Part shown: piece after piece, positions 1-64,000 of the stretch
Layout: every line of letters starts with the position of its first letter
How positions within the stretch are numbered: position 1 is the stretch's first letter
Assembly: GCA_043803745.1 (NCBI GenBank)
Contig: JAZDJS010000048.1
Coordinates: 4,385-68,384, forward strand
Length of the DNA: 64,000 bases
Source of the DNA: an archaeon
GTDB taxonomy: Archaea; SpSt-1190; DYHY01
Direction of reading: 5' to 3'
Position numbers and translations under genes: made by a program
The notes under the pieces: generated by a model
Told to the model about the DNA's origin: nothing
The model's input: only the letters and a program-made list of their open reading frames with translations
Databases searched by the model: none

Positions 1-313
1 CGAAGCTGCGATGATGATACTGAAGATTGACGACGTTATTGCTGCAGGGAATCTCGGGGGCGGCGCAGGCGGGCCTCCGGGCGGAATGCCCCCTATGCCG
101 GACATGTAATTAGGCGGCCGAGTCCTCTGCGGAGGACGAGGTCCTGAGGCGGAAAATTATTTCCAAGCTCCCGCCGAAGGAAATGCCTCCGATGCCGGAC
201 ATGTAATTAGGCGGCCGAGTCCGAAGGGCGAGGTCCTGAGGAGTTTGCACCCCCGAAGGAAATGCCCTGGGTCGAATAATCATTAAAAGGCCGGACGGAC
301 TTCCTCTGGGGAA

Positions 314-733
314 ATGGCAGCGCCAAAGAAAGCAAATCCCGACGAACCCCGCTCAGGGAAGAGCATTCTCTCGGATAGGAAATACCCCGTCTATCTCGCC
401 CTTGCGGTAACCGGGCTTTTCGCCCTGAACTTTTATTTGCTGAAGGTTTCCATCCTTTACACAATCCTGGCAGCTCTTGCGGCATTCTTCACGCCGGGAT
501 ACGTTCTCTTGGACTTCTTCATGCCGAAGGACGCTCTCGAGGGCGTTGTCGAGAGGATGATGATGTCCGTGACCCTTTCACTCTGCTTCACAATACTTTA
601 CGCAAGCATCGTCAACCTCTGGCTGAGCCAGCCGATAAACCGGGAAATCCTCGCGCTGATTCTGATTTCCTTCAACGTTTTGACGGCATCAGGAAGGCTT
701 GTCTCGCTGAAGTTTCAGAAAAAGCCCGCCTGA
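314..733 (+). CDS. small integral membrane protein (hypothetical)
   Basis: 139-aa ORF with 3-4 hydrophobic helix-length segments; no recognisable family motif. Confidence 0.45.
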   Translation: MAAPKKANPDEPRSGKSILSDRKYPVYLALAVTGLFALNFYLLKVSILYTILAALAAFFTPGYVLLDFFMPKDALEGVVERMMMSVTLSLCFTILYASIVNLWLSQPINREILALILISFNVLTASGRLVSLKFQKKPA

Positions 734-1623
734 GGGGTCTGCAGGAATTCTTCAAACTGCCGTTCCACTGCGGATTTCACACTGGGATGGATCGTCCCAT
801 ATTCCGGGAATTTCTCCGGAAGCGCAAACGGAAATCGGACCGGATAAACATATTGCTCCAAAAGCGTCTCGTCCGGAAGGCGGGTTGTCTCGGCTGCAAG
901 TTCTTCGGGACGCTTGTTCCGGCAAAGCATTTCCGCCGCAATCTGAGGAAGGTGCTCAAAGGCGTTCCCTATTCTGTGGAGTGTTATTGAATCGGACAGC
1001 GGGTCGTTAAAATAGGAATCCGAACGGAAAAGTTCTCTCGCCTCCGAGTTCAGCTGTGCGATGCCGCTCTCGGACCGGCCAACAAGATGCGAAACTGCGA
1101 GAGTGGCATAGAACTCGGTGGAACTGATAAAATAACGCGGGCAACAGACAAGCAACTTGTTCGCGAACTCGCCTATGGAACCCTTTGGAGCGTTCTTCGC
1201 GCCTGAAAAAACGAGCGTTTTCGCCAGCCCTCCGACTGCAAAATGCGCAAGCTCCTCCGCAAGGGACATTTCACGTTCCCTCTTGCTTTGAAAATCTCGG
1301 ACAAATTGATAGTCCCTGACCGAGAAATATATCGCATCCGAACGCAGCGAATACATTGACGAGCTCGGGGCAGCGCAGTTTGTCTGAAGTATTATCCCGA
1401 GTTGTTCCGGAGAAGGTCTTTTTCCGCGATAGGCAACCGCAAAACTCGTTGGTTCGTCTTCATACCAAAAAACAAAGACCGGGTCGGGCAGGCTCTTGCG
1501 CGTTTTTTCACCGAGAAGCGAGGTTATCTTGGGGAGGACGACATCCGCGTATTCAACGCACTGCCTGGCGGCAGCTTCCAGGTCCTCATTCGCAAGGAAG
1601 CCCCCAAAGCGGTCGATTTGCAT
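715..1623 (-). CDS. hypothetical protein
   Basis: 302-aa ORF with ordinary composition; no family recognised. Confidence 0.45.
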   Translation of the reverse strand: MQIDRFGGFLANEDLEAAARQCVEYADVVLPKITSLLGEKTRKSLPDPVFVFWYEDEPTSFAVAYRGKRPSPEQLGIILQTNCAAPSSSMYSLRSDAIYFSVRDYQFVRDFQSKREREMSLAEELAHFAVGGLAKTLVFSGAKNAPKGSIGEFANKLLVCCPRYFISSTEFYATLAVSHLVGRSESGIAQLNSEARELFRSDSYFNDPLSDSITLHRIGNAFEHLPQIAAEMLCRNKRPEELAAETTRLPDETLLEQYVYPVRFPFALPEKFPEYGTIHPSVKSAVERQFEEFLQTPQAGFF

Positions 1624-1636
1624 TTCGTCCTTTAAC

Positions 1637-1692
1637 CCTCCCGATTAAAAAATAGAAAATCGGGCGGTCCCCTCTCCTGAGGAGGTCCCGCC
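1637..1692 (-). terminator. terminator-like nested GC hairpin plus T-tract downstream of the giant minus-strand gene
   Basis: Plus strand GGGCGG...CTCC TGA GGAG...CCGCCC (outer 6-bp, inner 4-bp stem). The minus-strand transcript would then read a T-rich run (plus strand AAAAAATAGAAAATC). Confidence 0.4.
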
Positions 1693-1714
1693 CTCTCCTT
1701 CTCGTCCTGCGCTA

Positions 1715-4700
1715 CTAGAACAGACCGGTCAGCCAATTCCAGAAATTCTGGAAGGCTCCGAACAGTCCAGTGAAGAATCCAGTCTGTCCGACAGGCGGCT
1801 GTTGTGGCGCTATTGTAGTGGTCGTCGGAACAGTTGTTGTAATTTCCGGCTGCTGCTCTTCTTGCCCCGGTTGTCCCTGGCTTCCTGCGCCTTTTGTGCT
1901 CTTCACGCGCGTCGAAGCAGTATAGTCGATTCCGCCAATCCTTGCTGTGAACTGAACCGTGCCGTCTGCTCCTTCAGGAACAAGCACAGTTGCAGTCAGC
2001 GTCTGTTCCTCGCCCGATTTGAGCAGTCCAGTTGAGCCAATGTCAACGCGCCATCCTTCCGGAGCGCTTGAGGTTATGTCGGTCCCGTAGTCAGCGCAGG
2101 TTCCATTCACGCTCAGGGTCACTAGGATTTCCGCGAAATCGGTGCTTGTTTCGACGTCGGCTGGCGCGGAAAGCGCAAAGTCAGGCCTGCATGTTTCTGC
2201 GGGCGCGCCTCCGCTTCCTCCGCTGCCTCTCACCGGAGGCGCTGGCGGAGAATACGCGGCTGCCGCATAGTACGAAGCCTTGGTGGCGCGGAACGTGCAG
2301 TAGCCGTCGGCAACGATGCAGGTTGTCGGGTCAAGTATCCCGTCCTGGGTCCGTCCCCCGCTCGGGGAAAGGGAACGGAATATTGAAAGCGTTCCCCCGT
2401 TGTGCGCAGGTCCGACGTAAATCGAAATCTGCATTGACGGGCTGAAATATAGTCCCTGCCCGACGATTCCCCATTGGAACGCTCCGACGGAACTGTAGTT
2501 GGCGGGCAGTCCCGAAGCGCTGAAGCTGAAAATATCCGCCGTAAAATCGCGGATATCTACGGGCAAACCGTCCCCGCGGGTTATCTCGGTTCCGTCTTCC
2601 GGATATGCATAGGAATCTCCGGAGCCTATTGCCAGGTTCGTGAAAACGGTTGTTCCCGCAACCCTGACCAGTGCAGGTCCGTCGCTTGAACCGTAGTTAT
2701 AGCAGTAGAGTTTCCCTTCAGGCGAGAAAGAGAGTTCAAAACACATCCCTCCCGGATATCCGGTGTCCGGATTCGTATATGAAAGGAATGTCACGTTGCC
2801 GTTCGACGGGTCTATCTTGTAAATCGAGCCGTCAGACGAGCTGTCCATCGCGCCAATTCCAGCTCCTAACGCAACCGAGTCCGAGCTAGACCCCTCAGTG
2901 TCGCCGCTTCCATAAAGGATTCCGCTGGGCGAGAAAGCCAAACCCTGCGTGAAGAATTCCCTTCCAGTCTGGATTTCAGCATTTTCAACCTCGCCGAAAA
3001 GCTCCTGGATTATCGCTACGAAGGTCAGCTCTCCAGTTTCCTTGTTAATTGTGTAGAGCCGCGAACCGGAGTTTTGGGGGGTGCTTGACCCCTTCACCCC
3101 ATAGAATGTTCCATCGGGCGCGAACGCTATCGCGTTCATTCCCCCATACCAGTATTCATCACCATAGGATATCTTGGCGATTTGCGAAACATCCCCGGTT
3201 GTCGTGTCGACAGTCGCGAGATAGTCGTTGCAAGGGGATGGTACGTGACCGTGCGCAGCCATGTAAAGAATTCCGTTCCCGTCGAAGGCGAACGCGTAAG
3301 GCCTGATTATTGAGGAGTCGTTTAGGTCGTTTAGCTGAACCTTGAAAGACTCCGCGCCAGTCAGCGGGTCGAGCGTGTAGAGATTGTCTTCATATCCCTT
3401 GTATATCGTTCCGTCAGGCGCCACCGCGAAGGCGGTGTTCTGAGCAGTCCATCCATTTATCGGATAGTTGTATCCGACAAGATGGCCTTGTCCTGCCGCG
3501 AAAGTCTCGAAAAGCCCGAACTCGTTAAGAAGGTCCAGGTTCTCAGTCGTAGTTTCAATCGGCTTGGCGAACGTCGTGCAAGTCTCGTCAAGGCACCAGA
3601 AGGAGAAGTCGACCTTTCCGCTGACATTGCCAATTATTTCCGCAAAGCTAGCTGTTCCCCACCAGTTGCGCCAGGCCTTGATTACTTCGCCCTCCGCTTC
3701 CGCTCCGAGAAGCTCGTTGTCAATTATCTTGTTCTTTTCGACAACTACTCCGGTCGAATCAGCGGAATAAATTCCAACATTGTTCGAATCTATCGTGTTG
3801 TCGTGGATTTTGACTTCGCTCATCTCGTAAAGGTCAATTCCGGAACGGTCGTCCTTCCGCACGCCGTTCGAACTTATCTCGTTCCCGTAAATCTCGAAAT
3901 TCGTTCCGTCGTGGAGGTCCAGGCCCTTTGCAAAGTAGGAAATCTTCACGTTCCGGAGGACGATGTTGTCGCTTTCCGAGGAATAGATTCCACTCCCTTC
4001 AGAAGAGGTCTCTTCGAACTCCGCCGATATTGAAAAGGGCTCTATTATGTCCAGCCCCTTGAACTGGAGTATGCTAAGTCCTTCTATTGTCGCATTGCCG
4101 GAATAGATGCTTATGCCGTTTTCTCCGGGAAGCACGCTGATAATCGAATTGTCAACTCCCGCGCCAATTAATCTCAAATGCTTCTGAATCAAAACCGACT
4201 CGCGCCAGGTCCCTTCAGTCAGTTCGACTGTTCCGTGTTCGTCAACGAGAGTCGTTCCTTCGCTGATTGTCGCTTTCGGCGTCACAATGACGTAGGGCGT
4301 TGAAATCCAGTAAAAAGCGGTTTCAGGATCGTCGATTTTCACCGAGGAAATCTTCGTCATCAGGTTTTCCGAGCCTTCGCTCTCAAGGGAGCAGATTTCC
4401 GCCGTGCCGCAGACAGCCCCTCCGTCGGTTCCGTAGATTGTCCCGGGCTTGGACATGATGACTGCTTCGTCATATGTCTCGTTGTCAACGACATAGACGC
4501 TCCCCGCGGGGAACATTGCGTCAACCCCGGCTTGGACTGCGTTGAACGCGTCATAGCCCCAGGTATGGCCGTCGTTGCCGCAGGGTCCCTGCTCTAAGAC
4601 GTCGGGAGTGACTTGGGTGTTCGGGTCGCAGTATTCCTTGCTCACATAGACTGAGCTAGGCCTGTTGTCGTAATGGACGAAGGAACTATCGGTTGTGTTT

Positions 4701-5476
4701 TCCTCGGTAAATGTCGCGGAGTTTCCGGCAGTGTCAGTTACAGTGAACTCGAACGGGACAATTCCGGCAGGGTCTTCTGGATACATCTGGATGAATCCGT
4801 CGATTTCCGGGTCAATCCGCAGGGCTCCGCCAACGCTTGCAAGGCGGCCTTCGATTGTGAATGTTCCTAGTGTGAACTCTTCAGATGAGCCGGCTGCCTT
4901 GACATAGACATATGTCCATGGGCGGGCAAAGGAGGAATTGCCTGAAAAGTCGGAATTGATTCCGACTTGCTCGAATGTCGGGGCGGTCATGTCGAAAGTG
5001 ACGCTTGAACCGTCGGTCGTGGTCGTGACGGGATAAGTTTGAACTAGCAGGGAGCTGACTAGGGGAAGCGCATATGGGTATATCGAGAAAGGAACAATCC
5101 CTTCGGCATCCGATGATTGCATCGCATATTGGGAAACGTATGAAAAGCCGATTGCGGTTCCTTGGTTGGCGATTTCCTGAACAATCGGAACGGAGTGTCC
5201 GGCGATTGTAACTTCAGTCGTCGTTTCGTTAAGGAGCTGATCGGATGAGAACCTCAAAGTGACATTGTCGCCGACTTGCGCGTAAAGGGGGTTCTGGTTG
5301 TCGGAACTTATTCCAACTGGGAAAATGAATGGACCTGGAACCGGGGTCGCCATTGCCGGGGCAATCATCAGCGCTAAAATCGCGAAAATTGCGCAAAGCG
5401 CGGAAAGAAAACCGCCGAACCCCTTCTTGCCTGAAAAACCCGCTTCGTTGTCATAGTTCTGTTTCTTGTTTGTCAT
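1715..5476 (-). CDS. giant secreted surface protein (signal/anchor N-terminus, beta-propeller-like and parallel beta-helix repeats, Thr-rich stalk, conserved aromatic C-terminal tail)
   Basis: 1253 aa. The N-terminus has a basic stretch then a hydrophobic helix (ALCAIFAILALMIAPAMA). Internal N-x-I/V-x-x-N repeats are typical of right-handed beta-helix. The C-terminus is TTTVPTTTTIAP...GFFTGLFGAFQNFWNWLTGLF. Confidence 0.8.
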   Translation of the reverse strand: MTNKKQNYDNEAGFSGKKGFGGFLSALCAIFAILALMIAPAMATPVPGPFIFPVGISSDNQNPLYAQVGDNVTLRFSSDQLLNETTTEVTIAGHSVPIVQEIANQGTAIGFSYVSQYAMQSSDAEGIVPFSIYPYALPLVSSLLVQTYPVTTTTDGSSVTFDMTAPTFEQVGINSDFSGNSSFARPWTYVYVKAAGSSEEFTLGTFTIEGRLASVGGALRIDPEIDGFIQMYPEDPAGIVPFEFTVTDTAGNSATFTEENTTDSSFVHYDNRPSSVYVSKEYCDPNTQVTPDVLEQGPCGNDGHTWGYDAFNAVQAGVDAMFPAGSVYVVDNETYDEAVIMSKPGTIYGTDGGAVCGTAEICSLESEGSENLMTKISSVKIDDPETAFYWISTPYVIVTPKATISEGTTLVDEHGTVELTEGTWRESVLIQKHLRLIGAGVDNSIISVLPGENGISIYSGNATIEGLSILQFKGLDIIEPFSISAEFEETSSEGSGIYSSESDNIVLRNVKISYFAKGLDLHDGTNFEIYGNEISSNGVRKDDRSGIDLYEMSEVKIHDNTIDSNNVGIYSADSTGVVVEKNKIIDNELLGAEAEGEVIKAWRNWWGTASFAEIIGNVSGKVDFSFWCLDETCTTFAKPIETTTENLDLLNEFGLFETFAAGQGHLVGYNYPINGWTAQNTAFAVAPDGTIYKGYEDNLYTLDPLTGAESFKVQLNDLNDSSIIRPYAFAFDGNGILYMAAHGHVPSPCNDYLATVDTTTGDVSQIAKISYGDEYWYGGMNAIAFAPDGTFYGVKGSSTPQNSGSRLYTINKETGELTFVAIIQELFGEVENAEIQTGREFFTQGLAFSPSGILYGSGDTEGSSSDSVALGAGIGAMDSSSDGSIYKIDPSNGNVTFLSYTNPDTGYPGGMCFELSFSPEGKLYCYNYGSSDGPALVRVAGTTVFTNLAIGSGDSYAYPEDGTEITRGDGLPVDIRDFTADIFSFSASGLPANYSSVGAFQWGIVGQGLYFSPSMQISIYVGPAHNGGTLSIFRSLSPSGGRTQDGILDPTTCIVADGYCTFRATKASYYAAAAYSPPAPPVRGSGGSGGAPAETCRPDFALSAPADVETSTDFAEILVTLSVNGTCADYGTDITSSAPEGWRVDIGSTGLLKSGEEQTLTATVLVPEGADGTVQFTARIGGIDYTASTRVKSTKGAGSQGQPGQEEQQPEITTTVPTTTTIAPQQPPVGQTGFFTGLFGAFQNFWNWLTGLF

Positions 5477-5595
5477 TTGTTTGCCAACCCCAATCTGTTA
5501 GGGGCGGAATCTTTCTTTATATATTTAACCTTTACCCTTTCAAAATGATTAGTGGAGTTTTCCCCGCTGCAGCCGGCGAAACCCGAAAATACTGA

Positions 5596-5714
5596 AAAAG
5601 CGAAACTATGCAAAATTGCACAAAATACCAAAAAACGGGCAAATTTGCATGCTCCCTTTAAAGTGGCCACAAAATAACAAAGCTTAAAAAGGTGAAGGTA
5701 ACTAGGGAGGGACT
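5596..5714 (+). promoter_or_regulatory. divergent promoter region for the two giant surface-protein genes; SD GGAGGG 5 nt upstream of the ATG at 5715
   Basis: AT-rich segment with TATA-like CTTTAAAG / AGCTTAAAAAG boxes and a GGAGGG Shine-Dalgarno before 5715. Confidence 0.35.
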
Positions 5715-8700
5715 ATGGGGAAGTTTAGCAAGATTTTAGGACTAGTTGTAGTTTTGTCTGTTTTCGCAGCGTTTGCAGTCGGAGTCGGATTTTCGGTAAC
5801 GGAGCTGAAATATGACGACGGGACAATAGGTTATAGTGGGACTTGGCTTGATTCCGATGGCCAATACGTTGTCAAGTTCGCGCCCGCGCACAAGGGGGAA
5901 ATAACCTGGCTAGGGGCATATGTTTCAAAGGACGGCTCGGACGACGAATGGTGGGCTGGACTTTTGAATTCCGACTATTCAACACTTTCCCCATATGTAC
6001 TGAATTACATTTCGGGCTCAAGCGCCTGGAGATATGCAAGCTTCTCAACAGTCGTTTCCTCCCCATTCTATGCGGCAGTGAAACTCCAGGGATCTGATGA
6101 CGCCCGCCTAGGAAAGGACGGTTCTTCAACTTCAGGCTATAGCGAAGCCAACACAGGTTCCGGCTGGTCAGCGGTCTCAGGGAACCACATGATCCGCGCA
6201 TATATCGACTATTTCCCCGAAGCTTCAAGCATTTCCTTCTCGGAAAACCCGACTTCTGCAAGTTCAGTTACCGTTTATGCGACTTGCACCGAATACGATT
6301 CCGACGACGATGTTGACCACGCCCAAGTCCGGGTTGACGGCGGCTCCTGGGACTGGATGTCCGCTTCCGACGGGAGCTTTAATGAGAACTCCGAGAACGC
6401 ATACAAAACAATTTCGATTTCAGGTCTTTCTGATGGCGACCACACTGTCGAGGTCCGCTGCGAAGACGAGAACAGCAACTGGGGCGACCCGGTTTCGGCA
6501 ACCCTGACAAAGGGGACTTCAGACACGACCGCTCCGGTGACAACCGATGATGTTCCTTCCGGATGGAAGAACACGGATGTCACGGTGACTTTCACCTGCA
6601 CAGATTCGGGCTCTGGCTGCGACAAGGTCTATTACACAACTGACGGGAGCGAACCTGATTCCGGCTCCTCCTATGTCGATTCAGCCTCAAGCTGGCAGTT
6701 CACAATGTCCTCAGAAGGGCAATACACAATCAAATACAGGGGAGTTGACGTTGCAGGGAACTGGGAAACGACGAAGACTGCAGCAAACCTCCTTAGCATT
6801 GACAAGACCGCTCCGGGAATTTCCGGGGCTGCGACAGAAGGCCCTAACGGATTGAATGGCTGGTATGTCTCGGACGTCACGGTAAGATTCGACTGCACAG
6901 ACGACCTTTCCGGTCCGGTTGAATCCTTCTTTGACATTTTCATGACAACTGACGGAGCTGGCCAGTCGGCTTCCGGAACCTGCTACGACCTTGCGGGGAA
7001 TTCCGCAGGAACGACTGTCTCGAACATTGACATTGACAAGACAGTTCCAAGCATTTCCGGGACAGTCAGCCCCTCGCCAAACGGGGATGGCTGGAACAAG
7101 GAGGACGCTACAGTCCATTTCGACTGTTCCGACGCAACTTCCGGAATCTCCTCTTGCACATCAGACGTTCTCGTTACGACTGAAGGAGAAACTCTCGTTA
7201 CCGGGACTGCAATTGACAATGCGGGCAACTCCGCGACAGCCGACATAACGGTAAAACTTGACAAAACGGATCCGGTCACGGAAAGCTCATTTAACCCGGC
7301 AGCCCCAAACGGGCTTAACGGCTGGTATGTTACCGAACCGGAAATAACCCTGACTTTCACAGACGCAGACCCGTCCTCAGGGAAAAAATGGACGAAATAC
7401 AAGGTCAATGGCGGAGATGCTGAGACATATTCGGCTCCGTTCGCGCTTCCCGAAGGAATCCACGAACTGAAATTCCACTCAAAGGACAGGGCGGACAACA
7501 CTGAGGGCTGGAACACAATCTCGAACATAAAGGTCGACACGACTGCTCCCGAAGCGCCCGAATTCTCGGGAACTTCCCCATACTATGACGGAGACGGGGA
7601 CTTTTACGTTTCCTGGAGCTCTTCGAGCGATGCGACATCGGGAATAAGGGGCTATGCCCTATACCGGTCGCTTAACGAAGGGTCGTTCGTCCTCATGGGA
7701 GTTTTCCTCGACACAACCTACCACGAGCAAAGCCCCGGAATCGATTCAAGATACGGCTACAAGGTTTCCGCAATTGACAATGCGGGGAACGAAGGGGCTC
7801 AGAGCGAAGAGAAGGTTGTCGTAGTCGACAGGATGGACCCGACAGCGCCGCTTATGCACGACCTTCCGCCATATATCGGCGAAACAGAGGTTACTGCCTC
7901 CTGGGACCATGCGGCTGACACCGGCGTCTATCCTTCCGGAATATCGACATATGATGTCTATGTGAATAGCGCACTTGACGGCAGCACAACATATCCGGAC
8001 AACGACTATTACAAGGACTCGCTTGCGAACGAGCAGACCTACCTTTTCAAGACGAATGCCTGGGACAAATCAGACCCTGCAAACGAGGGTCCGATGTCAA
8101 ACGAGGTCGGGACAACTGTCGACCTGACTGACCCGGTCACAACCGCGATTTTCAACCCGGAGACTCCGAACGGGAACAACGGCTGGTATATCTCAAGACC
8201 GTCGATAACTCTTTCGGCAGTTGATTCGGGCTCGGGCGTCTACAAGACATATTATTGCTTCGACCAGATTGCTTCTGGAACCAGTTCCCTTGATGTTGAG
8301 ACTGAGGAGACTGAGGAGACTGGGGACAACGAGACTGTTGAAGGCGACCGCTGGCATCCGACAACAACAACGACTGTCGCACCAACACCATGCACGCCAT
8401 CCGCCGAATACACAGGACCCTTCCAGATAGACACGGAAGGGACCAACTATGTCAGGTTCTATTCGGTTGACAACGTCGGGAATGTGGAAACGGTCAATGA
8501 AGTCTCATTCAAGCAGGACCTTAACGAGCCGACGAACCAGTGGTTTTTCCTCAATGGAGGCAATTACTATTCGGACGACTCTGACGTTGGAGCGTGGTAT
8601 GATTCCGGGAAGGATACAAGCAAAGGCAGCGGACTTGACTATTGCGTAATTGACTGGGGAGACGATTCCCAGACAACTGTCTCGAAATCAAGCAACCACG

Positions 8701-10568
8701 TGCACCACACATATGCCGACGGCGAATATACCGCAAGCTATGTCTGCTATGACAATGCGGGGCACTCGAGCGAGCCTGAAACCGACGAGATTTTCGTTGA
8801 CACGGTAGACCCGGCAACATCAGCTGCGCTCAATCCGGCGGAGCCGGACGGGGACAACGGCTGGTATGTTTCTGAGGTTGAAGTCGCTCTGACTGCAACA
8901 GACCCGGAGCCAGCATCGGGAATATACCGGACCTATTACTGCGTTGACCAGATTCCAGATGGGAGCGGCGACGACGCAATTGAAGGAACTGAAGTTGACG
9001 GCGACTGGGGATGGCATCCTCCAAGGCCTTGCACTCCGAACACAAGATATACGCATCCGTTCGACGTCTCTGATGACGGGACGAACTATGTGCGGTTCTA
9101 TTCCGTTGACAAGGCTGGAAACGAGGAAGAAACCCAGACAATCTCTTTCAAGCAGGACGAGACAAACCCGGAAACCGACCACTCGGTTTCCCCAAGGAAC
9201 CCTGACGGGGACAACGAATGGTATGTCTCGGAAGTTGACGTGACTCTTGACGCTGACGATGACACATCCGGCGTCTACCAGACACTCTACTGCGTGAAGC
9301 AAAGCCTTGCCTGCGAAGAAGAGGAAGAAGGGGATGGCGAACCGGAACCAACTTGGTGGCATCCCCCTGCGCCGGAAGAGCCTGAATGCGAACCGGACAC
9401 TCTCTATGACGGGACTTTCACAGTGCTTCTAGAAGGGAAGACCTCAGTAACCTACATGTCAATTGACAATGCGGGAAACGAGGAGGAAATGCACACCTTC
9501 TCGTTCAAGCAGGACTGGACCGACCCGACAACGACAGCGACAACCGACCCGTCCGAACCGAACGGGAACAACAGCTGGTTCAACTCAACAGTTCAGTTCA
9601 ACCTTACCGCTGTTGACGGGCGTGCTGAAACGCCTTCCGAACCGGAAGGGGAAACAATCGAATCCGGCTGCTTCTGGTGGTGGTGGCAGCATCCGCCTGC
9701 GGATGGAGAAGTTCCATGCACCTCTGGAGTCCACAGAACGTACTATTGCATTGACTATGGCGCGGAAACTGGGGTTGTCGGCTGCTCAGCCGAATCCGAG
9801 GATTGCGGGGCATGCTACCCGAGGACAAGATACACGGAGCCTCTGAACCTGACCTATGAGGGACTGCAAACAATCCGGTTCTTCTCGGTTGACAAGGCCG
9901 GTAACCGCGAGGGAATCCAGGAACAGGGAATCTGGATTGACACGGTTGCCCCGGAAAGCACAATAACTGCTCCGGCGAACATGTCGAACTATTCGGCAAT
10001 CGGGACCCTTGTAATCAGGGGGAACAGCTCGGACGAGACAAGCGAAATCTTCGCAGTCGAAGTTGTTGTCAAGAACGCGGGAGGCTATGCGCTGATGAAC
10101 TGGACCGCTTCCGAAATTAACGCGACAGGGGACTGGAATTTCACCTGGACGCCTGGCGGATACGGGACCTACTACATAAGCTCGAGGGCAATCGATGCTG
10201 CGGGTAACTTTGAAACGGAGCCGGAAGAGATTGTTGTCTACTTCCCGGAGCCGCCTCTCAAGGTGCAAACCTATGGCGGGTTCTACGTAAGGACCTGTGG
10301 CAACGGGGTCTGCAACGCGAACATCGGCGAGAACGAACGGACCTGTCCGGAAGACTGCAAGGCTCCTGAAGAGGAAGAGCCTCTTGAGAACGCCGAAGAG
10401 CTAGTCAACCAAGTGACGACAACGACGGTCCAGCCGACGACAACGACGACGGTCCAACCCCAGCAAGGGACGCTTAACCCGAGACCGGGAATGCTCCCAA
10501 CAGGACGGTTCGTCCTTTTCGACCTGGCGGACCAGTTCTGGCAGTGGCTGTCTGGTTTGATGCAGTAA
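5715..10568 (+). CDS. giant secreted adhesin-like protein with at least 8 tandem NGWY-type Ig-like repeats, an FN3-like module, acidic stretches, a Cys motif, a Thr-rich stalk and a conserved aromatic C-terminal tail
   Basis: 1617 aa with an N-terminal signal peptide (MGKFSKILGLVVVLSVFAAFAVG). The unit P(N/D)G-x-NGWY-x-S-x-V-x-V-x-(F/L)-x-(C/A)-x-D-x-x-SG-(V/I) recurs at least 8 times, as in OmpL47-type / chitobiase-C Ig-like domains. It is followed by CGNGVCNANIGENERTCPEDC, a TTTTVQPTTTTT stalk and ...FVLFDLADQFWQWLSGLMQ. Confidence 0.85.
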   Translation: MGKFSKILGLVVVLSVFAAFAVGVGFSVTELKYDDGTIGYSGTWLDSDGQYVVKFAPAHKGEITWLGAYVSKDGSDDEWWAGLLNSDYSTLSPYVLNYISGSSAWRYASFSTVVSSPFYAAVKLQGSDDARLGKDGSSTSGYSEANTGSGWSAVSGNHMIRAYIDYFPEASSISFSENPTSASSVTVYATCTEYDSDDDVDHAQVRVDGGSWDWMSASDGSFNENSENAYKTISISGLSDGDHTVEVRCEDENSNWGDPVSATLTKGTSDTTAPVTTDDVPSGWKNTDVTVTFTCTDSGSGCDKVYYTTDGSEPDSGSSYVDSASSWQFTMSSEGQYTIKYRGVDVAGNWETTKTAANLLSIDKTAPGISGAATEGPNGLNGWYVSDVTVRFDCTDDLSGPVESFFDIFMTTDGAGQSASGTCYDLAGNSAGTTVSNIDIDKTVPSISGTVSPSPNGDGWNKEDATVHFDCSDATSGISSCTSDVLVTTEGETLVTGTAIDNAGNSATADITVKLDKTDPVTESSFNPAAPNGLNGWYVTEPEITLTFTDADPSSGKKWTKYKVNGGDAETYSAPFALPEGIHELKFHSKDRADNTEGWNTISNIKVDTTAPEAPEFSGTSPYYDGDGDFYVSWSSSSDATSGIRGYALYRSLNEGSFVLMGVFLDTTYHEQSPGIDSRYGYKVSAIDNAGNEGAQSEEKVVVVDRMDPTAPLMHDLPPYIGETEVTASWDHAADTGVYPSGISTYDVYVNSALDGSTTYPDNDYYKDSLANEQTYLFKTNAWDKSDPANEGPMSNEVGTTVDLTDPVTTAIFNPETPNGNNGWYISRPSITLSAVDSGSGVYKTYYCFDQIASGTSSLDVETEETEETGDNETVEGDRWHPTTTTTVAPTPCTPSAEYTGPFQIDTEGTNYVRFYSVDNVGNVETVNEVSFKQDLNEPTNQWFFLNGGNYYSDDSDVGAWYDSGKDTSKGSGLDYCVIDWGDDSQTTVSKSSNHVHHTYADGEYTASYVCYDNAGHSSEPETDEIFVDTVDPATSAALNPAEPDGDNGWYVSEVEVALTATDPEPASGIYRTYYCVDQIPDGSGDDAIEGTEVDGDWGWHPPRPCTPNTRYTHPFDVSDDGTNYVRFYSVDKAGNEEETQTISFKQDETNPETDHSVSPRNPDGDNEWYVSEVDVTLDADDDTSGVYQTLYCVKQSLACEEEEEGDGEPEPTWWHPPAPEEPECEPDTLYDGTFTVLLEGKTSVTYMSIDNAGNEEEMHTFSFKQDWTDPTTTATTDPSEPNGNNSWFNSTVQFNLTAVDGRAETPSEPEGETIESGCFWWWWQHPPADGEVPCTSGVHRTYYCIDYGAETGVVGCSAESEDCGACYPRTRYTEPLNLTYEGLQTIRFFSVDKAGNREGIQEQGIWIDTVAPESTITAPANMSNYSAIGTLVIRGNSSDETSEIFAVEVVVKNAGGYALMNWTASEINATGDWNFTWTPGGYGTYYISSRAIDAAGNFETEPEEIVVYFPEPPLKVQTYGGFYVRTCGNGVCNANIGENERTCPEDCKAPEEEEPLENAEELVNQVTTTTVQPTTTTTVQPQQGTLNPRPGMLPTGRFVLFDLADQFWQWLSGLMQ

Positions 10569-10584
10569 GGTAGGCAAGGAGAAA

Positions 10585-10623
10585 GAGTCCCCAAGAGGGG
10601 ACCTTTTTCTTTTTTATTTTTTA
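10585..10623 (+). terminator. intrinsic-type terminator (hairpin GTCCCC-AAGA-GGGGAC plus T-tract)
   Basis: Perfect 6-bp GC stem immediately followed by CTTTTTCTTTTTTATTTTTTAT, 17 nt after the stop at 10568. Confidence 0.6.
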
Positions 10624-10668
10624 TCGGACCAGCCAAAGCAATAAAAGCGGGACGTTATTGTTCCAGAA

Positions 10669-11601
10669 ATGAAAGTCTATTTCCTTTCTCCGAACAGGAA
10701 GCAGCTGATTTTTCCGGAGGCGGAAGCAAGGCTTGCCGGGCTGGACGTGCATTTTGAGGAGAAGAAGAAGAAACCCCTGGAGAAAGTCAAGGGGCTCCTT
10801 TCGCCCGGGGAGAAGATTCTCGCGCTCGACCCGGACTTTTGCTCCTGGAACTTCCCGAAACGGGAGCTGGAAAAAATCCCGGACCTGAAAGCAATCTGCC
10901 TCCAGACGACCTCGTTCTCCTGGGTTGATTGTTCCGCTGCGAAGGAACGGGGAACCCCGGTGATCAACGTCAGGAACTATTCGACCGATTCGGTTGCGGA
11001 ATGGGCGGTCCTGATGGCTTTGATGGTCGGACGGAAAATCCCGCTCGTTCTCAAGGACAAACTGAAGAGGAATATTGCTCGCCACAAAGGCTTCGGGACC
11101 GATGGGAAGGTTGCGGGAATAATCGGCTTAGGTCATATTGGGAAAAGGATCGCTGAGCTCTGCCTCGGACTTGGAATGGATGTGATCTATTGGTCAAGGG
11201 CTTCGCGGGACAGCCGTTTCCGGCTCGCCGGCGGACTTGCAGAGATTTTTGAGACTGCAGATTTCATTTTCCCCGCCCTTGCCAAGAATGAGGAGAGTGC
11301 GAAACTGATAACAGACGACTTTCTGAAAAGGATGAAAGGGACGGCGATTTTCACAAGCATTGTCCACGCGGTTTACAACGAGAAGCTGCTTTTGAGGCTT
11401 GCCGAAGCGGGAAAAATAGGCGGCTATGCTTTCGAGTTCGAGCCGGGCGAGGAGAAGAAATTCTCAAAGCTTTCCGGGAACATACTTGCGCTCCCGGGGC
11501 TTGCCTGGGCAACAGACAGTTCGTTCAGGCGGAACGGAGAGATTTGGGTGGAGAACATCCTGAAAGCGGCAAAAGGGGATTTTTCCGGACGGATTAACTG
11601 A
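10669..11601 (+). CDS. D-isomer-specific 2-hydroxyacid dehydrogenase family (phosphoglycerate/glyoxylate reductase-like)
   Basis: 310 aa with the NAD-binding Rossmann motif GIIGLGHIGKRIAELCLGLGMDV and overall D-2-HADH architecture. Confidence 0.8.
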   Translation: MKVYFLSPNRKQLIFPEAEARLAGLDVHFEEKKKKPLEKVKGLLSPGEKILALDPDFCSWNFPKRELEKIPDLKAICLQTTSFSWVDCSAAKERGTPVINVRNYSTDSVAEWAVLMALMVGRKIPLVLKDKLKRNIARHKGFGTDGKVAGIIGLGHIGKRIAELCLGLGMDVIYWSRASRDSRFRLAGGLAEIFETADFIFPALAKNEESAKLITDDFLKRMKGTAIFTSIVHAVYNEKLLLRLAEAGKIGGYAFEFEPGEEKKFSKLSGNILALPGLAWATDSSFRRNGEIWVENILKAAKGDFSGRIN

Positions 11602-12256
11602 ATTTTCTTTTTCCCCTGTCCGTGCTGCGGCACCGAGGGTCTGAGGACCAAACGGTTTTTTCCGAAGGAAAAAGGAGTTCAAGAAGTCAAGAAGTTTCAG
11701 AACGGCACTGTCGAGCCATCAGGCGAAGATAGTGCGCTTTCCCCGAGGGCTTTTGCAAAGGGCTCGAGAATGGCGCCAAGACAGTCAAGAAAAAGGGTTT
11801 CCGGAAGCGCGCAAGCGACCTGATAAAAATGGCGTTTCCCGTGAACGGACTTTTTCCAGAGGAAAAAAGGGGTTCTGGAATGGCGTAAGCCCATCATTGG
11901 CCGACATTTCCCTTTTCAGGGTTCGTCCGTTTCTTCTAGGACACCTCAGGGCCTTTTTGTGTTTGCTTGCTTGTTTGCTGCTCTTTGTTTTTTCCCGGGC
12001 CAGCGACAAATCCGGACCGGGGTCTCGTTTGTGGAGCGACGAACCTGCCCTTATACGCCTTGGGGCGAGTCCATCTCTCGTTTCTTCGTTCTCTCTATTC
12101 TCCGAAGGTCACCGGGTCCGGATCGTGACCGGACGCTTTCCCTGTTTCGGGGAGTGTGCCCTGCAGATTTTTTCTGTGGGTTCTGTCTGTTGGACAGGGG
12201 TGAGAAAGTTGCTGAGCTAACAGCAACCTCCGTTTCTGTTCCTTCTGCGGCTACTA

Positions 12257-12304
12257 GAACTGGCTAGTTGTTGAGATCCAGTTCCACGCATTCTCTCTTT
12301 TTTG
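12257..12304 (+). terminator. terminator-like hairpin (GAACTGG/CCAGTTC, 7 bp) followed by TTCTCTCTTTTTTG
   Basis: Perfect 7-bp stem with a 14-nt loop and a T-rich tail; sits in intergenic space. Confidence 0.35.
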
Positions 12305-12486
12305 ACAGGACTAGGAGTTGCGGAGCGATGAATGTGATTTAGGCAGGTAAGCGGTGATGAACTGCCGCGTCCCCTCAGGGCGCTATAATGGGTTTTATGG
12401 GGGTGGCTTTCTGGAAGAACAAAGCCCCCAAGGGGACGGCTGGCTGTCGGAAACCGGCTTACAGGGCTCAGACAATTCTTCCCGCA

Positions 12487-12526
12487 GCCGCAGCCTATGA
12501 GGGCTGCGGCCGTAATTGGGGTTTTT
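12487..12526 (+). terminator. terminator-like hairpin (GCCGCAGCC/GGCTGCGGC, 9 bp, loop TATGAG) followed by GGGGTTTTTGGGG
   Basis: Perfect 9-bp GC stem plus a T5 run. Confidence 0.35.
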
Positions 12527-12681
12527 GGGGTTTGGCTGGTGAGAAGTTGCATGGAAGAAAAGCCCTCGGAAACCCTTAAGGTAAGCCGGTTTGACTGGGA
12601 ATTTGTCATTTGATTATTTTTCTTTCCTTAGTTTTCTTTTCTGATTCTTTTTTGGTTGTTTGAAGAGTGGGGTGACGGAAG

Positions 12682-12716
12682 GGCCGGCGCCTGCCGGCCA
12701 ATCCGCTCTTTTTTTT
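12682..12716 (+). terminator. terminator (GGCCGGC-GCCT-GCCGGCC hairpin plus T8)
   Basis: Perfect 7-bp GC stem and tetraloop, with a T8 run 9 nt downstream. It is on the plus strand, although the adjacent ftsZ is on the minus strand, which implies a plus-strand transcript upstream. Confidence 0.5.
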
Positions 12717-12806
12717 CCCGCTCTCGTGTTTCTCTTCGTTCTTTTGCTCTTGCCGCGTGTCTGGTTTGCGTTTTGCTGCGGCTTCTTCTTGTCTTTGTTC
12801 GTCTGT

Positions 12807-13874
12807 TTAGGCAAGCACAGGTATTCCAAGGCTGTTTGCTGTCTGCTTCGTCCTCACTGAAGTTTCCCTTGGATTCACTGCGCCGAGGATGTGAGGCGAC
12901 TTTACTCCGGTAATTATCGTCATTACGCGGATTGAGCCTTCCAGTGCCGGGTCGATTCTCGCTCCCCAGATTACTGATGCGCCCGCATCCATGTCCTTCG
13001 CTACAAGGTCTCCGATCGTGTTGACCTCGTCCAGCGTCATGTCCGGTCCTCCGACAACATGCACCATTGCGCCGGTTGCGCCCTTGTAGTCAACATCGAG
13101 CAACGGGTTCGAAAGCGCCTTCCGGACAGCTTCCTCAGCGCGGTTCTCGCTTGTCGATTCCCCGACTCCGATTACCGCAACCCCGCCGTTTGACATTACT
13201 GCCTTGACGTCCGCATAGTCTAGGTTGACAAGGCTTGGAACTGCAATCGTCTCGACAATCCCCTTGATCATTGTTGCAATCAATTCGTCTGCAACAGCGA
13301 ATGCCTGGGCAATTGGGAGCTTTCCTGCAACCTCGACGAGCCTGTTGTTGTCAATCACGATTACGGTGTCCGTCGTCTGCCTGAGCTCATAGAGTCCCGC
13401 TTCAGCCTTGAAAATCCGCGCCTTTTCCATTTTGAAAGGCATCGTCACAACGCCGATTACAATCGAGCCCTGTTCCTTCGCAAGCTGCGCAACGACTGGC
13501 GCGCTACCGGTTCCGGTTCCTCCGCCCATTCCAGCAGTCACAAAGACCAGGTCACAGTTTCTGAGAGAATCCTTTATTTCGTTCCTCGCTTCCTCAGCTG
13601 CCGCCCTTCCGACTTCTGGATATCCGCCAGCCCCAAGGCCTTTTGTAAGGTCGCGTCCGATCAAGATCTTCTTGTCAGCTTCCCTTGCATCAAGGTGTAG
13701 CTTGTCTGTGTTGAGAGCTACAACCGTCGCGCCCTGTATCCCAAGCCTGTAAAGCCTGTCTGCAGTGTTGTTTCCGGCTCCTCCACAGCCGACTACCACT
13801 ATCCTGGCTTGGCCGACTTCAAAGTCTGCCCCAGGTCTTGCCGCGTTTGCCGCACTTTGTAGGACGTAGTCCAT
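12807..13874 (-). CDS. ftsZ: cell division GTPase FtsZ
   Basis: 355 aa with the tubulin signature GGGTGTGSAPVVA, an N-terminal GCGGAGNN GTP-binding loop and a NTD(K)L motif. Confidence 0.95.
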   Translation of the reverse strand: MDYVLQSAANAARPGADFEVGQARIVVVGCGGAGNNTADRLYRLGIQGATVVALNTDKLHLDAREADKKILIGRDLTKGLGAGGYPEVGRAAAEEARNEIKDSLRNCDLVFVTAGMGGGTGTGSAPVVAQLAKEQGSIVIGVVTMPFKMEKARIFKAEAGLYELRQTTDTVIVIDNNRLVEVAGKLPIAQAFAVADELIATMIKGIVETIAVPSLVNLDYADVKAVMSNGGVAVIGVGESTSENRAEEAVRKALSNPLLDVDYKGATGAMVHVVGGPDMTLDEVNTIGDLVAKDMDAGASVIWGARIDPALEGSIRVMTIITGVKSPHILGAVNPRETSVRTKQTANSLGIPVLA

Positions 13875-14333
13875 TTTCTTTTTTCACCCCGGTCATTTCT
13901 TTCTTTGACACTTTCCCGGTCCATTTCCCGGACGTTTGCCCGAGGATTGCATCGGAGTGCCGAAATGACTATATACCTTGGATAGCGTTAGCTACCCCAA
14001 GAAGTTCGAAAACAATTGAACCTTACCAGTTCAAGAAAATAGAATTTCAACTACCAAACTAGAAAAGACGGAAAGGACCTGTCCGAAACGCTTACCAGGC
14101 GTCCGGGCAAATGCCAAGAAACCGTTACCAGCGGCTCTTGCGCGTTGCGAATCCTACTTCTCTTTCCGCCGTTTTGATATATATCCCTAGTTGCACTCTG
14201 AATACTGCTATCAAATCAGTGTAGCCAAGAGCAATAATTGAAGTTTGGCGTTCTAGGCGCTGAATCCCCGGAATTCTTGAATTGACCCTTTGCGGATAGT
14301 CACTTTTTTGAGTAGTATTTATACCTGAAAGAG

Positions 14334-15155
14334 TCAGGCAATTTTCTTCAGCCGGATGTATTCCTCTCCGGCAGCAGTTTCAATTGGTTCAGCCTCGAAA
14401 GAATATCTCGGTCCCTGCCAAACTCCGTCCTTCGGATGGATTTTTTCCGGAGAAAAATTGCAGTTTTGCGTGCGGCAACGGAGTATGCGATCGTAAGTTG
14501 AGATTTTGGCGCTCAATTTGGTTACCTCCGCAGGATTGCTCGAGTCAATTAGCAGTAACCCTCCCGGAACAAGCACTTTGTCAAATGCGGCAAGCTGCCT
14601 GTCGAGAAGCGATTCAAGTTGATATGCCGCGTGCCAGGTTGCGCCAAGCCGGTCGTACACCAAATGCGCGGAGGAAGCTTCAAGAGGAGGCTTGAGTGCA
14701 TTTGCAGCAACAAGGACCGGCTGTTTTCCGCATCCAGTAAGCTCGTGGAGACTCTTTGTTTCGAGCGGCCGTTCAAGGACTGGATAGCCCGGCGGAGGAT
14801 TCCCGTCCAGACTGGATTGGTCGTAGAAATATTGCCAGCCGAGCTTCTCGCCCGCAGCCCTCACCAGCTCGCTGACAAGGTCTCCGCCAACAACAAGGGC
14901 GGGCTTGCCCCTCTCGGAAAGCTCCCTGTGAAAAACTTCGGTTGAATGCTGCATGTTGCCCGAGGGAATCCAGCAAACTGGCGTTTCTCCGGCTGTCGAA
15001 CCCAGCAGAGCAAGTTCGGCAACTGCGAATTCCGCTGCTGCGGAAAAGAGGGGCTCTGAAATCTCCCTGAGTTCCGCGTCCCAGTCTACATCCTCGCCGC
15101 CAGGCAGGTACATTTTCCTGATTCTTGAAGCAAGCGTTCTGCCGAGAAAATCCAT
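14334..15155 (-). CDS. hypothetical protein (possibly Rossmann-fold/methyltransferase-like)
   Basis: 273 aa. The DKVLVPGGLLLID segment resembles a post-I beta-strand motif of class I methyltransferases, but no clear GxGxG motif is present. Confidence 0.4.
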   Translation of the reverse strand: MDFLGRTLASRIRKMYLPGGEDVDWDAELREISEPLFSAAAEFAVAELALLGSTAGETPVCWIPSGNMQHSTEVFHRELSERGKPALVVGGDLVSELVRAAGEKLGWQYFYDQSSLDGNPPPGYPVLERPLETKSLHELTGCGKQPVLVAANALKPPLEASSAHLVYDRLGATWHAAYQLESLLDRQLAAFDKVLVPGGLLLIDSSNPAEVTKLSAKISTYDRILRCRTQNCNFSPEKIHPKDGVWQGPRYSFEAEPIETAAGEEYIRLKKIA

Positions 15156-15242
15156 TGTTTAAACTGGCAACTGCTACTTTATAATAGTTACTCACTCGAA
15201 AGTGAAAAGAAAACCTTAAAAATTCCAGATGAGACTAATCAT

Positions 15243-15650
15243 ATGGGCGACCGTTATACAGTAGAGGATTTTGACAGGTATTTGCGAACTGCCGCAACGG
15301 AAATTGTGAATAGACATTATCAGGCGACGGCCCAGGCGGCGGCAGATGCAATCGGGATTGCGGCAGACGTTTCTCTCAGTCCAGAAGAATCTGGAAAATA
15401 TTCCGGCGTTCCCGAGGAACTCCTCGCGATTTCCAAGGCCCTTTTCGACCTCACTGCAAACAGCTCGGCTTTGCTTAAAAGGGATTCCAACCCGGCTAAA
15501 CTGAAGACTCTTGCAGTAAGCAGACTTGAACGCGCTGATTTCGGGAAAATCGGAGCGGTCTTGGGTCCGGACCTAGCGGGCTGCCTTGAGGGAATCGTGG
15601 AAGAAAAAACCAACGAATACCATCGCGCCGAGTGGATCAATGTGGACTAA
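15243..15650 (+). CDS. hypothetical protein
   Basis: 135-aa ORF, mostly helical by composition; no motif recognised. Confidence 0.4.
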   Translation: MGDRYTVEDFDRYLRTAATEIVNRHYQATAQAAADAIGIAADVSLSPEESGKYSGVPEELLAISKALFDLTANSSALLKRDSNPAKLKTLAVSRLERADFGKIGAVLGPDLAGCLEGIVEEKTNEYHRAEWINVD

Positions 15651-15696
15651 TTCATTTTGAAAAATATATAAGTCCCGAACGCACCGGAACTTCCGG

Positions 15697-17868
15697 ATGG
15701 GCTCTTTGCGGAAACGTTCGGTCTTTCTCCTTTTGCTCCTGTGTCTCCTGCTTTCGCTCGCCAACTCTGCCGAAATCTCCTCCTGCGGAACCGAGATCTC
15801 CTCTTCCGGAAGCTATTCCCTCTCAAAGAACATCTCCGGCTCAAGCATAAACATCCAGAACGTGTACCTGGCTTGCCTGAAGGTTTCCTCATCCCACGTT
15901 TCAATTGACTGCGCGAATTTTTCAATAACGGAGAGCTCCCCGGGAAAAACTGTCGGAATTTTCGTCCAGGGGCTTGTGAGGAACGTCACAATTCGCAACT
16001 GCAAGAGCCTTTCCGGATTTGAAACCGGAATCTACCTTTCCGGGGCTCTTGACGGGGGGATTTCGGGCTCGAATATCACCGGGAACATCAACGGAATCAG
16101 GCTGATTTCCTCGGAAAACTTCAACCTTACCGAAAGCAATGTTTCGGGGAACGTCATCGGGCTCTACAGCTATTTCGGGGAACGGAATTTCGCGGTCGGG
16201 AACATCTTTTCCCGGAACCGCCTCGTCGGAATAAAGGTCGAGGGACCGACTGCCCAGCGGCTTCCCGGACAGGGGAACTTCTTCTTTTGGAACAACGTTT
16301 CCGGAAGCGAGCAGGGATTCGAAATAACTAGGGCGAACGGGAACCTGCTCATAGGCAATCAGATCTCAAACTCAAGCATGTACGGGATACGCATCGCATA
16401 CTCAAGGGACAACAACATCTCCCTGAACGCGATTTCGGGCTCGAAGAGGGTCGGCCTCTTCCTTGACACCTCCTCGGGCAACCTGTTCAGCTGCAACAAT
16501 TTCTCCGGAAACCTTGTTGACATTGACACCTACTATGCAAACGAGAACCTTGGAAACGCATCCTGCGACGGGGCCAATGTAACGATTGGAACGCCCCAAA
16601 ACCAGACCAGGACAACTGCGCAGCTAACGACGATCCCTGCTTGCGCCTGCACCCCTTGGGTTTCCCGGGGATGCAATACGGGAAGCTGCCAATACGGAAG
16701 CGAATTCTCGGAAAGGTCCTGCGCACCGGCGGGATGCGCATCGGAGAAAACGTGCATAATAAACGCATATTGCTATCGGCAGATTCCACTGGAAAACGCG
16801 CCCCAGACGAGCGTTCCCATCGAATCGTCCTGCCCTGCGAACTGCGACGATTCCAATCCTTGCACTGTCGATTCCTGCTCGGAAGAAACGGGCTTCAATT
16901 GCCGCCACGCAAGCCTACCTGAAGGGGCTTCCTGCGGAAAAGACCTTTTCTGCAAGGCAACTAGCGAATGCGCGCAAAAAAGCGAGCCACAGCAAAGCTG
17001 CCCTGCTTGTTCCGAACCGGGTGCTTGGTCCGGATGCTTGGATGGCGTGCATAGCCGGACAATACAGATATGCGGCCAGGAAACCGGATATTTCTGCGTT
17101 CCATACATTGAAAGGGGGGCTTGCCTGCTTCCGGCGCAGACAACCGTCCCTGCCGCAACAGCGCCCCCTTCCTCGTGCAGGGAGAACTCGGAATGCCCGG
17201 CAACGAATGTCTGCTCGGGAGGGCAGTGCGTTCCCGCAAAGCTGGTTCTTGTTTTTGTTCCGCTCAATTGGACTGGGAGCGCGCAGAGTTTCTCGGAAGA
17301 GGCCGATCGTCAGGCGAATTTCCTTCTGGCGAACCTGCCCCTTTCCGGCTGCCCGGAGAAGGTCAAGATTCTGAAGGGAACCGAACCCTGCGCTGCGCAG
17401 ATATCCTGCAAATATTGCGGCGAGGCGCTTTCAATCCGGAGCTGCGCAAAAAGGGTTTCGGCAAGCGTTGACATTGCGATAGGGCTCACGAACCTGGACT
17501 CCCTCTGCAAGACGGAAATCCGCGGATTCTCCTGCGGTGCGGGGGGCGTTTTCGTCAAATCGGGCGGTTCCGAGGTTCTTGCCCACGAGGTTGGGCACGA
17601 GTTCGGTCTCCGCGACGAATATTGCAATTACGGAACCCGCTGCGGGGAATTCGCAGCTCCAAATCCCCTCCGCGCGGAATACGGCTGCAATCCCTCGGAT
17701 GCGAACTGCTGCTGGTGCTCCGGAAGCTATTCAGTCTGCTGCTATGGGAACGTTAACGAGTTCGGCGGACGCTCGATCATGAGTTATGCCGGAGCCCCCG
17801 CCCCCAGGGCTTTCGACTATCCGGCGCTTGCGCACCTTAAAAGCCTGGAAAAACTGAGGTGTAACTGA
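15697..17868 (+). CDS. secreted parallel beta-helix (NosD/CASH-like) protein with a Cys-rich region and a C-terminal HExxH zinc-metallopeptidase-like motif
   Basis: 723 aa with a signal peptide (MGSLRKRSVFLLLLLCLLLSLANSA). It has about 10 repeats of the form G-I/N-x-x-x-x-S-x-N-x-I/F-S/T-G-N. The central third carries more than 20 Cys, and the C-terminus has LAHEVGHEFGLRDEYC (HExxHxxGxxDE). Confidence 0.7.
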   Translation: MGSLRKRSVFLLLLLCLLLSLANSAEISSCGTEISSSGSYSLSKNISGSSINIQNVYLACLKVSSSHVSIDCANFSITESSPGKTVGIFVQGLVRNVTIRNCKSLSGFETGIYLSGALDGGISGSNITGNINGIRLISSENFNLTESNVSGNVIGLYSYFGERNFAVGNIFSRNRLVGIKVEGPTAQRLPGQGNFFFWNNVSGSEQGFEITRANGNLLIGNQISNSSMYGIRIAYSRDNNISLNAISGSKRVGLFLDTSSGNLFSCNNFSGNLVDIDTYYANENLGNASCDGANVTIGTPQNQTRTTAQLTTIPACACTPWVSRGCNTGSCQYGSEFSERSCAPAGCASEKTCIINAYCYRQIPLENAPQTSVPIESSCPANCDDSNPCTVDSCSEETGFNCRHASLPEGASCGKDLFCKATSECAQKSEPQQSCPACSEPGAWSGCLDGVHSRTIQICGQETGYFCVPYIERGACLLPAQTTVPAATAPPSSCRENSECPATNVCSGGQCVPAKLVLVFVPLNWTGSAQSFSEEADRQANFLLANLPLSGCPEKVKILKGTEPCAAQISCKYCGEALSIRSCAKRVSASVDIAIGLTNLDSLCKTEIRGFSCGAGGVFVKSGGSEVLAHEVGHEFGLRDEYCNYGTRCGEFAAPNPLRAEYGCNPSDANCCWCSGSYSVCCYGNVNEFGGRSIMSYAGAPAPRAFDYPALAHLKSLEKLRCN

Positions 17869-18512
17869 TGAGACTGGACATTCTCCAAGCAGCCTGCATC
17901 CTGGCATCGCTTCTCCTGCTCCCGGCCTTCTCAGCCGAGTTCCTTGAACAAGTTCTTGAAATCGAGCTTTCGCTCAACCAGAACGGAAGCGCAAACCTGC
18001 TCGCATATTCGATTGTCCCGGCGGCAAGCTCGAGCGAAAGCCTGGGCAGCTACCGGATTGTCCTGAGCGCAGGGGGAACTGAAATTTCCGAAGTTAATTT
18101 TTCCGCCGAGTTCCTCCTTCTGACAGACCCGCCCGAGGAGGTTCCGGAATCCTTCGCAGTTGCAAGGCTGCCCATCGGGAACGCGTCAACCCCGGACCTC
18201 CTTGAAATCTTCTCGCCGGAGGGGAAACTTCTCCTTTCGGAAAAAATCGCTCTCTGCAATGCGGACGGCCTTTGCTCTTCCGGGGAGAACGCGCTCTCCT
18301 GTCCCTCAGACTGCCCTGCCGGCGGGCGCGACAGCCTCTGCCAGCCGGATGCTCCCGGATGCGACCCGGACTGCGAGAAAGCAGTTGACTCTAACTGCGG
18401 TGCGGCTCTGGAAAAAGTTGGCTGGGCAACTCCGGCGGCGAAAGTTTTCGGCTTTCTTGCGGTTGTCGGAATTCTCGGCGGAGCATATGTTGCTTTCAGG
18501 AGAAAACGTTAA
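17868..18512 (+). CDS. secreted Cys-rich protein with a C-terminal TM anchor and basic tail (PGF-CTERM-like)
   Basis: 214 aa. Its start overlaps the upstream stop (TGATG). It has a signal peptide, the motif CNADGLCSSGENALSCPSDC, and ends KVFGFLAVVGILGGAYVAFRRKR. Confidence 0.6.
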   Translation: MRLDILQAACILASLLLLPAFSAEFLEQVLEIELSLNQNGSANLLAYSIVPAASSSESLGSYRIVLSAGGTEISEVNFSAEFLLLTDPPEEVPESFAVARLPIGNASTPDLLEIFSPEGKLLLSEKIALCNADGLCSSGENALSCPSDCPAGGRDSLCQPDAPGCDPDCEKAVDSNCGAALEKVGWATPAAKVFGFLAVVGILGGAYVAFRRKR

Positions 18513-18517
18513 TAACT

Positions 18518-18874
18518 GTGGAAGGGACAAGCCGGGAGAAGATGGCTCCGGCAAGGCGTTACATAGTAAGGGACATAGAAGACGCAAACGAATTTGCAGC
18601 GGATGCGAGAACTGGCCGCGGGGAGCATTTCGGATTCTTCCACCAAGGCCCTTTGCTTTCCAATGCGGCTAGGAAGGAAGCTCTTGAAAAAGCCTGGGAA
18701 CACTGGAACGCTGCATACAGGGGCCTTGCGCACTATGCCGGGGATTCCTTCCCGCTATTCACGCATCCGATACTTTTGTTCAGAGTCTTGGCAGCAGAAA
18801 ACGCGGTTAAATATGCCGATGGATCTCTCGAATCTGAACTGAGGGCAAACTACAAGCAACCAGTCGCCGTTTGA
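18518..18874 (+). CDS. hypothetical protein
   Basis: 118-aa ORF directly downstream in the same orientation. Confidence 0.35.
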   Translation: MEGTSREKMAPARRYIVRDIEDANEFAADARTGRGEHFGFFHQGPLLSNAARKEALEKAWEHWNAAYRGLAHYAGDSFPLFTHPILLFRVLAAENAVKYADGSLESELRANYKQPVAV

Positions 18875-18925
18875 GAAACTCGGTCAAAGACCCCGCCAGC
18901 CCTAAAGGGCGGAGGCTTTCGCGAT

Positions 18926-20119
18926 TCAGTAAATCTTGACCCGCTGGTGTATCTGCCTCTCCCCGTAGAGGAAAATCAGGGCAATCGGGGTTATCAGGGT
19001 TGTCAGAAGGCTCATCAGGACGATTGCGGAGAAAGCCGACTGGTTAAGCGCGCCAGCCCCGAACCCGACAAGCGCTATTATCATTGCAATTTCTCCCCGG
19101 GGAACCATCCCCATTCCGATGATTGTCGACTCTTTCAGGGGGAACTTGAAGGTGCGCGAGGTCACAAATCCGGCGATGAATTTCGTCAGCACGGCAACCA
19201 GCGTGAGGAGCAAAACGAAGAGAATCAGGGAGGGGTTCAGCGCCTTCCGCAGGTCGACAAGGATTCCGAGCGAAACGAAGAAAAGGTTCCCGAAAATTAT
19301 CTCGAAATATCTGGCGCCCTCCTTGTGAGTTCCCGATTCCAGGTGCCCGATTGAAATCCCTGCAATGAACGCGCCGATTATTGCGGAAAGCCCGGCAACC
19401 TCGGCAAGGACGCTGTACGTGAATGCAACGAAAACCGCGAGAATGAACGGAACGTGCTCGTAATTCCTGCGGGTGAGCGCCCAGTCCCGGAGCTCCTCTA
19501 TCTTCCGGGAAATGAACCGTTTCCCGATAAACAGGCCTCCGGCAATGAAGATTGCCGCAATGAGCCCCTTCTCAAGGAGAATGAGAGGGGAAACTCTCCC
19601 GGGCCCGGCGACCTGCTCCGCAACCGCAAGGGCGAAAAGCCCGAGGACATCGTCGATGATTGCGGCGGAAAGGATTATTTTCGCCTCGGGTTTCCCCAGT
19701 TTTCCCAGCTCGGAAAGCACCTGGACCGTTATTGCAACGCTTGTTGCGGTGAGGGCTGTCCCGATGAAGAACGAGGCTTTCCCGCCATATCCGAAGAGGA
19801 GGGAAATCAGATAGCCGCCTAGCCAAGGGAAAACAATTCCCGCAAATGCGACCGCCCCTGCTTTCGGATTCCAGAGGTCCTCGAGCTTCGTGTCAAGCCC
19901 GACAGTGAAAAGGAGGAAAATCGCGCCGATTGTCGCAAGGGCAGCGACAATTTCCGAATAGGGAATTATCCCTAGAAGGCTCGGCCCAAGGATTATTCCG
20001 GCAAGAATGCTCCCGACGACCCCGGATTGCTTGAAGCGGAAGGAAATGAAGAAACCGAACAGCGACGCGAAAAGGAGCAGGCTCATCTGGAAGGCAATTC
20101 CCGAAAGTCCGGATTCCAT
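18926..20119 (-). CDS. cation:proton antiporter (CPA2/NapA-KefB-type Na+/H+ exchanger)
   Basis: 397 aa with about 11-12 TM segments. The N-terminus (FFISFRFKQSGVVGSILAGIILGPSLLGII) is typical of the Na_H_Exchanger family. Confidence 0.8.
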   Translation of the reverse strand: MESGLSGIAFQMSLLLFASLFGFFISFRFKQSGVVGSILAGIILGPSLLGIIPYSEIVAALATIGAIFLLFTVGLDTKLEDLWNPKAGAVAFAGIVFPWLGGYLISLLFGYGGKASFFIGTALTATSVAITVQVLSELGKLGKPEAKIILSAAIIDDVLGLFALAVAEQVAGPGRVSPLILLEKGLIAAIFIAGGLFIGKRFISRKIEELRDWALTRRNYEHVPFILAVFVAFTYSVLAEVAGLSAIIGAFIAGISIGHLESGTHKEGARYFEIIFGNLFFVSLGILVDLRKALNPSLILFVLLLTLVAVLTKFIAGFVTSRTFKFPLKESTIIGMGMVPRGEIAMIIALVGFGAGALNQSAFSAIVLMSLLTTLITPIALIFLYGERQIHQRVKIY

Positions 20120-20146
20120 TTACGCAGGCGGAGGAAAGTCCGGGGC

Positions 20147-21517
20147 TTATTTAACGTTTCCCCATTGCGGCTCAAGGAAATCCTTTTCCGAAATCCGCTC
20201 GTTTATTTCCCCGGCAAGGTTTTCCTGCATCAGGGCGCGCACCTCTTCCGGGCTCTTTTTCTGCCCGAGAAGCCAGGCAAGCTTCACATATGCGGTTTCC
20301 GGGAGAGTGTCCTTTGCGAAAACGGCGCCGGTTTCCCCGAGAAGCCTGAGGTTCCGGTATGTGTACGGATGGACTGCTCCGTAAATCGCCTGGCTTGTCA
20401 TTGCGACGACAATTCCCGCATCAACGGCGTTCTTGATTGAAGGCAGCCAGGATTTGGGACCGTTGGTTATGACGTGTCCGAGCCCGGTTCCCTCGATTAC
20501 TATTCCCCTGAAGCCCTTTGAAGCGTAATGGTCGATGACTTCCGGGGAAAGGTTCGGGGCAATCTTGACAATCGCGGTCCTGTCCTCGAAATCGGGGCGC
20601 AGTTTCAACTCCGCGCAAGCTCCGGCTTTCCGGGGCTCCCCGAGAATCTCGATTCTCCCGTCCGGGAAGATTTTTGCGAACGGCGCCTTGTTAACCGACT
20701 GGAAGGCATCCCTCCGTGAAGTGTGCATTTTCCTTGCCTTCGTTCCCCAATGGGCGAGGCAGTAATCGTCGTTTGTTGTGCCGTGCATCACAAGAAAAAC
20801 CCCTGCGGAAGCCTGCTTGGCAATGAAATTCGCCGCGCAGAGGAGATTTATCGAGCCGTCGAAGCTTCCCCGGTCTGGCGACCTTTGCGCTCCGACGACG
20901 CAAACCGGTTTTTCAAGGTTCTGGAGAGCAAATGAGAGCGCGGCGGAAGTGTAGTGAAGGACGTCGGTTCCGTGGGTGACAATCACCCCGGAAATTTCCT
21001 TCTTGGAGAGCATCCGCCCGACCTCCTCTGCAATCAGGGAGAAATGGGAGAAATCCATGTCCTCGGATGCTATTGTGAACGGGGAGGAAACCTCGGCAAT
21101 GTCAACTATTTTCGATATTTCCGGGACTGTTGAGATTACCTCCTCGGGCGTGCGGCACATGTAAACGCCTCCGGTCGAATAGTCGACATGCGTTCCGATT
21201 GTTCCGCCTGTCGAAACAAGCCCGATTTTCGGGAGCGCGCCAGCCGGCTTCTCCGCCCTTGCCGGGATTATCTTGCCTATCTTTATCCCCTCTCCAGTCT
21301 TGCGAACCGACCTTATTTCCGATGGGGAAATTGCAAGGTTGTATCCGGTCGGAAGCTTGAGAACCAGATTTTCCCTGTTGCCCGCCGAAATTCGGGGCAT
21401 GAGTATCCCCTGCTCCTTCGCACCGGAAGAAAGCTCGACTTCAATCGCATTCCCCTCGGCTATTTTTCCGGACGCAAGGAAGCGCGCCTCGATTTCTGGA
21501 GGATAACTGCCGGACAT
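20147..21517 (-). CDS. gatD: Glu-tRNA(Gln) amidotransferase subunit D
   Basis: 456 aa with an N-terminal GatD-specific domain then the asparaginase-family motif IGLVSTGGTIGT; divergent from gatE. Confidence 0.9.
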   Translation of the reverse strand: MSGSYPPEIEARFLASGKIAEGNAIEVELSSGAKEQGILMPRISAGNRENLVLKLPTGYNLAISPSEIRSVRKTGEGIKIGKIIPARAEKPAGALPKIGLVSTGGTIGTHVDYSTGGVYMCRTPEEVISTVPEISKIVDIAEVSSPFTIASEDMDFSHFSLIAEEVGRMLSKKEISGVIVTHGTDVLHYTSAALSFALQNLEKPVCVVGAQRSPDRGSFDGSINLLCAANFIAKQASAGVFLVMHGTTNDDYCLAHWGTKARKMHTSRRDAFQSVNKAPFAKIFPDGRIEILGEPRKAGACAELKLRPDFEDRTAIVKIAPNLSPEVIDHYASKGFRGIVIEGTGLGHVITNGPKSWLPSIKNAVDAGIVVAMTSQAIYGAVHPYTYRNLRLLGETGAVFAKDTLPETAYVKLAWLLGQKKSPEEVRALMQENLAGEINERISEKDFLEPQWGNVK

Positions 21518-21612
21518 CCCGGAAAACTCCGGTCAAGATATAAAAGAGTGGCCCTTCCGGACCGCTTAAGGAAGAAACGTTTAAATTGCGCTCCAATCAT
21601 TCACTGAAATAA

Positions 21613-23439
21613 ATGAAAATAGGCCTTGAGATTCACCAGCAGCTGAAAACGAGCAAGCTGTTCTGCCGCTGCCCCTCGGTTCTCAGGGAGGTTAAGCCTG
21701 ACGTTATTGTCGAAAGGCGCCTCAGGGCCGTTGCAAGCGAAACCGGCGCCCGCGACATTACCAGCGAAACCGAGTTTGCAAAGGGCAGGAAATTCATCTA
21801 CCAGGCCTATTCGGACTCGACCTGCCTGATAGAAATTGACGAGGCCCCCCCGAAGGAAATCAACCCGGAGGCGCTCCAGATTGCCTGCACAATTGCTGGC
21901 GCCCTGAACTGCCGGGTCGTCCCGGAGCTCCACGTTATGAGGAAGGCGATAATAGACGGCTCGTGCCCCTCGAGCTTCCAAAGGACCGCGCTCCTTGCAA
22001 AGGACGGTTTTGTCGAGGCCCGTTCCGGAAAGAAAATCAGGATAGAATCGATTTGCATCGAGGAGGATGCGGGGAGGATAATTGCATCAGACAATTCAAG
22101 CGCAACTTTCAGGGTCGACCGCCTCGGGATTCCTCTCGTTGAGATAACGACCGCTCCGGAAATCGAATCGCCGGAAGAAGCGCGGGAGGTCGCGGAACGG
22201 ATTGGAACGGTTCTCAGGCTTACCGGAAAGGTTGTCCGGGGACTTGGCTCGATAAGGCAGGACCTCAACGTCTCGGTTCCCGAAGGAGCGCGTGTCGAGA
22301 TAAAGGGCGTCCAGCAACTCGACCAGATTCCCGAACTTGTCCGAATGGAGGCTGAGCGGCAGAAGAGCCTTGCAGGGATTGCCAAGAAATATTCCGACAG
22401 GATAATTGCAATTGAGCGGGCAGGCGGCCCAAAATCTGCGGAAGTAACTGAGGTTTTCCTTGAAACCGGATGCAAACTGCTGGCTGGCTTGGAAATACAC
22501 GCGGCAATCCTTCCAGGTCTTGCGGGGATACTTGACGAGACCCTCCACGAGGGAAAGCGTTTTGGAAAGGAGGTTGCGGAAAGGATGCGCATCCTGACAA
22601 CTGCACGGGGCTTCCTGCACACTGACGAACTTCCCGCATATGGCGTCACAGCCGAAGAGGTCCGGGATTTGCGAGCCGCAACCGGCGCGGGCGAAAATGA
22701 CCTGATCTGCCTCGTCGCTGGAAAGGGACCCGAAGCACACCTTCCGCTGATGCCTGTTGTTGAAAGAATACTTCTCTCGAATCTCGGGGTTCCCGGCGAG
22801 ACGCGGAAGGCGAATCCCGACTGCTCGACAAGCTTCCTGAGGCCCATTTCCGGGAGCTCGCGCTTCTATCCGGAAACTGACGTTGCCCCGGCGCAAATGG
22901 GCCCCGTTAGAGCGGATTCGGTTGAATCCCCGGAGGAACGGATGGGGAAGCTGGAAAAGCTCGGGCTCCCTGAAAAGCTTGCGAAGGGACTGCTCCTTTC
23001 GGAAAACTATCCCCTCTTTCTCCTTGCGCTTGAAAAGCGCGTGCAGCCGGTTCTTGCGGCAACAATTGTCGAGGAAACTCTTCCGTACCTGAGAAGAAAG
23101 GGGATTGAAATCGACCGGGTTCCGGACAGCGACTATTCGGTGCTGTTTGAACTTGTTTCTTCGGGAAAGCTCCCCCGAGAAGGAATTCCTGACGCAATGG
23201 AGAAACTTGCGAGACACGAGGGGATTTCAAAACTCGCGGAAGCCGGGCGAGTTTCCGAAGCGCAGGTCGCCGGATTCGCAAGAAAGCTCATCTTTGAACG
23301 CAGGGAGTACATTCTCAAGGAGGGCGCGGAACGCGCAATATCCGGCCTGATGGGTGAACTGATGAAGGAATTTAAGGGGAAATTCTCCGGGACGCTGCTG
23401 AAGGAAATTCTTTCGAAGGAGCTTCTTGGAAATGCCTGA
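21613..23439 (+). CDS. gatE: Glu-tRNA(Gln) amidotransferase subunit E
   Basis: 608 aa. It starts MKIGLEIHQQL...KLFCRCPS (GatB/GatE signature) with GatE-length insertions. Confidence 0.9.
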   Translation: MKIGLEIHQQLKTSKLFCRCPSVLREVKPDVIVERRLRAVASETGARDITSETEFAKGRKFIYQAYSDSTCLIEIDEAPPKEINPEALQIACTIAGALNCRVVPELHVMRKAIIDGSCPSSFQRTALLAKDGFVEARSGKKIRIESICIEEDAGRIIASDNSSATFRVDRLGIPLVEITTAPEIESPEEAREVAERIGTVLRLTGKVVRGLGSIRQDLNVSVPEGARVEIKGVQQLDQIPELVRMEAERQKSLAGIAKKYSDRIIAIERAGGPKSAEVTEVFLETGCKLLAGLEIHAAILPGLAGILDETLHEGKRFGKEVAERMRILTTARGFLHTDELPAYGVTAEEVRDLRAATGAGENDLICLVAGKGPEAHLPLMPVVERILLSNLGVPGETRKANPDCSTSFLRPISGSSRFYPETDVAPAQMGPVRADSVESPEERMGKLEKLGLPEKLAKGLLLSENYPLFLLALEKRVQPVLAATIVEETLPYLRRKGIEIDRVPDSDYSVLFELVSSGKLPREGIPDAMEKLARHEGISKLAEAGRVSEAQVAGFARKLIFERREYILKEGAERAISGLMGELMKEFKGKFSGTLLKEILSKELLGNA

Positions 23440-24919
23440 AGGCTCCCCGCCCAAGGGCTTGCCCAAGGGCTTGCCCAAGGGCTCGCCAAAGGGCTCGCCC
23501 GAAAGTTTCGGCTTTTCAATAATAGGGAGGAAATCGGGCGGCGAGGAAATCGGGCGGACTGATTTTGCGCTGATCCGGCAAGAGGGCTTGGACTTCCCGG
23601 AGTACCTTCCCTTCGGCTTGGAAACTCCGGACGGGGATGATTTGTTCCGGATTGGAAAAATCGTCAAGGCATACCAGAACATCCCGGAAATAACCGAAAC
23701 TGGAGAGAAGCGGCGGGAGGAAATAGGGAAGCTTGTTTCGAAATATCTCGGGCTCCTTTCCGGGAAGAGGCTTTCGCGGGAAAAGGCCGAGCTTTATGAG
23801 CGGGTCGTTTTCTCGGCAACGGGGGAAGGGCGCGGTCCGCTTGAATTCCTTGTCGGAGACCCGCAAATCGAGGAAATAATGGTCAACGGAACGAGCCAGC
23901 CCATTTTCATCTTCCACCGCAGGTTCGGAATGTGCGCTACGAACCTAAGGTTCGATTCGGAAGAATACCTGATTGAAAAGGCGAACCAGCTCCTTTTCCC
24001 CGGCAACAAAAGGGTCGATTCATCCAAGCCTTTCGCGCATGCAATTCTTCCGAACGGGGACCGGATCTCGGTCGAAATACCTCCGCTTGCGAAGGAACCC
24101 TGCATCGACATAAGGAAATTCTCGGAAAAGCCGATGACTCTTCCGGAACTCGTTAAACTGGGGATGCTCGACCTGCGGGCTGCCGCTTTCCTTTTCCTTG
24201 CCGTTGAGTCGGGCGTCTGCAACATCGGGGTCGTCGGCAACACGGGGGCCGGGAAGACAACGCTCCTTGGGGCGCTTCTGAGGCTGGCTCCGCCCTACCA
24301 GAGAGTTATTCTTGTCGAGGAAATACCGGAAATATCCGTTCCGCACAAGCACAACGTCCGACTTGTCCAGGTCGAGCATCTGGGAATCGGGATGGCGGAG
24401 CTTGTCCGGGAAACGCTGAGGCTCCGGCCGGACAGGGTTGTTGTCGGGGAAGTGAGGAGCCCCTCGGAAGTCCAGGCTCTCCGGGATTCCTGCCTTTCGG
24501 GCCAGGCATATTCCACCTATTTCACATACCATTCCGAAAGCGCGCAGGCGGCGGTTGAGCGGCTTGAAAGCCAGGGAATTTCGCGGAAGGACTGCGAATA
24601 TTTCGGCCTCCTCGTGGTTTGCAGGAGGTTCGAGGACCGGGACGGAAAAACGCGGAGGATTGTCTCGGAGATTTCCGAAATCGGAGCCGACGGGCGGACC
24701 CTGCCGCTTTTCAAGCACGATTTCAAAAGGAACCGCTGGATTCGCAGGCTCCGGGGGAAAAGCAGGGTTGAAGCGCGCCTGCTGGAGACTTTCATTTCGG
24801 GAAAGGGTGGGCTCTCCCGCGAAATTGCGAAGAGGGAGAAGCTTCTGAAAAGATTCTCGGACGCGGAGGATGCGGAGTTTTTCTCGGGAATCTGGAGGGC
24901 GGCCCGGAAAGGTGGCTGA
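23426..24919 (+). CDS. type IV pilus / Tad-like secretion ATPase (FlaI/TadA/VirB11 superfamily)
   Basis: 497 aa with Walker A GVVGNTGAGKTTLLGAL and an Asp box/His box region RPDRVVVGEVRS. The N-terminus carries PKGLPKGLPKGSPKGSP repeats, and the start overlaps the gatE stop. Confidence 0.85.
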   Translation: MEMPEGSPPKGLPKGLPKGSPKGSPESFGFSIIGRKSGGEEIGRTDFALIRQEGLDFPEYLPFGLETPDGDDLFRIGKIVKAYQNIPEITETGEKRREEIGKLVSKYLGLLSGKRLSREKAELYERVVFSATGEGRGPLEFLVGDPQIEEIMVNGTSQPIFIFHRRFGMCATNLRFDSEEYLIEKANQLLFPGNKRVDSSKPFAHAILPNGDRISVEIPPLAKEPCIDIRKFSEKPMTLPELVKLGMLDLRAAAFLFLAVESGVCNIGVVGNTGAGKTTLLGALLRLAPPYQRVILVEEIPEISVPHKHNVRLVQVEHLGIGMAELVRETLRLRPDRVVVGEVRSPSEVQALRDSCLSGQAYSTYFTYHSESAQAAVERLESQGISRKDCEYFGLLVVCRRFEDRDGKTRRIVSEISEIGADGRTLPLFKHDFKRNRWIRRLRGKSRVEARLLETFISGKGGLSREIAKREKLLKRFSDAEDAEFFSGIWRAARKGG

Positions 24920-25694
24920 CAAAAAAAGGGGCCTCATCCGGAGACAGTTCCGCTTGGCGGAGCTTGAACGGGAGCTTGCCGGCGTCGGGACGGACCTTCC
25001 GCTTGGCAAGCTTGCTTTTGGCGCAGCCGGGCTTGCATCCGCTCTTGCGGCCCTTTCGGCGCTCTCGGTTTTCAACGGGAATCTTCCCCTCGCGGCAATT
25101 TCCCTCGGGGGCGTTCTCCTTGCCCTGCGCATCCCCGAAATCTCCGCGAAAATCGCGTGCGCTGTCGCGCGAAAGTCCCTTGAAAGGGAACTGCCTTTCT
25201 TTCTCTCAAGATATTCCCATCTTGCGGCCCTTGGCGTGAATCCGCTGAAGGCGTTGGAGATTTCGGTGGGCTTTGGGGGTCCTGTCGGGAAGGTTGCGGG
25301 GGGTGCGCTTTTTTCCGCAAGGAAGGGGATTCCGCTTGAAAAAGCGCTTGAGAATGCTTCGGAGGAGACTTTGTCAGAGCGGGCTGAAGAGGCGTTCTCG
25401 GCGATTTCGTCGGTTCTTTCCGACGGTTATACCGGAAGCGCAAGGGAGCTTATCGACGGCATCTACAAGGGGCTTCTTGAGGAACACAAGGCGGCGCTTG
25501 AGGAATATTCGGCGAGGAGCCAGATAGTCTTCCTTTCGGTCGTTTTCTCGACTGCAATAATCCCGGCTCTTGCGGCTTTCGCCCTTGCTTTTTCCGAATC
25601 CGGAAACCCGGTCGCCGCGCCGGTCCTTTTCATCCTGGCCTTTCCGGCAATTGCCGCCGCACAGTTCCTTTACATGAGGTTCTCGTCGCCATGA
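24870..25694 (+). CDS. TadB/TadC/FlaJ-like pilus assembly membrane protein (T2SS-F domain)
   Basis: 274 aa with N- and C-terminal TM hairpins flanking a cytoplasmic helical domain; lies immediately downstream of the ATPase. Confidence 0.6.
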   Translation: MRSFSRESGGRPGKVADKKRGLIRRQFRLAELERELAGVGTDLPLGKLAFGAAGLASALAALSALSVFNGNLPLAAISLGGVLLALRIPEISAKIACAVARKSLERELPFFLSRYSHLAALGVNPLKALEISVGFGGPVGKVAGGALFSARKGIPLEKALENASEETLSERAEEAFSAISSVLSDGYTGSARELIDGIYKGLLEEHKAALEEYSARSQIVFLSVVFSTAIIPALAAFALAFSESGNPVAAPVLFILAFPAIAAAQFLYMRFSSP

Positions 25695-26389
25695 TCCGGA
25701 GCCTGTTCGAAAAATCCCCCGAAGCGCGCATCGAACGGGAACTCGTCCCGTTCCTTCTCAGACTTTCGCGGATTCCGAAGGGGACTCCTGCAAGGGCCCT
25801 TGTGGGCAGGGCGGATGGGGGCGAAATAGGAAAGCTCCTGAACTCCGCTGAACGCGAATATCTGAAGGGTTCCGGCCGAAAGAGCCTGCAGGCGTGCATA
25901 CTGAAAAGCTTCGGAAGGTTCAGGGGGAGAAAAGTTAGGATTTTCGCGGAAACTCTCGTGACCGGAATCTCGAACAACTTCGACGCGGCTGAGCTTGTCA
26001 GGAAAACGGCAAGCGAAATACAGGAAATCTCCGCGATTGAGGAGAAGGGCCGGGCTGCCCGCTCAATCCAGAAATACACAATCCTCGCCTCCTCGGGATT
26101 TTTCGTCCCGTTCATCCTCGGCGCAACAAGCTCGATAATCGTCCTGGTTTCCGGGATTTCGAAGGGACTTGCCGGCTTTGGAATCCGGACAACGGGAAGC
26201 CCGGAGCTCCTTTCCGGGACCCTCCTCGCATACTCGCTGATCCTTCCAGGAATATCTGCGGGATTCCTTTCCTTCGGGATCGAATCAGAAGGCGGCGGAA
26301 GAGTCCGGCGCTTCCTAAGACTTTCCGCGCTGCTTTCGGCTTCCGCGCTTGCGGCTTTCTTAATTGGAAAGCGGCTGCTTGGCGTATGA
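25691..26389 (+). CDS. TadC/FlaJ-like pilus assembly membrane protein (second platform subunit)
   Basis: 232 aa. Its start overlaps the upstream stop (ATGA), and it has the same TM / soluble / TM architecture. Confidence 0.6.
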   Translation: MIRSLFEKSPEARIERELVPFLLRLSRIPKGTPARALVGRADGGEIGKLLNSAEREYLKGSGRKSLQACILKSFGRFRGRKVRIFAETLVTGISNNFDAAELVRKTASEIQEISAIEEKGRAARSIQKYTILASSGFFVPFILGATSSIIVLVSGISKGLAGFGIRTTGSPELLSGTLLAYSLILPGISAGFLSFGIESEGGGRVRRFLRLSALLSASALAAFLIGKRLLGV

Positions 26390-26526
26390 ACGCGGTGCCT
26401 GAAGAATTGGGGAAATCGGACAATGAGGTGAACTCCGCGGGGCGTCGCGGTCGAAGACCGCTTGTATTTGAAAGGCTGGAAGATTCGAGCGGAAAGGATT
26501 AAAAGGTTCGCCGGCTTCCAGTTGGA

Positions 26527-26700
26527 ATGAAGGGAAAAAAGGCGCTCTCAACTCTTGAATGGATTGTTCTTGCGGCAATCGCAATCCTGATGATAACCTA
26601 CGTCCTCGGCTACTGGTCCGGAATCTGGGGTTCGGCGACCGGGGCTGCTGAGAAGGCAAACTCTTCCTTCGCTTCCGCGCTGTCCAAGCTGTTCAAGTGA
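26527..26700 (+). CDS. Flp/Tad-type mini-pilin with a class III signal peptide (not in the ORF track, 57 aa)
   Basis: Translated by hand as MKGKKA|LSTLEWIVLAAIAILMITYVLGYWSGIWGSATGAAEKANSSFASALSKLFK. It has a basic N-terminus, an Ala at -1, Glu at +5 and an aromatic at +6 (Flp-like G/A-xxxxEY motif), then a 20-aa hydrophobic helix. Confidence 0.6.
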   Translation: MKGKKALSTLEWIVLAAIAILMITYVLGYWSGIWGSATGAAEKANSSFASALSKLFK

Positions 26701-26704
26701 CGAA

Positions 26705-27391
26705 ATGACATCCGCCAAGACCGCTTCTTCTGCGCCCTCTCCCGCCGCACCCGGCCCGGAGGACGCCCTTCTTTCGGCAATTTCAGCCGTCTTCGGCTCG
26801 GAGCCCCGGAAGAAGAATATCGAGATAAGGAAGCTCGAAGCGGAACTCCTTGCGGTCAAGAAATTGAAGTCGCTCGGATATTCCATCGAATCGCTTGCGA
26901 ACGTTGGCGCGAACAAGACGCCCTCGCTAGTCCTGAATGGGGGCTTGAAGGTCGATGTCAAGACAAGGAACTTCGGTAGCCCGACGGGTCTTGAGGATTT
27001 TTCGATAAAGAAGAACGGCGCGCGGATTTCTGACGTCGTGCTCTGCCACGACCCGCTTGCGGGAGCGTTCTACGTCTTCCTTCGGGGAGAGGTGAGCCAG
27101 CTCTGGCTTGACGGGGAGTTCTACTATGCTCCGGACTGCTTCTATTTTTACCCCTGGAAATCCAAGGAAGAGGCTGAATTTTACGCGGGAAAAACCCGGA
27201 AGGGCCGGGCGCGGAGCTGGGGGCGGCTTTTCTCTAACAAGGACCGGTTCCTTGACTGGTCTGACGCGGTCCTGAATGCGGGGATTGGTAACTTCAGGGA
27301 AGCCTGGGACAAGCTAAAGTCCGCCGAAGCCGCCAAGCCCGCAAAAAAGGAGAAGAAGGAGCTGGACGTTTCGGATATTCTGATGAGTTGA
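26705..27391 (+). CDS. hypothetical protein (possible pilus accessory protein)
   Basis: 228 aa with no TM segments; sits in the same orientation directly after the pilin. Confidence 0.45.
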   Translation: MTSAKTASSAPSPAAPGPEDALLSAISAVFGSEPRKKNIEIRKLEAELLAVKKLKSLGYSIESLANVGANKTPSLVLNGGLKVDVKTRNFGSPTGLEDFSIKKNGARISDVVLCHDPLAGAFYVFLRGEVSQLWLDGEFYYAPDCFYFYPWKSKEEAEFYAGKTRKGRARSWGRLFSNKDRFLDWSDAVLNAGIGNFREAWDKLKSAEAAKPAKKEKKELDVSDILMS

Positions 27392-27834
27392 AGTTAAAAA
27401 TGGGAAAAATTTTTCTGAGGGAAGTAAACACGAGGGGAGAGATTTCAAAGGAAGCCCTGATCAGATACAGGGTTTTCGTTGTCGGGCAGAAGGTCCCGGA
27501 GGAAATCGAGATTGACGCGCACGAGGATTCCTGCACGCACTTCCTCGCATTCTTCGGAAAAATTCCGGTCGGCTGCATAAGGGTCAGGCCGGTCGGAAGG
27601 AAGCTGAAACTTGAGCGGCTTGCGGTCCTTCCCGAATTCCGGGGGCGCGGCTTTGGCAGGGAAATCGTCCGGCTTGCGGTCGGATATTGCAGAAGGAAAA
27701 AGCCGTCCGGAATCTACATGAACGCGCAGTACTACCTTCTGGAATTCTACAAAAAGCTCGGGTTCGAGCCAAGAGGGAAGACTTTCTTCGAAGCCGGAAT
27801 AAAGCACGTAAAGATGGTCCTGAAGGCAGATTGA
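27388..27834 (+). CDS. GNAT family N-acetyltransferase
   Basis: 148 aa. Motif A LAVLPEFRGRGFGREIV (Q/RxxGxG/A) is present. Confidence 0.8.
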   Translation: MKLKMGKIFLREVNTRGEISKEALIRYRVFVVGQKVPEEIEIDAHEDSCTHFLAFFGKIPVGCIRVRPVGRKLKLERLAVLPEFRGRGFGREIVRLAVGYCRRKKPSGIYMNAQYYLLEFYKKLGFEPRGKTFFEAGIKHVKMVLKAD

Positions 27835-27835
27835 T

Positions 27836-29344
27836 TTGAAACCGGAGGATTTTGAGCGGGTAAAACCGGGATTCTTCGCTCCAAGGGGGGCGAAGTTCGT
27901 TGGCAAGGCGAGAGGCCTCCTGGAAACTGCCGACCTGATTCACGAGCTTAAGCTTTCCTATCCGATCCCCTCGATTTACATCCCACCGGAATTCGCCGAA
28001 GGGTTCCTTGAGAGGAACGGCCGTTTAGGAACTGGAAATGTGGGGGAAATGGAACCTGCACGATTTTCAACCGAGGAAATCTCCCTCCTCAAATGGATTT
28101 ATTCGAAATATGAACGATTCTGGGAAACCTGCCCTCGGGAATTCTATGGGCCTCTTGCGGTAAGGGGCGCGCTTGAGGGCGAGGATTCCCTTGAGACGCG
28201 CCTTCCGGGAGTTGGAAAAACCTGCTTCTCCTGGGAAGACGGGGTTGGCGAAAACAGGCCCGTCCAGTTCCTGAAGGCCGTGAAGAAGGTCGTTCTTGCG
28301 GGAGCGGGACAGCAGGCAGAGGAACTTGAAAGGGAATATGGCACTTCAGCAAGCCCAGGTTTGCTTATCCAACCGGCAATCGGAAGGATCCCTGAAAATC
28401 TGAATCTAAATGCGCGGCCGCATCACTCTTTCAAGCCGCTCTACGCAGGGCAATTGAACACTGCAAGGAGAGATATTGCGAAGCTTTCCGTTGTAAAGGA
28501 TAGCCTTGGGACTGCCGTCGTAGAAGACACTTTGAGAAATGTTCCGACCTTCGCATACGACAAGGGGGACGGACGGATAACTGGGGGTCGGGGAGAGCAG
28601 GAAGACTCCGATTCAATTGTCCAAGGGGAAATTCAACTCCATAGGGAAGCCCTCGTGTCGAACACAATTGAATCGCACGCTTTCCCCAAGGCACTTGTCG
28701 AAAGGGTTTTCAGGGACGGGCTTGAGCTTGAGAGGAGGGTTGGCTACGGGCCGGAGCATGGCGCGCACATAGAGTTCGCGACCGAGTTCTTCGACCCCGT
28801 AGAACCTTGGCCCCTTTGCATCCTGCAGATAGCTCCGATAAGAAAATTCAGCTCGCCGGTTGAAATCCCGGCTGAGGCTGCAGTTGTTTCCGGCGAGCTT
28901 TGCGTCGGGAGCTCTGACAGGACATACTCTCAGGCATATGTTCTGCCGACATATCTGAACATGCATGATCCCGACCTGAAATCCGCGACGCTTCTTCTTG
29001 CGGAATATGACCGGGCTCACGAGGGCTATCTGCTGGTTGTTCCGGACAGCTTCCTCAAGACGGGGGTTGAGGAGCAGTTCCGGGAAAGATTTCCGCATGC
29101 CGGAGGAGTCCTCTGCTTTGCCGACGAGTATCATCGGAGGAGCGCAGACACGCACTGGCTCGAGGGATACCGCGACAGAAAAACCCCGTTCGCGTCGGTT
29201 GTCGCCGAATATCCGAGGATGGCCCATCTGGGAATCCCGAACGACTTGTGGACCCCGAACAAAGGGCGGGCAATTTCCCTTGAGCGCCAGGTGAGGATTG
29301 TCACAGACGAGGATGCGGAAAATGTCTGGGTTGGGTTTGCCTGA
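27836..29344 (+). CDS. hypothetical protein (N-terminus weakly PEP-utilising / PPDK_N-like)
   Basis: 502 aa. The N-terminal region PRGAKFVGKARGLLE resembles the GGKxxxLGEL loop of PEP synthase/PPDK N-domains, but this is weak. Confidence 0.45.
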   Translation: MKPEDFERVKPGFFAPRGAKFVGKARGLLETADLIHELKLSYPIPSIYIPPEFAEGFLERNGRLGTGNVGEMEPARFSTEEISLLKWIYSKYERFWETCPREFYGPLAVRGALEGEDSLETRLPGVGKTCFSWEDGVGENRPVQFLKAVKKVVLAGAGQQAEELEREYGTSASPGLLIQPAIGRIPENLNLNARPHHSFKPLYAGQLNTARRDIAKLSVVKDSLGTAVVEDTLRNVPTFAYDKGDGRITGGRGEQEDSDSIVQGEIQLHREALVSNTIESHAFPKALVERVFRDGLELERRVGYGPEHGAHIEFATEFFDPVEPWPLCILQIAPIRKFSSPVEIPAEAAVVSGELCVGSSDRTYSQAYVLPTYLNMHDPDLKSATLLLAEYDRAHEGYLLVVPDSFLKTGVEEQFRERFPHAGGVLCFADEYHRRSADTHWLEGYRDRKTPFASVVAEYPRMAHLGIPNDLWTPNKGRAISLERQVRIVTDEDAENVWVGFA

Positions 29345-29359
29345 CTTGAGAATCAGCTA

Positions 29360-29608
29360 CTAGCGCCGAATCCCGCTGATTTTCCTTTTTGTTTCCAATC
29401 CGCGCGCGAAACTCGAAACATCGACGGGCTTCCTGATTTCTCCGGAAGGGAACACCGTCGCAATCTCGGGCCAGTTCCCGCCCTTGTCCTCGCGCACAAT
29501 CAGGATGTGGTTCAATTGCTTCGAAGCTGTCTGAGCTTCCTTGAGGGCGGTCGCCTCGTCCGGAAAACTGAACTCCCTCTTGTCCGGAAGGACGAATTTG
29601 CAAGTCAT
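29360..29608 (-). CDS. hypothetical small protein
   Basis: 82-aa ORF. Confidence 0.3.
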   Translation of the reverse strand: MTCKFVLPDKREFSFPDEATALKEAQTASKQLNHILIVREDKGGNWPEIATVFPSGEIRKPVDVSSFARGLETKRKISGIRR

Positions 29609-29636
29609 GTTTGTCTTTCCTCCTTTGAAAAAATAA

Positions 29637-30185
29637 CTAAAGCGCCCTGAGCTTGAGCCCGGAAAGGGCAGCCTTCACCTGGGCGAGGAATTCGATTGCG
29701 CCCTCCTTCGTGAAAGGGGTCATTTTCCCGACTGCGAACGAGTCTAGGTTCCCGGAGAACTGGAAGCCCGCCTTGATTACCCTGCTTTTCAGGTCGGAAA
29801 GAATCTTGTCCAGCTCAGCCTTCCTCTCCTCTGGCTTGATTGCAAGAGCCTTCGTCTCGAGCTTGAATGCAAGCGAGCTTGCGAAATAAATCCGGTCCTT
29901 GTAGATGACAAGCGACCCCTGGAAATCTCCGCCCGATTTGGCGAATGCGAGATTGTCGATTCCCGACGCGCCCAAGAGGATGTCCTGCGGACCTTTCAGC
30001 TTGAAAATCAGTTTCGTCAGGTCGGATTTGGGGCTCTCGTGCCTGATCGCGACAAGGCTTGAGAAACCTTCGCCCGCTCCAAGAAACGCCTCGGCAGCGC
30101 CCCTCAAGTTCGCCAAAAGCGCGTCGTTGACTTCCTTGGCTTCCCAAATTGCCCCGGGTGTAATTGCCATGATGGGATTCGCCAT
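29637..30185 (-). CDS. hypothetical protein
   Basis: 182-aa ORF with balanced composition. Confidence 0.45.
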   Translation of the reverse strand: MANPIMAITPGAIWEAKEVNDALLANLRGAAEAFLGAGEGFSSLVAIRHESPKSDLTKLIFKLKGPQDILLGASGIDNLAFAKSGGDFQGSLVIYKDRIYFASSLAFKLETKALAIKPEERKAELDKILSDLKSRVIKAGFQFSGNLDSFAVGKMTPFTKEGAIEFLAQVKAALSGLKLRAL

Positions 30186-30300
30186 TCCGCCCGGTTATAT
30201 ATGTTTTTTCAAGTTCCCGCCCCCAAACGACGATGTTTCCGGGTTTTTCCGAGAAGGCATTTATACGAAACGGCCCCAATACTGCCGAGGGAAGGCAAAA

Positions 30301-30594
30301 ATGATGCTTACAGTGAGAGAGGAACCGACGAAAATGGATTTCAGCACTTTCAAGGCGCGCGTAGTGGCCCTTGTGAACGAGCTTGACCGGACGGGAAACC
30401 GCGCCCAGACCCAGTATTGCGGGCCGGACAGCGAAGTCGACAAGCTCTCTAAGACAACGAAGCAGTTCTGGCGGGCGAAGATTGAAATAAGCGGACCGAT
30501 CGCAGAACACGAGGTGAAGGCCCTCCAGGAAAAGGTAATGCGGGACGAGGCAATCCAGGCGAAGCAGGGAATCATCAGCAGAAAGAAATTTTAG
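30301..30594 (+). CDS. hypothetical small protein (trimmed from the 229-aa ORF)
   Basis: An internal Met at 30301 gives a 97-aa product. The upstream 130 codons of the listed ORF overlap the opposite-strand gene and look like a frame artefact. Confidence 0.35.
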   Translation: MMLTVREEPTKMDFSTFKARVVALVNELDRTGNRAQTQYCGPDSEVDKLSKTTKQFWRAKIEISGPIAEHEVKALQEKVMRDEAIQAKQGIISRKKF

Positions 30595-32138
30595 CTTCGG
30601 GCAAGCTCCCTTACCGCTCCTGAAAAATCCGCGCCAGCGCCGAGATATTTCGTCCTAAGGACCCCGTCTTTCTTGCAGGCGACAAGCGCTGCGCCGGGCT
30701 CCGGGAAAAACAAATTCTCCCCGCACGTATACCCGCGGGCGTTTGCAATCCGCTCATATGCGTCAACGGCCCTTGGCGAGCCGTGCACCGGGAAAAGGAC
30801 GCCCGGGGCAACCGCGTCGATTATCCGCCCATAGGCTTCCCCGCACATAGGGTGCCCGCTCAGGCTGAAAACGTCAAAGGTTCCTCCGGGAATTTTCTCC
30901 CCCTTGTATGTTCCGCGCGTAAGCATTTCATGAAGCGGGCTGTCCTCCGGGGCGTAAACCGAATTGAGGATTACGATCCCTCCCTGACCGTACTTTATGT
31001 TGCCGGTCATAACCGCGTCAAGAAGGGACTTGGACTCTCCGGCCTGGCAGAATCCGGGGGAAACGACTGCAACGTGAAGTTTCTCGTCAGGGAAAGCATA
31101 GCACCAGTCGGCTGGGTTGCTGAAATTTCCTATCAGCGTTTCAAACGAATCCGCAAAAGGGCTCCCGTCAACGGCAGTGTATTTCACCCCGAGCCCGGCC
31201 CTTACAACGCAGTCCAGCTCCTCCCGGGGAATCCCGCTGCGTTTTATTGCATCTTCAATGAGCGCAATTCCCCTGTGGAAACGCCCGAGCGCGAAGTGGG
31301 GAAGGACGAGGCAACCCTTTTCCTTGGTTGAGTTCAGGCGCAGCATCGCGGATTTGACCGCTTCGACATAGCGCTCCTCGTTCTCGCTCCGGTCGTTCAG
31401 GTCAAGGGGCTTGTAAGCGGTTGTCATTTCCCCTGCGTGGATGTCCGCGTGCAGCCTTCCGAACTGGGCGAAATGCTCTTCGTCGAATTCCTCGTTTCCG
31501 GTTATCTGGGCGTAAATGTCGAAACCCGTCGAAAAAGAAAGGCCTCCTTGCGATATCCGGAAGGAAAGCTGCCCGGGCAAGTGCTCGTATCCTTCGGGCT
31601 GTTCATATGCCTCGATTCTCAACGGGCCCAGCGCCGTGCCAATCTCGATAAACTCCCCATCCGCTACAATTAGCTTGTTCTCGTCGATTCTTTCAACTGC
31701 CCATCTGGCGCGGCCGGCGGAATTCTTGGCTTTGCGTAGCTTTTCCGCGTTCCTTATTGCGGAGGGGAGTATTGCGTAGGTTTCACTTGACATTACGACA
31801 TTGGGGCTTTTCCCGCCAAGTGAGTAAAGGAGCCTGACCAAATTGCCATAATGGTCGAAATGCCCGTGGGAGACTAGAACGTCGTCAACATCGGTCGGGA
31901 GGACATATCCGCCGTTTCTGTTTGTGGAACCGCCGATGTCGACCAGGATTTTCCGAACGGGCTCGCCGGTTTCAGCCGAACAAATAGCAACCTCAAGGCA
32001 GGTTCCGGCTTGAATTTCAGTTCCTCCGAGGGATCTGATTACAAATGCGCCGTCTCCCGATTCGCAGTCCAAGGTATCCCCTTGCTTAAGGTTCGTTCTT
32101 AGTATATAAATATTCTCTACTTTCAGGTAGTCATTCAA
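30591..32138 (-). CDS. MBL-fold metallo-hydrolase (beta-CASP/RNase J-like candidate)
   Basis: 515 aa with the metallo-beta-lactamase motif VLVSHGHFDHYGN (HxHxDH), then Asp/His motifs later in the protein. Confidence 0.65.
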   Translation of the reverse strand: MNDYLKVENIYILRTNLKQGDTLDCESGDGAFVIRSLGGTEIQAGTCLEVAICSAETGEPVRKILVDIGGSTNRNGGYVLPTDVDDVLVSHGHFDHYGNLVRLLYSLGGKSPNVVMSSETYAILPSAIRNAEKLRKAKNSAGRARWAVERIDENKLIVADGEFIEIGTALGPLRIEAYEQPEGYEHLPGQLSFRISQGGLSFSTGFDIYAQITGNEEFDEEHFAQFGRLHADIHAGEMTTAYKPLDLNDRSENEERYVEAVKSAMLRLNSTKEKGCLVLPHFALGRFHRGIALIEDAIKRSGIPREELDCVVRAGLGVKYTAVDGSPFADSFETLIGNFSNPADWCYAFPDEKLHVAVVSPGFCQAGESKSLLDAVMTGNIKYGQGGIVILNSVYAPEDSPLHEMLTRGTYKGEKIPGGTFDVFSLSGHPMCGEAYGRIIDAVAPGVLFPVHGSPRAVDAYERIANARGYTCGENLFFPEPGAALVACKKDGVLRTKYLGAGADFSGAVRELARS

Positions 32139-32140
32139 GC

Positions 32141-32782
32141 CTAACTCTGGTTCCTGAGGAGTTTCGCAAGAGAAAACGCGCGCGAACCGTCGATTGCGAA
32201 AAGCGCCTCGGAAAGCCCGAACGGGGCAAGGTATGCTTCTCGCGGAATTTTCCCTGGGCCTTCGACAATGTGGCTTGCCCCCTTGAGGAGGAGGTTCCGA
32301 AGCCTTGTCGGGTTTTTCAATTCCCTGAAATCGGACAAGGTGAGGAAAAGGAGCGCTGGAAGGTCGGCAGGTCTTGGCGGAGAGTGCGCGCGGGCAAGGT
32401 ATGCGGGGCAGAAAAGCTGCCAGCTCTCGGCGCCGGAAAGATAGAGCCTGCGGTAAATCACGGCCGGTTTCAGCTCATCTGAAACTCTGACGTCCCTGAC
32501 CGAATTGTCGTAATCAACGAAAAGCGTCCTCTTCGCCGATTCAAGCTCCGGCTTCGCCCCGGATTCCTCAATGCATTCGCGCACTGCTGCAGCGGGGAAT
32601 CCCTCGTCAAGCTCGACAGCCCCCCCGATTCCTGAGAATGTTACAATTGTTCTCCCCTTTTCCGTCCGCCAACGCTTCGGCTTGTCAACCGCGAAAACGA
32701 GCTTCCCGGAATGCTTGAGGATTACCGCCGAGCCCAGCTGTGCATCCCTCGGGGCAAGTTCGGAAAGGGGTTTTTCGCCCAT
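32141..32782 (-). CDS. NUDIX hydrolase
   Basis: Nudix box GGAVELDEGFPAAAVRECIEESGA (Gx5Ex7REUxEExGU). The start is trimmed to Met-63 of the listed ORF so that it does not overlap the divergent gene at 32810. Confidence 0.75.
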   Translation of the reverse strand: MGEKPLSELAPRDAQLGSAVILKHSGKLVFAVDKPKRWRTEKGRTIVTFSGIGGAVELDEGFPAAAVRECIEESGAKPELESAKRTLFVDYDNSVRDVRVSDELKPAVIYRRLYLSGAESWQLFCPAYLARAHSPPRPADLPALLFLTLSDFRELKNPTRLRNLLLKGASHIVEGPGKIPREAYLAPFGLSEALFAIDGSRAFSLAKLLRNQS

Positions 32783-32809
32783 TGCGGGGAAAAGGGGGCG
32801 AAGTAATAA

Positions 32810-34177
32810 ATGCTTTCTCCCGGTTGGGCCCGGGAAATGGCGCTCAGTATTCCCGCTGGAGGGTTGAAGCTCGCCCTTGCAATCCTCCTTGCCGGATTTT
32901 TCGCCCTCCTTGCCGCGCGGGTTTCCGTACTTTCCGGGGAACCTTCCGGCTGGGACTATTTCTACCATGAGCGGGTTGTCAGCCTCTCGATTGAGCAGGG
33001 GAAACTCCTGCCGTTCGACCCGCTTTCCGCCGGAGGGAGAACCCAGACATATCTTCCGTTCTATTATTCGCTGATAATTGCGACTTCCTTTTCAACCGGG
33101 CTTTCCCCGGAAAGTCTCCTGCGCGCAGCTTCGCCGTTCCTTTTCTTCCTTGCCGCGCTCTCAATTTTCATTTTCTCCGGGCGGAAGGTTTCGTCGCTTC
33201 TCGCCCTTGCGGTTTTCGCATCATTCCCGGAAATTCTCATGTTCGCGGCAGCCTCCGGGCTTCCCTCGGTTGCGAGTTTTTTCCCCCTTGCACTCCTTCT
33301 GGCAAGCTTCTTCTCGGAGGGAAAAGGCCTTGGGTTCCCGCTCGCGCTCCTGCTTTCAATCGAAGTCGGAGAATTCCATCTCCTGTCGGCGCTGGTCCTT
33401 GCGCTTTTCTCGGCAGCCAATTTCATTTTCAGAAAGAATCAAAAGGCGCTTTTCGTTTCCATCGCAGGCCTTGCAATTCCTTTTGCCTGGAACAAATTTT
33501 CAACGAAAACAGTCCCTTTCTGGGGGCGGGCTCCGGGGCTTGCCCGCATCCTCGACCCGCCGTTCCCGCTCCATCTCCTGCTCCCGGCGGGGATAATCCT
33601 GGCCGACCTTGCGCTGAACTGGAAACGAAAGGACAAGCTTTCGGCCGCGGGATTCCTGGGCGCGCTAATACTTCTTTCATTTTTCTCGCCAATCCTCCCC
33701 TCGCGGTTCGTCACATATCTCCCTTTCGCGCTCGCCCTTTACGCAACAACCCTCGGGAGCTGGAAATGGCCGGTCTGCGTTTCCCTTGCGGCGCTCCTTG
33801 CCGTTTCCGGAGCGGGAACTGCCGGAAACCTCGGGCCGATAATTTCCTCCGAGGATAGTGCCGCAATTGGCTGGCTTGACGAGAACATCCTAGATTCCAC
33901 CGTTGTTGCCGGGCACACCGACCTCACTTCAGTCTTTCTCCTCGGGCATTCGATGACGATAATAGACGGCTATTCGGAGGGGCTTGCCGATGCCTGGGCG
34001 CGCCAGGAAGCAATCCGGCAGGCATATTCCTCCGGAGACTTTTCCGGGCTTGCCGAAAAATACGGGGCGAAATTCGTTTACACGAACAAGGCCGAGCACA
34101 GGTTCTTAGGGGAAACCCCGAAACTGCCGAAAAATGCGCTTTTCGACAACAATTACGCCAAGATTCTGGTTGTTTGA
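32810..34177 (+). CDS. polytopic membrane protein, possible GT-C-type (ArnT/PMT-like) glycosyltransferase
   Basis: 455 aa with about 11 TM helices in the first 330 aa, then a C-terminal soluble domain. Confidence 0.5.
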   Translation: MLSPGWAREMALSIPAGGLKLALAILLAGFFALLAARVSVLSGEPSGWDYFYHERVVSLSIEQGKLLPFDPLSAGGRTQTYLPFYYSLIIATSFSTGLSPESLLRAASPFLFFLAALSIFIFSGRKVSSLLALAVFASFPEILMFAAASGLPSVASFFPLALLLASFFSEGKGLGFPLALLLSIEVGEFHLLSALVLALFSAANFIFRKNQKALFVSIAGLAIPFAWNKFSTKTVPFWGRAPGLARILDPPFPLHLLLPAGIILADLALNWKRKDKLSAAGFLGALILLSFFSPILPSRFVTYLPFALALYATTLGSWKWPVCVSLAALLAVSGAGTAGNLGPIISSEDSAAIGWLDENILDSTVVAGHTDLTSVFLLGHSMTIIDGYSEGLADAWARQEAIRQAYSSGDFSGLAEKYGAKFVYTNKAEHRFLGETPKLPKNALFDNNYAKILVV

Positions 34178-34475
34178 TTCGCGCCAGTGAAATTTCCAGT
34201 GACAAAATCTTTATAACTGAAAAAGGGGCATGATGTCCTGATTGAAATGAGTGGTCCCACGAGTGGTGGTCTAGTTCATAGCTAGGCGGAAAGTAACATT
34301 CACACTCGAAGGAATTTTCGGTTTTGTTGTTCATCGCCATCCCTAGGACTTTTCCGGGACGGGCTTAAGGGCAGTCTTTTCCGGACCTGACTGATTGGGG
34401 TTTTCAGGATTTTTTTGATTCCTGGCAAAGAAAATACAGTAATGGAGATGAAAATAAGAATGAAGAGAGAAATGA

Positions 34476-35831
34476 GTGGTGGTTCAGTTCATCGGGGAGC
34501 TGGGGCTTTCCGGAACTGAGCGGATAGAAGATGAGGCTGGGGCAAAGGAGCTCCTGGAAAAATATTACGGAGAACTCGAGATTGGGACGGAGTCTCCGGG
34601 ACGCGAGGCGGTCAAGACAATGGCTCTCCTGCAGTGGGGAGCGACCGCTGCGCCTGAGGAGGCCCGGAAGATTGCGGATTGGACTGATCCAACGAGGACC
34701 GTCAGGACGGGGAACGTCGGAGTGCAGGGGCTCCTTAGGAAAGGGGATCTGACAACTTCTGCGTCCTTTGCAATGGCTGAATGGGGACCGGTCGACACTC
34801 CCGCTGGATATTCCCCGCTGAGGATAATTAAGGGTGAGCTGGAAGGGGAATTCCTTCCTTTGGGAATAATCGGGCCGGACGGAAAGGGGCTGGGAGAATT
34901 TCTTGCAAGGAGGGCGCGCAGTTGGTATGAAAAAAAGCTCCCCTCGGGAGGCTTGCTGACTGCAGCCTTCCTGGAGGAGGGGGCTTTCTCGGAAGATGGC
35001 CTTTCCGGGAACTTGATGGCAGGACTTCCATATGCCTGTTCAGTTCAAGCCCAGGGCGGTTGTGTTTTCTGCCCCTTTGGGAAAGGGGAGACTGGAATAC
35101 CGACAGCGGAGGATTTCGGCTTTGCAGCAGTTGAGGCGGTCGGGAGGAACGGCGGAAGGACGACAATTACAATAACCGCAGGGAACACTGGCAGGCCGGA
35201 GCGGGGACTGGAACGGTATTTGCCGGTTCTTTCGGAAATACGAGAGAGGCTAATTGAGGCGGGACTGAAACCGCCCCCAATACAGCTTGAAGTCTCTCCG
35301 CCCAATTGGGAAGTGCTTGGCTATCTGGGAGTTGAGGAGCTTTTCGGGAAGCTCATTGAGCTCGGCGTCACATCGCTTATGCTCAATCCCGAGATTCCCA
35401 TAACGCCTGAAAACGCAAGGGAGCGGGAAGTTCGCCTAAAGTCAAAAGGCAGCATTCCGGAATCGGATTACCTCCGATCCTGGGAGCTTGCAAAGAAAAT
35501 GGATCTTGGAACGGCAGGCGTCCTAATCTGGGGCCTCGGAGGAGAGGCTGCGGATTATCGGGATTTCTCCGCCCTTGAAGCATACAAATCGGGCGTTGAT
35601 AAAATGGCATCAGTCGGAGCATATCCAGTCTCCCTCGCACTGAGGCCGCGGGGGGCGTTGATGGGAAAATACGCACCGCCTCCGTTGAAGGGGCAAGTCG
35701 AGCTTGTCATTTATTCGGCGAATGTGTGTGCTAAAGCGGGAATTTCCCCCCCTCCGGGCTGTTCAAAATGTTCGGCCTGCGGGCCTGACGGGGTTGCATA
35801 CGACCTTGCCTTGAAGGGGGAATTGAAATGA
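34476..35831 (+). CDS. hypothetical Cys-cluster protein (possible non-canonical radical-SAM/Fe-S enzyme)
   Basis: 451 aa with a GTG start. It has CSVQAQGGCVFCPFG (Cx7Cx2C followed by aromatics) and a C-terminal CxxCxxC-like cluster (CSKCSAC). A nearby ATG is out of frame, so the start is uncertain. Confidence 0.4.
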   Translation: MVVQFIGELGLSGTERIEDEAGAKELLEKYYGELEIGTESPGREAVKTMALLQWGATAAPEEARKIADWTDPTRTVRTGNVGVQGLLRKGDLTTSASFAMAEWGPVDTPAGYSPLRIIKGELEGEFLPLGIIGPDGKGLGEFLARRARSWYEKKLPSGGLLTAAFLEEGAFSEDGLSGNLMAGLPYACSVQAQGGCVFCPFGKGETGIPTAEDFGFAAVEAVGRNGGRTTITITAGNTGRPERGLERYLPVLSEIRERLIEAGLKPPPIQLEVSPPNWEVLGYLGVEELFGKLIELGVTSLMLNPEIPITPENAREREVRLKSKGSIPESDYLRSWELAKKMDLGTAGVLIWGLGGEAADYRDFSALEAYKSGVDKMASVGAYPVSLALRPRGALMGKYAPPPLKGQVELVIYSANVCAKAGISPPPGCSKCSACGPDGVAYDLALKGELK

Positions 35832-36211
35832 AGGGAGCCGTTCCGAAAAAGCTCGGACCGTATTCCCTGGGGGCCTCTGCCAGAGGCCTCTCTCTCTTTT
35901 TTTCCTCCGGGGAGACCGGAACTGACCCGAAAACAGGGAAGCTTGAGAAAGGGATTGCAGCGCAGGCTAGACGGACTCTTGAGAATATCGAGGCAATTCT
36001 CTTGCAAAAAGGGCTCTCCCGCAGGAACGTCGTGAAGGCAACTGTCTACCTGACCGATCTCCGGAATTTCGCGGAATTCAACGGAGTATACCGCAGGTTC
36101 TTCGGGGAATCTCTCCCGGCGCGGACGTGTGTCGGGGTGAGCGAACTTGTCGGCGGGGCTTTCGTAGAGGTAGAAGTTGTCGCGTCAAGGAAGGTTGGAA
36201 GATGGGATTAA
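35828..36211 (+). CDS. ridA: RidA/YjgF family reactive-intermediate deaminase
   Basis: 127 aa with the typical YjgF signature (...ATVYLTDLRNFAEFNGVY...GVSELVGGAFVEVEVVA). Confidence 0.85.
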   Translation: MKGAVPKKLGPYSLGASARGLSLFFSSGETGTDPKTGKLEKGIAAQARRTLENIEAILLQKGLSRRNVVKATVYLTDLRNFAEFNGVYRRFFGESLPARTCVGVSELVGGAFVEVEVVASRKVGRWD

Positions 36212-37218
36212 TTGACCTGAGATATGGCACTAATCCAATTCCCCTTGACAATGCGGCAATTGCAAGTATTGCTGCAGAAGCGGTGCGGAAACTGAACGAA
36301 TATCCCGACCAAAGCTGCACGAAAATCAAGCGGGCAATTGCGAAAAGCCTCGGCAGGGGTTTTTCTTCCGGCAACGTCCTGGTTGGGAATGGGTTGGACT
36401 CGGTGATAAACACTATTGCCGAGTCGGTCCTCGGAGGTAGGAAGGGAAACGGCGCGGTAGCGGTGCCGTCGTTCTACGTTTTCTCGGCGGCAATGAGGAA
36501 GCTGGGGGCGCGGGTGCTGGAGTTCCCGCTTTCGGAGGGGACTTTCTCTTTGGATGTCCGTAAGTTCTCCGATGAGATGAAGCAGCGCGGCACAGACCTT
36601 TGCTTCCTCGCCAACCCCAACAATCCGACGGGGAACCTCCTGATACAAGACAAGAGCGGCTTGCTGAAACTGGCCGGCTCCTGCAAGCTCTTGATTGTCG
36701 ACGAGTGCTATTACGGCTTCTGCAAGCAGACATTTGTCAGGGAGACGCTCGAGCTCGAAAATCTCGTCGTCCTAAGGAGCCTCTCGAAATCGTACGGCCT
36801 GGCAGGCCTGCGCCTCGGATACGCAGTCTCTCGGAAGGAGAACATAGAACGCCTTGGCAGGGTCGCCTCCGCCTGCAGGCCGTTCGACGCCGGAACAATT
36901 TCCCAGGAAATTGGCACGTGGGCAGTGGGAAGGAAGAACCGTCTCGCGGAGTTCGCGCAACTGAAAGACGATTTCCTCCGGCTGCTCAGGGATTCCTGCG
37001 GAGCAGAGGTCAGTGGCACAGAGACCTCCTTCCTTCTTCTGAAGGTCGCAGACTCGGAGGAATTCGGTAAGAGACTGGCTTTGGAAGGGGTCCTTGTCAA
37101 CACCCTCGCACCCTACAAGATGGGCGAGAGATATGTGCGGATAGGGATACCTCCTCGCAGACTTTTCGCAAAGGTCGCAAAGGCTGTAGTACGGGCGACA
37201 AACAATAATAAAGGGTGA
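36202..37218 (+). CDS. hisC: histidinol-phosphate aminotransferase-like class II aminotransferase
   Basis: PLP-lysine region LRSLSKSYGLAGLRLGYAV and LIVDECYYGF are present. The start is trimmed to MGLIDL. Confidence 0.75.
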   Translation: MGLIDLRYGTNPIPLDNAAIASIAAEAVRKLNEYPDQSCTKIKRAIAKSLGRGFSSGNVLVGNGLDSVINTIAESVLGGRKGNGAVAVPSFYVFSAAMRKLGARVLEFPLSEGTFSLDVRKFSDEMKQRGTDLCFLANPNNPTGNLLIQDKSGLLKLAGSCKLLIVDECYYGFCKQTFVRETLELENLVVLRSLSKSYGLAGLRLGYAVSRKENIERLGRVASACRPFDAGTISQEIGTWAVGRKNRLAEFAQLKDDFLRLLRDSCGAEVSGTETSFLLLKVADSEEFGKRLALEGVLVNTLAPYKMGERYVRIGIPPRRLFAKVAKAVVRATNNNKG

Positions 37219-37225
37219 GGAAAAA

Positions 37226-39028
37226 GTGAACAGAAAAATGGCGAACGATTCATTCCAGCCCCCGAGGGGGACGCGCGACCTCCTCCCGAAGGAGCTTTCG
37301 GTGAGGAACAGGATTTGCGAAATACTTTCCGGGACTGCCGAAACGTACGGCTTTGGGCCGATAGACACCCCGGTTTTCGAGAATTTCGACTTCCTTGCGA
37401 AAAAGTCCGGGCCCGAGGTGAAGGAGCAGATATACTATTTCAAGGACAAGGCGGGGCGCGAGCTCGGGCTCAGGTTTGATTTCACCGTCCCCATTGCAAG
37501 GCTTGTCATGAACAACCCCCAGCTGCCGAAACCTCTCCGGCTTTACGTCCTTGACAAGGCATGGAGATATGAGGAAATCTCGGCAGGCAGGTTCAGGGAG
37601 TTCTCCCAGTTGGACGTCGAGATACTCGGCTCGAAAGAGCTTATTGTCGATGCCGAGACAATCGCCGTCGGCGTCGCCCTCCTGACCGTTTTCGGGATCC
37701 CGAAAATAAAGGTGAAGATAAACAACAGGGAAATCCTTGACGGCTTTGCCAAAAGCATCGGGATTTCCGAGGGCTCTGCTCGGGACGATTTCTTCAGGAC
37801 AATTGACAAAAGGGAGAAGCTTTCCGAATCGGCGTTCCGGGAGGCGCTCGGGAAGCTGGGGCTTTCCGAGGAAACCGCAGGGCAGGTTTCGGAATATTGC
37901 GGCCTTTCCGGAGAGGCCGGGGATGTGATCAAGCGGGCTGAAAAGCTGCTCAACCAGAATTCCTTGATTTCCGGCGGGATCGAGAAGCTGAAGAAACTTT
38001 TCAGCCTCCTCAAGAATTACGGGGTTGAGAAATACTGCGAGCTTGACCTCTCGATTGCAAGGGGGCTGGATTATTACACTGGCATCATCTTCGAGGTCAA
38101 GGCGGGGAACTACGGGCTTTCGATTATCGGCGGCGGCAGATATGACAAGCTCATCGGGCTTTACTCGGGAGAGGAAATGCCTGCGACCGGCTTTGCAATG
38201 GGCATTGACCGGCTTTACGAGCTTCTTGGGAAGGAAGGGCGGCTGCCGGCATCGGGCTCGGGAAGCAAGGCGCTCGTGGTTCCGATCGGGGAACCCGCGC
38301 TTCCAAAGGCAATCGAGCTTGTCCAGGGAATCAGGCTTGCCGGGGTCAACTCGGAAATAGACGTCATGGGGCGGAGCGTTGGGAAGAACCTCGAGTTCGC
38401 CGACAAGGCGAAGATGCCTTTTGCGGTAATCGTCGGGGAGAAGGAGCTTTCGGCGCGCAAGGCAACGGTGAAGGATCTCCGGACCGGGGAAAGCGAGGCT
38501 GTGGATTTCGCGCAAGTCCCTTTCTACATCGCCGGGAAACTGAGCAGGGATTTCGAGGTTCCGGGCAAGTCCGAAGAGAAAACTTCTGCAATCGCGGGTT
38601 CGGGGGATTTCAAGGCGCGCCTCCACACGGCAGACCACATCCTTACGGGCGTTCTTGGTCAGCTTGCAAAGGGCTTCGAGGAACGGGCGCTGGAATTTGC
38701 GGAAACCCACTGCAGGTGGGATTGCGTCTCGGATGACGACTTGAGGAAGCTGAAGGCGGAAATCGAGAAAAGCGTGAACGAGATTATTTCTCGGAATCTG
38801 CAGGTTTCGCAAAAGGAGATTCCGAGGGCCGAAGCTGAGGAAAAATTCGGTAAGCTCAGGGCCCCAAAGGAGCTTGAGGAAATAACCGTCTACGAAATAG
38901 CCGGCTTCAACGAGCTTCCTTGCGGAGGCCCCCACGTCCGAAGCACGGCGCAGGTCGGCAAGTTCAAAATCCTGAAAATTGAGAAGAAAGGGGCGAAAGC
39001 CTGGTCGATAAGGTATACTGTTGAATAA
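37226..39028 (+). CDS. hisS: histidyl-tRNA synthetase fused to a C-terminal AlaX-S/tRNA_SAD-like editing domain
   Basis: It has the N-terminal HisRS-specific RGTRD motif, motif 2 (WRYEEISAGRFREFSQLDVE), motif 3 (GGGRYDKL) and an anticodon-binding domain. The last 150 aa or so carry HTADHIL (HxxxH) and CGGPH (CxxxH), as in AlaRS/AlaX editing domains. Confidence 0.8.
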   Translation: MNRKMANDSFQPPRGTRDLLPKELSVRNRICEILSGTAETYGFGPIDTPVFENFDFLAKKSGPEVKEQIYYFKDKAGRELGLRFDFTVPIARLVMNNPQLPKPLRLYVLDKAWRYEEISAGRFREFSQLDVEILGSKELIVDAETIAVGVALLTVFGIPKIKVKINNREILDGFAKSIGISEGSARDDFFRTIDKREKLSESAFREALGKLGLSEETAGQVSEYCGLSGEAGDVIKRAEKLLNQNSLISGGIEKLKKLFSLLKNYGVEKYCELDLSIARGLDYYTGIIFEVKAGNYGLSIIGGGRYDKLIGLYSGEEMPATGFAMGIDRLYELLGKEGRLPASGSGSKALVVPIGEPALPKAIELVQGIRLAGVNSEIDVMGRSVGKNLEFADKAKMPFAVIVGEKELSARKATVKDLRTGESEAVDFAQVPFYIAGKLSRDFEVPGKSEEKTSAIAGSGDFKARLHTADHILTGVLGQLAKGFEERALEFAETHCRWDCVSDDDLRKLKAEIEKSVNEIISRNLQVSQKEIPRAEAEEKFGKLRAPKELEEITVYEIAGFNELPCGGPHVRSTAQVGKFKILKIEKKGAKAWSIRYTVE

Positions 39029-39851
39029 CTGCAACAAAAAGAATAAAAGCAAGCGCCGTCTGCCCTGGGCGATGGAACTTGTCAAGCTATTCCGGAACAT
39101 AAAGGAGAATTTCTTTTTCTCGGCGGTTTTCCTTGCAACCCTCGTCGGGGGCATCCTTGCAATGATCTACAAGCCGCTCCTTCCCGAAGTCGAAATCCTG
39201 AAGGGCACGTTCTGGCTTTTCGGCCTTTCCCTCCAGGCAACGGTGATAATCTTGTGGATAGGGGGCTACCTGCTCTACAGATGGAACCTCGGGAAAAGAA
39301 AGAACAGCACCCAGCTTGTCTGGGGGGTTTCATTCCTGCTCTACTCAGTTGTCTTCATTGGGATGGCCCTGCAGGCCCTTGGATTTGGGTTCGCTGACGC
39401 CAAACTCCCCTGGATTTTCTTCGTTTACAGGCAGTTCATGATCTTGTGGCTTGCCGGAATTTATTGGGGGCTTGCCGGAATTGTTTTCGCAAAGGAGAAC
39501 AGACTTGCCCGGATTCTGCCGACGGCGGCAATACTCCTCATTGGCTATGGGATTTTCGCAAACGGGCTCTTCATTGTCAAGGATGTGGAGTACACGATGT
39601 ACAGCTTCCTTTACCTGCTGTTCGTTCCGGTGTGCTTCATCCTTTCCCGGATTTTCTGGAAATATGCCCAGCTTGCCTCGGCAACCTTCGCAAGATACCT
39701 TTCAATCGGCTTTGCGGGCATCGGCATAACATATCTTGCATGGGCGCCCTGGCACAAGACAACCTTCTATTTCGTCTGGTTTTTCCTGTATGTCCTTTCG
39801 CTGATTCCGCTTCTTGTCGGCTTCCTTGGCGCGGGGCAGAAGAGCACTTAG
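39021..39851 (+). CDS. polytopic membrane protein (hypothetical)
   Basis: 276 aa with about 8 TM helices rich in W/F/Y. Confidence 0.5.
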   Translation: MNNCNKKNKSKRRLPWAMELVKLFRNIKENFFFSAVFLATLVGGILAMIYKPLLPEVEILKGTFWLFGLSLQATVIILWIGGYLLYRWNLGKRKNSTQLVWGVSFLLYSVVFIGMALQALGFGFADAKLPWIFFVYRQFMILWLAGIYWGLAGIVFAKENRLARILPTAAILLIGYGIFANGLFIVKDVEYTMYSFLYLLFVPVCFILSRIFWKYAQLASATFARYLSIGFAGIGITYLAWAPWHKTTFYFVWFFLYVLSLIPLLVGFLGAGQKST

Positions 39852-39863
39852 GGGGGTTTCAGA

Positions 39864-40193
39864 GTGGGTTCCGTCGAAAATAAAATCGCTTATGAGCTGA
39901 TTGAGAAAGCGAAATCGACGATAGGCGGGACTGCGCTGACAATTGCCGAATCGGAAGGCCTGAAGATATCTAAGGGTTCCGTTGAAACCGAACGGACCGG
40001 ATACCTGGAAAAGCTTGTGGAAGCTTTCAAGAGGATAATAGGTCCTGTTGCGAAAAATTTTGCAATCCAGGGGGCGCAGGCAGCCCTGGCCGGATTTGAA
40101 AAGCCCGAGATTGACCGGGAACTCCCGAACCTTCCGGAGTGGGCAAGGCCGTCTGTTGCAGCCAAGCTTTCCGGGTTTTTCGGAGAGTTCTGA
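39864..40193 (+). CDS. hypothetical small protein
   Basis: 109-aa ORF. Confidence 0.35.
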   Translation: MGSVENKIAYELIEKAKSTIGGTALTIAESEGLKISKGSVETERTGYLEKLVEAFKRIIGPVAKNFAIQGAQAALAGFEKPEIDRELPNLPEWARPSVAAKLSGFFGEF

Positions 40194-40255
40194 TTCCCGA
40201 CTCCTGAATCCCCCGGAAAAAGGATTAAAAAAGGGGCGCGCGAGCGCGCTTTCCA

Positions 40256-41464
40256 ATGGAAAGCAAGAAGCTGCGGGAGAAGGTTCTCGTATCCCTGAAC
40301 ATCTTCCTCCAGCTCTTGGGGCATTCCCTTTACGGGGTTTTCATCCCGATTTTCCTTCTGAAGGAGGGCGCAACCCTTCCGGAGGTTTTCATTTACGGGG
40401 CAATGGACGGTCTCGGAACCCTCGGGGGGGCTCTTGTCGGCCCGGCGGCAGTCAAAAAGTTCGGGGTGAAATTCCCGCTCGTTTTCAGGGCGCTCTTCCA
40501 ACCGCTCTGGGTTGTCGGGCTTTTGAACCATGGAAAGCTTCCTTTCCCTCTTCCGGCATATGGGTTCGTTTTCGGGGCGTTCACTTCAGTCTACTGGCTT
40601 GCGATAAACGCATACACGATTGAGGCAAGCAGCAAGAAGGAAAGGGGCCTCTTCTCGGGAATTTCCTCCGCAATGGTCTGGATTGCATCCATAATAGCGC
40701 CGCTGATAGGCGCGTTCATAATCGGGAAGTTCGGATATTCGGCCGTCTTCAGCCTGGCAATTGCGGTAATTCTCCTCGCGCTTGTCCCCGCCCTTCTTCT
40801 CCCGAGGCTGCGGCTTCTGGACGGGGCGCAAACCCGGACGATTCCGAAGAAGGGCGGCGGAACTGGGCGGCGGAACGAGATCCTCGGGGCATTTCTCCTT
40901 ATGTATGCGATACTCGGCGTCGGCGGACTTGCGACATATTACGCATGGCCGCTTTATCTTTACTCGGTCTTCGGGGGGGAACTCCAGATAGGCCTCCTTG
41001 CATCGCTAGGTTCCTTCTTCGGCCTTGCTGGCGCGCTCTTCGGGGGCTGGTTCGCCGACAAGATGAGCAAGACCCGGCTTGTCGCAGCGTCTGGCAGCGT
41101 CCTCTTCTTCAGCTGGGTTCTCTCGGCAGCGTTCACAAGCGCGCTGGCGCTCTCGATTGTCGTTTCTTTCCGGAGATTCGCTGACGAAGTCACCGGAAAC
41201 GCGCTTTTCGCCAAGTTCGGGAACCTTTTCGCGCGGGACAACCTGATCATCCGGATAGCCCAGAAACATTTCGCTCTCGGAGCGGGCCTTGCTCTTGCGG
41301 GCGCTTTGGCCTGCTTCGTCTCAATCAGGACTTTTTTCGTTCTTGTCGGAATCCTCTTCCTCGTCTATGCCGCAGCAATCTCGGGCACGGTCTTCCGGAC
41401 GGGGAGAAAGCTCGCGCTCCCCAGGGGAATGCTGATTTTCCTTGAGCGATTTTACCAGAACTAG
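40256..41464 (+). CDS. MFS-type transporter
   Basis: 402 aa with 12 predicted TM segments in a 6+6 arrangement. Confidence 0.7.
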   Translation: MESKKLREKVLVSLNIFLQLLGHSLYGVFIPIFLLKEGATLPEVFIYGAMDGLGTLGGALVGPAAVKKFGVKFPLVFRALFQPLWVVGLLNHGKLPFPLPAYGFVFGAFTSVYWLAINAYTIEASSKKERGLFSGISSAMVWIASIIAPLIGAFIIGKFGYSAVFSLAIAVILLALVPALLLPRLRLLDGAQTRTIPKKGGGTGRRNEILGAFLLMYAILGVGGLATYYAWPLYLYSVFGGELQIGLLASLGSFFGLAGALFGGWFADKMSKTRLVAASGSVLFFSWVLSAAFTSALALSIVVSFRRFADEVTGNALFAKFGNLFARDNLIIRIAQKHFALGAGLALAGALACFVSIRTFFVLVGILFLVYAAAISGTVFRTGRKLALPRGMLIFLERFYQN

Positions 41465-41985
41465 ACTCTCAGCCGCTTTACCTTTGCAAGTTTTTCCTTG
41501 TATTTCGGCAGAGTTACTGAAAGGACGCCTTCCTTGAGATCCGGTTTCGCGCGCTCGGGAACCACAAGATAGGGCAGGGAAACTGACTTGTAATACGCGG
41601 AATTCCGGTTCTTCGCGGAAACCGTTATTGTGTGGTCCGTCACCTCAAGGCAGATTTCGCTTTTCTTAAAGCCGGCGAGCCCGTCGAAGGAAACCTTGGT
41701 TGCGTTGGGAGAATCGTGCATTTTCATTCCCCCGGAGAAATGGGCGAGCTTCTTCTCCATCTCCGCGAAGCGCGCGGACATTTCCTTCTCGAATGATAGG
41801 AACTTTCTCTCGAAAAGGGAGGGCGTCAGGATTGCTGGAAGGCGCTTTTTCTGCTTCTGTCTCGGCTTCTGCTGCCGCTTTGCAATCTTTCCGCTTTTCC
41901 TCGTTGATTTTGATGACTTGTGGTGGGGGTGGTGCTTCTTTGCCATCCTCTTTCGAGCGGGTTGAGGGTTAAAAATGTAACTCAA
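41461..41985 (-). CDS. small heat-shock protein (Hsp20/alpha-crystallin domain) with a highly basic N-terminal extension
   Basis: A C-terminal alpha-crystallin-like domain (VTDHTITVSAKN...EGVLSVTLPK) is present. The N-terminal 50 aa are KKHHPHHKSSKSTRKSGKIAKRQQKPRQKQKKR. Confidence 0.65.
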   Translation of the reverse strand: MSYIFNPQPARKRMAKKHHPHHKSSKSTRKSGKIAKRQQKPRQKQKKRLPAILTPSLFERKFLSFEKEMSARFAEMEKKLAHFSGGMKMHDSPNATKVSFDGLAGFKKSEICLEVTDHTITVSAKNRNSAYYKSVSLPYLVVPERAKPDLKEGVLSVTLPKYKEKLAKVKRLRV

Positions 41986-42088
41986 CAGAGGGGCTGTAAA
42001 CGGGCTGATTTTAAACTTACGACAGTTAGATTGAAAAGGCGAATAATGAGCAAGAGGCCACCGAAGGTCAGAAAAACCCGAGCCCTGG

Positions 42089-42736
42089 ATGAACTATTTA
42101 AAAGGGGTCAATAATACTGTCTCAATGACTTTGCTTCTAGCAACGCTTGAACTCGACGGCGCCAAAGTGCGGGGAATCCTTTCCGCTGACGGGCATGAGA
42201 CTTCCGAGGACGGACATTATGTGGTTGAAAAGAATTTCGTCAAGCTTGCCCGATATGGCGATGCTGCTGTCCTGGGGGCTGCCGGGCTTGCCTCAGGCTG
42301 CAAAAAAAATGTCGCCGCTTTTGAAAAAAGGGGCTTTCCGGGCGTAATGGAGATTATTGATACGGATTTTTTGGTAATACAGCCGGCTTTGTTTAAGGAG
42401 CCGGCGTGGATGAGTGTTTGGCACAGCCATCACAAACGGGATTACGGTCAATTCCGGATTTATTTCCCGCTGAGCGTTTTCTCCTCAGCAGGATTCGAAT
42501 GGGAAACGGGCGGGATTTACGGCGTCGGCGGAACCGGCGAAGAAATGAGGAAATTGAGGGCTTGTTTCGGGGTTCGCGAGCAGGAGGTCCTTTCGGAAAT
42601 TCCCCCCGTTCCCAACGCGCTTGAACTCCATGAATATTTCTTCCGCCACCTGGTCGACTATGTGGGAATAGGCCCCGAATACATGCGCTACGAGCTTTCT
42701 GAGGCGAGCTGGAAGGGTCCGATTTTTCTTGGGTAG
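42089..42736 (+). CDS. hypothetical protein
   Basis: 215-aa ORF. Confidence 0.4.
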   Translation: MNYLKGVNNTVSMTLLLATLELDGAKVRGILSADGHETSEDGHYVVEKNFVKLARYGDAAVLGAAGLASGCKKNVAAFEKRGFPGVMEIIDTDFLVIQPALFKEPAWMSVWHSHHKRDYGQFRIYFPLSVFSSAGFEWETGGIYGVGGTGEEMRKLRACFGVREQEVLSEIPPVPNALELHEYFFRHLVDYVGIGPEYMRYELSEASWKGPIFLG

Positions 42737-42744
42737 GCGGTCCC

Positions 42745-42765
42745 GCAAAACTTTAAAAAGCCGTT
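42745..42765 (+). promoter_or_regulatory. archaeal TATA-box-like element (CTTTAAAAA) about 27 nt upstream of rpl37ae
   Basis: Spacing to the ATG at 42785 is consistent with a leaderless or short-leader archaeal promoter. Confidence 0.35.
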
Positions 42766-42784
42766 TAGCGGGCGTTTCCTAGTT

Positions 42785-43093
42785 ATGGCAACCAAAAAAT
42801 CAATGACTTCGGCACGGTTTGGCGTTCGCTACGGCACAAAGGTCCGCAAGAGGATTGCGGAAATCGAGGCTCTCCAGAAGAAGAAGCACGACTGCCCGGT
42901 ATGCCACTACAGCCGCGTTTCCCGCCTTTCGATGGGAATCTGGCAGTGCAAACACTGCAACGCGAAATTCGCCGGCGGCGCATGGACCCCGAAGACGGAA
43001 ACCGTGATGCCAATTGCCCAAGCTGCAAAAGCCGAGAGGGGCTTCGAGACTGATGCGAGCGAGTTCGAGGAACCGCTTAAGAAGAGAAAGTGA
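42785..43093 (+). CDS. rpl37ae: 50S ribosomal protein L37Ae (eL43)
   Basis: ARFGVRYGTKVRKR...HDCPVCHY...GIWQCKHCNAKFAGGAW, with a C4 zinc ribbon; an acidic C-terminal extension follows. Confidence 0.9.
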   Translation: MATKKSMTSARFGVRYGTKVRKRIAEIEALQKKKHDCPVCHYSRVSRLSMGIWQCKHCNAKFAGGAWTPKTETVMPIAQAAKAERGFETDASEFEEPLKKRK

Positions 43094-43119
43094 AGAAGAG
43101 GAAGAGGAGATTCCCAGAA

Positions 43120-43254
43120 ATGTACAAATGCATGAAATGCGGAAAGGAAGTTGCTCTCGATTCGAATGAGAAGCGGATACGCTGCCCCTATTGCGGCTAC
43201 AAGATTCTCGTGAAGCAGAGAAGCGGCGCAGTGAAAACGGTCAAATCCAGATAA
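43120..43254 (+). CDS. rpoP: DNA-directed RNA polymerase subunit P (Rpo12)
   Basis: 44 aa, MYKCMKCGKEV...RCPYCGYKIL, a Zn-ribbon. It is not in the ORF track and follows rpl37ae as in the conserved archaeal arrangement. Confidence 0.85.
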   Translation: MYKCMKCGKEVALDSNEKRIRCPYCGYKILVKQRSGAVKTVKSR

Positions 43255-43511
43255 TGGTCGGGAAGAAGGGCGGAGAAGTTTCGGCAACTGTCAAGCTTCC
43301 TGGGGGAGCGCCCCTTGAGAAAAACCTGAAAGCCGAACTTGCGGCGGAAAGGGGGGTTTCTGTTGCGAAATCCGGCAAGGCGGTGGAAATAACAGTTTCC
43401 AAGGGAGCGGAATCCTGGGCAACGCTGAGGTCGAAGGTCAACACGACCCTCCGGATTGTTGAAACCGTGGAAAACACTATTAAGGGGATTGCGGGCAAGG
43501 AAAAGGATTGA
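43254..43511 (+). CDS. pcc1: KEOPS complex subunit Pcc1-like
   Basis: 85 aa with its start overlapping the rpoP stop (TAATG). ...AVEITVSKGAESWATLRSKVNTTLRIVETVEN matches the Pcc1 C-terminal pattern (SALRASLNSYLRWI). Confidence 0.55.
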   Translation: MVGKKGGEVSATVKLPGGAPLEKNLKAELAAERGVSVAKSGKAVEITVSKGAESWATLRSKVNTTLRIVETVENTIKGIAGKEKD

Positions 43512-43512
43512 A

Positions 43513-43905
43513 ATGGCGAAGAATACCACCACTCAAGGAATTGATTTTGAAAAGGAAGAGGCTCAGGCTCAGGCTCAGGGCCTAGTAATGCAAATGCAGG
43601 CATACCAGCAGCAGCAGCAGGCCCTTGCAGCCCAAAAGCAGCAGATTGAGGTCAGCCTTGCCGAGGTTGAATCGGCGATCGAGACCCTGAAGAAAACCTC
43701 CGAGGAGATGGTCTATCGGGCAATAGGTCCCATAATGGTCAGGAAGAAGAAAGAGGATGTTGAAAAGGACCTTGCCGAGCTTGTCGAAACCGCGAAAATC
43801 CGCCTCGTTACCGTCAAGCGGCAGGAAGAGAAGGTAAGGGAAAAGATACGGGAAATCACTGAGAAAATCACCCCCCTTCTGAAGAAGGCCGGATTCGAGG
43901 AGTAG
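43513..43905 (+). CDS. pfdB: prefoldin beta subunit
   Basis: 130 aa with two coiled-coil arms (QQQQQALAAQKQQIEVSLAEVESAIETL ... LVTVKRQEEKVREKIREI) around a central VYRAIGPIMV beta-hairpin. Confidence 0.85.
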   Translation: MAKNTTTQGIDFEKEEAQAQAQGLVMQMQAYQQQQQALAAQKQQIEVSLAEVESAIETLKKTSEEMVYRAIGPIMVRKKKEDVEKDLAELVETAKIRLVTVKRQEEKVREKIREITEKITPLLKKAGFEE

Positions 43906-43917
43906 AAGCCCGGGGAA

Positions 43918-44898
43918 ATGGCGGAACGCCCTGCGGAGAAGAACAGGAAAAAGGGGAACCCTGCGAAAATTCTTTCGGGCAGGAAGAACATACTCGTCCT
44001 CACACACAAGAACGCGGACCTCGACGCTTTCGCGTCAGCCGTAATTGTTTCCGATGCTTTCGAGGGGAGAATTGTCGCGCCGGGGGGCGCCGGGAAGCCT
44101 GCAAAGGAAGCTGCTGAGAAGCTTGGCATTGAGATTCTTTCGGAAATCCCCGAAGGCTCGTTCTCCGCAACCGTTGTCGTCGACTGTTCCTCGGAAAGCC
44201 AGATTGAGCCCCTTCTGGCAAGCGCGCTTCCGAAGCCGCTCGTTGTCTTCGACCATCACCTGCCGAAGGAGGGCGAAGGAAGCCTCCTTGAAATTGCGGA
44301 AGGCTATTTCGTTGACGAGCAGCCCTCCTGCGTTGAGGTCGTCCTCGGTTTCTTTCCGGTCCTTTCGAAGCGCTCCCGCACCGCAGCAATTTCGGGGATT
44401 TACGCTGACACGCGCCATCTTGCGCTTGCAAGGGTCGGGACCCTCCAGAAAATAATCGAACTTTCCCTGGGCGAGGAGGATTTGCTTTCCGAGGGGAAAA
44501 ACCTCGCGTCGGGAAGGCCGGAATTCTCCCAGAGGTTTGCCGTGATAAAAAGCCTCCAGAAGCTCAGGTTCGAGCGCCTCGAGGATGAGACGATTCTCGC
44601 CACAACGGTTGCGGGAAGCTTCGAGTCGGTCGCGGCAGGAATGCTTGTTTCAGCGGGGGCGGACATCTCGCTTGTTGCGGTTGCAAAAGAGGGGGAAGTC
44701 AGGATTTCCGGGCGCACATCGAACAAAATGAAGGACCGGCTCCATCTCGGTCAGCTTTTCCAGAAGCTCGGGGGCGGGGGGCATCCTGGCGCGGCGCTAG
44801 CCAACATCCCGGTGAAAAGCAAGAGGCCTTCCGATTCCGACGTTGAAAACGCGTTATCTTCCGCAGCAAACCTTATAAAGGATTTTTTGGGCTCTTGA
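43918..44898 (+). CDS. DHH-family phosphoesterase (NrnA-like)
   Basis: DHH motifs LTHKNADLDAFAS and VVFDHH are present, then a DHHA1-like C-terminus with GGGH. Confidence 0.75.
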   Translation: MAERPAEKNRKKGNPAKILSGRKNILVLTHKNADLDAFASAVIVSDAFEGRIVAPGGAGKPAKEAAEKLGIEILSEIPEGSFSATVVVDCSSESQIEPLLASALPKPLVVFDHHLPKEGEGSLLEIAEGYFVDEQPSCVEVVLGFFPVLSKRSRTAAISGIYADTRHLALARVGTLQKIIELSLGEEDLLSEGKNLASGRPEFSQRFAVIKSLQKLRFERLEDETILATTVAGSFESVAAGMLVSAGADISLVAVAKEGEVRISGRTSNKMKDRLHLGQLFQKLGGGGHPGAALANIPVKSKRPSDSDVENALSSAANLIKDFLGS

Positions 44899-45329
44899 AC
44901 GTTCAAAGAAAAGATGACGGAGGTCCAGACACGTTCAGAATGGCAGCGCACCCTATTGAAAGCCTTAACCGCACCTCTCCGGCGGCATTGGCAAAAAGCA
45001 CCCTTGCCGAATACAACCAGGCAATTGGGATTCTTTCTGAAATAAGCAAGGATGCCCAGGTTCCAAAAGGCGTGAGGAAGCGGATTGAGGACATCGTAAT
45101 CAAGCTTGGGGCGGCGGATAGGTCCCTCCAGGTGAAGATAAACTCCTGCACATACCTTCTTGACGATGTCAGCAACGACCCGAGCCTTCCGCCGCACACC
45201 CGGACGTTCATCTGGCAGGTTGCCGGCCTTTTGGAGGCTACCGGGAAGCGGATTCAGCTTGTGAAGGCGGCCGCCTCTTCGGGGACTGTGTCGGGGACTG
45301 TGTCGGGGACTGTGTCGGGGACCAAGTAA
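44895..45329 (+). CDS. UPF0147-family archaeal protein with a C-terminal (SGTV)n repeat
   Basis: The core VPKGVRKRIEDIVIKL...LLDDVSNDPSLPPHTRTFIWQVAGLLE matches the UPF0147 pattern. The tail is SGTVSGTVSGTVSGTK. Confidence 0.6.
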   Translation: MNVQRKDDGGPDTFRMAAHPIESLNRTSPAALAKSTLAEYNQAIGILSEISKDAQVPKGVRKRIEDIVIKLGAADRSLQVKINSCTYLLDDVSNDPSLPPHTRTFIWQVAGLLEATGKRIQLVKAAASSGTVSGTVSGTVSGTK

Positions 45330-45442
45330 GAGGGGGTTCCGGGGGGGCTTGGAGCAACCATTCCGGAACCGCACAAGAGCATATGCGGAAAGTATTAAAT
45401 AACCGTGTTCCCTTGGGTTAGCGAGAAGGTGTTAGCATCAAG

Positions 45443-45829
45443 ATGGTAATGAAAAGAATCAAGGAATTTTTCAGCAAGGTTTCCCACGGGGGAAAGAATC
45501 CTGACCAGCAAAAGGCGCAGCCCGAGAAAAGGGAAGCGCCCGCCCTGGTCAGAATAGACGTAAAGAACGTTGAAAAGGAACCGCTCGCACTGCAGGTCGT
45601 GAAACTCCAGAATTTCTCCGATACAGAGGGGATCCTCGACTCCCTCCGGGGCGGAAAGCGCATTCTCCTGGTGAAAATCTCAGGGCTCAAGGAAAAGGAC
45701 ATGACCGAGCTCAAGCGCGCGATAAACCGGTTCAAGACCCATTGCGCGGCAACTGGCGCGGATCTGGCTGCAATTGACGAAAGCTGGATAATTCTCGTTC
45801 CTCCCGTCGTTGGTCTTGAGAGAGTCTAG
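45443..45829 (+). CDS. sepF: cell division protein SepF-like
   Basis: 128 aa. The C-terminal approximately 90 aa match the SepF core pattern (...ILLVKISGL...RAINRFKTHCAATGADLAAIDESWIILVPPVV). ftsZ is in the same window. Confidence 0.65.
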   Translation: MVMKRIKEFFSKVSHGGKNPDQQKAQPEKREAPALVRIDVKNVEKEPLALQVVKLQNFSDTEGILDSLRGGKRILLVKISGLKEKDMTELKRAINRFKTHCAATGADLAAIDESWIILVPPVVGLERV

Positions 45830-45918
45830 ATAGATCCGGGGGGCAGGAAAAGCGTTGTCCTGGCTCGAAAGCCGGATGCTCTGAAGAGCAAACTGGGGGG
45901 CGGAGCCCTGCGGTTCCG

Positions 45919-45972
45919 GACGAAAGCTGGATAATTCTCGTTCCTCCCGTCGTCGGGCTGGAAAGGGTTTGA
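45919..45972 (+). repeat. remnant second copy of the sepF 3' end (35 nt identical, then 7 synonymously recoded codons)
   Basis: 45919-45953 is identical to 45776-45810. The next 7 codons, GTC GGG CTG GAA AGG GTT TGA, encode the same VGLERV-stop as sepF's GTT GGT CTT GAG AGA GTC TAG. No start codon lies upstream in frame. Confidence 0.7.
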
Positions 45973-46033
45973 TATTCAAGCAGCCGCGATTTGAGCGAGA
46001 TAACTATTTAAGAATGAATAATTACTCGGCTGC

Positions 46034-46696
46034 ATGGCGGAACTTCGAGTATTGGAAACGACCGACTTGGAAACCTTCCAGAGCTATCTTGAAACTTGGC
46101 GCCCGCCGGAGGCGGTGCTTGTAAGCAACGGCCCTGATGCTCCGAAAACTGCGGAGTTCATCCAGCAAATTGGCGAAGGCACCCATTTTCTTTTCGCTTA
46201 CACGGCAGCGCCCGAGGAAAACCTGCTTGAAGCGCTTTCAGGCAGAGGCGTGCTGTGTGTTGAGGGAAATTTCCTTGTATACGGGGCTGACGAACGCGAG
46301 AATGTTTCCGGAACTGCACTGAAAACCCATTCAAGGTTCTTCGGAGATTCTCTTGCCATTTACCAGGTCTTCGGGCCTGTCTGCTCTGCTGAGCTTCCTG
46401 CAACTGATTGCGATGAGGTTGTTGCCGGGAACCTGAAATGGCTCGATGCGCTCAAGGTTCGCGGGATAAAAACGGCTGAAACTTTCGGCTGCGGCGGATG
46501 CTGCTCACGGGCGGTTGCGCTTGCTGATGACGTGGTTTCCTTGATTACCCAGCTTCCTCCGGAATATTCCGGGAACCCTTCCGGCTGGGCGCGCGAGGTT
46601 CTTGGCGGGGTGCAGATTCGCCCCGGAAAATACGCGGCAAAACAGGTTCCGCAGTATTGCGAGGGCGTTCCGGTCGGCGCGCTGCTCCTGCGATAA
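46034..46696 (+). CDS. hypothetical protein, paralog A of a tandem pair
   Basis: 220 aa. It shares blocks with the next gene: ...RPPEAVLV..., GDSLAIYQVFGP, PPEYSGNPSGWAREVLGGVQIRP. Confidence 0.5.
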   Translation: MAELRVLETTDLETFQSYLETWRPPEAVLVSNGPDAPKTAEFIQQIGEGTHFLFAYTAAPEENLLEALSGRGVLCVEGNFLVYGADERENVSGTALKTHSRFFGDSLAIYQVFGPVCSAELPATDCDEVVAGNLKWLDALKVRGIKTAETFGCGGCCSRAVALADDVVSLITQLPPEYSGNPSGWAREVLGGVQIRPGKYAAKQVPQYCEGVPVGALLLR

Positions 46697-46709
46697 GCGC
46701 CATTTTTAA

Positions 46710-47402
46710 ATGGTTAAAATGGGAAAGGGTTATAAGTTTGGCTTGGGCCGCACGGATATGAAGATACACCTCGTTGATGCCGGTTCAGCTGAGGGATTCA
46801 ACCAGAAAGTGAGGCAATACAAGCCGCCTGAAGTTGTTCTTGACGAAAACAGCAATTTGTATTTCGTTGCCGGGAAACCTGGAAAAAGGACGGTTTATTT
46901 CGCGCATTCAAGCGAATCCCGCATACGGACTGCTGAAGGGACCCCGGCGCACGTTGTTTCGGGCTCCCTGAAAATAGGAAAGTTCGAAAAGGCCCACAGG
47001 GCGAACGGACGGACTGTTGTCCTTGAGGGCGGGGAAGATTTGGCAATCTATCAGTTTTTCGGCCGCCCCGAAACTCCCGAAGGAAAAATCCAGCTTGGCT
47101 CGGCTGAATGGGCGCGGGCGATTGGGGAACGCGGGCTTTGCGCGTCTGACGCAATAGCATATTCGGCTGGCGAGAAACGGATTGCGGAAATCAACGCTGA
47201 TAAGAGTTGGTTCTTCCTGACCAGATTTCCGAGGGACTATCCGGGAGGGCCGAACAAATGGCTGGAGAATGTCTTGAATGTTGAAATTGTGCCTGATGCG
47301 ATGGGACATGACAACAGGCATCTGAATTACCTGGAAGCGCGCGGTCCGATAGGCGTTTATGCGGAAGTTGCGAGAGGAAAAAATCGCGCACAACCTGCCT
47401 GA
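46710..47402 (+). CDS. hypothetical protein, paralog B of a tandem pair
   Basis: 230 aa with ...KPPEVVLD..., GEDLAIYQFFGRP, PRDYPGGPNKWLENVLNVEIVP. Confidence 0.5.
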   Translation: MVKMGKGYKFGLGRTDMKIHLVDAGSAEGFNQKVRQYKPPEVVLDENSNLYFVAGKPGKRTVYFAHSSESRIRTAEGTPAHVVSGSLKIGKFEKAHRANGRTVVLEGGEDLAIYQFFGRPETPEGKIQLGSAEWARAIGERGLCASDAIAYSAGEKRIAEINADKSWFFLTRFPRDYPGGPNKWLENVLNVEIVPDAMGHDNRHLNYLEARGPIGVYAEVARGKNRAQPA

Positions 47403-47424
47403 TTGGCTGGCTTTTCGCTCTGAG

Positions 47425-47445
47425 AAAACCTTAAATACCCAAAAA
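47425..47445 (+). promoter_or_regulatory. TATA-like box (CCTTAAATACC) about 25 nt upstream of rpoK
   Basis: AT-rich octamer at the canonical archaeal distance from the ATG at 47462. Confidence 0.35.
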
Positions 47446-47461
47446 ATGCCCGCTTAACCCG

Positions 47462-47677
47462 ATGGCTGTTGATTCAGACAAGCTCACACGATTCGAAAAG
47501 GCAAGGGTCCTCGGCGCCCGGGCGCTGCAGGTTTCCCTTGGCGCACCAGTCCTGATAAAAACGAATGAAATAAACCCCGTCGAGATTGCCCGGCAGGAGC
47601 TTGCGAGAAGCGCGATAAAAATTCTCGTGATCCGGAAGAATTCGGACGGTTCCGAGGAAACCTTGGAGGCATCCTGA
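47462..47677 (+). CDS. rpoK: DNA-directed RNA polymerase subunit K (Rpo6/omega)
   Basis: 71 aa. TRFEKARVLGARALQVSLGAPVLI is the Rpo6 signature. Confidence 0.85.
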   Translation: MAVDSDKLTRFEKARVLGARALQVSLGAPVLIKTNEINPVEIARQELARSAIKILVIRKNSDGSEETLEAS

Positions 47678-47679
47678 GA

Positions 47680-48051
47680 ATGGGAAAAGTCCGCATCCTT
47701 CTGATAAAGCGAATTGCGAGGAAGATGGTTGAGCAGAGCCCTGAAAAGTTTTCAAGGGATTTCGAGCAGAACAAGAAATCCCTTGCCGATCTCAAGCTCA
47801 CCCTTCGGCTGCGGAACAGGGTTGCGGGATATATCTCAGCCCTCCTTACGCCGTCAAAGCTTCCCAATGCCCTTGGTGAGGAAAAGCCGCTTAGCGAGGA
47901 GGAATTCTCCGAAGGGGCTGTTTTCGACCAGGAAGGCACGCCGGTAAACCAGGAAAAGTCTCCCCAGGAACAGGAAATTGAAGCTGAAGCTAGGGCGTCC
48001 GCCAAGGCGTCCGCCAAAGCTGCTGCTGCGGCGGGGACTGCTGCCAAGTAA
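47680..48051 (+). CDS. rps17e: 30S ribosomal protein S17e with an Ala/Lys-rich C-terminal extension
   Basis: MGKVRILLIKRIARKM...RNRVAGYISALL matches the eS17 N-terminus (MGRVRTK...RNKIAGYVT). The tail is EARASAKASAKAAAAAGTAAK. Confidence 0.85.
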   Translation: MGKVRILLIKRIARKMVEQSPEKFSRDFEQNKKSLADLKLTLRLRNRVAGYISALLTPSKLPNALGEEKPLSEEEFSEGAVFDQEGTPVNQEKSPQEQEIEAEARASAKASAKAAAAAGTAAK

Positions 48052-48078
48052 GACGGAGCCGCTTTCCCGCTGCAAGGA

Positions 48079-48429
48079 TTATTTCAAGCCGAGTTCGGCC
48101 CGCGCGTTTGCAACTGATTCATTTATCGCCTGGATTGCGCTTGAATAGATTTCGTTCACCCGCGCTTCATATGAGCCGGGCCTTGCATACGGATACGGAA
48201 GGTCTGCTTCCGTGACCGCAATAGGTTCGAAAATTTGCGTCTGCACAACGCTCCTGACCGGGTCGGAGGAAAGCGCAACAGGCCCCGAGCCTGCGGAACC
48301 CCCCGAATATTTCGTCCTTTCGGCATATGCTTTCATTGCCGCTTTCACGTCGCCCCTGCCGCGCCTAGACCCCGACAAAGAGTCAGTTTTGTCAGCGCCT
48401 TCAATTCCAAAAAGGTCTTCGCCTCCCAT
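48079..48429 (-). CDS. hypothetical protein
   Basis: 116-aa ORF. Confidence 0.35.
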   Translation of the reverse strand: MGGEDLFGIEGADKTDSLSGSRRGRGDVKAAMKAYAERTKYSGGSAGSGPVALSSDPVRSVVQTQIFEPIAVTEADLPYPYARPGSYEARVNEIYSSAIQAINESVANARAELGLK

Positions 48430-48764
48430 TTTTCCCTTCAGTCTCCCAAGGGGACTTTTTGATATCCCCCTAAGAAAACATAACTGACCCAGGTCAATTA
48501 TAGTAATTTAGTTAGACTGTTCAGGGGTAAGACCTTAAAAGTACAACCAGGAAAAAGAAGCTGAAAATTCAGATTTCAATCTCTTATTGGGTCAATCTGA
48601 TGTGTTTGCTAGACTATGAAGTTTGTCCGTGCGTTTCGATTGTTCCAGGTCGAAAAAACTGAATTCCTTCCTCATTCCTGCCAAAGGAGGAATAACAAAA
48701 AGGAGGTTTTGGCCCAATTTAAAAACAAACAATTATATGTTAGTTGGCCCATATTAGGTAAATT

Positions 48765-49133
48765 ATGGCAGCGACGGATGAAAATGTTTTTGCAGTTCTT
48801 GATTACCTGGGGCTTACGACACACAAGGCCGAATATCAGAAAGTTGCCCAGGCGCTCTCATATATCAAGCGCACGTTCAAGGTCAAGGAAGAATTCAAGC
48901 TGAATCAGATAATGAGGCCCCTTGCGGTTGAGCAGAACAACAGGAAATGGCTCCGGACGCTTCTGTCGAAAATGGTTGAGCGGGGATATCTTTACAGGCC
49001 GTCATCGAAGAAATATGCAAAGGCATACGACTCTTTCGCAAACTGGCTCTCGGTTGCGCACGGGAAAATAGACCAGATTGAGAACTCCGACCCGCAGCCT
49101 GCCGCGGCTGCGCCCCAGCAAGTTGTCCAATGA
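48765..49133 (+). CDS. hypothetical protein (possible winged-helix DNA-binding)
   Basis: 122 aa, preceded by a roughly 290-bp AT-rich region. Confidence 0.4.
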   Translation: MAATDENVFAVLDYLGLTTHKAEYQKVAQALSYIKRTFKVKEEFKLNQIMRPLAVEQNNRKWLRTLLSKMVERGYLYRPSSKKYAKAYDSFANWLSVAHGKIDQIENSDPQPAAAAPQQVVQ

Positions 49134-50179
49134 TCATGAAGGCGTGCTGCTTTTTCGCTTCGAACATTGACCGGGATTTCCCCCTTGAAAGAATCTTTTC
49201 CGAACTCCCCTCCTCACTCAGGCAGCGCATCAACCCTCTTGTCAGGAACGGCGCGGGGGAGGAGATTGTTTTGGACGCGCCCCTTCCGGACTTTTCAGTT
49301 AAGGGAACCGACGGGCTTGGCGGGCAGTCGGGAAACTCCGCAAGAGCCCTCGGAACCCTTGGAGTTGAAACTTTCCTCTCAGTCGGTCGGGGACGGGCTG
49401 CGCTTCGCAGGTTCGCGGGAAAAAACGTGAGAGTGATTGGTCCGGAAGGTGTGCCGCGGATACACGCAATACTCGAGTATGGAAAGGGCTTTCTTGGCGC
49501 GCCGAATCCCAACCGGATAATCCTGACCTATGACCCCGAGAACACGAAGGGAACTGTTCCGGAAAGCTTTGAAAAAAAAGTCCTGGCTGAAGGGGAGCTC
49601 TCCTTCGCGCTCGTCGGGGGGCTCCATCTTGCGGGGAACTGTTCGAGGGCGATTTCCCTCGCAAAGAAACTCCGCGCCCGCGGAGCATTCACGCATTTCG
49701 AATTCAATTCCAAGGAAGGCCTTGACTGGCGCACCCTGATTGGGCGCACGAAGGGGGCCTTCGATTCTTTCGGCTGCAATTCCGAGGAAGCCGAGAAAAT
49801 CTGCGGGAAGGATTATTGGAGTCTCCCTGAGATTGCCGGCGCGGAAATAGCCGTCGTCCATTCGCGTGGAAAAAGCGTCGCAGTTTTCAGGACGGGTTCG
49901 CTCAGTCCGAACGAAGTTTCTGCAGCGCTCTCGTTTGCCGCAAAGCTTGCGGCCGGGAAGGTTTTTTCCGGGAAGGATTGCTCCATCCGGATGCTGGGCT
50001 CCCTTGAAAAGGCGGGGAAAATTTCGGCTGGCGGAAGGGCGCACGTCGCTGAAAGGTCCGGAATTGTCAAAGTCGAGGTTCCCAGCTGGACTGTTTCGGC
50101 AAGCGAAAAAACCTCCCTCGGATTGGGTGATTCGTTCGCGGCAGGGTTCGTTTATTCTCTGTTCAGTTGCGTGAAATAG
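49130..50179 (+). CDS. ribokinase-superfamily (PfkB/ADP-dependent-kinase-like) carbohydrate kinase
   Basis: N-terminal GGQSGNSARALGTLG and C-terminal SLGLGDSFAAGF (GxGDxF anion hole) are present. Confidence 0.65.
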   Translation: MIMKACCFFASNIDRDFPLERIFSELPSSLRQRINPLVRNGAGEEIVLDAPLPDFSVKGTDGLGGQSGNSARALGTLGVETFLSVGRGRAALRRFAGKNVRVIGPEGVPRIHAILEYGKGFLGAPNPNRIILTYDPENTKGTVPESFEKKVLAEGELSFALVGGLHLAGNCSRAISLAKKLRARGAFTHFEFNSKEGLDWRTLIGRTKGAFDSFGCNSEEAEKICGKDYWSLPEIAGAEIAVVHSRGKSVAVFRTGSLSPNEVSAALSFAAKLAAGKVFSGKDCSIRMLGSLEKAGKISAGGRAHVAERSGIVKVEVPSWTVSASEKTSLGLGDSFAAGFVYSLFSCVK

Positions 50180-51263
50180 GCCCGCCGACAATCTGGTGCT
50201 CCGCCCCGGAAACGGTCGTTCCCTCGGAGATTTCAGCCCCTTCCGAAACGATGCAATTCTGCAGGGCGCAGCCATCCTCTATTTTCGCGCCGGGAAAGAT
50301 AAGGCAGTTCTCAAGGAGAGAATTGTCCCCGACAGTCGCCCCGCCCATCACGTGGTTGTGCTTTTCGAAAACGACGTTCTCGCCGATTTCCGCGCCAGCT
50401 TCCACAAGCGTCGGACCCCTTGCAATGATTCCCTTGCCGAGCTTCGCACCCTTTGCGAAATATGGCTTTCCGAGGAGCCGCTTCCCGAGCATGAACTCGT
50501 TCGCAAGGAAATATCCCTGCGGCTTGCCGATGTCAATCCAGAACTCCGGGGAAACGAACCCCCCGAGGTAATGTCCGCGCCCGAGAAGATGCTCCCAAAT
50601 CTGCCCGAGGTTATCCGGCTTTTCCCCGCGCGCCCGGAGGGCTGAGACGTACTCCGGCACGTGTCTTGAGAAGAAATCCGGGGAAACGAAGTACATTGCG
50701 GTTGAAATAAGGTCGGAGGGGGGTTCCTTAGGCTTTTCGTGGAACCGGACTATCTTTCCGCCCGGAAGAATTTCGGCAATCCCCATCTGGGAGAGGAGTT
50801 CCCGGTGCGGGAACTTGTAAAGACCAATCGATGCTTCGGCGCCGGTTTCCCTATGGCGCTGGAACATTCCCCGGAAATCGAAATAGGGCGAGAAATTGTC
50901 AGCCCCGACAATCAGGGTGTCCTGGTTGAAATTTGTCTGGCTTGCAATGAACTCAAGCGCTCCGACCGCGCCAAGCTTCTGGTTCTCGTTCCCGGTCTTT
51001 TCAACAACGAAGGAGACCTCGTCAAGTCCGAACTGCTTCCCGCTCCCTATGTGGTTCCTCAGGCGCTCGTGAAAAGTGTCGTTGACTGAAAGCGTCACAT
51101 CCCTGAAACCGTTCCTGGAAAGGTTCTCAAGGAGGTAATCTATCGCCGGCTTGCCCAAAATGGGAAGGAGTTCCTTCGGGGTTTTCAGGGTAAGCGGTCG
51201 AAGGCGGGTCCCGTAGCCTCCTGCGAGAACGAGGACCTGGTTCATCCAGTTAACGTAATACAC
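50163..51263 (-). CDS. NDP-sugar pyrophosphorylase (nucleotidyltransferase plus left-handed beta-helix)
   Basis: VLVLAGGYGTRLRPLTLKTPKELLPI (G-x-G-T-R-L signature) with C-terminal hexapeptide repeats. The true start is probably MNQVLVL at 51245. Confidence 0.8.
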   Translation of the reverse strand: MYYVNWMNQVLVLAGGYGTRLRPLTLKTPKELLPILGKPAIDYLLENLSRNGFRDVTLSVNDTFHERLRNHIGSGKQFGLDEVSFVVEKTGNENQKLGAVGALEFIASQTNFNQDTLIVGADNFSPYFDFRGMFQRHRETGAEASIGLYKFPHRELLSQMGIAEILPGGKIVRFHEKPKEPPSDLISTAMYFVSPDFFSRHVPEYVSALRARGEKPDNLGQIWEHLLGRGHYLGGFVSPEFWIDIGKPQGYFLANEFMLGKRLLGKPYFAKGAKLGKGIIARGPTLVEAGAEIGENVVFEKHNHVMGGATVGDNSLLENCLIFPGAKIEDGCALQNCIVSEGAEISEGTTVSGAEHQIVGGPISRN

Positions 51264-51342
51264 TGTAATATAAACTTTCTTCTTGGCCCTTGAAAGGGCT
51301 TTCCAGCAGTTTCAATTGATGGGGGATAAATAAAAGATTGAC

Positions 51343-51819
51343 GTGAGCGCTTGGATGCCCTCGGAACCGTCCTCGGAACCGTCCTCGGAACCTCAGAAAG
51401 AAGTGCTCCTAATTTACTCGGTGAACGGGAACGAAATCGGGAAAATGCTCGCAAGCGAAGAGGGCGTTGTTGTTGATTTCGGCGGCGAGCAGAAGCTGGA
51501 ATTCCCGCGCCGGGAAGTAAAGGCCGCGAACGCAATGCGCGTCGGAAGGATAGGGCTTGACAGCTACGTGATGCGGATATTCATCTCAACGGTCCTTGCA
51601 GCAAAGCTCAGGAAGGAGTTCTCGGAAATAAAACTCGTCAATCCCGAAGGGATTCCATACCCTCCGGCATTCTCCGGGACAATTACAGGGGAATACGCAG
51701 AATTCTTCATATCATCCAAGGATGTCTTCGGCGTGAATGCGCGGGGCGCCCCGGCCGCAAGAGCTTTCATGAACGTTGTCAACGGAACGAGCCCGGAAAG
51801 GCTGAGATTACCTGAATAG
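51343..51819 (+). CDS. hypothetical protein with an N-terminal (SEPS)n repeat
   Basis: 158 aa. The N-terminus is SEPSSEPSSEP, encoded by tandem TCGGAACCGTCC units. Confidence 0.4.
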   Translation: MSAWMPSEPSSEPSSEPQKEVLLIYSVNGNEIGKMLASEEGVVVDFGGEQKLEFPRREVKAANAMRVGRIGLDSYVMRIFISTVLAAKLRKEFSEIKLVNPEGIPYPPAFSGTITGEYAEFFISSKDVFGVNARGAPAARAFMNVVNGTSPERLRLPE

Positions 51820-51877
51820 GCAACCGAAGTCTCTGGAGTGAAGCGGAGCAAAATCCAACGAAATCGGAAAACTTAAA

Positions 51878-53923
51878 ATGTTGTGGTGTAGGGAAAAGAT
51901 GAAAGTGAAACATTTTGGCGCGCTTTTGATTGCCTGCCTTGCCTTGCTTCTTTCGGGCTGCACGATTGGACCCGACCCGGACGGGGGCGGGATTTCCTTT
52001 CTCCTGACTCTCCAGGACCCCGTTGCAACGCTTGGAAGCGGGGAAGTCTTCACTCTCAAGGGCCTTGGCGCGAACTCCTCGAATCTTTACGCAACAATAA
52101 AATCGGACGGAGCAACGAATTCGTATTCATTTTCATGCATGAACTCGTCCGAAACAGTTGGCCTTCTGAAGGTTTCGGTCAGGAACTGCACAAGGGTTTC
52201 CGAAACGAACGGGTATGCAGTCGTTTCCCTTTTCAAGCTTGAAAAAACTGAATCGGCTCCCGATGAAGCAACTCCGGCCACGATAGACCCGTTCACGACC
52301 ATACTGACGACGGCCCCGGGTCCGGTTCCTCCAACTCAACCCGAAGAATTTCCCGGCCAGGAAACCCCTGAAACTATAGACACCCTTCCGACATCTTCGA
52401 TAGCAATGACGACGGCCCCGGGTGCGGCCCCGGGTGCGGCTCCGCCGGCCCCGGAAACTGTCAGAAGCAACTGCAATTCCGACCCGGAATTCGAAAGGAT
52501 TTGCTCGAACGTTGGAATGTCAACCGAGGGTTTCTCGGAAAACCGGACGCTTCACTGCACGGAGGGCTATTCCTGCTGGTTCAGGAAACGGGAAGTTGTC
52601 CCGGGTGTGAATGAGACTGAAAGCGAGACGCGGGTCACTACGGTCACGATAGACACTTCTTCCTCAACGACAATAACGACGACGGCTCCCGGTGCGGTTC
52701 CCGCTGTTGTTATTCAGAATGCGCCAAGTTGCGTTTCCGATTATGAATACTACCGGGCTTGCTCGTACCGGAATTCCACCAACCGGAGCCTGATAAACCT
52801 GTCGGGGGAAATCGGTCTGCCGGCTGCATTCAACCTGTCTGCAATGGTCTTTCTAAGCAACGATTCAATCGGGTGCGAAGGCGATAACCGGGTTTGCTGG
52901 ACCTACAAGCTCGGCACGTTCAATTTGAGCATAGCGGCTAAGCGAGGAGGCCTGACAGGTGAATGCATTGAAAACATTTCTTTCAAGGTCTGGAACGAAA
53001 CCTGGTCTGAAGAAGGGTTCCTGCCGGAGTCGTACGTTATTGTCGGAAAAGCGCGGGTACATGAGCTCAAGCGCATATATTTCAGAAATCTTGCCCCGGG
53101 AACTTACAGCTATTCGATAAGGGCTCCCGGTTATCCCGAGGCCTATTCGAACATCACCAGCAAAGCTTCTCCCTACAACCGGGACCGTTCAATCGTCTGG
53201 ATTATGGAACCTCTTGAGCTGAAGACCGTTCCAGTCACCTTCCACTTCACAGCGAAACAATGGTATGAATTCGGCGCGCGTTACTGGGACCTTGACAACG
53301 GCGAGATTGTCCTTGTCAACGAAACAAGGGGGCTCCGCTATTCCGAGAAAACGAACTCAACGGGATATGTCGTGCTTGAACTGATTCCCGCGAAATACGA
53401 CCTCACTGCAACCTGGAGGAACGCAACAATGAACGGAAAAATTAACGATATCCCGTTGAGTTCGAACGGAACAAATCCCCGTAGTTTCCAGTTCGATCTC
53501 AGCACTGCGCTAGTCTGCGGGCCGGGACTGAATCCGGTGTTAGTAGAGGGCTGCTTCAGGGAAAACATGAGCCTGCAGGGATACCTCCCTTCGACTTTGA
53601 AATGCGCGGAGGGCTATTCCTGTTTCTTTCGGTATAAGACCTGTGAAGAGTATTCCGACGGAATGCAGGACTTTGTGTGCTCGGGGGAAAACCTGACCGG
53701 CCAAGGATACGCACTGAAGGACAAGTGGTCTACCTACAGGGATAAAGGGGTCTGCCCGGAAGGGCAATCCTGCTGGAGAATATATCATCCCTGCGAGACA
53801 TTCAACAACTCCAGAGCTGACTACCGCTGTTCCGCCGAGAACTTTACAAGCCAGGGATACCAGAACCTGAGCGCATTCCCCTGCCCGACCGGACAGATAT
53901 GCTGGAGAAAGTTTTCGAGGTGA
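51878..53923 (+). CDS. secreted Cys-repeat putative lipoprotein with Thr/Pro-rich linkers
   Basis: 681 aa. The signal peptide ends in a lipobox-like LLSGC. TTAPGxxP linkers occur three times. There are at least 5 copies of a roughly 40-aa module ending C-x-(E/T)-G-(Y/Q)-S-C-(W/F)-(F/R)-(R/K), and many N-x-S/T sequons. Confidence 0.7.
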   Translation: MLWCREKMKVKHFGALLIACLALLLSGCTIGPDPDGGGISFLLTLQDPVATLGSGEVFTLKGLGANSSNLYATIKSDGATNSYSFSCMNSSETVGLLKVSVRNCTRVSETNGYAVVSLFKLEKTESAPDEATPATIDPFTTILTTAPGPVPPTQPEEFPGQETPETIDTLPTSSIAMTTAPGAAPGAAPPAPETVRSNCNSDPEFERICSNVGMSTEGFSENRTLHCTEGYSCWFRKREVVPGVNETESETRVTTVTIDTSSSTTITTTAPGAVPAVVIQNAPSCVSDYEYYRACSYRNSTNRSLINLSGEIGLPAAFNLSAMVFLSNDSIGCEGDNRVCWTYKLGTFNLSIAAKRGGLTGECIENISFKVWNETWSEEGFLPESYVIVGKARVHELKRIYFRNLAPGTYSYSIRAPGYPEAYSNITSKASPYNRDRSIVWIMEPLELKTVPVTFHFTAKQWYEFGARYWDLDNGEIVLVNETRGLRYSEKTNSTGYVVLELIPAKYDLTATWRNATMNGKINDIPLSSNGTNPRSFQFDLSTALVCGPGLNPVLVEGCFRENMSLQGYLPSTLKCAEGYSCFFRYKTCEEYSDGMQDFVCSGENLTGQGYALKDKWSTYRDKGVCPEGQSCWRIYHPCETFNNSRADYRCSAENFTSQGYQNLSAFPCPTGQICWRKFSR

Positions 53924-54646
53924 GTTTTTTCTTCTTCTTCTTCTTGCCGGACGGCTTAAGTCCGCTTTCCCACACAGTCCCAGTGCCGGGCTAGTCAAAT
54001 CTGGTGTCGGCACGGGTCCGGCTTTTTCCGGACAATTTTCAGGAAAAATTGGCGGCCTATTCCCTTTGGGTTTCACATTCTCGAGGTCGGGTAATTCCAG
54101 AATATTATCGCCGACCTTGATCCGGATTTTTCCGGACAAATATCCGCCATGCGTTTGGCGGACGGCCTCAGGCCCGCTTTCCCACACATTCCAATTTTCA
54201 GGAAAGCGAGCTTTTCGGCCTGTGTCCCGTCACACTAACGCTCCCCGATCCTCCTAACGTGATTAACGATACACTCTGTCCTGGGGAGTATCCCTCGTTG
54301 CGGGAGGGATTCCCGACAGGCCGGCTTAAAAACAGTTTCCCCTCGGGGTTCCCTCGGGGTTCCCTCGGGGTTCCCCTGCCTCCTGGTTTTACCGGGCGTT
54401 ATCTCAGTTTTTCCTCTTGAACTACCGCGGGCTAAAAAAGCCCGCGGATTTCGATGCTGCAGCATTGATCAAGTAACTCTTGACTCGGTAATAGGCGGGC
54501 TAATTCGCCCGCAATCATAGTGTGAAATCTGGAGCGCGCGTCATCCTCAGATGATCCAGCATCGGCTGGATATTTCCGCCCTCAAAGGGCAGAGTTTTGC
54601 GCGCGAAAGAATAAAAGTTAAATAGTGACCTTATTTCCATGGCAGA
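53924..54646. repeat. repeat-rich 720-bp intergenic region
   Basis: CCGCTTTCCCACACA and TTTTCCGGACAA / TTTTCAGGAAA modules each occur twice. There is a 3x tandem CCCTCGGGGTT, plus palindromes CGCGGGCTAAAAAAGCCCGCGG and ATGCTGCAGCAT. Confidence 0.6.
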
Positions 54647-55012
54647 ATGGCAACATTACAGCAAGAACAGGTTCGCACAGGTCAAGGTGGGAACTCCGGA
54701 AGTTCCCAGGGTCCCCCCTCGGGGAACGGCACGGAAGCTCTTGAGATAAACGAATTCATGCTCAAGATGATTGAGGTCCTTAACAAAAGGTTCGGGGCGG
54801 TCAATCACCAGCTCAACGAGATTTCCGCAAAATCCGCGGGAAAGGTTGAGCTGGCAGAAAAGCTTGCTGAGCTTAGGGCGAAACACGACAGGGAAAAGGA
54901 GGATTTGCTCGCAAGGATTACGCTCCTTGACAACGAGCTTGTCGCGCTGAAAAACTCCCTCAAGCCCCCCGAGCCGAAAGTCAACAAGAACATCCTCAAG
55001 CACCTGGAGTGA
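54647..55012 (+). CDS. coiled-coil protein (hypothetical), first gene of a three-gene module
   Basis: 121 aa with a Gly/Ser/Gln-rich N-terminus then a continuous heptad-like helix. Confidence 0.5.
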   Translation: MATLQQEQVRTGQGGNSGSSQGPPSGNGTEALEINEFMLKMIEVLNKRFGAVNHQLNEISAKSAGKVELAEKLAELRAKHDREKEDLLARITLLDNELVALKNSLKPPEPKVNKNILKHLE

Positions 55013-55422
55013 CTCGCGTGTCCTTCTCGGAAGTTTCGGCAATCCTTGTCAAGCTTTCCGAGGTAGTATCCCGACAGAGCGAGGAAATAGAACTTATCCG
55101 CGCCGACCTCCACATCCTTGCCAACAGCAGCTCGACAAATGTCGCAAAGCTGAGGGAACGCATTGACCGGGCTGAGAAGGCGATTACTGAAGAGCATCCG
55201 AAGGTTGTTTCCGAACGGTTCGAGAGCATCGAGGGCAAACTTGAGGAAATGTTTCACAGGTTCAACCAGACCGGTTCGCGCCTCTCGGAAATCTCAAGAA
55301 GGCTTGAGGAACTGAAGGAAAGGGAATCTTCCGAGGAAAAGTACGGAGAAGCAACGAGGAAGCTTGCCGGAGTCGGGCGGCTCATCAATCCCTCGATACT
55401 TTCCTATCTTGAACGGCCCTGA
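55009..55422 (+). CDS. coiled-coil protein (hypothetical), translationally coupled to the upstream gene
   Basis: 137 aa with its start overlapping the upstream stop. It is helical and heptad-like (ELIRADLHILAN...LEELKERE). Confidence 0.5.
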   Translation: MTRVSFSEVSAILVKLSEVVSRQSEEIELIRADLHILANSSSTNVAKLRERIDRAEKAITEEHPKVVSERFESIEGKLEEMFHRFNQTGSRLSEISRRLEELKERESSEEKYGEATRKLAGVGRLINPSILSYLERP

Positions 55423-55466
55423 CAGTGAAAAAGTTATTTAAGTAACGTAGCGGGAGTAATAATGAA

Positions 55467-57224
55467 ATGAAAGGACCTGGACCATTGGATAGTCCTGTAA
55501 TATCAATTGACGATTTTCTCCGGAAGATGCAATGCGACCCTCGCCAGGACAAGGGCATTTACCTGCCGGGGGGAAAGCACCCGCACCCTGAGTTGGGAAA
55601 AGGTGGCGGAGGCGGATATTGGGGACGCTGGGCAATGTGGAACGACGCGCCCTGGCAGCCCCATTGCTTGGTTTTCGGGGCAACGCTTCCGGAGCCGATA
55701 TACTACAATATTGTCGATTTCATGTGCGGAACTACCGGCCTCTGGTGGGATTACACGAAAATCCGGGAAGGCATTGCAGCATCCCCGACAAGCAGGCTCC
55801 AGGGGGAAATCCTCGGGCGCCAGTCCTTCCAGAGGAAGGATGCGAAGGAAATGCTTGCAACGGTCCAGACAATGAAGACGGTCATACTCAACCTCGAAAG
55901 CGATCTTGAGAAAATCCGCGAGCAGCGGGAGGCATTCACCAACAAGAACCCCGAGCAAATCAAGGGGCTTTTCGTCGATAACTTCGGCGGGCCCTCAAGG
56001 AGCTGGTCCGCCCTCGCGCACCAGGTCCCGATAGTGAAGAGCGCGCTGACCTGGTTCTACAGGATGGAGGAAAAATCTCCCGACGCCCTGAAGATGAAGA
56101 AGAAGGACAAGGAATCGGACGCGGAATTCCAGGCGCGCTGGACGAAGGAATGCCAGTCCGACATGGAAAAACAGGCGGATATTTTCGTCAAGTCCGAGGA
56201 GCTCAATCCGGCCGTCGCGAACTATCTCAAGCGGAAAATCCAGGAATACTGGACCTGGCGGAACAGCTATCAGGCTTTCATCAGCAAGACCTACAATTCG
56301 GTAATCCACAACATCCGCCAGCAGAGGGTGAACCTGCAGCTTTACATGAAATGGGCCCAGCGGAACATCCAGGAAGCCGAGAACATGCTGATTCCGTTCA
56401 ACGAGGTTGACCAGATATACGGGATGTTCGCGGAGGAATTCCCGCAGTTCGCGCCCCTGATGTACACCGTGACGGACATGTTCTACGACCCGGAGGGAAA
56501 ATGGCCTATTGTCACGGACAGGATGAGGCCCTGGCTACCCTGCATCGCAATCCAGCTCTTGATGAGCTACAATCCCGACCTTCAGGGGAACAAATTCGTC
56601 AGGGGCTTCTCAGTGATGAGCTACGGCGTGATTAAGAAGAAGGACAAGGACGACCTTAAGAAAGAGCTTGCCAGGGAAAGCTCCAACTTCGTCGAGATAA
56701 TGCGGACCGCCGGGGGGTTCAAGGAAGACGACCTCAAAAGCCTCGGACTCACCGAAACTGCCGAGGAGAAGGATATCGGGGAATACGAGAAGACAAAAGG
56801 TGAACTCGACGAACTTTCGACCCTGTCGCCCGAGGATACGGCTCAAGGATATTCCGTCGAGGGGGCGAACAAGGAAAAAATGAAGGCGCTTACGAAGAAG
56901 CTCTCGGAACTCGGGCAGAAGATAGGCGTTGAGGAAGTCGCTGACAAGGGCAAGACCCCTGAGGAAGCCGGCAAGTCGATAATGAAGGAGATGGAATCCT
57001 GGTTCAAGCCGTTGAAAACGAATGATACGCAGCTCTACAGCCAGATGTGGAACTGGCGTGAGGCGTTCTTGGCGGGCATAAAGCCGATGCTGGGGTTTTT
57101 CGGGAACGAGACCGACAAGGTCTTCGACACGAGGAAAAGGCGCGCATCCTGGTTCGCATACAACACGTTCTTCAAGGTCTACCACGGGCTCAAGGCGAGC
57201 TACGGCTGGCTTGATTACGTTTAA
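55467..57224 (+). CDS. large Trp/Lys/Glu-rich protein of unknown function
   Basis: 585 aa. There is no P-loop, no TM segment and no recognisable catalytic motif. It has a Gly-rich stretch GKGGGGGYWGRW and many W/Y/F residues. Confidence 0.55.
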   Translation: MKGPGPLDSPVISIDDFLRKMQCDPRQDKGIYLPGGKHPHPELGKGGGGGYWGRWAMWNDAPWQPHCLVFGATLPEPIYYNIVDFMCGTTGLWWDYTKIREGIAASPTSRLQGEILGRQSFQRKDAKEMLATVQTMKTVILNLESDLEKIREQREAFTNKNPEQIKGLFVDNFGGPSRSWSALAHQVPIVKSALTWFYRMEEKSPDALKMKKKDKESDAEFQARWTKECQSDMEKQADIFVKSEELNPAVANYLKRKIQEYWTWRNSYQAFISKTYNSVIHNIRQQRVNLQLYMKWAQRNIQEAENMLIPFNEVDQIYGMFAEEFPQFAPLMYTVTDMFYDPEGKWPIVTDRMRPWLPCIAIQLLMSYNPDLQGNKFVRGFSVMSYGVIKKKDKDDLKKELARESSNFVEIMRTAGGFKEDDLKSLGLTETAEEKDIGEYEKTKGELDELSTLSPEDTAQGYSVEGANKEKMKALTKKLSELGQKIGVEEVADKGKTPEEAGKSIMKEMESWFKPLKTNDTQLYSQMWNWREAFLAGIKPMLGFFGNETDKVFDTRKRRASWFAYNTFFKVYHGLKASYGWLDYV

Positions 57225-57228
57225 GTTT

Positions 57229-57513
57229 TCAGCGGGGCCAGCAGGAAAAGAGCCTCTTGAGCTTTTCGGTCGGAACGTATTCTATTGAAACGGGCTTCCC
57301 TCCGGAAACCCTGCGGGACACGAGCCCCTTCTTCTCAAGCTCGGCAAGCCTCCTCGAGAGTATCGACGGATTTATTCCCTTCAAATTCCGCTTGAGGCCG
57401 TTGAACTTTGTCGTTCCCGAATGGATCTCCTTGATGATCGCAAGGGCCCACTTCTTCTCGAAAATCGAAAGGACCTCGAAGACCGGGCACTCGTGGCCAT
57501 GCCTCTTCATCAT
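57229..57513 (-). CDS. HxlR-type winged-helix transcriptional regulator
   Basis: 94 aa with CPVFEVLSIFEKKWALAIIKEI...FNGLKRNLKGINPSILSRRLAELEKKGLV. The listed 344-aa ORF is trimmed because its N-terminal 250 aa is antisense to sufC. Confidence 0.75.
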   Translation of the reverse strand: MMKRHGHECPVFEVLSIFEKKWALAIIKEIHSGTTKFNGLKRNLKGINPSILSRRLAELEKKGLVSRRVSGGKPVSIEYVPTEKLKRLFSCWPR

Positions 57514-57604
57514 CCCGTGATAGTCCGGCAGCCCTTTAAAAATGATGCGCTGCAATAAACAATAAAAACCCGGTATAGAATAAGTACTTGATTCAAATAA
57601 GGAA

Positions 57605-58369
57605 ATGAAGGCAAAGGGGAAAAGACTCCTCGAGGTGCGGGGGTTGAGGGCTTCTGTCGGCGGCAAGGCCATTCTGAGGGGGGTTGACCTCTCCGTCGGG
57701 GAGGGGGAAATACACCTAGTGATGGGTCCGAACGGGAGCGGAAAAAGCACCCTTGCGCACGTCATCATGGGCGACCCGAAATATTCGGTTACCCGCGGGA
57801 AACTCCTCCTTGGAGGCAAGGACATCTCTTCCCTTGAGACTGATGCCCGCGCGCGGGAGGGGCTTTTCCTTGCGCTCCAGCACCCGACCGAGATTTCCGG
57901 CGTGACCCTTTTCAGCTTCCTCAGGGCGGCCGTAAACTCCCGGAGAACGAAAAAGGAGCCGGTTTCGCTTGCCGAATTCAGGGGGAAGGTTGAAACCGCC
58001 TGCCGGACCCTTGGGATTGACGGGTCCTTCCTTGAAAGGGAGCTTAACGCGGGTTTCTCGGGCGGGGAGAAGAAGCGCGCGGAAGTCCTCCAGGCGCTGG
58101 TTCTCGAGCCGAAGCTTGCGGTTTTCGACGAGACCGATTCGGGCCTTGACCTTGACTCGCTGAAAACGGTTGCGACGACAATTGAGAAAATGCGCTCACC
58201 CAAATTCTCGGCAATAGTCATCACCCACAATCCGCGTGTCCTGAAATACATAAGGCCGGACAAGGTGCACGTTCTTTCCAGAGGCGTCGTAGTCAGGACC
58301 GGGGGGAAGGAGGTTGCGAAGCTCCTTGAGAAGGGGGGCTATTCCTTCCTCCGGGAGAAGGAAGGTTGA
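57605..58369 (+). CDS. sufC: Fe-S cluster assembly ATPase SufC
   Basis: Walker [14 protein letters not shown] signature FSGGEKKR and Walker [13 protein letters not shown] are all present. Confidence 0.9.
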
Positions 58370-59783
58370 ATTGGCGCTTCCCGGAAGAATTGCGAAAATA
58401 GGGCGGGACTACCGAGAACGGTACGGATTCCATGTGCGGGAACGCTCTGTTTTCAGGACCGACAAGGGAATTTCCGAGGGGGTTGTCAGGGAGATTTCTA
58501 GGATGAAAAACGAGCCCGACTGGATGCTTCAGCTGAGGCTTTCCGCCCTTGAAATTTTCCAGAAAAAGAGAATGCCGACCTGGGGGGCGGACCTCTCGGA
58601 AATTGATTTCGGGAGGCTCACATACTACATCAGGCCCCAGGACAAGAAAACGGGGAAATGGGCGGACCTTCCCGAGGAGATACGGACGACTTTCGACAGG
58701 CTGGGCGTCCCCGGAGCCGAGAAAAAATTCCTGGGCGGTGTCGGCGCGCAATATGAAAGCGAGGTCGTCTACCACAGCCTCCGGCGCGAACTTTCCCGCA
58801 AGGGGATAATTTTCCTTGACATGGATTCGGGCCTGAGGGAACATCCGGAGCTCGTCAGGAAATATTTCGGGAAGATTGTCCCGGCGGCTGACAACAAGTT
58901 CTCCGCGCTGAACACTGCGGCATGGTCCGGAGGGACTTTCCTTTATGTCCCGAAGGGCGTCAAGGTGAAAATCCCCCTCCAGGCATATTTCAGGATGAAC
59001 GCGAAGAACATCGGCCAGTTCGAACGCACCCTGATTGTCGCTGACGAGGGCGCGGAGGTCCACTACGTGGAAGGCTGCACGGCGCCAATCTACTCTACCG
59101 ATTCCCTGCACGCGGCGGTCGTCGAGCTCGTCGCAATGAAGGGCTCCAAGATTCGTTACACGACAATCCAGAACTGGTCGAACAACGTTTACAACCTGGT
59201 CACCAAGCGCGCTCATGCACACGAGGGCGCAAAAGTCGAATGGGTTGACGGGAACATCGGAAGCAAGATTACGATGAAATATCCTTCGGTCTTCCTCCTC
59301 GGGCCGCGCGCGCGCGCGGACATACTCTCAATAGCGTTCGCAGGAAGGGGCCAGCACCAGGATGCCGGGGGGAAGGTTCTCCATCTTGCCCCGGACACGG
59401 CTTCGACAATAGTTTCCAAGTCGATTTCCCATTCGGGGGGGCGCACATCATATCGGGGAAAGCTCTTTGTCCAGAAGGGCTCGACCGGCGTCAAGAGTTC
59501 AATGCGCTGTGACGCGCTGATAATCGACGGCAGGAGCAGGAGCGACACGTACCCGGACATTGTCGTAAAAGAGCGGGACGCGACAATCGGGCACGAGGCA
59601 ACTGTCGGCAAAATCGGGGACGAGCAGATTTTCTACCTGATGAGCAGGGGGATTCCCCACGATGAGGCGGTCTCCCTGATTGTGATGGGCTTCATCGAGG
59701 GATTCACAAAGGAGCTCCCGATGGAATATGCTGTCGAGCTTAACCGGCTCGTAAGGCTTGAGATGGGGGGCTCGGTTGGCTGA
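58314..59783 (+). CDS. sufB: Fe-S cluster assembly protein SufB
   Basis: It has the SufB N-terminal block ([22 protein letters not shown]) and the C-terminal SufBD domain. The true start is probably near 58366, after the sufC stop. Confidence 0.85.
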
Positions 59784-60609
59784 AATGGGGGAATTGACCG
59801 TCCGGGTAAATGCCGGCGAACATCTTGAAAGGGAAATCGACGTTCCCGCGAATTCGGATTTCAGGCTCTTCCTCGAAAAGGGCGCTTCTGCAAGACTTGT
59901 CGCGAAATTCTTCGGCGAGAGCGGAAAGACGACCCAGAGAATAGAGCTCGCCCCGGGTTCCCAGCTTGCCCTGTGCGAAATCAAGAAGAGCGAGGCGGGC
60001 GGAGAATTCTCCTCCGAAATAACGATTGCAAAGGGCGCGAAATTCCTCGGGCTGAATTCGGTTGTCTCGGGGGGGCGCGTCGGTGAGAAAAGGGAAATAT
60101 TCCTTGCGGGAAAGGGGGCTTCCGCCGACTATTCGGAAATCTTCTGGGAGAATGGGGAGGAGCGCCTTGAAAGCAACCTCCTGATTGTCCACAGCGAGCG
60201 GGATACGTCGGCAACGGCGCATTCAAGGGGGCTTGTTTCGGGCGGGGGGTCTGCGCGCGCCAGGGGCCTTGTCCGGATTGAGAAACGGGCCCAGAAAGCG
60301 AACTCGTTCCTTTCCCAGCACGCAATGCTCCTTGACAGCGAATCCCGGAATGATTCCCTGCCCTTCCTCGAAATAGAGGCAAATGATGTGAAGGCGCGCC
60401 ACTCCGCCGCGGCGGGACCGATTGATCCGGAGCAGGTTTTCTATCTCCAGAGCAGGGGGCTTTCCCGTGAGGAGGCTATCAGGACAATTGCGCTCGGGTT
60501 CCTCCTGGGAAAACTGCCGGGCTTTGAAAGCATTCCCGGGGATGATAGTGCGCTCAGTTCAATTGAACGGCTTTTCGGGGAAAAATGGAGGAGGTCAATC
60601 GAGAAATGA
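59758..60609 (+). CDS. sufD: Fe-S cluster assembly protein SufD (short form)
   Basis: SufBD-family C-terminal core (...HSRGL...[26 protein letters not shown]). Confidence 0.7.
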
Positions 60610-61820
60610 TGTCTTTTTCGAAACTCCGGGACGATTTTCCGATACTTTCCCGGAAGGTGAACGGGCATGCGCTTGCATACCTTGACAATGCCGCAACGGC
60701 CCAAAAGCCGCGCGCGGTAGTAGAAAGAATGTCGAGGTTCTGGAATGAAACCAACTCGAACGTCCACCGGGGAATGCACGCGCTGAGCGCAAGGGCAACC
60801 GATGAATATGAAGGGGCCCGCGAGAAGATTGCAAGGTTCATCGGGGCGAAAAGCCCCCGGGAAATAATCTTCACGAAGAACGCGACGGAGGGCCTCAACC
60901 TCCTCGCAAGGACCCTGCCGAAAATCTCGGGCAAGGGGCGGGTTGTCCTGACCGAGATGGAGCACCACAGCAACCTTGTCCCGTGGCAGGAGAACTGCGG
61001 ACGGCGGCTCGGCTTCGTTCCGTTCGACAGGAAGACGGGCAAGCTCTGCTGGCGGGAATTTGATTTTTCCGGAACGGCAATCGCGTCAATCACGCACGAA
61101 TCGAACTATCTCGGGACAATAAATCCGGTCAGGAAGATCTCTCGGGCGCTTCCCGAACGCGCGTTCCTCGCTGTTGACGGCGCCCAGAGCGTCCCGAATT
61201 TCCAGGTTGACGTGGGTCGTCTTGGCGCGGACTTTCTCGTTTTCTCGGGGCACAAGATGTGCGGACCCACGGGAATAGGTGTTCTCTGGGGACGCGAGGA
61301 GCTGCTCGAACGGTTGCCCCCGTTCCTCTATGGCGGAGAAATGATTTCGACGGTAAGCCTGCGGTCGGCAGAGTGGAATTCCCTTCCATGGAAGTTCGAG
61401 GCGGGGACCCCCCCGATTGCGGAGGCAATCGGGCTTGGCGCTGCCGTCAACTATCTGCGGAAAATCGGGCTCGGAAGGATACGCAAGCACGGGGCGCGGT
61501 TGACCGGGGCAGCAATCAGGCGGATTTCGGAAATCGGAGGGGCGCGGATATTCGGGCCGGGAAAAATTTCCGAGAGGGGCGGGCTTGTTTCGTTTGAACT
61601 TCCAGGAATACATCCGCACGACATCGCGGGAATCCTTGACAAGAACGGAATCGCAATAAGGGCGGGGCACCACTGCGCCGAGCCGATCTCGAAAAAGCTC
61701 GGGGTTCCGGGAGCTGCCAGGGCAAGCTTCTATTTCTACAACACGCTTGAGGAAGTCGAGAGGCTCGGCTCGGCTCTTGAGCGAGTCCTCAAGGTTTTCA
61801 AGGGAAGGCGGAACTGGTGA
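60585..61820 (+). CDS. sufS: cysteine desulfurase SufS (class V aminotransferase)
   Basis: LDNAATAQKP..., HHSNLVPWQ, the PLP-Lys region FSGHKMCGPTGIGVL and the active-site RAGHHCAEP are present. Confidence 0.9.
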   Translation: MEEVNREMMSFSKLRDDFPILSRKVNGHALAYLDNAATAQKPRAVVERMSRFWNETNSNVHRGMHALSARATDEYEGAREKIARFIGAKSPREIIFTKNATEGLNLLARTLPKISGKGRVVLTEMEHHSNLVPWQENCGRRLGFVPFDRKTGKLCWREFDFSGTAIASITHESNYLGTINPVRKISRALPERAFLAVDGAQSVPNFQVDVGRLGADFLVFSGHKMCGPTGIGVLWGREELLERLPPFLYGGEMISTVSLRSAEWNSLPWKFEAGTPPIAEAIGLGAAVNYLRKIGLGRIRKHGARLTGAAIRRISEIGGARIFGPGKISERGGLVSFELPGIHPHDIAGILDKNGIAIRAGHHCAEPISKKLGVPGAARASFYFYNTLEEVERLGSALERVLKVFKGRRNW

Positions 61821-62225
61821 ATGGACGAATATTCCGAGGAAATTCTCGACCATTACCTTCGGCCAAGGAAACGGGGCAGGATTGCAGGCGCATCGGCAAA
61901 GGCAACTCTTGCAAACCCGGTCTGCGGGGACCGGATAAGCGTCCAGCTGAAAATTTCCGGAGGGAAGATAGAGAAGGCTGCCTTCGAGGGGACCGGCTGC
62001 GCAATAAGCACCGCAGCAGCCTCGATGTTTATGGAGGAAATCGAGGGCAAGAGCGTTTCCACAGTGAGAAAGTTCGGCAGGCCGGAGATAATGCGGCTTC
62101 TGAAAGTAGGCCTAACCCCCGCGAGGGAGCATTGCGCGCTCATTTCCCTTGAAGCGGTCCAGAAAGCCCTCGGCGAGTTCGGGCTGAGGGCGGAGAACAG
62201 GGGAAGAAACCGAAGAAAAGCGTAA
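61821..62225 (+). CDS. sufU: SufU/IscU-like Fe-S scaffold / sulfur acceptor
   Basis: NPVCGDRISV, GTGCAISTAAASM and the REHCALISLEA Cys/His ligand pattern are present. Confidence 0.8.
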   Translation: MDEYSEEILDHYLRPRKRGRIAGASAKATLANPVCGDRISVQLKISGGKIEKAAFEGTGCAISTAAASMFMEEIEGKSVSTVRKFGRPEIMRLLKVGLTPAREHCALISLEAVQKALGEFGLRAENRGRNRRKA

Positions 62226-62234
62226 AAAGAGGGC

Positions 62235-62762
62235 TTGAAAGGGGAACTGCACGAAATGAAGTCAAGACGAAAAATTGACAAGCTGAAAAAGCCGAGGGCA
62301 TCGCCGAAATACAAGCAGATTCTTGGGCGAGGCGAGCAGGCCCCGGATTTTGCGCTATGGGGAACTGACGGGAAAAGCCATTCCCTTTCCGAATTCAAGG
62401 GGAAAAATGTCGCCCTGTACTTCTACCCGAAAGACAACACGCCCGGATGCACTTCCGAGGCCTGTTCCTTCCGCGACATTTTCCCAGAACTCAAGAAAAA
62501 GAAGGCGGTCGTAATCGGGATAAGCCCCGACAACGTCAGGTCGCACGAGGATTTCGCGAGGAAATATTCCCTGCCGTTCCTTCTCCTTTCCGACCTCGAT
62601 CATGCGGCAGCCAAGTCTTACGGGGTCTGGCAGAACCGGGGGATTTTCGGGTGGGGCGTTTCAAGGACAACTTTCACAATCGACCTCAGGGGGAAGATAC
62701 GGAAGGTTTTCACGCAGGTCGTTCCCGAAGGGCATGGCAAGCAGGTTTTGAAGGCTCTCTGA
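62235..62762 (+). CDS. bcp: peroxiredoxin (Bcp/PrxQ type)
   Basis: [26 protein letters not shown] (CP-x4-C active site). Confidence 0.85.
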
Positions 62763-62811
62763 GTCCCGCTCCGATTTTTCGGGAGCTGTGTTTAACTCCG
62801 TGGAGCGGGGG
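62763..62811 (+). terminator. possible terminator hairpin (CCCGCTCC...GGAGCGGG) with an internal T5
   Basis: 8-bp inverted repeat immediately after the bcp stop. The loop is long (about 30 nt) and contains GATTTTTCGG. Confidence 0.25.
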
Positions 62812-62868
62812 GCAGCCGCCGAAGTTTTAAGCGAAAAGGAATAAATAGTCGGGCGGCGTCCCCGCCGG

Positions 62869-64000
62869 ATGGCTGAGGGAAAAACGGATTTCACATTCAA
62901 GCTTGGCGGACCCGCCGGATACGGAATTGCCCAGGCTGGCGCGCTATTTTCAAAGGCATGCACCCGCTCCGGATATTTTGTCTTCGTCAACAACGAATAC
63001 CCCTCACTAATCCGCGGCGGACACAACACAGTCCAGGTCAGGATACGCAACGCGCCCGCGCTCGGTCTGGCTGAGAGGGTCGACCTCGTCCTCGCCCTTG
63101 ACCGGAACGGGATTCTCGAGCACATTTCCGAGCTTGTCCCCTCTTCCGTAATTGTCTATGATTCCGACGAGGTCAAGGAAGAGGATGCCAGAACGGCTGG
63201 ATGCACCCTTGTGCCGATGCCGCTCATATCCCTAGCAAGGCAGGTCGGCGGGGAGAAGATAATGAAGAACACGGTCGGGCTTGGCGCAATAGCAGCGATT
63301 TCCGGGCTTGACATTGAAACCCTGAACGCGCTTATCCGGGAAAATTTCAGCGGGAAGAGGGAAGAGGTTGCTGCAACAAACATCAGGGCTGCGCGCCTCG
63401 GATATGATTATGTGGCTGAAAAATTCGGGGATGTTGTCGGGAAATTCCAGTGGAAGCTCTCGGAACTTCCAGCAGCTCCCGCAAGAATCCTAGTTTCGGG
63501 AAACGAAGCTGTTGCGCTCGGCGCAATGCGGGCGGGATGCAGGTTCCTTGCGGCATATCCGATGACTCCGGCATCGGCGATAATGCACTATTATGCCGCG
63601 AACGAGCGGACCGCCGGCGTCGTTATGAAGCATGTCGAGGATGAGATTTCGGGGATAAACATGGCAATTGGCGCGAACTTTGCGGGAGCGCGGGCAATGG
63701 TCGCGACTTCCGGCGGGGGCTTTTCCCTCCAGACAGAGGGCCTGGGCCTTGCCGCAATGACCGAGACTCCGGTTGTGATTGTCGAAGTCCAGAGACCGGG
63801 TCCTGCAACCGGGCTTCCGACTCACACGGGACAGGGCGATCTCCATTTCGTGATAAACGCACACCAGGACGAATTCCCAAGGGTCGTTGTTGCCCCGGGG
63901 GATACGGAGGAGGCTTTCAGGTTCACTTTCGATGCGTTCAACTGGGCTGAGAAATTTCAGGCGCCGGTAATTGTCCTTTCCGACAAGTATCTTGCGGAAA
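62869..64000 (+). CDS. 2-oxoacid:ferredoxin oxidoreductase, fused gamma/alpha subunit (truncated at window end)
   Basis: It has the gamma-domain start FKLGGPAGYGIAQAG and the alpha-domain AYPMTPAS and ATSGGGFSLQTEGL motifs. The ORF continues past 64000. Confidence 0.8.
   Translation, partial: MAEGKTDFTFKLGGPAGYGIAQAGALFSKACTRSGYFVFVNNEYPSLIRGGHNTVQVRIRNAPALGLAERVDLVLALDRNGILEHISELVPSSVIVYDSDEVKEEDARTAGCTLVPMPLISLARQVGGEKIMKNTVGLGAIAAISGLDIETLNALIRENFSGKREEVAATNIRAARLGYDYVAEKFGDVVGKFQWKLSELPAAPARILVSGNEAVALGAMRAGCRFLAAYPMTPASAIMHYYAANERTAGVVMKHVEDEISGINMAIGANFAGARAMVATSGGGFSLQTEGLGLAAMTETPVVIVEVQRPGPATGLPTHTGQGDLHFVINAHQDEFPRVVVAPGDTEEAFRFTFDAFNWAEKFQAPVIVLSDKYLAE

What the first reader, a model, noticed from the sequence alone, without database searches (positions are those of the whole stretch)
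37226..39028. Histidyl-tRNA synthetase with a C-terminal AlaX-S-type editing domain
The ORF has all the HisRS hallmarks (RGTRD, motif 2, GGGRYD motif 3, anticodon-binding domain). It then continues in frame for about 150 aa containing HTADHIL...(x about 95)...CGGPHV. This is the HxxxH/CxxxH zinc motif pair of AlaRS/AlaX/ThrRS editing (tRNA_SAD) domains. HisRS is not known to need or carry an editing domain. A free-standing AlaX-S fused to HisRS would be an unusual trans-editing arrangement, or a recent gene fusion.
Basis: partly seen in the sequence, partly recalled or inferred. Interest (0 to 1): 0.6.

Follow-up and report, generated by a model that had tools for sequence, protein, structure and literature searches.

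The report
HisRS fused to AlaX-type editing domain
An archaeal histidyl-tRNA synthetase really does carry an AlaX-type tRNA-proofreading domain at its C-terminus, and the same small domain sits beside or fused to hisS and tRNA-His genes in several other lineages, which hints that the histidine-charging system has an editing partner nobody has described.

Summary
ORF 37226..39028 (+) encodes 600 aa. It comprises a complete HisRS (TIGR00442 above cutoff), a 28-residue linker with no start codon, and a 137-aa AlaX-S-type domain with intact HTADH and CGGPH motifs. The domain's AlphaFold2 (AF2) model has pLDDT 96.7 and TM 0.85 to AlaX-S and the AlaRS editing core.

The fusion is lineage-specific: the syntenic sister HisRS (69% identical) lacks the domain. 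The pairing itself recurs. Five other proteins carry the same mini-AlaX domain at the N-terminus of HisRS. Separate mini-alaX genes lie 4-17 bp from hisS in both gene orders. Seven of the ten tRNA genes in 628 kb of fetched loci are tRNA-His. One lies 26 bp upstream of a mini-alaX gene that has no hisS nearby.

My best reading is a proofreading deacylase tied to the histidine-charging system, acting in cis here. The substrate is unknown. HisRS is not known to edit, and I found no paper describing this pairing. The main rival is a generic Ser-tRNA(Ala/Thr) trans-editing factor that is merely tethered to HisRS. I rate it a new variant of a known kind, interest about 0.7.

The parts
37226..39028 (+). 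Complete hisS::mini-alaX fusion gene (600 aa from the GTG; the ATG at 37238 gives the 596-aa NCBI protein; stop TAA 39026-39028)
37268..38215 (+). HisRS class II catalytic domain (residues 15-330) with RGTRD, motif 2, the HisA-like LRFDFTVPIAR, RGLDYYTG and GGGRYD
   Evidence: Pfam PF13393 E 4e-55. TIGR00442 383.7 bits, above its cutoff. The window differs at only 6 of the 86 columns that are at least 93% conserved in 40 unfused relatives; none of the 6 is a charged or motif residue.
38267..38530 (+). HGTP anticodon-binding domain (residues 348-435)
   Evidence: Pfam PF03129 E 1e-14
38534..38617 (+). Linker (residues 437-464, GKLSRDFEVPGKSEEKTSAIAGSGDFKA). It continues the acidic/Pro-rich C-terminal tail seen in the unfused sister and has no start codon in any frame.
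38615..39025 (+). AlaX-S-type (tRNA_SAD) aminoacyl-tRNA deacylase domain, residues 464-600
   Evidence: Pfam PF07973. AlaXM profile E 4e-23. PDB sequence hits to the AlaRS editing domain and AlaX-S. AF2 pLDDT 96.7 and Foldseek TMq 0.85 to 1wnu/2zzg. 43-50% identical to free-standing 138-aa proteins.
38624..38638 (+). HTADH, the HxxxH zinc motif (H467, H471)
38921..38935 (+). CGGPH, the CxGxH zinc motif (C566, H570)
   Evidence: motif definition from PMC12003907
36202..37218 (+). Upstream neighbour: HisC/CobD-like class I/II aminotransferase, ending 8 bp before the hisS start. The same neighbour is present in sister locus L001.
   Evidence: TIGR01141 175 bits, below its cutoff
34476..35831 (+). 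Upstream neighbour: variant radical-SAM-like protein, a distant homologue of the MSMEG_0568-family genes that sit upstream of hisS in L002, L123 and L126

Best explanation
The gene encodes a working histidyl-tRNA synthetase whose C-terminal tail has been extended, through a flexible linker of about 28 residues, into a mini-AlaX (AlaX-S-type) aminoacyl-tRNA deacylase domain.

Shown here: the fusion is in frame and cannot be translated as two proteins. The HisRS part keeps every hallmark residue. The appended domain has the AlaX-S fold and the full HxxxH/CxGxH site. This clade of mini-AlaX is repeatedly fused to HisRS at either end, encoded next to hisS in either order, and encoded next to tRNA-His genes.

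Inferred: the domain hydrolyses wrongly acylated tRNA, and its client is the histidine-charging system. It would inspect the acceptor end of tRNA-His as HisRS releases it, in the way the homologous domains of AlaRS and bacterial ThrRS edit in cis. The 28-residue tether and the HisRS dimer would let it reach a tRNA bound to either subunit.

The acyl group removed is unknown. By homology the default is a small polar non-cognate amino acid such as Ser. However, the pocket differs from P. horikoshii AlaX-S: Glu stands at the Thr30 position, an acidic residue occupies the fourth position of HxxxH, and Ser stands where AlaRS has the G3:U70-reading Arg693.
For: 1. Fusion reality. One ORF, no internal start, and host-like GC3.

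2. HisRS intact. TIGR00442 is above its cutoff, and all motif residues match 40 unfused relatives.

3. Domain identity. Pfam, NCBIfam, PDB and fold matches all point to AlaX-S and the AlaRS editing domain, more weakly to ThrRS N2.

4. N-terminal fusions of the same clade with HisRS. These are P0004/L002, P0266, P0255 (Woesearchaeota), L043 and L118. The five full-length linked HisRS tested pass the hisS cutoff; P0255 is a fragment and was not tested.

5. Adjacent separate genes.
- alaXS then hisS: L049 (4-bp gap), L123-125 (17 bp) and L128-130 (6 bp; a bacterium, with a sigma-70 gene as neighbour).
- hisS then alaXS, the order seen in the window: L127 (13 bp) and L131 (overlapping).

6. Independence of the events. 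The HisRS half of L002 is 85% identical to unfused P0086, and its domain is 71% identical to free-standing P0131. Fused members scatter among unfused ones in neighbour-joining (NJ) trees of both halves. The window's sister L001 is unfused.

7. tRNA-His linkage. Seven of the 10 tRNA genes found in 628 kb of fetched loci are tRNA-His. In L012/L050 tRNA-His ends 26 bp before a mini-alaX gene with no hisS within 4 kb. In L049 the order is tRNA-His, alaXS, hisS.

8. No other synthetase partner except AlaRS itself appeared among the 150 best hits out of 1.84 billion representatives.

9. Literature. 65 AlaX genes were reported co-located with histidine biosynthesis genes, and AlaX members can be specific for unusual amino acids (PMC13149037).
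Against: - HisRS has no known misacylation problem. No paper found here reports editing for it.
- Most members of the clade are free-standing and not near hisS: only 3 of 114 loci from the two unbiased scans are linked.
- Within the CxGxH subfamily no residue separates hisS-linked from unlinked members.
- The HisRS half shows no relaxed active site.
- The closest relative of this very HisRS manages without the domain.
[quoted passage not shown] It could therefore work on any tRNA wherever it is tethered.
- No activity was measured.
Confidence: 0.5

Rival explanations
1. Generic trans-editing factor that merely rides on HisRS. [quoted passage not shown] Fusion or operon linkage to hisS would give only co-expression, stability or a dimeric tRNA-affine scaffold, with no role for tRNA-His.
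For: AlaX-S has Ser specificity and no tRNA specificity. The window domain has Ser, not Arg, at the position of E. coli AlaRS R693, which fits relaxed tRNA choice. Most clade members stand alone, away from hisS. The HisRS active site is unremarkable.
Against: A generic factor has no reason to pair with HisRS alone. It would not do so repeatedly, at both ends and in both gene orders, or sit directly after tRNA-His genes where hisS is absent. No fusion to any other non-Ala synthetase was seen among the best 150 hits.
Confidence: 0.28
2. Non-catalytic tRNA-binding appendage, as in apicomplexan TrpRS. There an AlaX-like N-terminal domain helps tRNA binding and aminoacylation rather than editing.
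For: There is a precedent for an AlaX-like domain on a synthetase that does not edit (PMC3680381). Some hisS-linked members have eroded the first motif: Q or E for the first His in L002, L123, L131 and P0255, and Arg for the second His in L131.
Against: The window domain keeps all four zinc ligands and the CxGxH glycine, whereas the Plasmodium domain lost all four. Cys and the last His are invariant across the clade.
Confidence: 0.08
3. Artefact. An assembly or consensus error joined two adjacent genes (hisS and a downstream mini-alaX) in this single metagenome-assembled contig.
For: Only one sequence of this exact architecture exists among about 15 billion proteins (cluster of one). Adjacent hisS then alaXS gene pairs do exist elsewhere. 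Reads could not be checked.
Against: Joining would need more than one change: loss of the stop, an in-frame spacer, and Phe (TTC) at the position aligned to the start Met of the free-standing homologues. There is no compositional break. Five independent N-terminal fusions show that the pairing is tolerated as one polypeptide.
Confidence: 0.04

Closest known systems
AlaX-S (P. horikoshii PH0574; PDB 1WNU, 1WXO, 1V7O), free-standing minimal AlaRS-editing homologue
   Same: Same fold (TMq 0.85) and size class (about 140-157 aa). It has the HxxxH and Cx(G)xH zinc ligands and lacks both the N-terminal beta-barrel of AlaX-M and C-Ala.
   Different: Only 23-24% identical. The window domain is covalently joined to HisRS. 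It has Glu at the Thr30-equivalent position, Asp at HxxxH position 4 (Leu in AlaX-S), Ser at the Glu145-equivalent position, and Tyr at the position that HMMER aligns to the invariant ThrRS-editing Tyr.
Cis-editing domains of AlaRS and bacterial/eukaryotic ThrRS (tRNA_SAD, 'Edit-AT')
   Same: A homologous deacylase domain sits on a class II synthetase. The N-terminal HisRS fusions copy the ThrRS order: editing domain, catalytic core, HGTP anticodon domain.
   Different: The partner synthetase is HisRS, which is not listed among the carriers of this domain (PMC11580382). Attachment is through a long flexible linker at the far C-terminus, not an integrated domain.
[quoted passage not shown]
   Same: An AlaX-S-like module is appended to a synthetase with no known editing need.
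   Different: The Plasmodium domain has lost all four zinc ligands and serves tRNA binding. The window domain retains them all.
AlaX-family deacylases in amino-acid metabolic gene clusters (BesG, AlfB; AlaX next to His, Cys or Thr biosynthesis genes)
   Same: AlaX-type deacylases are genomically tied to a particular amino acid's metabolism, including 65 next to histidine biosynthesis genes (PMC13149037). The window gene follows a HisC-like aminotransferase, RidA and a radical-SAM-like gene.
   Different: Those are stand-alone proteins. None is reported fused to, or paired with, hisS or tRNA-His.

Membership tests
Histidyl-tRNA synthetase (class IIa; NCBIfam TIGR00442 hisS) | Whole-protein score above the curated equivalog cutoff | tested here: met
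   383.7 bits against a cutoff of 286.75. The HisZ model scores 236.5, below its cutoff of 271.65.
Histidyl-tRNA synthetase (class IIa; NCBIfam TIGR00442 hisS) | Class II motifs 2 and 3, the HisRS-specific motifs (LRxDxTVP, RGLDYYTG, GGGRYD), and a C-terminal HGTP anticodon-binding domain | tested here: met
   Motifs located. Conserved columns match 40 relatives. PF03129 covers residues 348-435.
Histidyl-tRNA synthetase (class IIa; NCBIfam TIGR00442 hisS) | Histidylation of tRNA-His | not testable with these tools
   Needs an enzyme assay.
AlaX-like / AlaRS-editing superfamily (Pfam PF07973 tRNA_SAD) | Pfam gathering score reached | tested here: met
   41.2-43.6 bits against a cutoff of 24.
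AlaX-like / AlaRS-editing superfamily (Pfam PF07973 tRNA_SAD) | HxxxH and CxGxH zinc-binding motifs | tested here: met
   HTADH 467-471 and CGGPH 566-570, aligned to H9/H13/C116/H120 of AlaX-S. Motif definition from PMC12003907.
AlaX-like / AlaRS-editing superfamily (Pfam PF07973 tRNA_SAD) | Editing-core fold | tested here: met
   AF2 pLDDT 96.7. Foldseek E 1e-11, TMq 0.85-0.87 to 2zzg, 1wnu and 1v7o; ThrRS N2 is weaker at E 1e-6.
AlaX-S subtype (minimal, single domain) | Only the editing core, with no beta-barrel (AlaX-M) and no C-Ala/DHHA1 (AlaX-L) | tested here: met
   The domain spans 137 aa. It matches only positions 96-233 of the 234-position AlaXM model, at 78-82 bits against a cutoff of 300. 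It is therefore not AlaX-M.
AlaX-S subtype (minimal, single domain) | Thr30 of PH0574, which recognises the serine hydroxyl. The role is recalled from Sokabe et al. 2005; the paper is not held. | tested here: not met
   The HMM alignment places Glu (FEERALEF) at this position. Most clade members have Thr or Ser.
AlaX-S subtype (minimal, single domain) | Hydrolysis of Ser-tRNA(Ala) | not testable with these tools
   Needs a deacylation assay.
tRNA(Ala)-specific editors (AlaRS editing domain, AlaX-M/L) | Arg equivalent to E. coli AlaRS R693, which reads G3:U70 | tested here: not met
   The aligned residue is Ser (AWSIRY). PhAlaX-S has Glu145 there.
ThrRS N2 editing domain | Best match to ThrRS profiles or structures | tested here: not met
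   thrS profile E 4e-4 against AlaXM 4e-23. Fold E 1e-6 against 1e-11. The ThrRS-type Tyr before the Cys loop is nevertheless present.

The most novel reading that the evidence does not exclude
HisRS has a dedicated proofreading partner. On this reading, this clade of 138-aa AlaX-type proteins is a tRNA-His-directed deacylase, encoded free-standing, in tRNA-His/alaX/hisS operons, or fused to either end of HisRS. It would be spread through DPANN archaea, candidate-phyla-radiation (CPR) bacteria and other uncultured lineages. It would remove an as yet unknown non-cognate acyl group from tRNA-His. That group could be a histidine-like metabolite made by the neighbouring radical-SAM and aminotransferase genes. 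HisRS would then join the synthetases that need editing.
Probability: 0.4. Interest if true: 0.85.

Novelty: new variant of a known kind. Interest (0 to 1): 0.7.

Why it matters
HisRS is one of the synthetases regarded as accurate enough to need no editing. The AlaX/ThrRS-type editing domain is catalogued only on AlaRS and ThrRS. A catalytically intact copy on HisRS, together with the repeated genomic coupling of its clade to hisS and tRNA-His, gives a directly testable case. There may be an error source in histidine decoding, at least in small-genome uncultured archaea and bacteria. Alternatively, minimal AlaX proteins may gain tRNA targeting by borrowing a synthetase. Either answer bears on how editing modules were recruited during synthetase evolution.

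Tried and rejected
1. Frameshift or split gene: rejected. It is a single ORF with no start codon in the linker.

2. A remnant of the domain downstream of the sister hisS in L001: absent. The 107-aa ORF there is part of a membrane protein.

3. Recent foreign insertion: GC and GC3 show no break.

4. Other SAD, AlaRS or ThrRS genes in the window: none. There are no tRNA or Rfam hits in the window.

5. A relaxed HisRS active site in fused enzymes: none in the window. Differences in the others track phylogenetic distance.

6. Residues that separate hisS-linked from unlinked domains: only phylogenetic subfamily differences. Nothing separates them within the CxGxH subfamily.

7. Cross-editing of alanine put on tRNA-His through a G:U pair: the five tRNA-His genes found have fully Watson-Crick acceptor stems with an encoded G-1:C73.

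8. Conserved neighbours of free-standing members: only lineage-specific synteny.

9. Full-length structure: alignment A4 misplaced the short domain sequences, so no model was run.

10. Look-ups that found nothing: the window's own genome was not retrieved from genome contigs. P0001 is not on record in the contig index. The Sokabe 2005 and Novoa 2015 papers are not held.

Full report
**What is there**

Window 37226..39028 (+) is one open reading frame of 600 codons. The same protein, started four codons later, is in NCBI as MFH0962194.1, 'MAG: histidine--tRNA ligase [archaeon]'. It is the sole member of its 90% cluster.

Pfam finds the HisRS catalytic domain (residues 15-330), the HGTP anticodon-binding domain (348-435) and tRNA_SAD (553-590). 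NCBIfam places it above the hisS equivalog cutoff (383.7 against 286.75 bits). It also matches residues 465-599 to the C-terminal half of the AlaX-M model (E 8e-22, far below that model's cutoff).

HTADH (467-471) and CGGPH (566-570) are 94 residues apart.

**The appended domain**

Against PDB sequences the last 160 residues hit the archaeal AlaRS editing domain (2zze) and AlaX-S of P. horikoshii (1v4p/1wnu), and more weakly ThrRS.

An AF2 model built on 48 relatives has mean pLDDT 96.7. Foldseek matches it to the AlaRS editing domain and AlaX-S at E about 1e-11 and TMq 0.85-0.87. ThrRS N2 scores about 1e-6.

It is therefore a minimal, single-domain AlaX-S-type module. It lacks the beta-barrel of AlaX-M and the C-Ala/DHHA1 part of AlaX-L. 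Its closest relatives are free-standing 138-aa proteins, 43-50% identical. They come from Micrarchaeota, Peregrinibacteria, Magasanikiibacteriota, Pacearchaeota and unnamed metagenome contigs.

**Pocket details, from alignment only**

A profile alignment to AlaX-S, read against the family columns, gives four points:
- The four zinc ligands align with H9, H13, C116 and H120. These residue numbers come from PMC3680381.
- The position of Thr30 is Glu in the window and Thr or Ser in most of the clade. Thr30's role is recalled from Sokabe et al. 2005, a paper that is not held.
- The position of PhAlaX-S Glu145 / E. coli AlaRS Arg693 (the G3:U70 reader; PMC11260482) is Ser.
- HxxxH position 4 is acidic throughout the clade.

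HMMER also aligns the Tyr of ITVYEI with the Tyr of S. aureus ThrRS (VTLYSQGDFTDL-CRGVHV). PMC12003907 describes that Tyr as invariant in ThrRS editing domains, with V/I/L/T in AlaRS-type ones.

**Is the fusion real?**

- The linker (residues 437-464) has no stop and no ATG/GTG/TTG in any frame.
- Phe (TTC) stands where the free-standing homologues have their start Met.
- GC3 of the domain (0.65) fits the locus (0.61-0.73).

The nearest HisRS is P0002 on locus L001. It is 69% identical and has the same aminotransferase, hisS, membrane protein, MFS and HSP20 order. It stops after a short acidic tail, and the next gene follows 33 bp later.

The fusion is therefore specific to the window's lineage, and its linker looks like an extension of that tail. 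Reads could not be checked.

**The pairing recurs**

N-terminal fusions:
- P0004 (587 aa, locus L002) has the same mini-AlaX at the N-terminus of HisRS.
- A full scan of 1.84 billion representatives with the domain profile found two more N-terminal cases: P0266 and the fragment P0255 from a Woesearchaeota MAG. The only other long hits were AlaRS and AlaX-M/L.
- A metagenome scan added two further N-terminal fusions, L043 and L118.

Adjacent separate genes:
- L049, from the same metagenome scan, has a mini-alaX gene ending 4 bp before hisS.
- Looking up the closest free-standing relatives of the fused domains showed more adjacent genes. P0131 lies 17 bp upstream of hisS on three contigs. P0247 lies 6 bp upstream of hisS on three contigs, one beside a sigma-70 gene.
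- P0152 and P0244 lie immediately downstream of hisS, which is the window's order.

The five full-length linked HisRS and two hisS genes adjacent to a mini-alaX pass the hisS cutoff.

The events are not one inheritance. The HisRS half of L002 is 85% identical to unfused P0086, whose locus has no such domain. Its domain is 71% identical to free-standing P0131. Fused and linked members scatter among unlinked ones in rough NJ trees of both halves.

In the two unbiased scans, 3 of 114 loci are hisS-linked. My rough estimate of the chance expectation is about 0.15, taking two neighbours out of roughly 1,500 genes.

**tRNA-His**

ARAGORN on all 131 loci held (628 kb) finds ten tRNA genes, and seven are tRNA-His(GTG).
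- In L049 the order is tRNA-His, 18 bp, alaXS, 4 bp, hisS.
- In L012/L050 (Magasanikiibacteriota) tRNA-His ends 26 bp before a mini-alaX gene, with no hisS within 4 kb.
- L118 and L123/L124 have tRNA-His 1.2-1.6 kb upstream of the fusion or gene pair.

This second link does not depend on hisS.

**Interpretation**

Three facts favour a role in the histidine-charging system: HisRS is the only non-Ala synthetase partner, both fusion polarities and both gene orders occur, and tRNA-His adjacency exists. In the window protein that role would be cis-proofreading of tRNA-His.

Against this:
- HisRS has no known misacylation. Literature searches returned nothing on a HisRS editing domain, and a synthetase catalogue lists this domain only for AlaRS and ThrRS.
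- Most clade members are unlinked.
- No sequence signature separates linked from unlinked members.
- The HisRS half looks ordinary.
- Characterised AlaX-S is a Ser-specific deacylase without tRNA specificity.

A tethered generic editor therefore remains a serious rival.

The Plasmodium TrpRS precedent (an AlaX-like, ligand-less tRNA-binding domain) is less apt, because all ligands are kept here.

A report that AlaX-family deacylases mark amino-acid metabolic clusters, including 65 next to histidine biosynthesis genes (PMC13149037), fits the local context. A variant radical-SAM-like gene, RidA and a HisC-like aminotransferase precede the fusion gene, and an MFS transporter follows it. That idea remains untested.

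**Verdict**

The object is a new variant of a known kind: a cis-attached AlaX/ThrRS-type editing domain on a new synthetase partner. It belongs to a wider and apparently undescribed mini-AlaX / hisS / tRNA-His association.

Confidence is high (about 0.9) for the architecture and about 0.5 for a tRNA-His-directed function. The substrate is unknown.

Noticed in passing
L012 3923-4441 (same contig as L050); L049 531-2378; L118 1315-4707; L123 2746-5760 (also L124): tRNA-His(GTG) genes lie directly upstream of mini-alaX genes or of alaX-hisS pairs and fusions. Seven of the 10 tRNA genes in all fetched loci are tRNA-His. All have an encoded G-1:C73 and no G:U pair in the acceptor stem.
   Followed up: partly
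window 34476-35831; L002 226-1326; L123 2917-3933; L126 2109-3215: A variant radical-SAM protein (MSMEG_0568 family, NF045502/TIGR04043) sits just upstream of hisS or alaX-hisS in several archaeal lineages, often after tRNA-His. The window copy is a distant homologue (22% identity, E 1e-8). The sister locus L001 lacks it. Its function is unknown.
   Followed up: partly
window 35828-37218: A Rid-family deaminase (TIGR00004, above its cutoff) and a HisC/CobD-like aminotransferase (below the cutoffs) are packed directly upstream of the fusion gene, with an MFS transporter downstream. This resembles a small amino-acid-metabolism cluster.
   Followed up: partly
window 38882-38899 (ITVYEI): The Tyr ten residues before the zinc-binding Cys aligns with the Tyr that is invariant in ThrRS editing domains. 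That Tyr is said to disfavour zinc binding, and AlaRS-type domains have V/I/L/T there. Only a minority of the clade has Tyr at this position (2 of 11 linked, 7 of 102 unlinked).
   Followed up: partly
loci L011, L013-L029 and many of L047-L103 (Bathyarchaeia and others): The largest subfamily of these mini-AlaX proteins has QTAEH in place of HxxxH and CKDPH in place of CxGxH. Thirteen sequences have Asp in place of the Cys, so their metal site is probably altered.
   Followed up: no
window 37250-39154 (-): A 634-aa stop-free antisense ORF covers the whole hisS fusion gene and is longer than the real gene. It is taken here as a shadow of the high-GC3 codon usage, not a gene; it was not itself searched for homologues.
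   Followed up: partly
L041 2546-3832 and three other loci in the same neighbour cluster: More distant SAD proteins (27-29% identical, about 300 aa with an extra C-terminal part) lie next to a class IIb (Asp/Asn-type) synthetase-like gene in four loci.
   Followed up: no
window 21613-23439; 1715-5476 (-); 5715-10568 (+): The window also encodes GatE (GatB_N with a GAD insert plus GatB_Yqey), which indicates the archaeal indirect Gln-tRNA route. It also encodes two giant beta-helix/Ig-like surface proteins of 1,253 and 1,617 aa.
   Followed up: no
L001 7413-8487: In the sister locus the membrane-protein gene after hisS is called as two overlapping ORFs around a run of nine A's. This may be a frameshift or a sequencing error.
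   Followed up: no

Follow-up and report, generated by a model that had tools for sequence, protein, structure and literature searches.

How does the end of a cell-division gene come to stand twice in one locus, with its last codons recoded throughout in the second version and yet spelling the same peptide? The question is raised by the sepF gene of the window, by which we mean the whole 64-kb stretch of archaeal DNA that was analysed. The SepF profile PF04472 matches residues 52-123 of the sepF product (31.9 bits, with a cut-off of 27) and is present in 13 of 13 homologues, and the product is 100% identical to an NCBI protein from a metagenome-assembled genome (MAG) that is named SepF. The gene, its two ends and the stretch between them are laid out as follows.

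45443..45829, + strand: sepF coding sequence, 128 aa, stop TAG (from the open reading frame list, Pfam and the NCBI match)
45776..45810, + strand: identical core of copy 1, codons D112-V123, the first 35 nt of the repeat, within the live sepF
45811..45829, + strand: tail 1, the functional sepF end, (GT)T GGT CTT GAG AGA GTC TAG
45830..45918, + strand: spacer of 89 nt, the presumed sepF 3′ UTR, with no oligo-T run
45919..45953, + strand: core of copy 2, identical to 45776-45810
45954..45972, + strand: tail 2, (GT)C GGG CTG GAA AGG GTT TGA, every codon recoded

The repeated end of sepF

The direct repeat returned by a repeat finder consists of two copies, 45776-45825 and 45919-45968, which start 143 nt apart and are 90% identical, and by reading of the letters it extends to 45776-45829, the last 17 codons of sepF, found again at 45919-45972. 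Both approaches agree with the initial annotation, in which the gene end was said to recur 143 bp downstream. Its description of the repeat was also exact in that the first 35 nt (45776-45810 and 45919-45953) are without any difference and in that the final seven codons all differ while giving the same product, whereas the spacer, put at 90 bp, is in fact 89 nt long. Translation of either copy gives DESWIILVPPVVGLERV followed by a stop. The six sense codons and the stop all differ between the tails, every sense-codon change is synonymous, and the 8 differing bases comprise six third positions of sense codons and two bases of the stop codon. If half of the differences arose in an unconstrained copy, the probability that peptide and stop would be unchanged by chance is 0.0026; this figure and the six of eight differences at third positions bear out the earlier proposal that the tails diverged under coding selection. 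Nor is the repeat a random one, as had also been argued: its first 26 nt occur exactly twice in the 64 kb, with 0 occurrences expected (100 shuffles). No sepF core copy beyond these two was found in the 64 kb, and among the 60 complete genes of the window sepF alone has its end repeated downstream (score 76, the next best being 25).

Judged from the reading frames, copy 2 is not translated by any ordinary route. An independent small ORF was rejected, since the frame of copy 2 has a TGA at 45817-45819 and no ATG, GTG or TTG afterwards.

Hairpins and second tails in related archaea

A second sepF tail begins at the same codon in five related lineages of uncultivated archaea (SepF 60-75% identical), and in all lineages the junction is shared, the copy starting at codon D112 just 3′ of the second of two hairpins in the spacer. 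With such a common junction, the duplication is no private, recent accident of this genome.

45878..45889, + strand: hairpin B, GCTC TGAA GAGC
45891..45915, + strand: hairpin C, AACTGGGGGGC GGA GCCCTGCGGTT, ten pairs with one G.G mismatch

Of the five relatives, one has an intact second tail, two have a decayed one, one has a remnant of 21 nt and one a trace that can hardly be recognised. In the lineage with the intact tail (L039), 23 identical nt are followed by seven recoded codons and the stop, with 0 non-synonymous changes and a lineage-specific Thr retained; the non-coding flanks of the unit have diverged heavily, with indels, while the tails have changed synonymously only. in L038 a stretch of 36 nt (89% identity) is separated by an insertion from GGG CTG GAA AGA GTC TAG; L005 has a decayed copy in which a lineage-specific Met codon is retained; the same 21-nt copy is found in three assemblies (L001, L002 and L026); and L003 and L004 have almost lost the copy and retain the hairpins. 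The assemblies of the relatives are independent and come from four pipelines (ENA, Logan, JGI and NCBI).

Hairpin B folds in the window, L038, L039 and L003, and the sequence of its stem varies with pairing retained, the third pair being C-G in the window and G-C in three relatives. Hairpin C, whose 3′ foot lies 3 nt upstream of copy 2, has 16 invariant columns across 5 lineages, for which a consensus fold was obtained, and G-T wobbles on the + strand only. Its inner stem in L039 is CTTTTC/GAAAAG, which gives five compensatory pairs; MAFFT misaligned the hairpin once L039 was included, and the pairs were counted in a manual register instead. In L003 a run of six T lies about 20 nt past the hairpin. 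Both hairpins probably have a function in structuring the 3′ end of the sepF mRNA, and the conserved double hairpin thus uncovered in the 3′ UTR is a candidate mRNA end or regulatory element. The initial annotation had named relatives with an ordinary spacer and no second copy as the observation that would speak against it; the relatives do have the copy, and the spacer is this conserved double hairpin. A pattern search found hairpin C only once in the 64 kb, and with no extra core copies either, a CRISPR array or a dispersed repeat of the REP or MITE kind was rejected. With Rfam 15 nothing in the 64 kb reached the gathering score and 45700-46100 gave one 12-bit chance match at E <= 10, and the overall fold of 45770-45990 is unexceptional (z = -0.76). 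The end of hairpin C together with the first 2 nt of copy 2 (45909-45920) has an inverted partner on the other side of the gene.

45362..45373, + strand: TCCGGAACCGCA, located upstream of the sepF promoter, a perfect inverted match to 45909-45920

A 12-nt inverted repeat of this kind was reached by 0 of 300 shuffles. Long-range pairing between the 5′ and 3′ sides of sepF was nevertheless discarded, the repeat being significant in the window but absent from the relatives, as was a resemblance between the spacer and the upstream intergenic region, which was not significant.

Identity of the copy to its own sepF always sits right after hairpin C, over 35, 23, 19 and 15 nt in four lineages. The core is closer within a genome (window, L039 and L038) than between lineages, where 3-13 of 35 positions differ, and since each genome's copy resembles its own sepF, gene conversion is indicated. 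Between lineages, about 47% of codons have diverged synonymously; the two cores of the window differ in 0 of 11 codons and its two tails in 7 of 7, and so sharp a break indicates a recombination breakpoint. The identity of the first 35 nt is due to lineage-specific homogenisation (gene conversion) or to crossover, not to slow divergence. The copies are thus arranged head to tail and are more alike within than between genomes, as in tandem repeats under concerted evolution.

Origin of the two tails

Which of the tails is native can be approached from their codons, from the tails of the relatives and from the sequence that follows copy 2.

45973..45995, + strand: flank after copy 2, TATTCAAGCAGCCGCGATTTGAG, resembling the flanks after the live sepF stop in L038 and L003

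Codon usage and the loci of relatives were both comparisons that the initial annotation had proposed. Tail 1 uses codons that are rare in the genome (GGT 7%, AGA 11%) and ends in TAG, the least used stop (11 of 56), whereas tail 2 is built from common ones, the log-likelihood being -6.39 for tail 2 versus -8.55 for tail 1. The functional tails of the nearest relatives, L038 and L003, show 3 differences in 19 to tail 2, as against 8 in 19 between tail 1 and L038; the functional tail of L039 is likewise nearest to tail 2, and tail 1 is an outlier among the relatives' tails, if a marginal one only (binomial p ~0.045, by our own arithmetic). The flank after the live sepF stop of L038, TATTCGCGCAACCAATTTTCAGG, is like the flank after copy 2 at about 14-15 of 23 positions, a weak resemblance counted by eye. 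These three weak lines suggest that the downstream copy is the native, ancestral tail, the call between native and imported being based on six codons and a 23-nt flank. A division into two classes of tail (alpha and beta) swapped between lineages was abandoned, as there are too few sites and tail 1 is but a marginal outlier.

Our best reading takes copy 2 for a partial pseudo-copy of the sepF end that is not translated and belongs to a tail repeat conserved in a small clade of uncultivated archaea. As to its origin, we give roughly even chances to an old tandem duplicate of the gene end and 3′ UTR, of which the first part was homogenised and the tail goes back to a functional sepF end; this was probably the native end, which lost its place when recombination replaced the proximal tail. 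The initial annotation had seen in copy 2 the relic of a second sepF-like gene or of a replaced allele; the replaced allele, or recombination at the gene end, comes close to this reading, and nothing points to a second whole sepF.

On this account the repeated unit would begin at codon D112, take in the stop and the 3′ UTR and extend to the foot of the conserved hairpin, and it would have been duplicated in tandem in the ancestor of the clade. Because its start lies within the gene and its end outside, such a duplication does not disrupt the gene and is thus able to persist. As the lineage-specific identity shows, short-patch gene conversion with the live gene holds part of the copy to the sequence of the genome's own sepF, in the window its first 35 nt. 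The last 19 nt, on the statistics given above, were not free to evolve during their divergence, and they must therefore go back to a functional sepF end. Finally, codon usage, relatives and flank suggest that tail 2 and its flank are the native end, and that the proximal tail with 8 nt past the stop may be a recombination patch from another functional allele, with its crossover at the 35/36 boundary. No donor allele for the proximal tail was identified. Copy 2 is probably without a function of its own, and, with conserved hairpins directly 5′ of it, the module as a whole may have one. Parts of the spacer are weakly alignable to the sepF coding sequence and core (p about 0.01-0.03), which hints at a more complex history involving three units. 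What counts against the best reading is the age of the junction: if it is ancient, an unselected tail 2 should be decayed, and since tail 2 is pristine in both the window and L039, either two separate recent recombination events or selection would be needed. If the best reading is true, the locus offers a clean natural archaeal case of gene-end displacement and conversion at an essential cell-division gene, and it marks a hotspot of lineage-specific gene gain between conserved neighbours.

The pristine tail leads to the possible, if doubtful, explanation that tail 2 is a spare under second-order selection, an old copy that stays coding-competent because recombination in the core regularly fuses it to the essential gene. 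Fusion could occur by a 143-nt deletion or by conversion of copy 1 from copy 2, and descendants receiving a damaged tail 2 would be lost; alternatively, single-copy haplotypes with tail 2 as the working end could coexist and recombine with repeat-bearing ones. The junction is common to all six lineages, hence the copy is old, and despite its age tail 2 is without non-synonymous change in two of the six, L039 having tails changed only synonymously between heavily diverged flanks; the patchy, lineage-specific identity also shows ongoing exchange between the copies. A displaced tail can regain function, as icd and icdC illustrate: these flank the e14 prophage in E. coli K-12 (Hill et al. 1989, via PMC13626634), a 15-kb element with its own recombinase that lies between the icd copies through one integration in one lineage, and e14 excision joins icd to icdC into a working enzyme (PMC13626634). 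The sepF locus is like it in that an essential or housekeeping gene has two versions of its 3′ end, the proximal one completing the gene and the distal pseudogene encoding nearly the same peptide, and in that recombination between the icd copies yields a working chimeric gene; it is unlike it in that the sepF copies are 89 nt apart, without a recombinase, in an arrangement common to an archaeal clade. However, the copy is decayed or mostly lost in four of six lineages, the selection coefficient would merely equal the recombination rate, exchange frequent enough for selection should also wipe out the synonymous differences between the tails, and a single-copy haplotype of this species was not seen. 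Maintenance by selection of the hairpins and the sense copy of the sepF end, be it as a spare tail or as a structured RNA with a 3′ segment matching the gene, seems rather doubtful to us. If it were the case, the locus and the thermosome tails described below would together point to a general way of marking conserved gene ends and using them as landing pads for new genes in these small archaeal genomes, and selection on the copy itself would make it an unusual case of a non-translated sequence staying protein-compatible.

A functional RNA module, in which hairpins B and C would be joined in a single RNA to the sense copy of the sepF end, is unlikely. It would be a 3′ UTR element or a processed small RNA, a scaffold followed by some 20-35 nt identical to the gene, and might act as a decoy or sponge for a binder of the sepF mRNA end or provide a guide-like segment. 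Conservation of the hairpin structure with compensatory changes and with G-U pairs in the sense orientation would fit, as would the placing of the identical stretch right after hairpin C in four lineages, the retention of 21 nt only in L001 and the T6 run in L003. Yet a role at the nucleotide level leaves the peptide conservation of the non-identical tail unexplained, and the copy is decayed in L005 and L003, where the hairpins are retained. Moreover, there is no Rfam family match, no nuclease or partner gene nearby, and the module occurs only once in the 64 kb.

We consider it quite unlikely that a site-specific integrative element like that of icd/e14 left its scar here; it would have inserted at the 3′ end of sepF and brought its own recoded gene end as tail 1; the 35 nt would then be the att core and copy 2 the displaced host end (attR), the body having been deleted or the element being miniature and non-autonomous. 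The attL/attR geometry does fit, with a core, a recoded functional proximal tail and a distal native tail with its flank, and the locus does have an identical core and, behind it, a diverged replacement that restores the gene end. But only 89 nt separate the copies, containing two hairpins that are conserved in every lineage, L003 and L004 included, and the flanking genes tested (prefoldin, DHH, UPF0147, rpoK and family-less ORFs) include no integrase, recombinase or other mobile-element gene. Nor was a free element detected: the sepF core is absent from viral contigs, a degenerate pattern of it giving 0 matches in IMG/VR, and the two matches there to a hairpin C pattern are both unrelated GC hairpins. 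The extent of identity also varies by lineage, like conversion patches and unlike a fixed core, and the distal tail of an ancient scar should be decayed.

An assembly artefact, whether two strains joined at the shared 35-mer or a misjoined MAG, is highly improbable. The window does come from a metagenome-assembled genome of which exact-protein look-ups found no second assembly on record, the 35-nt exact repeat is longer than the smallest k-mers of iterative assemblers, and a chimera formed at a shared k-mer would yield just such an identical-then-synonymous pattern. Still, the junction from hairpin C to the core must exist in real reads, and the same architecture is present in five other lineages from four pipelines, among them L039 with only 23 identical nt; Logan uses a longer k-mer, of 31. 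A 35-nt identity would in addition be unlikely between species that differ at about 47% of codons (about 0.53^11). Given the relatives, collapse of the assembly is unlikely as well.

Translation of copy 2 as a C-terminal extension of SepF by stop-codon read-through or frameshift is barely credible: copy 2 of L039 does follow the TGA stop in frame across 41 open codons, and in the window its frame is open from 45820 and GAGAG at 45818-45822 would by inspection permit +2 re-pairing, but the frame offset between the copies is 2, 0 and 1 modulo 3 in different lineages, the window's sepF frame meets a TAA at 45932-45934 after its TAG, a slippery heptamer is absent, 41 open codons are expected by chance about 14% of the time, and the linker peptides between sepF and copy 2 are not conserved.

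Other known arrangements were compared and set aside. A DGR has a near-identical copy of the last about 50-130 nt of a gene shortly downstream and a hairpin after the gene end, both of which have their likeness here, but no RT domain was found by Pfam in six neighbouring products, adenine accounts for only 2 of the 8 differences whichever copy is taken as template, and the peptide is unchanged. Silent cassettes of the pilS type are promoterless 3′ fragments near an expressed gene that remain coding-competent through copying into it; they differ in amino-acid sequence and serve antigenic variation, whereas the peptide of the sepF tail is invariant. The defining features of an integron attC site, a CRISPR, a BHB intron or a C/D-box sRNA were not found by inspection, Pfam and pattern searches.

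The variable region downstream

Beyond the repeat, the window holds two genes peculiar to this lineage before conserved gene order resumes.

46034..47402, + strand: two paralogous ORFs (46034-46696 and 46710-47402), without family, an insert of this lineage
47462..47677, + strand: rpoK (Rpb6; Pfam RNA_pol_Rpb6), the conserved right-hand neighbour of the variable region

The genes 3′ of the tail repeat differ in most lineages; between the repeat and rpoK, whose synteny is present in L001-L003, relatives have other genes or none. The products of the two inserted ORFs are 24% identical (BLASTP, E = 4e-12) and have no matches in Pfam, PHROG or NCBIfam, and among 5.8 billion proteins the first of them has itself as sole match. 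The GC content of the insert is not deviant, and no homology was found among the inserts of different lineages. Another neighbour, S17e, is known solely from Pfam labels at the loci of the relatives. The repeat sits at the edge of a recombination-active, variable region.

In this setting the proposed replacement of the sepF tail resembles C-terminal displacement at the gene ends of bacterial toxin loci. Such displacement is seen at rhs, CDI and T6SS effector loci (PMC5361080, citing Jackson et al. 2009, PMC2935791, and Koskiniemi et al. 2014, PMC3967940), and orphaned 3′ regions are described as arising by homology-facilitated illegitimate recombination (PMC5361080). The toxin loci are like sepF in that promoterless 3′ fragments lie behind an intact gene, open with homology to this main gene, adjoin variable downstream genes and can recombine back into the main gene; a promoterless 3′ fragment beside variable genes is likewise found at sepF. 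They are unlike it in that their tips are different toxins, maintained for diversity, whereas the displaced and the current sepF tips do not encode different polypeptides: both tails encode the same 17 residues, in a unit of about 140 nt, in archaea.

The nearest example of tandem duplication with concerted evolution is provided by the same genomes, in the tail repeats of a thermosome-like gene. Head-to-tail units running from inside a gene to just past a hairpin are common to both, but concerted evolution alone gives identical or randomly decayed copies, not a tail recoded at all codons for the same peptide. The tail of the thermosome-like gene is repeated in this way in three lineages (the window, L042 and L045). 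Since sepF and this gene both have tail repeats beside variable genes in several lineages, these little-known archaea may repeatedly gain genes by one route of recombination. Within a genome the thermosome tail copies are identical, from one genome to another they differ, and the last of them lies directly against lineage-specific genes.

Repeated sepF end in the window and in related lineages

The ORF at 45443-45829 encodes SepF (31.9 bits against a Pfam cut-off of 27) and its product is 100% identical to the NCBI protein 'MAG: cell division protein SepF [archaeon]', encoded on a 74.7-kb contig; the window DNA is archaeal. The initial annotation had noted that the last 17 codons of the gene recur downstream, identical over 35 nt and synonymous thereafter, and this was confirmed by the repeat coordinates and by translation.

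Features of the sepF region (all on the + strand)
45443-45829: sepF (Pfam PF04472, NCBI protein match)
45776-45829: copy 1, last 17 codons of sepF plus stop, direct repeat
45878-45889: hairpin B, in the spacer between the copies, adjacent to hairpin C
45891-45915: hairpin C, ten pairs, one G.G mismatch
45919-45972: copy 2, same 17 codons plus stop, direct repeat, start-to-start spacing 143

The 35 leading nucleotides of both copies (the core) are identical, after which the third base differs in 6 of 6 sense codons and the stop is TAG in copy 1 (tail 1) versus TGA in copy 2 (tail 2); the peptide from either copy is DESWIILVPPVVGLERV*. The repeat is not random, as had also been proposed; its first 26 nt occur at only two sites in the 64 kb, those of copies 1 and 2, where none is expected by chance. 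Among the 60 complete genes of the window, sepF alone has a downstream-repeated end (score 76; runner-up 25).

A survey of the few SepF homologues (13 proteins), with loci fetched from independent sources and one scan each of the genome and metagenome collections, revealed a second sepF tail in five lineages whose SepF is 60-75% identical to the window protein, starting in each at the same codon (D112) and directly 3' of the same motif. Six lineages including the window could thus be compared, with few informative sites in the tails. In more distant relatives (SepF identity of 55% or less) neither motif nor copy was found. The shared arrangement rules out a private accident of the window genome and makes an assembly artefact unlikely; relatives lacking the second copy, which the initial annotation had allowed for, are the opposite of what was found in these five lineages.

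Second copy of the sepF end in loci (L-numbers) of related uncultivated archaea
L039: identical over 23 nt, followed by 7 recoded codons and the stop; 0 amino-acid changes; lineage-specific Thr retained
L038: 36 nt at 89% identity, then a 38-nt insertion, then GGG CTG GAA AGA GTC TAG
L005: decayed; own lineage's Met codon still present
L001, L002, L026: only 21 nt left; three assemblies, same sequence
L003, L004: almost gone

Spacer hairpins and reading frame of copy 2

The intervening sequence, for which an ordinary spacer had been considered, instead carries two structure-conserved hairpins with compensatory changes, and the repeated unit extends from codon D112 to 3 nt beyond the foot of hairpin C. 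Across five lineages, 16 columns of hairpin C are invariant, and between L001 and L003 the hairpin is identical at 26 of 28 positions, the adjoining spacer being about half identical. The two-hairpin fold is common to four lineages (z-scores -1.0 to -2.9). L039 has an entirely different inner stem in hairpin C (CTTTTC/GAAAAG) but retains the outer AAC/GTT stem and the position of the mismatch, giving five compensatory pairs (L039 was misplaced by MAFFT, and pairs were therefore counted in a register set by hand), and hairpin B shows C-G to G-C exchanges among lineages. The position of the G-T wobbles, on the + strand, suggests an RNA in the sense orientation of sepF, most simply a structure at the 3' end of the sepF mRNA. 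No Rfam family matched, and the hairpins may represent an mRNA 3'-end or regulatory element not described before.

Copy 2 is no ordinary coding sequence. Its own frame meets a TGA at 45817-45819 and has no ATG, GTG or TTG downstream of that stop, and the sepF frame read beyond its TAG terminates at a TAA within copy 2. Since the copy-to-copy offset in the relatives is 2, 0 or 1 modulo 3, one common read-through or frameshift scheme cannot account for all lineages. Translation of copy 2 is thus less likely, although in L039 (509-688) the second tail shares the frame of sepF beyond its TGA stop, with 41 open codons in between. This open stretch is probably due to chance (about 14%); read-through there, if it occurred, would yield a SepF with a duplicated C-terminal strand.

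Origin of the two tails

Lineages differ synonymously at about 47% of the codons in the conserved C-terminal half of their sepF genes. Between the two window copies, 0 of 11 codons differ in the core versus 7 of 7 in the tail, which places a recombination breakpoint at 45810/45811 (equivalently 45953/45954). Each lineage's copy resembles the sepF of the same genome in a patch of varying position and length, a pattern characteristic of short-patch gene conversion or crossover. Had half of the differences accumulated in a copy free of constraint, peptide and stop would have remained unchanged with a probability of 0.0026 in the window and 0.0009 in L039; the earlier reasoning that the tails diverged under coding selection is therefore sound, and each tail is a working sepF end or a descendant of one.

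As to which copy is ancestral, a question raised together with codon usage by the initial annotation, three lines agree on copy 2, each of them weak, with few sites to go by and tail 1 only a marginal outlier (p about 0.045). Tail 2 uses codons common in this genome (GGG 32%, AGG 31%, stop TGA 33/56) and tail 1 rare ones (GGT 7%, AGA 11%, stop TAG 11/56), with codon log-likelihoods of -6.39 and -8.55, respectively. Compared with the working sepF ends of L038, L003 and L039, tail 2 differs at 3 of 19 positions and tail 1 at 6-8. The 23 nt behind copy 2 resemble the flank behind the live sepF stop in L038 and L003, and only 8 unrelated bases lie between copy 1 and the conserved spacer. Copy 2 is thus probably the ancestral end, the proximal tail having been replaced.

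The simplest account would be a tandem duplication, in an ancestor, of everything from D112 through the 3' UTR, which would leave sepF intact, followed by continuing gene conversion between the live gene and the copy that renews part of the latter. Recombination with a different functional allele would have swapped one of the two tails in the window and, as a separate event, in L039, bringing two long-separated functional tails side by side; the distal tail in the window is probably the native end. The sepF region would be a recombination hotspot at which new genes are gained. A point against this account is that, if the junction dates back to the origin of the clade, a distal tail not under selection would be expected to decay, and four lineages do show such decay; its pristine state in two lineages calls for a pair of recent exchanges or for selection. 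The main rival holds that tail 2 is kept protein-compatible by deletion or conversion between the cores, fusing it to the essential gene, or by circulating single-copy haplotypes. It is somewhat favored by that pristine state and by L039, where the unit flanks are strongly diverged and the tails changed only synonymously, but the decay in the four other lineages counts against it. Alternatively, the spacer hairpins and copy 2 may form a functional RNA combining a scaffold with a sense copy of the sepF end. An att scar is less likely, because no element lies between the two copies of the gene end, here that of an archaeal housekeeping gene.

Neighborhood of sepF and a second repeated gene end

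The gene order UPF0147, sepF, rpoK, S17e is kept in the relatives, and the content between tail repeat and rpoK differs in each lineage. The window has, as a lineage-specific insert, two adjacent paralogous ORFs (46034-46696 and 46710-47402; 220 and 230 aa, 24% identity) that match no family in Pfam, PHROG or NCBIfam; for the first of them, a search of 5.8 billion proteins yielded only its own sequence. L001, L038 and L005 carry unrelated ORFs and L003 nothing; no repeat marking the right-hand end of the inserts was found. A perfect 12-nt inverted repeat (45362-45373 and 45909-45920) brackets the window sepF and its promoter (0/300 shuffles reach it), and L005 has a different perfect one of 14 nt (about 2820-2833, 181 nt upstream of sepF, and 3545-3558, in the copy-2 tail), neither being conserved in other lineages. 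The upstream UPF0147 gene ends in another slippage-type repeat, a perfect 12-nt tandem repeat of GGGGACTGTGTC (45281-45320; three full units and a partial one) encoding SGTV SGTV SGTV.

An automatic scan of 384 gene ends in all loci examined flagged only the tail of a thermosome-like (Cpn60/TCP1) gene and no third gene; it missed the relatives' sepF copies because the ORF picker took antisense ORFs there. The window starts within this gene. Its last 12 codons plus flank (74-125) recur at 171-222 and, as a partial third copy, at about 250-266 (period 97). In L042, of the L001 lineage, gene end and hairpin form two exact 41-nt units (1464-1586; period 41), and a third, partial copy enters the start of a DUF1801 gene and supplies its called ATG. 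L045, of the L003 lineage, has two exact 26-nt copies 41 nt apart (1749-1815). The copies are identical within each of these two genomes, differ at five positions between them and are followed by lineage-specific genes; in both, a 9-bp hairpin with one compensatory change between lineages encloses the stop codon.

Elsewhere in the window, a 1617-aa ORF (5715-10568) with several diverged internal repeat families (spacings 357, 678 and 861 nt) probably encodes a repetitive surface protein. GC content dips locally to 0.38-0.45 at 48300-48900 (about 0.53-0.58 in the surroundings), and two interleaved short direct-repeat pairs (53955-54192; 24-26 nt, 85-88% identity, spacings 212 and 104) sit just behind an ORF ending at 53923.

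Follow-up and report, generated by a model that had tools for sequence, protein, structure and literature searches.

Little is understood about the cell surfaces of archaea, above all in uncultured lineages. Among the surface proteins that have been described, the lipobox lipoproteins carry an N-terminal signal peptide ending in a lipobox, defined as [LVI][ASTVI][GAS]C, and are reported to be prevalent in Euryarchaeota and DPANN, their lipidation being mediated in Haloferax volcanii by AliA and AliB (PMC12462473). A biogenesis pathway for these proteins was described only in 2025, and the known representatives are mostly substrate-binding proteins. The S-layer glycoprotein of Halobacterium and Haloferax combines N-glycans with a Thr-rich, O-glycosylated stalk, and the S-layer glycoproteins have a C-terminal anchor and few Cys repeats. 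At the level of small repeated domains, the EGF-like, TNFR Cys-rich and Opy2 (PF09463) repeats of eukaryotic surface proteins are tandem units of about 40 aa with a fixed framework of six to eight Cys, N-glycan decoration and a C-x-x-G-x-x-C hairpin that has an aromatic residue behind it.

Here we describe a protein, encoded in a stretch of archaeal DNA of 64,000 nucleotides (the whole stretch being termed the window), which has features of all three. Like the lipobox lipoproteins, it has an N-terminal signal peptide ending in a lipobox, an archaeal host and a predicted site on the outer face of the membrane, while its mature part is unrelated to that of any of them. With archaeal S-layer and other cell-surface glycoproteins it shares a high sequon density, Thr/Pro-rich spacers, a probable beta-sandwich and a likely surface location, the difference being that it is rich in Cys repeats and has an N-terminal lipobox as its predicted anchor. 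Its repeat unit resembles the EGF-like, TNFR and Opy2 repeats in length, tandem arrangement, fixed Cys framework, predicted N-glycan decoration and the aromatic-flanked hairpin, but contains only four Cys and stays below the cutoffs of these families. Our preferred reading, to which we assign a probability of about 0.6, is that of a lineage-specific surface glycoprotein from an uncultured archaeon, anchored by an N-terminal lipid and displaying disulfide-stapled mini-domains. Surface lipo-glycoproteins of archaea that contain a Cys-rich repeat are of an already-known kind; the present one combines a textbook lipobox with extreme sequon density and a Cys-stapled repeat that has neither a sequence relative nor a fold relative.

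Domain architecture

An open reading frame of 681 aa, counted from residue M1, was confirmed at 51878-53923 (+), the strand to which the coordinates of all protein features below refer. The protein contains 26 Cys in total and, proceeding from the lipobox cysteine C28, is ordered as an N-terminal domain, a stalk, module M1, another stalk, module M2, a middle region and the tandem M3-M4-M5. The N-terminal domain (51962-52252, residues 29-125) has 2 Cys and 3 sequons and is without a family match. It is followed by a Pro/Thr/Glu-rich stalk (52253-52471, residues 126-198), which is free of sequons, comprises two TID...TTAPGxxP repeats and corresponds to the DNA repeat families D1/D3; a further TTAPGxxP linker lies in the Thr-rich stalk (52595-52729, residues 240-284) that separates modules M1 and M2. 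The three proline/threonine linkers of this type proposed in the first-pass annotation were thus recovered, at residues 144, 178 and 268, and are 74-83% identical to one another in DNA sequence.

The middle region (52916-53515, residues 347-546) contains 8 sequons and one unpaired Cys, C363. Used as query, it scored 30.3 bits (E=5.5e-7, in two stretches) against CarboxypepD_reg (PF13620), for which the Pfam cutoff is 32.3, while with the full-length protein as query the score was 21.1 bits. This carboxypeptidase regulatory-like domain, a transthyretin-like beta-sandwich, resembles the middle region only and not the Cys module, and a PDB sequence search with the middle region gave no meaningful match; from the profile similarity, the region is probably a beta-sandwich. 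The DNA of the same region also contains a perfect 17-nt inverted repeat (53352-53464), the arms of which, 53352-53368 and 53448-53464, match without a mismatch.

The four-cysteine module and its relation to known families

The repeat unit has the consensus C1-x(9-11)-C2-S-x-E-N-x-[ST]-x-Q-G-Y-x(6-14)-C3-x-E-G-x-S-C4-[WF]-x5, in which the four Cys are the only invariant positions of the alignment. Module M1 (52472-52594, residues 199-239) contains C199, C209, C227 and C233 and closes with CTEGYSCWFRK; M3 (53516-53641, residues 547-588) contains CAEGYSCFFRYK, M4 (53642-53791, residues 589-638) CPEGQSCWRIY and M5 (53792-53920, residues 639-681) CPTGQICWRKF. These four motifs, from which a closing Cys pair of the form C-x-(E/T)-G-(Y/Q)-S-C-(W/F) had been proposed, were located at C227, C576, C626 and C669 respectively, and the slightly relaxed pattern C-x-[ET]-G-[YQ]-[SI]-C-[WF] has four exact copies in the protein and none elsewhere when the window is translated in all six frames. 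The protein terminates six residues past the last C4, exactly at the module boundary.

Modules M1, M3, M4 and M5 are mutually significant, with pairwise Smith-Waterman z-scores of 5-17, and an HMM built from M3-M5 retrieves M1 at about 5e-7, with no other match among the ORFs of the window. The remaining candidate, M2 (52730-52915, residues 285-346; C285, C295, C333 and C340; CEGDNRVCWTYK), is diverged and carries a 20-residue insert; it retains the four Cys, the Trp after C4 and an M1-like segment between C1 and C2 (CVSDYEYYRACS versus CNSDPEFERICS), and its membership of the repeat is marginal (p about 0.02). Of the five or more copies of a four-Cys unit of about 40 aa envisaged at first reading, four are therefore solid, whereas the fifth, M2, is diverged and marginal. 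At the DNA level the module copies are 47-51% identical, and since the Cys framework has stayed intact at an identity of about 50%, along with the Gly and the aromatic residue that follows C4, the duplications are old and selection has preserved the framework.

As an alternative to an uncatalogued module, the unit could belong, in strongly diverged form, to a known family of small disulfide-rich domains, be it EGF-like, TNFR-like, Opy2-type or defensin-like. A Pfam search at E up to 10, run with the whole protein and with five segments, matched the Cys region to Opy2 alone, below threshold: 18.6 bits against a cutoff of 22.1, over 17 residues at the M3/M4 junction (profile positions 13-29 of 35), falling to 11.2 bits with the full-length protein as query. 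No EGF, TNFR, furin-like or Dicty_CTDC model was matched in Pfam, the NCBIfam search gave no match and PDB sequence searches with the full protein and with the module profile produced no meaningful one. The Cys complements also differ, EGF domains requiring six Cys paired 1-3, 2-4 and 5-6, and TNFR Cys-rich domains six within about 40 aa, as against four in the module, which has no TNFR_c6-type match.

AlphaFold2 modelled M5, the copy selected for this purpose, with a mean pLDDT of 84.6 and a pTM of 0.60 (83.0-84.6 over five models), a confidence that may be overstated, as the underlying alignment was made up of the protein's own five module copies, which are paralogous; the full-length protein modelled without an alignment reached a pLDDT of 31 and was unusable. 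When the M5 model was compared by Foldseek with the PDB and a viral structure library, nothing scored better than E=0.48, and EGF or TNFR domains were absent from all structural match lists. The best resemblances, both weak, were to the defensin-like peptides helianthamide (4x0n_B) and cryptdin-4 (1tv0_A), whose fold is a three-stranded antiparallel sheet with three disulfides. We consider membership of one of the known disulfide-rich families unlikely. The module, which had gone unrecognised at first reading, is uncatalogued in sequence and fold searches, and Pfam, the PDB and the structure searches gave no EGF-like or TNFR-like match.

Signal peptide and predicted lipid anchor

The N-terminus of the protein, MLWCREKMKVKHFGALLIACLALLLSGC, begins with an n-region rich in Lys, which leads into a hydrophobic core of 13 residues and then L-S-G-C, the signal peptide occupying 51878-51961 with KMKVKH as its charged n-region and FGALLIACLALLL as its core. 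The lipobox-like LLSGC signal noted at the outset agrees with L25-S26-G27-C28 (C28 at 51959-51961), in which every position conforms to the archaeal lipobox pattern. Anchoring to the membrane by an N-terminal lipid on C28 is accordingly what this arrangement predicts.

It could be argued instead that L-S-G-C is a chance look-alike cut by an ordinary signal peptidase, the protein being secreted or anchored by other means. Indeed, none of the other signal-peptide proteins encoded in the window has a clear lipobox, and no lipidation enzymes were seen in the 64 kb with the libraries used, which are without an AliA model. Yet the match to the lipobox is complete and lies at the expected distance after the 13-residue core and the Lys-rich n-region, and the C-terminal transmembrane helix or PGF-CTERM-like tail that might serve as an alternative anchor is absent, the protein simply ending with its last module. 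We therefore regard a fortuitous lipobox as quite unlikely and retain the lipid-anchored form.

Predicted disulfide connectivity

The M5 model contains two strands, 9-14 (with C2) and 36-41 (with C4); residues 19-21 form a helical turn, and there is a bridge at 24-25. Should the two strands run antiparallel to each other in full register, C2 (position 13) would face C4 (position 37), suggesting disulfides C2-C4 and C1-C3, and this pairing, derived from such a strand registry, is the most likely one.

Four invariant Cys in each module, no more and no fewer, would also be compatible with the binding of a metal such as Zn, particularly if the host were an anaerobe, of which the presence of an ADP-dependent sugar-kinase-like gene is a weak hint. 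Zinc ribbons typically have CxxC knuckles, to which the module spacings, C-x9-11-C and C-x5-6-C, bear no likeness. The model places C2 and C4 on two different strands of six residues each, as expected for a cross-strand disulfide, and they do not appear to cluster with C1 and C3. The export signal and the dense sequons, one of them directly after C2, suggest that the modules lie outside the cytoplasm, and structural disulfides are usual there. Metal binding thus appears to us very unlikely; the extracellular disulfides of the preferred reading would nevertheless be less certain if the host lives strictly anaerobically under reducing conditions.

Glycosylation signals

The protein contains 23 N-x-S/T sequons compared with 6.8±2.3 expected, a 3.4-fold enrichment over composition, and none of 2000 composition-preserving shuffles reached this number (0/2000), so that the dense decoration with sequons to which the first-pass annotation had drawn attention stands. 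Expressed as density, this amounts to 3.4%; the remaining secreted proteins encoded in the window have 0.7-1.9%, and cytoplasmic ones 0-0.5%. Four of the five aligned modules share a sequon position just behind C2 (ENMS, ENLT, ENFT and FNLS), a feature absent from the first-pass annotation. The oligosaccharyltransferase AglB/STT3 was not found among the approximately 27 window ORFs scanned, which are a subset of all ORFs. From the sequon pattern, we predict a heavily N-glycosylated surface protein. The suggestion that the module may be a new extracellular glycoprotein repeat is likewise supported, as far as computational tests extend.

Reading frame and start site

The annotated frame is the only one with a positive coding score, its codon-usage log-odds being 0.19 bits per codon as against -0.07 to -0.62 for the other five frames, and the score exceeds zero in each of five segments of the ORF. 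The notion of a spurious ORF or a decaying pseudogene without a functional product, for which one might invoke the failure to find orthologues anywhere and a score below the 0.25-0.47 bits per codon of the conserved genes of the window (themselves the training set of the codon-usage score), is in our view highly improbable given a 2-kb open frame in DNA of 54% GC, a positive score in this frame alone and in all five segments, a proper signal peptide at its beginning, internal repeats in which every Cys has been kept at a DNA identity of about 50%, and a sequon enrichment far above the expectation from composition. The gene is a real coding sequence.

Where translation begins is less precisely fixed. 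The NCBI record MFH0962216.1 ('MAG: hypothetical protein V1820_06050 [archaeon]') begins at V10 and is of 672 aa, and the true start would lie among residues M1, M8 and V10. Of these, M8 seems the most plausible, as a protein beginning at this residue (MKVKHF...) would have a signal peptide of the classical kind, 20 residues long, and about 21-27 nt upstream of M8 lies a TTAAAAT element. The lipobox cysteine is identical for all three starts.

Distribution and genomic neighbourhood

The search for relatives of the protein was extended to several large databases. When 1.84 billion representatives were scanned exhaustively with HMMER, the one real match was the protein itself; the match of M2 to a 52-aa tandem-repeat protein (P0002; E=2.7e-4) was the sum of nine weak stretches and is spurious. 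A word-indexed search of a 5.8-billion-protein database found nothing beyond the protein itself, and in a search of the same database with the module profile neither of two word-sharing candidates scored. Look-ups with the exact sequences of the protein and of its neighbour matched no recorded contig. In nucleotide sequences, a whole-protein back-translated pattern scan combined with tblastn detected no relative in 185,579 GTDB species genomes, the JGI metagenomes and IMG/VR. A two-motif DNA pattern (ENxxxQGY, a gap, then CxxGxxCW), which finds M4 and M5 in the window and has a chance expectation of zero, gave 2 genome and 4 metagenome matches, which were dismissed as chance, the best module-HMM E-value being 0.26 and the Cys framework lacking. 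A single diverged module is worth about 24 bits, which is below significance in databases of such size, and isolated distant copies may therefore occur elsewhere. As far as these searches extend, the protein is a lineage-specific singleton.

That the host is archaeal is indicated by GatD/GatE in the window and by the NCBI label of the MAG ('archaeon'), to which may be added an FtsZ/SepF-type context and, in the syntenic relatives, ribosomal S17e. For the adjacent NDP-sugar synthase, the closest sequences are 86, 70, 66, 58 and 54% identical to it, after which the next named one, from a Nanoarchaeia MAG, is at 29%, and this drop beyond five relatives suggests that the lineage is sparsely sampled. 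In two related loci, L002 (GCA_020723935.1) and L003, the order is an ADP-PFK-like gene, the NDP-sugar synthase, up158, a variable slot and dn121, the longer contig of L002 running on through dn137, dn585, HxlR and SufCBDS; a third, L004, shows only the side with the ADP-PFK-like gene, the synthase and up158 before the contig ends. The syntenic flanking proteins are 39-65% identical across L002, L003 and L004.

No relative of the Cys-repeat protein was found in the slot between up158 and dn121 in the related loci. Its place is taken in L002 by a 148-aa ORF and in L004 by a gene that runs convergently, is at least 217 aa long and has a cytoplasmic-looking product. The L002 and L004 ORFs have no relation either to one another or to any part of the window. 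As judged from gene order, the Cys-repeat gene is a lineage-specific occupant of a variable slot, the content of which differs in each related genome examined. Because close relatives are without the gene, its product is no core S-layer protein. That the gene might be functionally tied to the neighbouring NDP-sugar synthase was also considered and rejected, the adjacency being kept in relatives that do not have the Cys-repeat gene; the closeness of the two genes is incidental.

Proposed role

In the model that we favour, the precursor would be exported via Sec by its N-terminal signal peptide, C28 would be lipid-modified by AliA/AliB-type machinery and the signal peptide removed, leaving the mature protein to hang by its N-terminus from the outer face of the membrane. 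The Pro/Thr-rich TTAPG stalks would act as extended spacers, probably glycosylated, between folded parts comprising the N-terminal domain, the CarboxypepD_reg-like beta-sandwich and four to five mini-domains of about 42 aa, each of them presumably stapled by one C1-C3 and one C2-C4 disulfide, the most likely pairing, and most of them bearing an N-glycan at the conserved site just after C2. The tandem M3-M4-M5 would form the membrane-distal, C-terminal tip and could contact cells, surfaces or ligands.

As such a tip would be a natural contact site, adhesion or a protective glycan coat are the likeliest functions; a role in adhesion or as a protective surface coat is thus probable, as guessed from the architecture, and the variation of the slot among related genomes fits a surface protein of fast turnover. 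One may go further and picture the Cys4 unit of about 42 aa as a hitherto unseen, disulfide-stapled and glycan-bearing mini-fold, invented or radically remodelled in one deep-branching and sparsely sampled archaeal lineage, which tips a lipid-anchored adhesin; the gene would occupy a hypervariable slot for surface proteins, and its expression might be switchable by the 17-nt inverted repeat. We hold this extended version to be improbable; if true, the mini-fold would represent de novo or very fast evolution of archaeal extracellular recognition modules.

If the product is real, its mini-domain, which is compact and was modelled with confidence, would lend itself to expression and structure determination, and the protein would be a candidate marker for surface diversification in such archaea. 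In the absence of orthologues or a functional handle the protein opens no long-standing question, and its present value is that of a catalogued orphan module and of a substrate on which lipidation, glycosylation and disulfide formation in archaea could be tested.

Other cysteine-rich proteins in the window

Other signal-peptide proteins of the window are likewise rich in Cys, which speaks for the use of Cys outside the cell in this organism. For the Cys-rich protein encoded at 15697-17865, which has a Dicty_CTDC match, a repeat common with the module described here was rejected (hhalign probability 0.2%). This secreted protein carries 49 Cys in 723 aa.

Inverted repeat and non-coding elements around the variable slot

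The gene at 51878-53923 (+), which encodes the predicted lipobox surface glycoprotein with four-cysteine repeats, carries within it a perfect inverted repeat with 17-nt arms (53352-53368 and 53448-53464) separated by a spacer of 79 nt. Across the 64-kb window, no other inverted repeat is perfect over 14 nt or more with a loop no longer than 200 nt, and the corresponding RNA folds at -37.7 kcal/mol (z = -4.2). Since inversion of the segment in silico creates two stop codons, the element, were it invertible, would constitute an on/off switch for the gene; no recombinase was found nearby.

Directly 3' of this gene, the intergenic sequence contains a 125-nt non-coding block (~54186-54312), which recurs in two related archaeal loci, L002 (8161-8284) and L003 (1023-1146), and which is 75% identical between the window and one relative, although the flanking proteins there are only ~50% identical. 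Neither an Rfam family nor a tRNA was found for the block, its substitutions lack a codon-like pattern, and thermodynamic folding gave no signal on either strand (z ~0). The block may be a small RNA or a regulatory element specific to this lineage. The same 720-bp intergenic region (53924-54646) also holds several direct repeats: at 54340-54375, 11-nt units (CCCTCGGGGTT) follow one another three times in tandem, and repeats of 24-26 nt form pairs at 53955/54167 and 54017/54121.

Between the variable slot, which this gene occupies in the window, and the HxlR and SufCBDS genes lie three conserved, functionally uncharacterised genes (54647-57224 (+); L002 4986-7524). Two of them encode small coiled-coil proteins (121 and 137 aa) and the third a 585-aa protein, for which there was no Pfam or NCBIfam match. 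These proteins are 39-57% identical to their L002 counterparts.

Other proteins encoded in the window

The window also encodes secreted proteins of 1253 aa (1715-5476 (-)) and 1617 aa (5715-10568 (+)). One of these two very large proteins has beta-helix/NosD domains and the other Ig-like/CHB_HEX_C domains, and they indicate a rich surface-protein complement in a small genomic sample. In another Cys-rich secreted protein (15697-17868 (+)), which has 49 Cys and 14 sequons in its 723 aa, a Dicty_CTDC-type Cys repeat and a reprolysin-like metallopeptidase domain occur alongside NosD/right-handed beta-helix repeats, an unusual mixture in an archaeon; kinship with the ~42-aa four-cysteine module was considered and rejected, the two being unrelated.

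The histidyl-tRNA synthetase at 37226-39028 (+) is 600 aa long and bears a tRNA_SAD (Thr/Ala-tRNA synthetase second additional) domain at its C-terminus; that of a relative (L001 8623-9993) has 456 aa, and tRNA_SAD is not among its listed Pfam families.
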